A stretch of 17,013 nt of DNA, from IMG/VR virus record IMGVR_UViG_2740892232_000002; one strand, given 5' to 3'. The notes beneath the pieces are model-generated. The model searched no databases and had not been told where the DNA came from. It saw only the letters and a list, made by a program, of their open reading frames with translations. The first letter of the stretch is position 1, and the number at the start of each line of letters is the position of its first letter. Both the position numbers and the translations under genes were made by a program. The DNA comes from a virus. Lineage: Duplodnaviria > Heunggongvirae > Uroviricota > Caudoviricetes. This document shows positions 1 to 17,013 of this stretch, in pieces.

Positions 1-75
1 TTTGAGCTGAATAGTACAGTTCTGTATTGGTTTTCCTGCACCGTCTTTCAGCACGCCTGAAATCTGTACTGCCAT
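1..75 (-). CDS. stf: Side tail fibre protein (Stf-like), N-terminal 25 codons only; gene continues beyond window start
   Basis: Minus-strand translation from ATG at 75..73 reads MAVQISGVLKDGAGKPIQNCTIQLK, matching the conserved N-terminus of lambda Stf / E. coli prophage side tail fibres (MAVKISGVLKDG.GKP.QNCTIQLK) as I recall it. GGAG Shine-Dalgarno about 7 nt upstream. Truncated by window edge. Confidence 0.7.
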   Translation of the reverse strand, partial: MAVQISGVLKDGAGKPIQNCTIQLK

Positions 76-90
76 ATTCACTCCACAAAT

Positions 91-116
91 AAAAAAGGCG
101 CCATTTCTGGCGCCCG
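91..116 (-). terminator. Putative intrinsic terminator or hairpin downstream of J: GGCGCC stem (97-102 / 109-114), 6-nt loop, then T-tract on minus strand
   Basis: Seen in sequence: plus strand aaaaaaGGCGCCatttctGGCGCCcg; on the minus strand this is GGCGCC-AGAAAT-GGCGCC followed by TTTTTTATTTG. Lies 18 bp after the J stop, and the U-tract runs into the stf RBS. Confidence 0.5.
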
Positions 117-133
117 TATTTGGGTTATAAAAT

Positions 134-3100
134 TCAACTGATACTGATACCGGCTGTTGATTTCTTCATCACGACAACAAGAAGGTCGCTGATACTGGTC
201 GTTGGCGTCCAGTTATTTGCACCATATGAAGAAACATTGAAAGTCAGGGTGACATGGCCGTGTCCCGCTGGCATATCAATGACGGATGAAAATACCCTGC
301 TGACATCCGTCGCGGGTTGCTGAAAGATTTCCTGTCCGTTCTTCAGTACCTGCAGCTTACAGGTTGAATACCAGTATGACTGTTGGTTGTTGCTGTTGAA
401 GTTTTCATGCTTACCACCGCGAAACAGAACGGGTGGGATTACTATCTGACGGTCAAAAGCCTGGTCATCGTACACAGTGACCGTTATTGTACCGCTGGCA
501 TAACTGCCATTTCTCGGAAAGGCTTTTCCCACCGTTTTGACAATATCACCTTCAATCTGGTTGGCAGACAGTTTTCCCAGAATCCGACAGTTCTGGTTAA
601 TCGTGACATTATTGAGCGTCCCTGAGTTCGCATTCACGTTACCGCTGATATCGGCATTTTTCGCCGTCAACCGCCCGTCCGGTGTCAGGGAAAATACCGG
701 CGGATTGCCGCCGCTGGTAATGGTGGGAGCCGTCAGATACTTCAGGAACACTTCGTTCATGAATATCTGGTTGCCCTGCGCCACAAACATCGGCGTTTCA
801 TTCCCGTTTGCCGGGTCAATAAACGCGATACGGTTAGCGGCAACCAGGAACTGGCTCAGTTTGCCTTCCTCCGTATCCTCCATGCTGAGGCCAATACCCG
901 CGACATAATGCCTGCCGTCTTCGGTCTGCTCAATTTTGACGCCCCACATGGCATTCCATTTATCGTTGGCGTCTTTCCACTCTTTCGAAAACTCCTCCAG
1001 TTTGCTGGCGTTATCCTCCGTCAGCTCGACTTTTTCCAGCAGCTCCTTGCCGAGATGGGATTCAGTTATCTGGCCTTTGAAAAAATCCAGATAGCCGGAA
1101 GCATCATCGCTCGCCTGACCGACAGCCTCCACGAATGCCGATTTGCCAACAGTATTCACACTGCGGATATAAAAATAATAATCATGGCCCGGCTTAATAT
1201 TGATACTGGCAGCTATCCAGTACAGCGCCGTGCCAAGATAGCGGGCTGTGGTTTCAACCTGCCTGATATCGGTAATCCGCTTTTCCGAGAACCAGAATTC
1301 AAACTGTACCGTCGGGTCATAAACGGCAAGATGCGGCGTGGCGGTTATCTGAAAATAGCCCGGCGTCAGATCAATCCTCGACGGTGCTGCCGGTGCGGCA
1401 ATCCGGAACGATACCGACGCCGGATCGCCCTGCTGCCCCCACGCATTTACCGCCCGGACTGTCAGCGTGTACCGCCCCAGCGCCAGTTGCGTGAAGCGGT
1501 ATGTGGTTTCCGTCGTCCGGGCCGTGCTGACCAGCCGCTCACTGCCGTCATCCGCTGCCACGGTCAGGCGAAGCATAAAGCTCACCCCCTTCACCACCTT
1601 CGGCGTGTCCCAGCGCGCCAGCACCTGATATTCCCCGCTGTCTGCGGTGACTTCGGCAGTCAGGTGCTGCACCGCTGGCGGCGTGACACCATTCACCGTG
1701 CCGCTCTGGTCGCCGTCAAAGTGCGCCCCGTTATCCACGATGGCCTCTTTTTCCGGTACATGCTGCACGGCAGTGATGGCATACGTGCCGTCATCGTTCT
1801 CACGGATACTCACGCAGCGGAACAGGCGCTGGCGCAACGTCGGCAACTTCAGCCCCCACACGCTGTATCCGGCAACGCCGTCAGGAACCCGGCTCACTTT
1901 TACCTTCACGCCGTCGGTGACGGACTGGACCTCCACGCTGACCGGATTGCCGCTTCCGTCAACCAGGCTTATCAGCGTGGTACCGGAGGATGGCAGAGTG
2001 ATTTCACGGTCGAGCGTCAGCGTCCGGGTCTGGCTGTTCACCGCCAGCACGCGCCCGCCGATGCTGATACCCGCATAGTCATCATCGCAGATTTCAATAA
2101 CATCGCCCGGCACATGGCGAAGCCCTTCTGCGCCCACGCTGAAATCCACGGTCTGCGTTTCCAGCAGTTCCGTTTTAATCAGCCACAGCCCGGCTCGGTG
2201 TGCCTGCCCCCGACTGGTACAGCCAAAGGCATCCATCTTCGTGACGTTACGACCGTAACGGGCAATGGCCTGCGTGTCCTCCACAAGCTCTGTCGCCGTC
2301 TCCCAGCCGTTATCCGGGTCAATCCAGTTCACCTCAACGGCATTATGGCGGTCCTTCAGGGCGCTGAAACTGTAGCGGAACGGCGCGCCATCATCCGGCA
2401 TCACCACATTACTGCGGTTATAGGTCCACACCTTATCCGACGGTCGGTCCTGCACGAACGTCAGCGTCTGCCCGTTCCATACCGGCATACAGCGCATCGC
2501 CGAGCAGAAATCACTGAGCACATCCCACGCCTTGCGCTGTGTGGTCAGGTACGCATTACAGGTGATGCGCGGCTCCGTGCCGCCAAAGCCGTCCGGCACT
2601 GACTGGTCGCAGTACTGGCCGATGACATACAGCGCCCATTTGTCCACATCCGCCGCACCAAGACGTTTCCCCATGCCGTAGCGTGGATGGGTCAGCATAT
2701 CCCACAGACACCAGGCCATGTTATTGCTGTATGCTGGCTTAAACGTTCCGTCCCAGATACCGCTGTATTGCCGAGTCTGCGGGTTATAGTTCGACGGCAC
2801 CTGCAGAATACGCCCGCGCAGATGATAATTACGGCTCACCTGCTGGCTGCCGAACTGCTCCGAATCCACCTGTACGCCGACCAGTGCCGTGTTCGGGTAG
2901 CACTGTTTCACATCGATGATTTCGGTGTATGACGACCAGAGCGTTTTGTTCTGCAGCTGGTCTGTGGTGCTGTCCGGCGTCATCCTGCGCATCCGGATAT
3001 TGAACGGGCGCGGCGGCAGGTTATCCACCACCACCGAGGCCAGATACTGCGAGGTGGTTTTGCCCTTAATGGTGATGTCTTTTTCCGTCACCCAGCCACC

Positions 3101-3532
3101 ATTACGCTGTATCTGAACCAGCAGGCGGACTTCCGATGGATTCCTGTCCCCCTTTGAGGTGGTTTCCACCAGTGCCTGCACGCCGAAAGTAAAACGCAGA
3201 CGGTCAATGTTTGCCGACGTGATGGTCCGGGTGATCGGCGTGTCATATTTCACTTCTGTACCGAGCACCGTCTCGGAGCCGGAGGATTCAAATCCCTCCG
3301 GCGGTGTCTGCTCCTGCTCACCGGCCCGGAACACCACCGTGACGCCGGATATATTGGTATTCCCCTCACTGTCCAGCACCGGCGTACTGTTCAGCAGCAC
3401 GCTTTTTAATCCATCCACCGGACCTTCAACCGGCCCTTCGCTGATGGCATCGATCACACTCAGCAGCTGCGTGGACTTCAGGTTGTCCTTCGCTTCGCGC
3501 GGGGTATGCCCCTTACTGCTGCCTTTACCCAT
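134..3532 (-). CDS. J: Tail tip / host specificity protein J (central tail fibre), 1132 aa
   Basis: Full-length ORF with ATG at 3532..3530. The N-terminus [41 protein letters not shown] and the 1132-aa length match lambda gpJ. Position immediately downstream of I with a 60-bp spacer, as in lambda. Confidence 0.95.
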
Positions 3533-3554
3533 TCGTCATGCTCCATAAACGATA

Positions 3555-3574
3555 AAACCGCCCGGAGGCGGTTT
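3555..3574 (-). promoter_or_regulatory. Intergenic hairpin between I and J (8-bp stem AAACCGCC / GGCGGTTT, 4-nt loop) upstream of the J RBS
   Basis: Seen in sequence: perfect inverted repeat aaaccgcc-cgga-ggcggttt. On the sense (minus) strand it is followed by UAUCGUUUAUGGAG and then the J start codon. Confidence 0.45.
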
Positions 3575-3592
3575 CACATAAAACATTTTGCA

Positions 3593-4234
3593 TCAGCGAC
3601 CAATCACCACAACCTGACCACCATCCCCTTCGTCTGCCGTGCTGATCTCCTGAGAAACCACGCGTGACCCCACGCGCATTTCACCGTACAGAACAGGCAG
3701 AACATTGCCCTGGGCAACCATGTTATCCAGTGAGGAGAAATAGGTGTTCTGCTTACCGTTATCCGTTGTCTGTGTACGGGGAGTTCTGGCTTTCGGTGCC
3801 AGCATCTGTGCAACACCACCCAGTGTCATACTGGCACCGAGAGAAAACAGCAGATTACTCGCCATTATTCCTACCCCCGGCATCCATATAGCAACCGCCA
3901 TAACAGCAGCTCCCAGCACTACCTGAAACACACCGCCACTTTTGGCTCCTGCCAGACGCGGCACGATGTGGATCACTGCTCCATTCGCCAGCGGTTCATT
4001 AAGACGAGCTGATAATTCGGTTTCACCTGCATCACGCCCGGCAATCCGTATCTGATACCAGCCCTCATTCAGTTTCTGACGAAACGCCGGGAGCTGTGTG
4101 GCCAGCGCCCGGATGGCTTCAGCCCCCGTTTTCACACGAAGGTCGATGCGGCGGCCAAATCGTTGTAAATCCCCGTAAAGGCAGATGCGTGCCATGCCCG
4201 GTGACGCCAGAGGGAGTGTGTGCGTCGCTGCCAT
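3593..4234 (-). CDS. I: Tail tip assembly protein I (ubiquitin-like N-terminus), 213 aa
   Basis: ORF starts at ATG 4234..4232 with MAATHTLPLASPGMARICLYGDLQRFGRRIDLRVKTGAEAIRALATQLPAFRQKL, matching lambda gpI. Overlaps the K 3' end by 103 bp in another frame, the same arrangement as lambda K/I. Confidence 0.9.
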   Translation of the reverse strand: MAATHTLPLASPGMARICLYGDLQRFGRRIDLRVKTGAEAIRALATQLPAFRQKLNEGWYQIRIAGRDAGETELSARLNEPLANGAVIHIVPRLAGAKSGGVFQVVLGAAVMAVAIWMPGVGIMASNLLFSLGASMTLGGVAQMLAPKARTPRTQTTDNGKQNTYFSSLDNMVAQGNVLPVLYGEMRVGSRVVSQEISTADEGDGGQVVVIGR

Positions 4235-4875
4235 TTGTCGGTATACCTCTCTCGTTTGCTCAGTTGTTCAGGAATATGGTGCAGCAGCTCGCCGTCACCA
4301 CAGTAAATGGCGGCATGATTCGGCACCGATGAACCAAAACAGCACAGCAGCACATCGCCCGGCTGCGCCGCTGACAACGGCACCTGATACAGCCCTGTGG
4401 CCTCCAGATTATCCAGATAGAGATTCTGACCGTGACGCCACCAGTCATCCCCGCGATGAAAATCCGGCATCTCAATCCCCGCCAGATGATAAGCATCCCG
4501 GAACAGCGTGTAACAGTCCGTCACCCCGTGCTCAAAGCGCCGCCCGGTGAGATGCGGCACACAGCGGAACTTATGAATCGCCCCCCGGCAAACCAGCCAC
4601 CACGGCAAATCACTCTGCACCTGCAGCCGCCGGTCAGCCTCACTCAGCCAGGGCAGACCACCGGGGTGGCTGTGGACCAGCGCCACAATCTCACCCTGCA
4701 TTTCTGCCTGCAGCCAGTCCTCCGGAGCCATCCGGAAATACTCCTCCGGCTCACCGGAGATATTCACGCAGGGGAAATATCTTTCCCCCTCCGGCGTGCT
4801 TACCACGAAGCCGCACGACTCCGCTGGCGCACATCGCCGGGCGTGCGCCAGAATCGCTGATTCTGTCTCTGTCAT
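4132..4875 (-). CDS. K: Tail tip assembly protein K (MPN/JAMM domain plus NlpC/P60 cysteine peptidase domain), 247 aa from ATG 4875
   Basis: Translation MTETESAILAHARRCAPAESCGFVV... contains a JAMM motif (HSHPGGLPWLSEAD, i.e. HxHx7Sx2D) and NlpC/P60-like Cys/His residues (TDCYTLFRDAY ... NHAAIYCGDGELLHHIP). ATG at 4875 sits 4 nt after the L stop. The supplied ORF track starts at a TTG at 4917 that would overlap L by 38 bp; I prefer the ATG. Confidence 0.85.
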   Translation of the reverse strand: MTETESAILAHARRCAPAESCGFVVSTPEGERYFPCVNISGEPEEYFRMAPEDWLQAEMQGEIVALVHSHPGGLPWLSEADRRLQVQSDLPWWLVCRGAIHKFRCVPHLTGRRFEHGVTDCYTLFRDAYHLAGIEMPDFHRGDDWWRHGQNLYLDNLEATGLYQVPLSAAQPGDVLLCCFGSSVPNHAAIYCGDGELLHHIPEQLSKRERYTDKWQRRTHSLWRHRAWHASAFTGIYNDLAAASTFV

Positions 4876-4879
4876 GGGA

Positions 4880-5578
4880 TTACTGCGAAAGTTTGTTAAT
4901 GGAAAGGAAGCCGCCAAAGTTGCCGACGTTATTGCGGAACTTACAACCGCTCAGGCATTTGCTGCATTTATCCTTCGTGATATCGGACGTTGGCTGGTCA
5001 TATTCATCCGCGACCGCCGGACCGTGATAACCGCACTCATCGCCGCGATAGGTCCAGGTGCAGGTGTTGGCCAGCATGATACGTCCCGGAAAAACAGCGC
5101 CGTCCGTTTCCGTCGGTGTGGACAACACAAAGGAGGCACTGACCGCACTCAGTTCGCTGCACTGCTCGATGCGCCAGCGGCTGATCACCTCCTGCTCCGG
5201 ATCGGCGTCGCTGTTTCCGTTGACGAAGTTCACCGCATCCAGAAAACGGGCGTAAACCTTACGCCTGACCACCGTTCCGCCGACCAGACTCTGCAGGTCT
5301 TCCGCCATCCCCGTGACCATGCCGTGCAGGTTAGAAACCGTCAGTGTCGGACGGGCAGCACTGCCCTTGCCGTTCATCTCAAATCCACTCCCCTGAATGG
5401 GATAGGCCTGATACTGCCGACTCTGCCAGGTGACAGACTCTCCTTTCTCGTTCTGCTCATTGCAGAAAAAGTAGCGATCCCCGCCTACCTCGGTCAGGTC
5501 GATTTCCCAGAGCACCACGCTGGCCGACTGCTCCGCACGGGTGCATTCATTCAGTGTTTCCTGCCGGATATCCTGCAT
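4880..5578 (-). CDS. L: Tail tip protein L, 232 aa
   Basis: ORF MQDIRQETLNECTRAEQSASVVLWEIDLTEVGGDRYFFCNEQNEKGESVTWQSRQYQAY... matches lambda gpL in sequence and length. ATGA overlap with the M stop. Confidence 0.93.
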   Translation of the reverse strand: MQDIRQETLNECTRAEQSASVVLWEIDLTEVGGDRYFFCNEQNEKGESVTWQSRQYQAYPIQGSGFEMNGKGSAARPTLTVSNLHGMVTGMAEDLQSLVGGTVVRRKVYARFLDAVNFVNGNSDADPEQEVISRWRIEQCSELSAVSASFVLSTPTETDGAVFPGRIMLANTCTWTYRGDECGYHGPAVADEYDQPTSDITKDKCSKCLSGCKFRNNVGNFGGFLSINKLSQ

Positions 5579-5907
5579 CAGTTCACCACCTGTTTAAACT
5601 CTGCGCTGAACTCAACACGCAACATACTGACCTGCGACGACCATTTTGCGCAGGTCACCTTTATCTGCCTGTAACCATAAGGCGGCGTCCACAGAAAGGC
5701 CTTCCAGCCCCCGTGCTCAGCCAGAAACGACTCCAGCGCCGTGGCCTCCTCACGGGAGACAGACAGCGTCACGCTGTACGTTTTCAGGTCAGCGTTCAGC
5801 CCGGCAGGCGCACGCTGGGAATAGCCATCACCAAAGCGCACCTCCCTGACGGAAGGAGCCGATGTCACATCCATACCGGGTTTCACTTTCCAGCGGAAGG
5901 TCTTCAT
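5578..5907 (-). CDS. M: Tail tip protein M, 109 aa
   Basis: ORF MKTFRWKVKPGMDVTSAPSVREVRFGDGYSQRAPAGLNADLKTYSVTLSV... matches lambda gpM; 109 aa. ATGA overlap with the H stop. Confidence 0.93.
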   Translation of the reverse strand: MKTFRWKVKPGMDVTSAPSVREVRFGDGYSQRAPAGLNADLKTYSVTLSVSREEATALESFLAEHGGWKAFLWTPPYGYRQIKVTCAKWSSQVSMLRVEFSAEFKQVVN

Positions 5908-8465
5908 CGTCCACCTCCGGAGAACAGGCCACCATCACGCATCTGTGTCTGAATTTCATCACGGGCACCCTTGCGGGCCATGTCATACACCGCCTTCAGA
6001 GCAGCCGGACCTATCTGCCCGTTCGTGCCGTCGTTGTTAATCACCACATGGTTATTCTGCTCAAACGTCCCGGACGCCTGCGACCGGCTGTCAGCCAGAC
6101 TGCCCGGTGTACCGACATAACCACCGGTGGCATAGCCGCGCATCAGCCGGTAGAGATTCCCCACGCCAATCCGGCTGGTTGCCTCCTTCGTGAAGACAAA
6201 TTCACCACGGTGAACAATCCCCGCTGGCTCATATTTGCCGCCGGTTCCTGTGAATCCTCCGGTTGCAAAATGGAATTTCGCCGCAGCGGCCTGAATGGCT
6301 GTACCGCCTGACGCGGATGCGCCGCCACCAACAGCCCCGCCAATGGCGCTGCCGATACTCCCGACAATCCCCACCATTGCCTGCTTAAGCAGAATTTCTG
6401 TCATCATGGACAGCACGGAACGGGTGAAGCTGCGCCAGTTCTGCTCACTGCCGGTCAGCATCGCTGCCATATTCTGTGCAATACCATCAAAGGTCTGCGT
6501 GGCTGCACTTTTTACCTGCGACATACTGTCCGTGGCGCTCTCTTCCCACTCACTCCAGCCGGACTTCAGGCCTGCCATCCAGCTCCCGCGAAGCTGGTCT
6601 TCAGCCGCCCAGGTCTTTTTCTGCTCTGACATGACGTTATTCAGCGCCAGCGGATTATCGCCATACTGTTCCTTCAGGCGCTGTTCCGTGGCTTCCCGTT
6701 CTGCCTGCCGGTCAGTCAGCCCCCGGCTTTTCGCATCAATGGCGGCCCGTTTTGCCCGTTGCTGCTGTGCGAATTTATCCGCCTGCTGCGCCAGCGCGTT
6801 CAGGCGCTCCTGATACGTAACCTTGTCGCCAAGTGCAGCCAGCTGGCGTTTGTACTCCAGCGTCTCATCTTTATGCGCCAGCAGGGATTTCTCCTGTGCA
6901 GACAGCTGGCGACGTTGCGCCGCCTCCTCCAGTACCGCGAACTGACTCTCCGCCTTCCACAAATCCCGGCGCTGCTGGCTGATTTTCTCATTCGCTCCGG
7001 CATGCTTCTCCAGCGTCCGGAGTTCTGCCTGAAGCGTCAGCAGGGCAGCATGAGCACTGTCTTCCTGACGATCGCCCGCAGACACCTTCACGCCGGACTG
7101 TTTCGGCTTTTTCAGCGTCGCTTCATAATCCTTTTTCGCCGCCGCCATCAGCGTGTTGTAATCTGCCTGCAGGATTTTCCCGTCTTTCAGTGCCTTGTTC
7201 AGTTCTTCCTGACGGGCGGTATATTTCTCCAGCGGCGTCTGCAGCCGTTTGTAAGCCTTCTGCGCCTCTTCGGTATATTTCAGCCGTGACGCTTCGGTAT
7301 CGCTCTGCTGCTGCGCATTTTTGTCCTGTTGAGTCTGCTGCTCAGCCTTCTTTCGGGCGGCTTCAAGCGCAAGACGGGCCTTTTCACGATCATCCCAGTA
7401 ACGCGCCCGCGCTTCATCGTTAACAAAATAATCATCCTTGCGCAGATTCCAGATGTCGTCTGCTTTCTTAAACGCAGCCTCTGCCTTAATCAGCATCTCC
7501 TGCGCGGTATCAGGACGACCAATATCCAGCACCGCATCCCACATGGATTTGAAGGCCCGCGCAGTCCTGTCTGCCCAGGTCTCCAGCGTGCCCATGTTCT
7601 CTTTCAGGCGGCGGGTCTGGTCATCAAACCCTTTCGTTGCGGCCTCGTTCGCCGCCTGCAATGCCCCGGCTTCATCGCCGGAACGCTGCAACTGAGCAAC
7701 ATACGCAATCTGCTCCGCCGTCACGTTATGGAACTGGCGTGCCATCGCCGTCAGCCCCGACGTCGGGTCTGTGGTCAGCTTCCCGAAGGCTTCAGCGACC
7801 TTGTCCACCTCCACGCTGGATGCAGAGGAGAAACGCGCCACACTCTGGCTGATGGACGCAATCTGAGCCTCACCGCTTACCCCCGCCTTAACCAGTGCGC
7901 TGAGTGACTCGCTGGTCTGGTCAAACGTCAGCCCTGCCGCCTGCCCGGCTCTGGACAGGACCAGCATGCGATCTGCCGTCAGCCCCGACTGATTGCCGGA
8001 AAGGACCAGCGTTTTGTTGAAATCGGACAGGGTTGAGTTGCCCTGATACCAGGCATACGCCAGCGCACCGGTCGCCACCGCCAGCGAGGTGGCCCCGACC
8101 ATCGGCAGGGTGAGCGCACCGGCAAGCCCCCTGAACATGGGGATCATCCCGCCGAAGGAGTCCTTCACCTGACCACCCTGTTGCAGCAGGATCAGCCACG
8201 GACTTTGCCCGCCTGCAAGCTGCGTGGCCACGTCAGTGAACTGCGCAGGCAGCATACGCATGGCAGCTTTATACTGCCCGACGGAAATCCCCGCTTTCTG
8301 TGCAGCCAGCGCCTGTCGGCTCAGCGACTGTTCAACGACTGCCGCTGTTTTTTTCGCATCACTTTCCGTACCGGAAAAATGACGCCTGACTCTGGCCATC
8401 TGCTCGTCAAATCTGGCCGCATCCAGACTCAAATCAACGACCAGATCGCCTACCGGTTCAGCCAT
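5904..8465 (-). CDS. H: Tail tape measure protein H, 853 aa
   Basis: 853-aa ORF with coiled-coil-rich middle (long runs of A/E/K/Q/R) and glycine-rich C-terminal segment, typical of tape measure proteins. N-terminus MAEPVGDLVVDLSLDAARFDEQMARVRRHF matches lambda gpH, and the length equals lambda H. Confidence 0.95.
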   Translation of the reverse strand: MAEPVGDLVVDLSLDAARFDEQMARVRRHFSGTESDAKKTAAVVEQSLSRQALAAQKAGISVGQYKAAMRMLPAQFTDVATQLAGGQSPWLILLQQGGQVKDSFGGMIPMFRGLAGALTLPMVGATSLAVATGALAYAWYQGNSTLSDFNKTLVLSGNQSGLTADRMLVLSRAGQAAGLTFDQTSESLSALVKAGVSGEAQIASISQSVARFSSASSVEVDKVAEAFGKLTTDPTSGLTAMARQFHNVTAEQIAYVAQLQRSGDEAGALQAANEAATKGFDDQTRRLKENMGTLETWADRTARAFKSMWDAVLDIGRPDTAQEMLIKAEAAFKKADDIWNLRKDDYFVNDEARARYWDDREKARLALEAARKKAEQQTQQDKNAQQQSDTEASRLKYTEEAQKAYKRLQTPLEKYTARQEELNKALKDGKILQADYNTLMAAAKKDYEATLKKPKQSGVKVSAGDRQEDSAHAALLTLQAELRTLEKHAGANEKISQQRRDLWKAESQFAVLEEAAQRRQLSAQEKSLLAHKDETLEYKRQLAALGDKVTYQERLNALAQQADKFAQQQRAKRAAIDAKSRGLTDRQAEREATEQRLKEQYGDNPLALNNVMSEQKKTWAAEDQLRGSWMAGLKSGWSEWEESATDSMSQVKSAATQTFDGIAQNMAAMLTGSEQNWRSFTRSVLSMMTEILLKQAMVGIVGSIGSAIGGAVGGGASASGGTAIQAAAAKFHFATGGFTGTGGKYEPAGIVHRGEFVFTKEATSRIGVGNLYRLMRGYATGGYVGTPGSLADSRSQASGTFEQNNHVVINNDGTNGQIGPAALKAVYDMARKGARDEIQTQMRDGGLFSGGGR

Positions 8466-9287
8466 ACCGGACTCCTCCTGCGATCCCTTCTGATACTGTC
8501 ATCAGCATTACGTCATCCTCCGTCATGTCCGCCACATCCGGGGAAGTAGGGATAACTTCATTCCCGTCCGGGCCAAAGCGGACACCTCCGGCAAGCCCTG
8601 CCGCTTTCTGCATCAGCACATCATCTTCAGGCTCTTCGTCAGCCTCGCGCCGGTTCAGCAGACTGAAATCCAGCGGATGCATATCCGGATCGCTGAAAAA
8701 CAGGCTGAGCACGGTGTACGTCAGCCCGGAAAAGTGCATATCCAGCAGAACATCATGAAAATAATGGGTACTGTAAAAACGGTGCCAGTCGGCATACTCC
8801 GTGGATGACATCCCGGCAAGCATGGCGCGCCAGTCGGGTCGCCCCATCTCACGCGCCAGTTTCAGGGCAAAACTCAGCTCACCGTCGAACACTTTCCCGC
8901 AGAAACAGGCTCTGCAGGCCCGGCGTCCTCTGCCTGTTCAGGGGCATTATTCACCACAAACTCATACATACCAGACAGCCGGTACACCACGTTTTCAGCA
9001 TGAGAAATTGCCTCTGTGGGCCAGGTGGTAAGCACTTCCTGCTCAATCTGTTTAACGGCTTCATTCATGGACGGCATCTGCGTCTTCTTCGGATGGTTAT
9101 GCCACAGAGACATCGCCACCACAAAAGCGCCGGTTCTGATGACGTCTTCCACAGTAAACTTCCGGTTACTGTCGGATTCTGCCTGCTGTTTCATCAGGGC
9201 GAGATGCTCAATACGCTGCAGGGCTGACAGTTCAGAAAGCGTGACGGTCACGCCGTTATATTCAAATGATTCGGTTTTCAGGAACAT
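8458..9287 (-). CDS. T: Tail assembly chaperone G-T fusion made by programmed -1 ribosomal frameshift (T part 8458..8892)
   Basis: T-frame ORF (VFDGELSFALKLAREMGRPDWRAMLAGMSSTEYADWHRFY...) has no plausible independent ATG and begins inside the G GGA AAG heptamer (minus strand, 8898..8892). This is the classic lambda G-T arrangement. The T stop overlaps the H start by 8 bp. Confidence 0.85.
8874..9287 (-). CDS. G: Tail assembly chaperone G, 137 aa
   Basis: ORF MFLKTESFEYNGVTVTLSELSALQRIEHLALMKQQAESDSNRKFTVEDVIRTGAF... matches lambda gpG. Ends ...SAGKCSTVS with the slippery heptamer GGGAAAG near its 3' end. Confidence 0.92.
   Translation of the reverse strand: MFLKTESFEYNGVTVTLSELSALQRIEHLALMKQQAESDSNRKFTVEDVIRTGAFVVAMSLWHNHPKKTQMPSMNEAVKQIEQEVLTTWPTEAISHAENVVYRLSGMYEFVVNNAPEQAEDAGPAEPVSAGKCSTVS
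8892..8898 (-). other. Programmed -1 frameshift slippery heptamer G_GGA_AAG in G
   Basis: Seen in sequence: plus strand ctttccc at 8892-8898 is GGGAAAG on the minus strand, in the G frame as GCG GGA AAG. After a -1 slip the reading continues GTG TTC GAC (V F D) into the T frame. Confidence 0.85.
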
Positions 9288-9302
9288 CGCTGACTCTCCG
9301 GA

Positions 9303-10043
9303 TTAACTGGCGGTGACGGTGATTTCTGCAACCGCAGCAAACTCACCATTACCGGATACAACCGGAATGTTGACCTTGCCTGCAGCAACGCCGTTCACGG
9401 TGATGGTCATACCACTGACCGACACGGTGGCTTTTGTTTTATCCGCAGACACCGCACGGAAGCTCTTGTCGGTTACACCTTCCGGCTGGAATGCCACGGT
9501 CAGCGTGGTGCTCTGCCCTTTCACTACGGAAGCACTGGCTGGCGTTACCGTCATGCCGGTTGCTGCCGTCACCGTACTGCGATCTTCAGCCATCGACGGG
9601 CGTCCAACATTGGTGACCTTCACCGTGCGGGTGATCACTTCCTTCGCCGTCACCGCTTTACCGATACTGCTGACCCAGCCACGGAACACATCGACCGTGC
9701 CGTTCGGGAAGCGGATTTTATAGGCACGGGTATCACCTTCATTAAACCACGCCAGCAGCGCCTGCTGCCCCTGCTCTCCGGGCATCCACGCCAGCGTGAA
9801 GCTGGTATCTCCGGCTGATTTCTGCCCCTGCCCGGTCGCAGTCCAGTCCGCATCTTCATCATCGAGATAGCTGTCGTCATAGGACTCAGCGGTCAGTTCG
9901 CCGGGTGTCAGGTCTTTAACTTTTGCCAGACGCGACCAGTCAACGTCTGAAAGCGGGTTCGCATAAGGGTCACCGTTCCCCTTATAAACCCACAGTGTGG
10001 TCCCGGCACCTTTCACCGGCATTGTAGGATTTGGTACAGGCAT
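9303..10043 (-). CDS. V: Major tail tube protein V with C-terminal Ig-like domain, 246 aa
   Basis: From ATG 10043..10041: [50 protein letters not shown]... matches lambda gpV; 246 aa as in lambda. The ORF-track start at 10073 would overlap U; the ATG at 10043 leaves a 7-bp spacer after the U stop, as in lambda. Confidence 0.93.
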
Positions 10044-10050
10044 ATCGTCC

Positions 10051-10446
10051 TCACATTTCATAGGTAATGACATAAGTCAGATCGGCTGAACTCCACAGGC
10101 CCGCATCATCGTCGCGTCGGTAGTCATAGCCACTGGCCACCATACTGGTGATCAAATCTGACAGTGCCGGGATATCGCTCATCACCGGATAAATCCGGGA
10201 CTCCATCCACGAATCCAGCTCTGAATCCGGCACCTGAGCAGGCAGGAAAACTTCAATATGCAGCTCCGCCTGCCAGGTATCGCTGTCCAGCTCTTCGCCC
10301 GTGTATTCAGCGCTGGTGAGATAAACGGCAATTGCCGGAAAATCTTCCTCATCAAAAACAGCGGGGCGACCATCAAAAAGCGTCGCCCCGGTGTCATGCT
10401 TCTCCAGTGCATCCAGTACGGCTGCTCGGAGTTCAGTATGTTTCAT
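10051..10446 (-). CDS. U: Tail terminator protein U, 131 aa
   Basis: [57 protein letters not shown]... matches lambda gpU; 131 aa. ATGA overlap with the Z stop. Confidence 0.93.
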
Positions 10447-11021
10447 CGCTTTATTACCATCCTCAGTTGATGCTGCAGCGCATAGCCCAGCTCTTTCGGA
10501 AGACGCTCACGCCGTATCCGCTCAATATTCTGTTTAAACGCCGTGGTAAGCGGCACCGCCATCGGGATTTTCACCACATCAATGGGGTAACGGTTTTTCC
10601 CCGCCACACGCTGCATGACATGCCAGCGGCCATTTTTCAGTTGCTGAATAAACGCGCCGGGAATACGACGGTTTCCCACCACAAGCACACTGCCGCCACC
10701 TTTCAGGGCTGAACGCTGCCCCTTTTTACGACGCCTGCGTCGGGACAGGACAACCCGCGCATTACCCAGCTTGATTACGGGCAAATCCCCCCGGTTCACT
10801 TTGATTCTGGCCTGCGGATTTTTGACCGTGGCCCTTTTCAGCCTGGCCCTTTCCTTTACCAGTTTCCGGCGTACCTTTGTCTCACGGGCAACCTGTGACG
10901 CCGACTGCGATATCGCGGATGAAGCAACGCGGTTAATGGCCATTGCGGCGGCACCCGGCACCGCCGTTTTGCTGATACGACTGAGGTTTTCAACGGCCTG
11001 CTCAAGACCTTTTATGGCCAT
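10443..11021 (-). CDS. Z: Tail completion protein Z, 192 aa
   Basis: From ATG 11021..11019: MAIKGLEQAVENLSRISKTAVPGAAAMAINRVASSAISQSASQVARETKVRRKL... matches lambda gpZ (192 aa). The longer ORF-track start at 11111 would overlap FII. Confidence 0.92.
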   Translation of the reverse strand: MAIKGLEQAVENLSRISKTAVPGAAAMAINRVASSAISQSASQVARETKVRRKLVKERARLKRATVKNPQARIKVNRGDLPVIKLGNARVVLSRRRRRKKGQRSALKGGGSVLVVGNRRIPGAFIQQLKNGRWHVMQRVAGKNRYPIDVVKIPMAVPLTTAFKQNIERIRRERLPKELGYALQHQLRMVIKR

Positions 11022-11031
11022 ACATCCCCTT

Positions 11032-11385
11032 TCAGCGGCGACGGTTAACGGCAGGTGGTTGCCCCCGGTTGAGCCAGAGATAACAACTCCCTCCGTCATC
11101 CGGAGAAACACGATCCACCCAGAATATCTCGCCGTTAATGGTCAGCGTGTCACCACGCCGTACAGCACAAACCGTATCCGTAAGCACAAATAATGACGGG
11201 TTGCTTCCTTCAATACGGATCCCACTACTGGCAAAACCCAGCGACTCCGGATCGTCAAAAACGCCATGAACCTCGCCGCCACGCTGTGCACCGGAGGTGA
11301 ACTGCGCACTGATGCCCATCACTTCAACAATCGTACTGTCCACCCCGGCAAGGGCGGCATCAAAGGCATTCTGAAAATCACGCAT
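11032..11385 (-). CDS. FII: Head-tail connector protein FII, 117 aa
   Basis: From ATG 11385..11383: MRDFQNAFDAALAGVDSTIVEVMGISAQFTSGAQRGGEVHGVFDDPESLGF...GDTLTINGEIFWVDRVSPDDGGSCYLWLNRGQPPAVNRRR aligns with lambda gpFII (MADFDNLFDAAI...VNRRR) and gives exactly 117 aa. This start overlaps the FI stop by 8 bp. Confidence 0.88.
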   Translation of the reverse strand: MRDFQNAFDAALAGVDSTIVEVMGISAQFTSGAQRGGEVHGVFDDPESLGFASSGIRIEGSNPSLFVLTDTVCAVRRGDTLTINGEIFWVDRVSPDDGGSCYLWLNRGQPPAVNRRR

Positions 11386-11752
11386 AAACAGCCATTCCGC
11401 CATCAACGTGTGTTTTTGCATCTGAGGACATAATCAGAATCACCCGACCAACATCCGCAAGCTCAACGGATTCCCCCGTTTCACCATCAATGCCACAGAG
11501 ATGGAGGCAGGTCAGAACTCTGATGCGCGTTAACGCGCCGGATGTTTCCTCACGAACATCATGAGCCGCGGTTTCCTGCTCCCGGATATCCATATTCATA
11601 ACCTGTACATCATCGCCGGATGACTGCATTTCCTCTTCCCATTCCGCCACCCGCTGCGCTATCTCTGCGGCACTCCCGGATATATCCGGCTCACGCCCCA
11701 GAATCAGGGCCAGTTCATCAAGCCGTTTCAGATTTTGCTCTTTCGTTGCCAT
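11378..11752 (-). CDS. FI: DNA packaging / head assembly protein FI-like (diverged from lambda FI), 124 aa
   Basis: From ATG 11752..11750 with a GGGGG SD: MATKEQNLKRLDELALILGREPDISGSAAEIAQRVAEWEEEMQ... Sits in the FI position between E and FII and is acidic and FI-like at the N-terminus, but much less similar to lambda FI than the flanking tail genes are to their lambda counterparts. Confidence 0.7.
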   Translation of the reverse strand: MATKEQNLKRLDELALILGREPDISGSAAEIAQRVAEWEEEMQSSGDDVQVMNMDIREQETAAHDVREETSGALTRIRVLTCLHLCGIDGETGESVELADVGRVILIMSSDAKTHVDGGMAVYA

Positions 11753-11766
11753 ATCAGCCCCCTGTG

Positions 11767-11795
11767 AAAAAAGACACGGGGGCATTTCGCCCCCG
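11767..11795 (-). promoter_or_regulatory. Hairpin plus T-tract between E and FI (7-bp G/C stem CGGGGGC / GCCCCCG, loop GAAAT, then UGUCUUUUUUC on the sense strand)
   Basis: Seen in sequence: plus 11777-11795 cgggggc-atttc-gcccccg, A-run at 11767-11772. On the minus strand the stem is followed after 4 nt by six T. Terminator-like, inside a polycistronic late operon. Confidence 0.45.
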
Positions 11796-11803
11796 CTCAC
11801 GGA

Positions 11804-12838
11804 TTATTTCACCTGTACCACCACAAACTCATNNNNNNNNNNGTCCGGCAACACCATCAGCGGTGCGGACTGCGTCATGGTAAATTCACGGGCAGGATCC
11901 CCCACCGTCAGCCAGTGTTTCGGATAACGGGAAGAAGCCACCACACCTTCGGAAAACGCCTGCGCATCCTGAATGGCTCCGTAACAACGGATCCCATCTG
12001 CAGCAGTATTCCCCAGGACCAGCATGCCATCTGGAAGATAACGTTTTTCGATACCGTCTTCTGCTATATAAGACGTTTTCGCCACAACAATAGCCAGATC
12101 GCCGTAATACCCCTTGAAGGACACCACTGCGCCCAGATCTTTCACTGCCGTTTCGAGTTGTGAATTTGAACCGCGACGGGTATCCAGTTTTTCGCGAAAC
12201 AGCTTAAAACCATTCAGCAGACGCCAGACGGTACCGTCCATGATGGCAATATTCACAAGACCGCTGGCCTGGTCGCAGTAAAGGTCAATATCATGTGTAG
12301 GATCGAACGTGTCACGATCCTGTTTTGACCATTCCTTACCGCTACCCTGTGTGATGTTATTCTTCGTCGACCTGCCAAAATCGACCTCAATTTTCTCGAA
12401 CTGGTCTCCTTCCATGGTGTATTTGCCATACAACACAGCATTTACCGCCTGCATTTCTTCCACCTGGACAATCGCGTGCTCTTCCTGTTTGAGGTTATCG
12501 GTAATGATACGCAGACGGCGGTAAGCCGGATCGTTCAGTTGAGATGGATCTTCACCAGGAAGGCGCTCAACCGCCTGCTGGTAATTAAATTCGTGTTTCG
12601 GCTTGACGTAGCCCGGACGCAACACGCGGGTTTCACCACCACGATGACGCAGCACTTTTCCTTCAACAACCGGGGAGACATAGGCCGCCACCGGCGTTTT
12701 TCCGGTAATTTTGTCCAGCATCACCTCTTCGGTATGGAAATTCACCGTACGGCGGAAAAACAGCTCCAGAAACAGCGCACGAAATTTAACTTTTTGTTCG
12801 GTATAACCGAGTAACTGGCGGGTCGTAAACAATCCCAT
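11804..12838 (-). CDS. E: Major capsid protein E (HK97-fold), interrupted near the C-terminus by a 10-N gap
   Basis: ORF MGLFTTRQLLGYTEQKVKFRALFLELFFRRTVNFHTEEV...RGSNSQLETAVKDLG...GDPAREFTMTQSAPLMVLPD[NNN]EFVVVQVK aligns along its length with lambda gpE (MSMYTTAQLL...TGDPAREFTMIQSAPLMLLADPDEFVSVQLA) at moderate identity. AAGGA SD 7 nt upstream. The gap at 11833-11842 falls 8-11 codons from the stop. Confidence 0.9.
   Translation of the reverse strand: MGLFTTRQLLGYTEQKVKFRALFLELFFRRTVNFHTEEVMLDKITGKTPVAAYVSPVVEGKVLRHRGGETRVLRPGYVKPKHEFNYQQAVERLPGEDPSQLNDPAYRRLRIITDNLKQEEHAIVQVEEMQAVNAVLYGKYTMEGDQFEKIEVDFGRSTKNNITQGSGKEWSKQDRDTFDPTHDIDLYCDQASGLVNIAIMDGTVWRLLNGFKLFREKLDTRRGSNSQLETAVKDLGAVVSFKGYYGDLAIVVAKTSYIAEDGIEKRYLPDGMLVLGNTAADGIRCYGAIQDAQAFSEGVVASSRYPKHWLTVGDPAREFTMTQSAPLMVLPDXXXXEFVVVQVK
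11833..11842. other. Assembly gap (10 N) inside E
   Basis: Run of exactly 10 n. Flanking translation (…LMVLPD / EFVVVQVK) against lambda (…LMLLADPDEFVSVQLA) suggests at most a few bases are actually missing. Confidence 0.95.
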
Positions 12839-12866
12839 AAATCAGTTCCTTTCATTCAGAAATCAG

Positions 12867-12888
12867 TCAGGCCACCGCGGTGGCCTGA
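12867..12888 (-). promoter_or_regulatory. Perfect 22-bp palindrome TCAGGCCACCGCGGTGGCCTGA between D and E
   Basis: Seen in sequence at 12867-12888, between the D stop (12896) and E start (12838). Can form a hairpin with a 9-bp stem on the late mRNA. Confidence 0.45.
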
Positions 12889-12895
12889 TAACGTG

Positions 12896-13243
12896 TTACG
12901 GCAGCGCCGCGTGACTCAGGGCACTGCCGGCAAAGGCGTTGGCCTTTTTGTGTTCATCCACACTTTCAGGCCAGTGGATTGCCTCCGTCGCAAAGGTTCC
13001 CGACTTGTAATACGTCAGCGCCGTCTCTGTACCTTCAAGCGGCAGTACCAGTATGCCAACCGCACTACCGGCTTTCTGTCCGTCCCAGACCACCAGTTTC
13101 CCGGTGGCTTCATCCAGCATCAGGGGCGTCAGTGCCGGTGTTGGCGAGGAAATCCCGCTGCTGCCTGTGGCGGTATGAGCCGGATCATTACCGGCAAAAA
13201 TACGTACTTCCGCACGCTGTTCAGTGATGGTTTTCGTCACCAT
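12896..13243 (-). CDS. D: Capsid decoration protein D, 115 aa
   Basis: ORF MVTKTITEQRAEVRIFAGNDPAHTATGSSGISSPTPALTPLMLDEATGKLVVWDGQKAGSAVGILV...TYYKSGTF aligns with lambda gpD (…SDPAHTAT…TPLMLD…KLVAWDG…AVGIL…FYKSGTF…). Strong AGGAGG SD upstream of ATG 13243..13241. Confidence 0.88.
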   Translation of the reverse strand: MVTKTITEQRAEVRIFAGNDPAHTATGSSGISSPTPALTPLMLDEATGKLVVWDGQKAGSAVGILVLPLEGTETALTYYKSGTFATEAIHWPESVDEHKKANAFAGSALSHAALP

Positions 13244-13279
13244 ATTGTAAAAACCTCCTATTGATGGTCAGCACTGACT

Positions 13280-14095
13280 TCATGGCATGGCCATGAGCAT
13301 TTTCACGTCCGCATCACCGTCTGCTGACGTCTGTGGCACGCCACCCTGTACCGCTGCCGGTGAATGGTTCGCCATGAAATGTTCAAACATGGCGGTTGTG
13401 GATGCAGAGACCGGTTCTGCCTTACCTGATCCCGCAGCCAGCACAGCCCGGGCGCTCTCCACTGTCATTCCCGGGCAGGCAGCCAGCTGTTCAGCCTGCG
13501 CCTCAGCCCCTTTTGCCTCATCCAGTGCCATGATCTGATCACGGAGTGATGGTCCGGCATCCGCCTGCGGTGAAGCAGCCAGGATCGGGCGGGCTTTTTC
13601 CACCGTCATCTCCGGCATCGCCGCCAGCGTTGCCGCCAGTTGTTCACGACCGTTCGCTTCTTCACACGCCATAATGCGATCGGCTTCACTCTGCGTGGAT
13701 GCCACCGGCTGCTGCGGTGCCGCCGCGGCCAGAATCGCCCGGGCCTGTTCAACGCTCATGCCCTGTTGTCCTGCCAGCATCGTGGCAAGCTGTTCACGTC
13801 CTTTCGCTTCCTGGCATGTCAGGATCCCCATCACTCGCTGGTTCTCCTGCGCGGCGGCTTCCGTTGCAGTTAATTGCGGCATAGTGCCTCCTCTGACATT
13901 ACTGTTCAGCGCCGTGGCCATCACACTGATGGCATCCGACGCATTGATTAATTCATCCGCCAGCCCGGCCTCAATGCCGGACTGACCTTCAAAAACGGCA
14001 GCCTCTGTTCCCGTGACGGCATCAACAGACAGACCGGTATACATCGCCACTTTTTCGGCAAACATCCGGCGCGCCGCATCAATCCGCTGCTGCAT
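13280..14095 (-). CDS. Nu3: Scaffolding protein Nu3-like, nested in-frame in the 3' part of C; start uncertain (ATG at 14095 or 14065)
   Basis: In lambda, Nu3 is translated from an internal in-frame start in C. Two in-frame ATGs (14095..14093 and 14065..14063) lie near the equivalent position (…DMQQRIDAARRMFAEKV…). The C-terminal region is low-complexity, A/Q/E-rich and scaffold-like. Start not verifiable from sequence alone. Confidence 0.35.
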   Translation of the reverse strand: MQQRIDAARRMFAEKVAMYTGLSVDAVTGTEAAVFEGQSGIEAGLADELINASDAISVMATALNSNVRGGTMPQLTATEAAAQENQRVMGILTCQEAKGREQLATMLAGQQGMSVEQARAILAAAAPQQPVASTQSEADRIMACEEANGREQLAATLAAMPEMTVEKARPILAASPQADAGPSLRDQIMALDEAKGAEAQAEQLAACPGMTVESARAVLAAGSGKAEPVSASTTAMFEHFMANHSPAAVQGGVPQTSADGDADVKMLMAMP

Positions 14096-15150
14096 GTCCT
14101 GGCGAACCTCTGCCGGCAACGCTTCAAACTGATTGCCATCCACCTTGTGCGCACCTGAGTAAATCAGCGTGATATCCACACCGGCCTGCGCCAGATGACC
14201 GGCATAGCTGACATGGCTCATCATCACGCCAATGGAGCCGATACGGGATGTCTGGGTAACCAGCCGTCGGGAGCAGGCCGACGCCAGCAGCATGGCTGCA
14301 GAACAGGCCGTGTCATTGCACAGTGCCCAGACCGGCTTCTGCTGACGGAGGCGGTAAATCATGTCAGCACAGTCAAACGCACCGGCGGCCTGCCCGCCCG
14401 GACTGTCAATGTCCAGCAGTACACCCCGCACCTGGCTATCCGCCATTGCCTGCTGAAGACAGGCGACAATGCCGTCATAGCCTGTCATTCCGGAAAATGG
14501 CCGCATACCACCCAGCCGGTGCACCAGCGTGCCGGTCACCGGCAGTACAGCAATACCGTTCACCACCCGGTAAACACGGGCCGGTCGTTTACCTCCGGCC
14601 ATATACTCGTCCGTTTCAGCCAGCATTCCGGGAGCATCAAGCTGTACCTGTTGTTGTGGTACCGAAAGACTTGCTGCCCCCATCTCGCGCCCGAGCGCGC
14701 AAAAGAAAACCCGCGCATAGGCGNNNNNNNNNNGCAGTCAAACGCGCCGGCGGCCTGCCCGCCCGGACTGTCAATGTCCAGCAGTACGCCCCGCACCTGG
14801 CTATCCGCCATTGCCTGCTGAAGACAGGCGACAATGCCGTCATAGCCTGTCATTCCGGAAAATGGCCGCATACCCCCCAGCCGGTGCACCAGCGTGCCTG
14901 TCACCGGCAGTACAGCAATACCGTTCACCACCCGGTAAACACGGGCCGGTCGTTTACCTCCGGCCATGTACTCGTCCGTTTCAGCCAGCATTCCGGGTGC
15001 ATCAAGCTGTACCTGCTGTTGTGGTACCGAAAGACTTGCTGCCCCCATCTCGCGCCCGAGCGCGCAAAAGAAAACCCGCGCATAGGCGGGCTCCAGAAGC
15101 AGCGGTTCATTGAATGCTGCGGCAATAATGTGTGAAAGATTACGTCTCAC
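13280..15150 (-). CDS. C: Head maturation protease C (S49/ClpP-like) with C-terminal scaffolding (Nu3) domain; span inflated by a 10-N gap and a 353-bp unmerged overlap, true length about 500 aa
   Basis: N-terminal fragment from GTG 15150 (MRRNLSHIIAAAFNEPLLLEPAYARVFFCAL...) and the main ORF (…VVNGIAVLPVTGTLVHR…SRRLVTQTSRIGSIGVMMSHVSYAG…ITLIYSGAHKVDGN…) align with lambda gpC (…MNGIAVLPVSGTLVSR…SRRLVTQTARTGSIGVMMAH…ITLIYSGSHKVDGN…). Start overlaps the B 3' end by 11 bp. The reading frame is broken only by the gap/duplication at 14724-15088. No in-frame ATG is available upstream, so the start codon call is uncertain. Confidence 0.85.
13422..13843 (-). repeat. Three tandem, diverged ~135-140-bp (~45-aa) in-frame repeats within the C/Nu3 scaffolding region
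   Basis: Protein repeats: …RVMGILTCQEAKGREQLATMLAGQQGMSVEQARAILAAAAP… / …DRIMACEEANGREQLAATLAAMPEMTVEKARPILAASPQ… / …DQIMALDEAKGAEAQAEQLAACPGMTVESARAVLAAGSG…. Also visible at the DNA level as three imperfect direct repeats. Confidence 0.8.
14371..14723. repeat. 353-bp near-identical direct copy of 14736..15088, separated from it by the N10 gap; probable unmerged contig overlap
   Basis: Seen in sequence: constant 365-bp offset, no indels, 7 substitutions. All 7 are synonymous in the C reading frame (both copies translate to …MGAASLSVPQQQVQLDAPGMLAETDEYMAGGKRPARVYRVVNGIAVLPV…GAFDC). Confidence 0.85.
14724..14733. other. Assembly gap (10 N) at the junction of the duplicated C 5' segment
   Basis: Run of exactly 10 n, flanked on both sides by the same C-gene sequence. 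Confidence 0.95.
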
Positions 15151-16848
15151 GTGGTGTTGTCTCCTCTTCCGGCCTGCGACTCTCCGCTATCTGCTGCTGA
15201 TACGCCTGCGATATCCACACCGGACGTGAGAGTCCGGCTTTTTGCCGCTCTGCAGATTCCCTGACCTGCTGGCGGAAAATGTCCTGATAATCCTCGCCCA
15301 TCAGCGCCAGCTCTTTNNNNNNNNNNCTATCCACACCGGACGTGAGAGTCCGGCTTTTTCCCGCTCTGCAGATTCCCTGACCTGCTGGCGGAAAATGTCC
15401 TGATAATCCTCGCCCATCAGCGCCAGCTCTTTCTCATACGTGCTCAGTCCGGCCTCAATGCGCATCACTGATTCCTGAACCTCCTTGAGCCCGTCAATGG
15501 CCATTCTTCCGGCTCCAATCCACTCAGCCCGTGACCAGGCTGATCGCGCCTGATAAAAATCAAAACGTGCCCGTGGCGGACGAATAATCCCCCGAAGAAG
15601 TGCCTCTTCCAGCCAGCAGGAAAACATCTGCGTGGCCAGTCGGGACGCAATAAATTTTCGCCGCCCCATAAAATAGCGCCACGACTCATTGGCGGATGCG
15701 CGGGCACTTGAATAACTGACCTTCGAGTAATCACGGGACAACTGTTCGTAGGAAACGCCAAGACCGGCGGCGATATACCGCAGCAGCGCCTGTTCAAGCG
15801 CCGAAAATCCATTGTCTGAATCCTGCGCGGTCTGAAGTTTCAGATCATCACCGGGGAAAAGGTGCGGAATTTTGACACCGCCCAGCGTCACGCTATTCGT
15901 GTCATACCAGGTGGAGAACTTATCCAGAATATTAATAAGCGGATTATCCTTCTGCCCCTGCGGCGCACCGGCGATATATTCAAAGGCCTTTTCGGTATCA
16001 AGGTCACTTTCAATCGTCGCTGCATACATCGCCTTCACTATGGCCGACTGAAGCTGTGTTGCCTGCAGGGAGTCCAGCATCTTCAGCCGTTCCATAACGC
16101 TGTAAAACTGATTGGCTCCACGGGTCTGCCCGTCCTCCACCGGCTCGAAAATATGCAGCATGGCCGGACGCCCGGTGGGAAGTTCACGCGGGATCCGTTC
16201 CCATCGTCCACTCCCGGAGCGAGGAAAATCATCCTCACAGATATGGTACGCAACGGCACGGCCATATCGATCAACCTCCACACCGGCCCGCAGAAAACGG
16301 TTCCCGATACCGTGTCCTGGCGTGTCCACCCGTTTCGGACTCACGGCTTTAAAACGCGTACGAAACAGTTGCGTGCTCTCCGTATCCCAGACCGGCTGCA
16401 CAAAGATTTCGCCGTTAAACGCATGAACGCCCACACCTTCACGGATAAATTCCGTAAACGTGCGTTTCCCTTCCACGTCGATCTCACCAAACATCCCTTC
16501 TGCGTATTCTGACCAGGCCGCCTCCACCTCATCGACAAAACTTTTTGCCGCGGTCTCCCGCATCCCCAGCCAGCGCCAGTTCGGACGGTAGCTAATCAGA
16601 AACATATGCCCGACAATGTGATCCTTATGCAGGGCCACCGCATTGGCCGCTATTCCGTTATTGCGCACCAGATCATCTGCACGGGCATTCCCCAGACGCA
16701 ACGCGGGCAGCAGGGCCGCATCGGCACTCTGCGAGGGTGGCAACCACTCTGCCATTTGCCCGCCAAATCCTGCACCGCCACCGTTGTAGCTGAGGCTCTC
16801 CCGAAGCGGAACGCCGTTCACATCAATCAGGACAGGCGTTCGTTTCAT
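15140..16848 (-). CDS. B: Portal protein B; span contains a 10-N gap and a 105-bp unmerged overlap, true length about 533 aa
   Basis: ORF from ATG 16848..16846: MKRTPVLIDVNGVPLRESLSYNGGGAGFGGQMAEWLPPSQSADAALLP…ARADDLVRNNG…EPVEDGQTRGAN.FYSVME…LQSAIVKAMYAATIES…LRYIAAGLGVSYEQLSR…ARASANESW.YFMGRRKF…DWIG.GRMAIDGLKEVQE.VM.IEAGLSTYEKE aligns along its length with lambda gpB at moderate identity. The C-terminal 23 codons (…SQAYQQQIAESRRPEEETTPRET) lie beyond the gap and end at 15140. Confidence 0.88.
15212..15316. repeat. 105-bp near-identical direct copy of 15328..15432, separated by the N10 gap; probable unmerged contig overlap in the B 3' end
   Basis: Seen in sequence: tatccacaccggacgtgagagtccggcttttt[g/c]ccgctctgcagattccctgacctgctggcggaaaatgtcctgataatcctcgcccatcagcgccagctcttt on both sides of the gap. 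The single mismatch changes one B codon (Q versus E). Confidence 0.85.
15317..15326. other. Assembly gap (10 N) inside B
   Basis: Run of exactly 10 n, flanked by duplicated B sequence. Confidence 0.95.
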
Positions 16849-17013
16849 AACCTCACTCCCAGCGGACGACGGCGACGGCGGGTTGTCCCCAGTACCGACT
16901 CCGCATCATTGATCGCCCGGTTAAGCTCATCCAGAGAAGCTGCCGTATATTCAATTCTGCGACCATCTTTCTGGACAGACACCACCCGTTTACCGGTTAA
17001 TAAATCAAGGCGC
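16845..17013 (-). CDS. W: Head completion / head-tail joining protein W (C-terminal ~55 codons; 5' end beyond window)
   Basis: Hand translation of the minus strand gives …RLDLLTGKRVVSVQKDGRRIEYTAASLDELNRAINDAESVLGTTRRRRRPLGVRL*, aligning with lambda gpW (…[27 protein letters not shown]…RRRG…). Its TGA stop overlaps the B ATG (ATGA). Confidence 0.8.
   Translation of the reverse strand, partial: RLDLLTGKRVVSVQKDGRRIEYTAASLDELNRAINDAESVLGTTRRRRRPLGVRL

Follow-up and report, generated by a model that had tools for sequence, protein, structure and literature searches.

Phages of the lambda type encode a prohead protease of the S49 family, C, whose reading frame contains, nested in frame, the gene for the scaffold protein Nu3, and the surrounding head genes follow the order B-C/Nu3-D-E. 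A functional analogy is offered by the herpesvirus UL26/UL26.5 pair, in which protease and scaffold share a C-terminal domain by way of in-frame nested translation, thereby bringing the protease into the procapsid. The herpesvirus protease is unrelated in both fold and sequence, and we know of no repeated module in that system. In lambda, the reported interaction partners of Nu3 are Nu3 itself, C, the portal protein B and the capsid protein E, and Nu3 may be degraded by C (PMC3224144). Contact with the coat is made through helical or helix-turn-helix elements in the scaffolding proteins of P22, phi29, SPP1 and 80alpha, and in P22 this element is C-terminal (PMC11565965). In phage 21 the equivalents of C and Nu3 are genes 5 and 6, the latter being the nested scaffold gene. 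Its repeated segments, the Tri boxes, were reportedly described by Smith and Feiss in Gene in 1993; our literature searches did not find the original description of these boxes, and the GenBank annotation is the evidence used here. In that annotation (M81255) gene 6 bears three repeat_region features, 'Tri1 box', 'Tri box' and 'Tri3 box', each with the remark 'function unknown; putative'.

The DNA analyzed here is a stretch of 17,013 nucleotides from a member of the Caudoviricetes (IMG/VR record IMGVR_UViG_2740892232_000002), which we term the window. Its minus strand carries lambda-type head and tail genes in the order portal, S49 protease/scaffold, decoration and major capsid protein, and according to the annotations the same order prevails in M81255, in a second phage 21 record (OL657228) and in matching finished E. 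coli genomes. Of the C/gp5-like ORF the final 467 of 501 codons can be read without interruption, while the first 34, beginning with a GTG at 15150, lie past a redundant contig end; joining the 34 codons to the 467 yields 501 aa, which is the length of phage 21 gp5. The N-terminal part of the protein contains an S49 (SppA/ClpP-like) peptidase domain, recovered with the Pfam model Peptidase_S49 (PF01343) at aa 112-259 of the readable ORF (E = 3.2e-35; score 121.8 bits, cut-off 24.9). Within the same frame there is a putative internal start, the ATG at 13882 with a GGAGG just before it, which is identical to the annotated start of gene 6, a gene that M81255 lists as CDS '6' and OL657228 as 'scaffolding protein'; both records label the preceding element as a putative RBS. 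The features of the region are collected in Table 1.

Table 1. Features of the protease-scaffold region, in window coordinates; residue numbers are those of gp6 unless a gp5 ORF is named
Feature	Position	Strand	Remarks
C/gp5-type prohead protease-scaffold ORF	13280..14683	-	467 aa plus stop readable in the window
Putative Shine-Dalgarno-like element, AGGAGG/GGAGG	13886..13893	-	4 nt 5' of the gp6 ATG; sequence AGAGGAGGCACTATG
Putative nested in-frame scaffold ORF (phage 21 gene 6, Nu3 equivalent)	13280..13882	-	200 codons plus stop; begins MPQLTATEAAAQ
Unit 1 (U1)	13712..13843	-	aa 14-57; NQRVMGILTCQEAKGREQLATMLAGQQGMSVEQARAILAAAAPQ; hmmsearch i-Evalue ~1e-25
Linker 1, QPVASTQS	13688..13711	-	predicted disordered; pLDDT <50 at aa 57-63
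Unit 2 (U2)	13565..13687	-	aa 66-106; EADRIMACEEANGREQLAATLAAMPEMTVEKARPILAASPQ
Linker 2, ADAGPS	13547..13564	-	placed by the AF2 model between the unit 2 and unit 3 helices
Unit 3 (U3)	13421..13546	-	aa 113-154; LRDQIMALDEAKGAEAQAEQLAACPGMTVESARAVLAAGSGK; most degenerate unit
C-terminal tail of gp5/gp6	13283..13420	-	aa 155-200, 46 aa; one predicted helix, TTAMFEHFMANHS (AF2, 161-173)
CII pattern matches (annotation)	~13864-13877, 13630-13643	opposite to gene 6	OL657228 locus 2307-2320, 2541-2554

The last 200 codons of the protease-scaffold ORF comprise three in-frame units of about 40-45 aa each. Local alignments of the units with one another gave BLOSUM62 scores of 83-101, as against 22-25 +/- 4-5 for 2000 shuffles (z = 12-18), and the observed pairwise scores were attained in 0 of the 2000 shuffles. 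The units share 53-61% of their amino acids in pairwise local alignments and 45-56% in a three-way alignment, in which 16 columns are invariant. At the DNA level they are 54-63% identical and their synonymous sites are close to saturation (pS 0.59-0.68). It is this nucleotide divergence that makes the units invisible to repeat finders: a DNA repeat finder and TRF detected no repeat at 13400-13900, and TRF returned only the 365-nt assembly overlap at 14370-15089. The alignments thus substantiate the sequence-only reading of this region, which had claimed three consecutive, diverged, in-frame copies and had placed them at 13422-13843, within 1 nt of the outer limits obtained here (13421-13843).

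The relationship to phage 21 is extremely close. In a tblastn search of a phage collection the protein showed 99.4% amino acid identity to gp5 of phage 21 (M81255 and OL657228; over 467 aa) and 99.6% to that of phage ev017. Over positions 2280-2910 of M81255 only 2 of 631 nucleotides differ, at window positions 13668 and 13336, and these differences give rise to the substitutions V72A and A183P in gp6; the one at 13668 is the sole nucleotide difference inside the Tri boxes. When projected on the window the annotated boxes occupy 13712-13815 (Tri1), 13565-13675 (Tri, the second) and 13421-13534 (Tri3), and each of them maps onto one of the three units, so that the triplet of boxes in the scaffold part, which characterizes the phage 21 subtype, is present in the window. 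The two loci further have in common the putative nested ORF, its putative RBS and the positions of all these elements, and the window copy is set apart from phage 21 by the two substitutions and by its location in a gapped draft assembly. Hence we are highly confident that the source is a lambdoid phage or prophage of E. coli, that the region holds the Tri boxes of its head gene 5/6, a gene of the phage 21 type and homologous to lambda C/Nu3, and that a module of 40-45 aa was triplicated in frame in the distant past. As M81255 already annotates three Tri boxes at the same positions, the triplication is a known and not a novel feature and its recovery from the window is a rediscovery; the annotation of this operon of phage 21 head genes has included it for decades, and it carries little weight as a discovery.

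As a scaffolded draft, the window contains three N-runs (11833-11842, 14724-14733 and 15317-15326), and two redundant contig ends lie close to the gene. This setting might suggest that the repeats were mis-joined or expanded during assembly and that the real genome contains fewer units. All three N-runs, however, are outside the repeat region. The first contig-end overlap (14370-14723 versus 14735-15088; 347 of 354 positions identical) is unmerged and flanks the N-run at 14724-14733, and the second (15212-15316 versus 15328-15432; 104 of 105 identical) is situated at the 3' end of the portal gene; together they interrupt the 5' end of the C-like gene and leave the repeat untouched. The 2% divergence of the first overlap suggests that reads of two related prophages were mixed. 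The N-run at 11833-11842 lies near the 3' end of the major capsid gene and has no flanking overlap. Moreover, the units are devoid of long exact repeats and are only 54-63% identical in DNA, so that short reads would not have been confused by them. The entire 2881-nt piece between the gaps aligns as a single end-to-end block with finished E. coli chromosomes (99.9% in strain 2013C-4282), and the 603-nt gene 6 is found at a coverage of at least 80% in 1864 of 5426 complete E. coli genomes, in 2922 places, the matches listed among these genomes spanning 603 nt. The same gene is present in phage 21, which has been sequenced twice independently. An assembly artefact, against which the sequence-only reading had already argued, is refuted for practical purposes, and the chance that the genome has fewer units is negligible.

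The comparison with lambda clarifies what distinguishes the phage 21 arrangement. Lambda C (NC_001416, lambdap05/06) contains exactly one unit, at aa 357-400, in agreement with the sequence-only reading. This unit is about 60% identical to unit 1 of the window, and the protease parts of the two proteins are about 55% identical. Aside from having one unit instead of three, lambda differs in possessing a linker of about 48 aa, rich in S, T, A and Q, ahead of its unit. From a conserved GGxM to the C-terminus the window protein has 200 aa and lambda C 132 aa, and to this extent the proposal that the additional units lengthen the scaffold domain is correct. It does not extend to the scaffold proteins as annotated, of which phage 21 gp6 has 200 aa and lambda Nu3 201 aa. 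Their near-equal size is explained by the difference in internal starts: Nu3 starts at aa 239 of C (lambda locus position 2633), inside the protease fold, whereas the start of phage 21 gp6 corresponds to aa 308 of lambda C, which places the Nu3 start 69 codons further upstream. The possibility, likewise raised at the outset, that lambda and its close relatives already carry three units applies to the relatives, as phage 21, ev017, Gifsy-1 and many prophages do carry them, and does not apply to lambda, which lacks the extra units. With regard to the 46-aa tail that follows the units, its pattern resembles the lambda tail (ALDRLMQ...DAVNDLLNTPV) when judged by eye, with no computed alignment.

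The gpC homologue of the Salmonella phage Gifsy-1 (STM2605.Gifsy1), which is 63% identical overall, also has three units in the same order. Compared by position, the units of Gifsy-1 and the window are 77% (U1-U1), 80% (U2-U2) and 60% (U3-U3) identical, as opposed to 42-58% for units at different positions, and in a neighbour-joining tree the units of the two proteins cluster by position. As the units pair and group in this manner, with position-by-position orthology, sequence comparison indicates that the triplication took place before these phage lineages of E. coli and Salmonella diverged, in agreement with the earlier suggestion of an old in-frame duplication. The near-saturation of synonymous sites between the paralogous units likewise speaks for great age. 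Gifsy-1 is distinguished by its linkers, its tail and its third unit, which retains the consensus GREELAE. In the phage 21 lineage the corresponding stretch reads GAEAQAE, with the loss of a near-invariant Arg and a near-invariant Leu. In view of these losses and of the poor modelling of unit 3 (pLDDT ~53 in the whole-gp6 AF2 model), this unit may be a degenerating copy that is perhaps not fully working.

A profile made from the three units was run against 1.84 billion representative proteins (E <= 0.001) and matched 427 proteins. Among the matches listed that have at least 380 aa (n = 55), 54 contain one unit and a single one contains three, which identifies one unit as the usual state and the array as a trait of the phage 21/Gifsy group. 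In all eight full-length proteins examined a Peptidase_S49 domain lies upstream of the unit. Three of the eight (P0119, P0145 and P0126) are plainly chimeric, a lambda-like C being fused to Nu1, to a tape-measure fragment or to tail protein L, and they probably derive from engineered lambda vectors or from misassemblies. A search for homologues of gp6 returned mostly fragments and was used to spot variants with two or four units, not to estimate frequencies. It yielded an E. coli prophage protein annotated as 'S49 family peptidase, partial' (P0026), which carries four units in the same domain and at the same place after the S49 domain. As its units 2-4 are 80-88% identical, the sequence suggests that this array expanded separately and more recently; by tblastn no named phage with the four-unit variant was found in the phage collection, the best match having 61% identity. 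There are also rare two-unit forms (P0018 and P0022), whose junctions lie at homologous positions of neighbouring units and which may be either real deletions or sequencing errors. Taken together, the two- and four-unit variants point to changes in copy number through unequal recombination or, in rare cases, to sequencing errors. The three-unit gene itself is among the commonest head genes of E. coli prophages, being present in about one third of finished genomes.

With an alignment of 84 units, AF2 confidently predicts for unit 1 a structure (pLDDT 88.5, pTM 0.68) with helices at 2-14, 23-30 and 37-46, and on the basis of this model we predict that every unit forms a small, independently folding bundle of three helices. 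Lambda gpNu3, by contrast, has been reported to be intrinsically disordered. The near-invariant positions in the 84 units (I13, E18, A19, G21, R22, A26, L29, A30, A40 and L44) are mostly hydrophobic residues within the three predicted helices, to which the EAxGR segment between helices 1 and 2 is added. The whole-gp6 model is poor (pLDDT 64, pTM 0.27) and has the look of beads on a string, with linkers below 50. Tandem three-helix-bundle binding modules are also seen in the domains of staphylococcal protein A and in GA modules, which may be likened to the array by structural analogy only. A Foldseek search of the PDB with the whole-gp6 model returned nothing below E = 2, a sequence search of the PDB produced no match, and neither by sequence nor by fold did we find correspondence to solved domains of scaffolding proteins such as the P22-type coat-binding helix-turn-helix. 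Pfam-A and NCBIfam had no significant model over the 40-45-aa unit, which was matched by PHROG families that are uncurated (phrog_53, 8399, 8940 and 17040). We also considered each unit as a helix-hairpin-helix DNA-binding motif, by which the scaffold or the protease would bind DNA, given a weak Pfam HHH match on unit 3 only and a resemblance by eye of LAxxPGMTVExARxIL to the HhH pattern, and we deem this very improbable. The HHH model (PF00633) was rejected for unit 3 as sub-threshold (15.3 bits, cut-off 24; E = 0.019).

Relative to Gifsy-1, units 1-3 have dN/dS values of 0.06, 0.10 and 0.19 and the tail a value of 0.50, all of which are rough because dS is near saturation. The sequences thereby indicate purifying selection on the units and conservation of the protein rather than of the DNA. 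This bears on the notion that the repeats matter as DNA, for instance as repeated binding sites. In its favor, gp6 of OL657228 has two CII binding site annotations of the pattern 'ttgynnnnnnttgy' on the opposite strand, one of which falls inside the second Tri box. But there are only two such matches for three units and they are out of register with them; they are probably due to chance. The amino acids are what is conserved (dN/dS 0.06-0.19), with synonymous sites near-saturated both between the units and in relation to Gifsy-1. Furthermore, the region has no Rfam match and its promoter- and terminator-like sites are no more numerous than expected from shuffling. A role of the repeats as DNA is accordingly even less probable than the helix-hairpin-helix proposal.

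Based on these observations we envisage the unit as an interaction module in the domain common to protease and scaffold. This domain would be made in two versions from a single frame, as the C-terminal portion of the S49 protease (gp5/C) and, by means of the internal start, as a separate protein (gp6/Nu3), and the array in this C-terminal scaffold domain would consist of units joined by short, flexible linkers rich in P, Q and A. The units would act as protein-protein contact modules of the scaffold, and three of them in series would provide a multivalent version of the single contact of lambda, for scaffold and protease alike, before the domain is removed by the protease at head maturation. 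The units could instead serve in self-association of the scaffold, as dimer or oligomer modules, with the C-terminal tail binding the capsid. The Nu3-Nu3 interaction and dimers reported for lambda (PMC3224144) are consistent with this, as are the C-terminal position of the coat-binding helix-turn-helix of P22 (PMC11565965) and the model-based placement of a predicted helix in the tail, after the units. Thus the 46-aa tail, rather than the units, could be the capsid-contact element. Against this, the tail evolves faster than the units (dN/dS 0.50), which would be unexpected for the main capsid contact. We regard self-association as possible, if rather doubtful; it is a sub-variant of the contact-module explanation and does not contradict it.

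Returning to the unit as a contact module, we put forward, as a tentative generalization that is more apt to fail than to hold, that the Tri unit is a widespread three-helix-bundle module outside the curated families, by which the scaffold portion of S49-type prohead proteases can be recognized (at least 427 clusters at 50% identity), and that its copy number, ranging from one to four, has been changed repeatedly by in-frame duplication and deletion, setting the valency of the contacts of scaffold and protease with capsid or portal. If true, procapsid assembly would have a simple and evolvable control in the number of units. Within the Nu3-type scaffold domain conservation is highest in the unit, which the GenBank record still lists as 'function unknown'. 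Its predicted ability to fold by itself, the purifying selection acting on it and the existence of natural variants with one, two, three and four units make these variants a ready series for studying how the prohead acquires a scaffold and protease of the lambda type. The number of units does not track genome length, which is 42.9 kb in phage 21, 48.5 kb in lambda and 50.1 kb in ev017. Finally, several ORFs of 61-103 aa run antisense to the C gene on the plus strand of the window (13287-13985), and these have the appearance of shadow ORFs of a GC-rich coding region.

What the first reader, a model, noticed from the sequence alone, without database searches (positions are those of the whole stretch)
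14371..15088. N10 gap flanked by a 353-bp near-identical direct repeat that splits gene C
Sequence 14371-14723 and 14736-15088 are the same stretch of the C 5' region, with the 10-N run exactly at the junction. That is the signature of two contig ends overlapping but not merged during scaffolding, not of a biological duplication. The 7 differences between the copies are all synonymous in the C frame, a pattern expected from two real, diverged alleles (for example two related lambdoid prophages in the same genome, or a mixed population) rather than random sequencing error. C is therefore annotated as broken here but is probably intact in reality, and the window may be a chimeric join of paralogous prophages.
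Basis: seen in the sequence. Interest (0 to 1): 0.5.

Follow-up and report, generated by a model that had tools for sequence, protein, structure and literature searches.

The report
Unmerged contig overlap, false gene duplication
The 355-base "direct repeat" around the run of ten Ns is not biology: two overlapping contig ends from slightly different copies of an E. coli prophage head gene were placed end to end in a draft assembly instead of being merged, so the gene only looks broken.

Summary
The N10 run 14724-14733 lies exactly between them.

It is an assembly artefact. The window is the whole WGS record CCPW01000060.1 (GCA_000753035.1) and holds three N10 runs, so it is four contigs. A second gap (15317-15326) is flanked in the same way by a 106-nt repeat in the portal gene. 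The first (11833-11842) stands for 4 missing bases.

Every listed top hit among complete E. coli genomes and phages, and all 23 fetched loci, have one copy. The 3701-nt query maps to 3220 nt, and the 481-nt excess equals the two repeat periods (365 + 116). Removing one copy and the Ns restores a 501-aa S49 protease/scaffold gene (lambda C equivalent, phage-21 type). It is identical to the protein in four related prophages.

All 10 sites that differ between the overlapping ends are natural polymorphisms. The 8 in C are third-position and synonymous, so two real haplotypes were sampled.

The contigs on either side belong to different lineages. c1+c2 relatives have portals about 4% different from c4, and c4 is 100% identical to the CE10 prophage. 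The scaffold is therefore probably a chimera of paralogous prophages. Low interest.

The parts
1..11832 (.). Contig c1 of the scaffold. It holds the tail genes (J, I, K, L, M, H, T, G, V, U, Z), FII, FI and the last codons of the major capsid gene E, all on the minus strand.
   Evidence: The N runs define the contig ends. It is 99.89% identical to L007 and 99.44% to L018.
11833..11842 (.). N10 gap 1, inside the major capsid gene. It stands for only 4 missing bases, and there is no overlap here.
   Evidence: c1 ends at L001 12639 and c2 starts at 12644. The same result holds against L007, 1701/1696. E is called as 344 aa in the record against 342 aa in relatives.
11843..14723 (.). Contig c2. 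It holds the rest of E, the head decoration gene D and the 3' 480 codons of C, all on the minus strand.
   Evidence: 0 mismatches over its first 2526 nt to L004, L009 and L018, and 3 mismatches in its last 355 nt.
13280..14723 (-). C gene (S49 protease/scaffold, with Nu3 nested), 3' part. It appears in the record as a 480-aa product starting at the gap edge.
   Evidence: Gene call for L008 with Peptidase_S49. Frame and stop were checked.
14369..14723 (-). Overlap copy 1 (end of c2), covering C codons 21-139.
14724..14733 (.). N10 gap 2, a placeholder at a join whose true distance is -355 nt.
14734..15088 (-). Overlap copy 2 (start of c3), the same C codons. It has 8 synonymous third-position differences from copy 1.
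14734..15316 (.). Contig c3 (583 nt). It holds the C 5' end (start codon at 15150) and the portal 3' end (stop at 15140). Its conserved 122-nt core is 15089-15210.
   Evidence: Maps to L001 15170-15752. The core has 0-2 mismatches to all 23 panel loci.
15211..15316 (-). Second overlap, copy 1 (end of c3), portal codons about 473-508. This is the type-A allele (Q497, S508).
15317..15326 (.). N10 gap 3, a placeholder at a join whose true distance is -106 nt.
15327..15432 (-). Second overlap, copy 2 (start of c4). This is the CE10-type allele (E497, A508).
15327..17013 (.). Contig c4. It holds the portal gene (start codon at 16848) and the start of W. It is 100% identical to the CE10, AR_0013 and N32 prophages.

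Best explanation
This is a false duplication made during scaffolding. The window is a four-contig scaffold of a phage-21-type lambdoid prophage late region from a draft E. coli assembly. At two joins, adjacent contigs really overlap (by 355 nt and 106 nt). The overlapping ends carry different alleles, so they were not merged. They were laid end to end with the fixed 10-N placeholder instead. This repeats C codons 21-139 and portal codons about 473-508, so the two genes look split. The true sequence has one copy of each stretch, an intact 501-aa C gene and an intact 530-aa portal gene. The ends differ because the read set held at least two haplotypes of this head module. The most likely source is two or more paralogous prophages in one genome (inferred). 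The scaffold probably switches from one prophage (c1+c2, type A) to another (c4, CE10 type) across the 583-nt contig c3 (inferred).
For: Shown:
- There are three N10 runs, and the repeat copies abut the Ns on both sides at two of them.
- Against an intact prophage the contigs map colinearly with overlaps of 355 and 106 nt and a 4-nt gap.
- The 3701-nt query spans 3220 nt in each of the 25 listed complete E. coli genomes and in 17 phage records. The 481-nt difference equals 365 + 116.
- All 23 fetched loci are single copy and colinear.
- The junction pattern occurs nowhere in viral contigs or genome contigs.
- Merging restores C at 501 aa, with 0 differences to L004, L005, L011 and L018, and the portal at 530 aa.
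- All 10 differing sites segregate in the 23-locus panel. The 8 in C are third positions and synonymous; under random error the chance of 8 of 8 third positions is (1/3)^8, about 1.5e-4.
- The source is identified as the complete 17,013-bp record CCPW01000060.1.

For paralogs and a chimeric join:
- Genomes with this module have a median of 2 and up to 7 places.
- Two copies lie on one chromosome in L013/L014 and in L024/L025.
- The c2 body has 0 of 2526 mismatches to type-A loci, whose portals differ from c4 at 61-66 sites.
- c4 has 0 of 1687 mismatches to CE10, whose C/D/E differs from c2 at 166 sites.
- The right end of c3 carries the type-A portal allele, so both portal alleles are present in this one record.

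A gap lying between the two copies is a published hallmark of false duplications (PMC9516828).
Against: No reads, depth data or AGP file were available, so the artefact is inferred from sequence and comparison, not seen directly. Lambdoid head modules are highly mosaic; panel loci L001, L002 and L003 show intermediate combinations. A natural type-A/CE10-type recombinant in the source genome therefore cannot be excluded. The left end of c3 matches neither type A nor CE10 exactly (closest are L002/L003, 2 mismatches), so a simple two-copy model does not explain everything. The closest relative, ABVTXT010000007.1 (L007), could not be read past the 3' end of C, so its portal type is unknown.
Confidence: 0.93

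Rival explanations
1. The artefact is the same, but the two haplotypes come from a mixed or contaminated culture (two E. coli strains, or free phage plus prophage) and not from paralogous prophages in one genome.
For: Both alleles at every differing site are natural variants. That fits any source of two real haplotypes. Nothing in the window tells the two sources apart.
Against: Multiple copies of this module in one genome are the norm: median 2 places per carrying genome and up to 7. Two copies on one chromosome are seen in L013/L014 and L024/L025. No contamination therefore needs to be invoked.
Confidence: 0.12
2. The scaffold order is correct and not chimeric. One prophage is a natural type-A/CE10-type recombinant, and only the contig ends are polluted by reads from a second copy.
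For: Head-gene mosaicism is common in the panel; L001, L002 and L003 combine segments differently. The 3 mismatches of c2 to type A lie only in its last 355 nt, which is what a contig end recruiting foreign reads would look like.
Against: None of the 23 panel loci, and none of the top complete-genome hits, combine a c2-type C/D/E with a c4-type portal; the top-hit lists do not overlap. The four closest relatives of c1/c2 whose portal is known (L018, L011, L009, L004) all have type-A portals.
Confidence: 0.2
3. The differences are sequencing or consensus errors at low-coverage contig ends (a homotype false duplication of a single-copy region).
For: Contig ends are error-prone, and the first base of each overlap is one of the mismatches.
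Against: All 10 differing sites coincide with sites that segregate among independent prophages, and both alleles are observed in the panel. 8 of 8 in C are third-position and synonymous.
Confidence: 0.03
4. This is a genuine tandem duplication of 365 nt inside gene C (and of 116 nt inside the portal gene), with the junction simply unsequenced.
For: None beyond the presence of the two copies in the record.
Against: The Ns sit exactly at both junctions. The pattern occurs twice within 600 nt. No tandem copy was seen in any fetched or listed relative, and no match to the junction pattern was found elsewhere. A real duplication of 365 nt or 116 nt is not a multiple of 3 and would destroy two essential head genes.
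Confidence: 0.01

Closest known systems
False 'heterotype' duplications in genome assemblies (Ko et al. 2022, Genome Biol 23:205, PMC9516828; VGP terminology)
   Same: Two diverged versions of one locus are both kept and placed next to each other on one scaffold with a gap between them. This creates an apparent gene duplication or broken gene. The paper lists a gap between the duplicated pair as a hallmark.
   Different: In that work the two versions are the haplotypes of a diploid vertebrate. Here the genome is haploid and bacterial, and the two versions are most likely paralogous prophage copies. The scale here is 355 and 106 nt, not kilobases.
Fixed-length N placeholders for short or negative scaffold gaps. 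From memory, the Velvet manual says gaps estimated below 10 bp are written as 10 Ns; I could not verify this here.
   Same: All three gaps are exactly 10 N, although their true sizes are +4, -355 and -106 nt. That is the behaviour expected of a minimum-gap placeholder.
   Different: The assembler and scaffolder used for GCA_000753035.1 are unknown. No paper on the assembly was found.
Phage 21 head gene module (genes 4/5/6, equivalent to lambda B, C/Nu3 and D; records OL657228.1 and M81255.1)
   Same: The region is 97.8-97.9% identical to phage 21, with the same gene order: portal, S49 protease/scaffold with nested scaffold gene, decoration protein, major capsid protein.
   Different: Nothing functional differs. 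The apparent split of C and of the portal gene is artefactual.

Membership tests
Scaffolding artefact: unmerged overlapping contig ends (false duplication) | A gap placeholder lies exactly between the two copies, and each copy runs to the gap edge. | tested here: met
   14369-14723 | N10 | 14734-15088, and again 15211-15316 | N10 | 15327-15432.
Scaffolding artefact: unmerged overlapping contig ends (false duplication) | The locus is single copy in intact relatives, and the excess length equals the repeat period. | tested here: met
   3701 nt maps to 3220 nt in all 25 listed complete genomes and 17 phage records. The 481-nt excess equals 365 + 116. The 23 fetched loci are colinear.
Scaffolding artefact: unmerged overlapping contig ends (false duplication) | Collapsing the overlap restores intact reading frames. 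| tested here: met
   Merged C is 501 aa and identical to the C protein of L004, L005, L011 and L018. The merged portal is 530 aa with one stop at its end.
Scaffolding artefact: unmerged overlapping contig ends (false duplication) | Read depth and read-pair behaviour: depth is split between the copies, and no read spans a copy-to-copy junction. | not testable with these tools
   No reads or AGP file for GCA_000753035.1 are available here.
Heterotype (two real haplotypes) as opposed to homotype (error-driven) false duplication | The differences between the copies are genuine variants. | tested here: met
   All 10 differing sites carry both alleles in a 23-locus panel. 8 of 8 in C are third-position and synonymous.
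Chimeric scaffold joining paralogous prophages | The contigs on either side of the joins belong to different haplotype lineages. | tested here: met
   The c2 body has 0 mismatches to type-A loci, whose portals differ from c4 at 61-66 sites. c4 has 0 mismatches to CE10, whose C/D/E differs from c2 at 166 sites.
Chimeric scaffold joining paralogous prophages | A second copy of the module exists in the same genome. | tested here: inconclusive
   Both portal alleles and both C alleles are present within this one record, and multi-copy carriage is the norm in other genomes. The other contigs of GCA_000753035.1 could not be inspected.
Genuine tandem duplication | A sequenced, continuous junction between the copies, and/or the duplication recurs in related genomes. 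| tested here: not met
   Both junctions consist of Ns. No relative has a tandem copy. The junction pattern was not found in two public collections.
Lambda C / phage 21 gp5-type S49 head protease-scaffold | Peptidase_S49 domain, position between the portal and decoration genes, about 500 aa with the portal gene overlapping its start. | tested here: met
   The precomputed Pfam hit PF01343 is on record for the source's own gene call. Relatives are annotated as S49 family peptidase, or as capsid protease/scaffolding protein in phage 21. Gene order is conserved.

The most novel reading that the evidence does not exclude
The most novel reading not excluded concerns the haplotype pattern. Haplotypes change over very short distances at the C/portal boundary, and mismatches to the nearest relative cluster in short patches in H and J. 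This could reflect ongoing gene conversion between co-resident paralogous prophages in this strain. The conserved 122-nt C/portal overlap would then act as a recombination hotspot, and the pattern would not be purely an assembly mixture.
Probability: 0.1. Interest if true: 0.25.

Novelty: not a real feature. Interest (0 to 1): 0.06.

Why it matters
The finding matters only for data quality. In record CCPW01000060.1, three head genes are misrepresented. C and the portal gene appear truncated or split, and the major capsid gene carries an X-containing insertion. Anyone counting pseudogenes, judging whether this prophage is intact, or inferring head-gene mosaicism from this record would be misled. 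The record probably also fuses parts of two prophages, so it should not be used as one phage genome for recombination or typing analyses. There is no new biology.

Tried and rejected
- I searched for the exact junction (13 nt + N10 + 17 nt) in viral contigs and genome contigs, to find the source or a real tandem copy. There were no matches.
- I tried to reach the portal region of the nearest relative, ABVTXT010000007.1, through exact look-ups of the FI and V proteins. Both proteins are too common (3570 and 4328 index blocks), and the contig was not among the places shown.
- A literature search for the accession (CCPW01 / GCA_000753035) gave only a false hit, JACCPW.
- I looked for a citable statement of the 10-N convention. 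The one paper opened (CISA, PMC3610655) did not contain it, so the convention remains recalled knowledge.
- Sequencing error as the source of the differences was considered and rejected.
- A real tandem duplication was considered and rejected.

Full report
**Observation.**
The window contains three runs of exactly ten Ns: 11833-11842, 14724-14733 and 15317-15326. It is therefore a scaffold of four contigs:
- c1: 1-11832
- c2: 11843-14723
- c3: 14734-15316 (583 nt)
- c4: 15327-17013

Alignment to an intact reference shows that the overlap is 355 nt (14369-14723 = 14734-15088). This adds an eighth mismatch at the first base.

**What the region encodes.**
All genes are on the minus strand. The window is the late region of a lambdoid prophage with a phage-21-type head module, 97.8-97.9% identical to phage 21. 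Read in the genes' own direction, from the high end of the window to the low end, the order is:
- W (partial)
- portal
- S49 protease/scaffold, the equivalent of lambda C with nested Nu3
- decoration protein D
- major capsid protein E
- FI, FII, Z, U, V, G/T, H, M, L, K, I, J
- the start of a tail-fibre gene

The repeated 355 nt are codons 21-139 of C. The repeated 106 nt are roughly codons 473-508 of the portal gene.

**Single copy everywhere else.**
A 3701-nt query across both gaps matched 2038 of 5426 complete E. coli genomes. In each of the 25 listed hits, and in 17 phage records, it spans only 3220 nt. The 481-nt excess is exactly 365 + 116. Against the ExPEC XM prophage the four contigs map colinearly:
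- c1 ends at L001 12639 and c2 starts at 12644, so 4 nt are missing and there is no overlap.
- c2 and c3 overlap by 355 nt.
- c3 and c4 overlap by 106 nt.

All 23 other loci I fetched are colinear and single copy. The junction pattern occurs nowhere in the viral or representative-genome collections.

**Merging restores the genes.**
Removing either copy plus the Ns gives a 501-aa C protein. It has no differences from the C protein of four related prophages (L004, L005, L011, L018). Merging at the other join gives a 530-aa portal protein. In the gene calls held for the source record, C appears as a 480-aa product starting at the gap edge. E appears as 344 aa instead of 342, because 10 Ns replace 4 nt and the frame is kept.

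**Source.**
An exact look-up of the J protein identified the window as the complete 17,013-bp record CCPW01000060.1 of assembly GCA_000753035.1. Only one other contig carries that J protein, ABVTXT010000007.1 (L007). It is 99.89% identical to c1 and 100% identical to the 1696 nt of c2 that the locus reaches.

**The differences are real alleles.**
The 8 differences in C are all third codon positions and all synonymous. Random errors would do this with probability of about (1/3)^8 = 1.5e-4. The 2 differences in the portal overlap are nonsynonymous, E497Q and A508S. All 10 sites carry both alleles in a panel of 23 independent prophage loci. The overlapping ends therefore come from different real haplotypes, not from sequencing noise.

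**Chimerism.**
Mismatch counts by segment give the following picture:
- The first 2526 nt of c2 have 0 mismatches to L004, L009 and L018 ("type A").
- The last 355 nt of c2 have 3 mismatches to those same loci.
- The right end of c3 has 0 mismatches to type A.
- c4 has 0 mismatches to the CE10 prophage, and is also 100% identical to AR_0013 and N32.
- c4 differs from every type-A portal at 61-66 sites.
- CE10's C/D/E region differs from c2 at 166 sites.

No panel locus combines c2-type and c4-type segments, and the top complete-genome hits for the two do not overlap. Two overlapping ends from one molecule should be identical, and these are not. The scaffold therefore juxtaposes sequence from at least two copies. 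The window itself holds both portal alleles.

Genomes that carry this module have a median of 2 copies and up to 7. Two copies on one chromosome are seen in L013/L014 and L024/L025. The most economical reading is that the source genome has two or more phage-21-type prophages. c1+c2 belong to one of them, c4 belongs to another, and the short contig c3 straddles the highly conserved 122-nt C/portal boundary where the assembly graph tangles. This step is inferred, and a natural recombinant cannot be excluded because these modules are mosaic. The left end of c3 matches neither type exactly; the closest loci are L002/L003 with 2 mismatches. This may reflect a third copy or a mixed consensus, and it is unresolved.

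**Mechanism of the artefact.**
All three gaps are 10 N although their true sizes are +4, -355 and -106 nt. The Ns are therefore a fixed minimum placeholder, not an estimate of gap size. I recall that Velvet writes any gap estimated below 10 bp as 10 Ns, but I could not verify this or find the assembly method. The general phenomenon is documented: two diverged versions of a locus are kept side by side with a gap between them. It is called a false heterotype duplication, and the gap between the pair is listed as a hallmark (PMC9516828).

**Verdict.**
It extends to a second, identical artefact in the portal gene. This is not a biological feature, and interest is low.

Noticed in passing
window 15211-15432 (N10 at 15317-15326): A second unmerged overlap of the same kind. 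106 nt are repeated on both sides of the third N10 run, which splits the 3' end of the portal gene. The two differences are nonsynonymous (E497Q, A508S), and both are natural alleles.
   Followed up: yes
window 11833-11842: The first N10 run lies in the last codons of the major capsid gene and replaces only 4 real bases. The frame is preserved, so the record's E protein is 344 aa with unknown residues instead of 342 aa. It carries no Pfam hit in the precomputed table.
   Followed up: yes
window 6900-7078 (gene H) and 2246-2369 (gene J): The only 13 mismatches between c1 (11.8 kb) and its nearest relative L007 cluster in two short patches: 7 in 179 nt and 6 in 124 nt. This looks like short gene-conversion patches, or reads from a paralogous prophage mixed into the consensus.
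   Followed up: partly
window 14369-14423: c2 is identical to the type-A prophages over 2526 nt. It then carries three G-to-A differences in the first 55 nt of the overlap (window 14369, 14381, 14423), about 300-355 nt before its end. Each of these A alleles occurs in only 1 or 2 of the 23 panel loci. The left end of c3 matches no single panel haplotype either. A third copy or a mixed consensus is possible.
   Followed up: partly
window 8886-8892, minus strand: A GGGAAAG heptamer sits at the G/T gene overlap. This is the expected slippery site for the conserved lambda-type programmed -1 frameshift that makes gpGT. It was not examined further.
   Followed up: no
window 1-75 and 16845-17013: The record is a complete WGS entry of only 17,013 bp. 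It starts 25 codons into a tail-fibre gene (phage_tail_N) and ends inside gene W. These scaffold ends lie within prophage genes that are repeated in many E. coli genomes, which fits an assembly broken by multi-copy prophage sequence.
   Followed up: no
L019, L020, L022, L023 versus the window (V gene, window 9303-10043): The identical 246-aa major tail protein V occurs behind two different head modules. One is phage-21 type (C 501 aa, portal 530 aa), as here. The other is lambda type (C 439 aa, portal 533 aa). This is a clear head/tail mosaic boundary among E. coli prophages.
   Followed up: no
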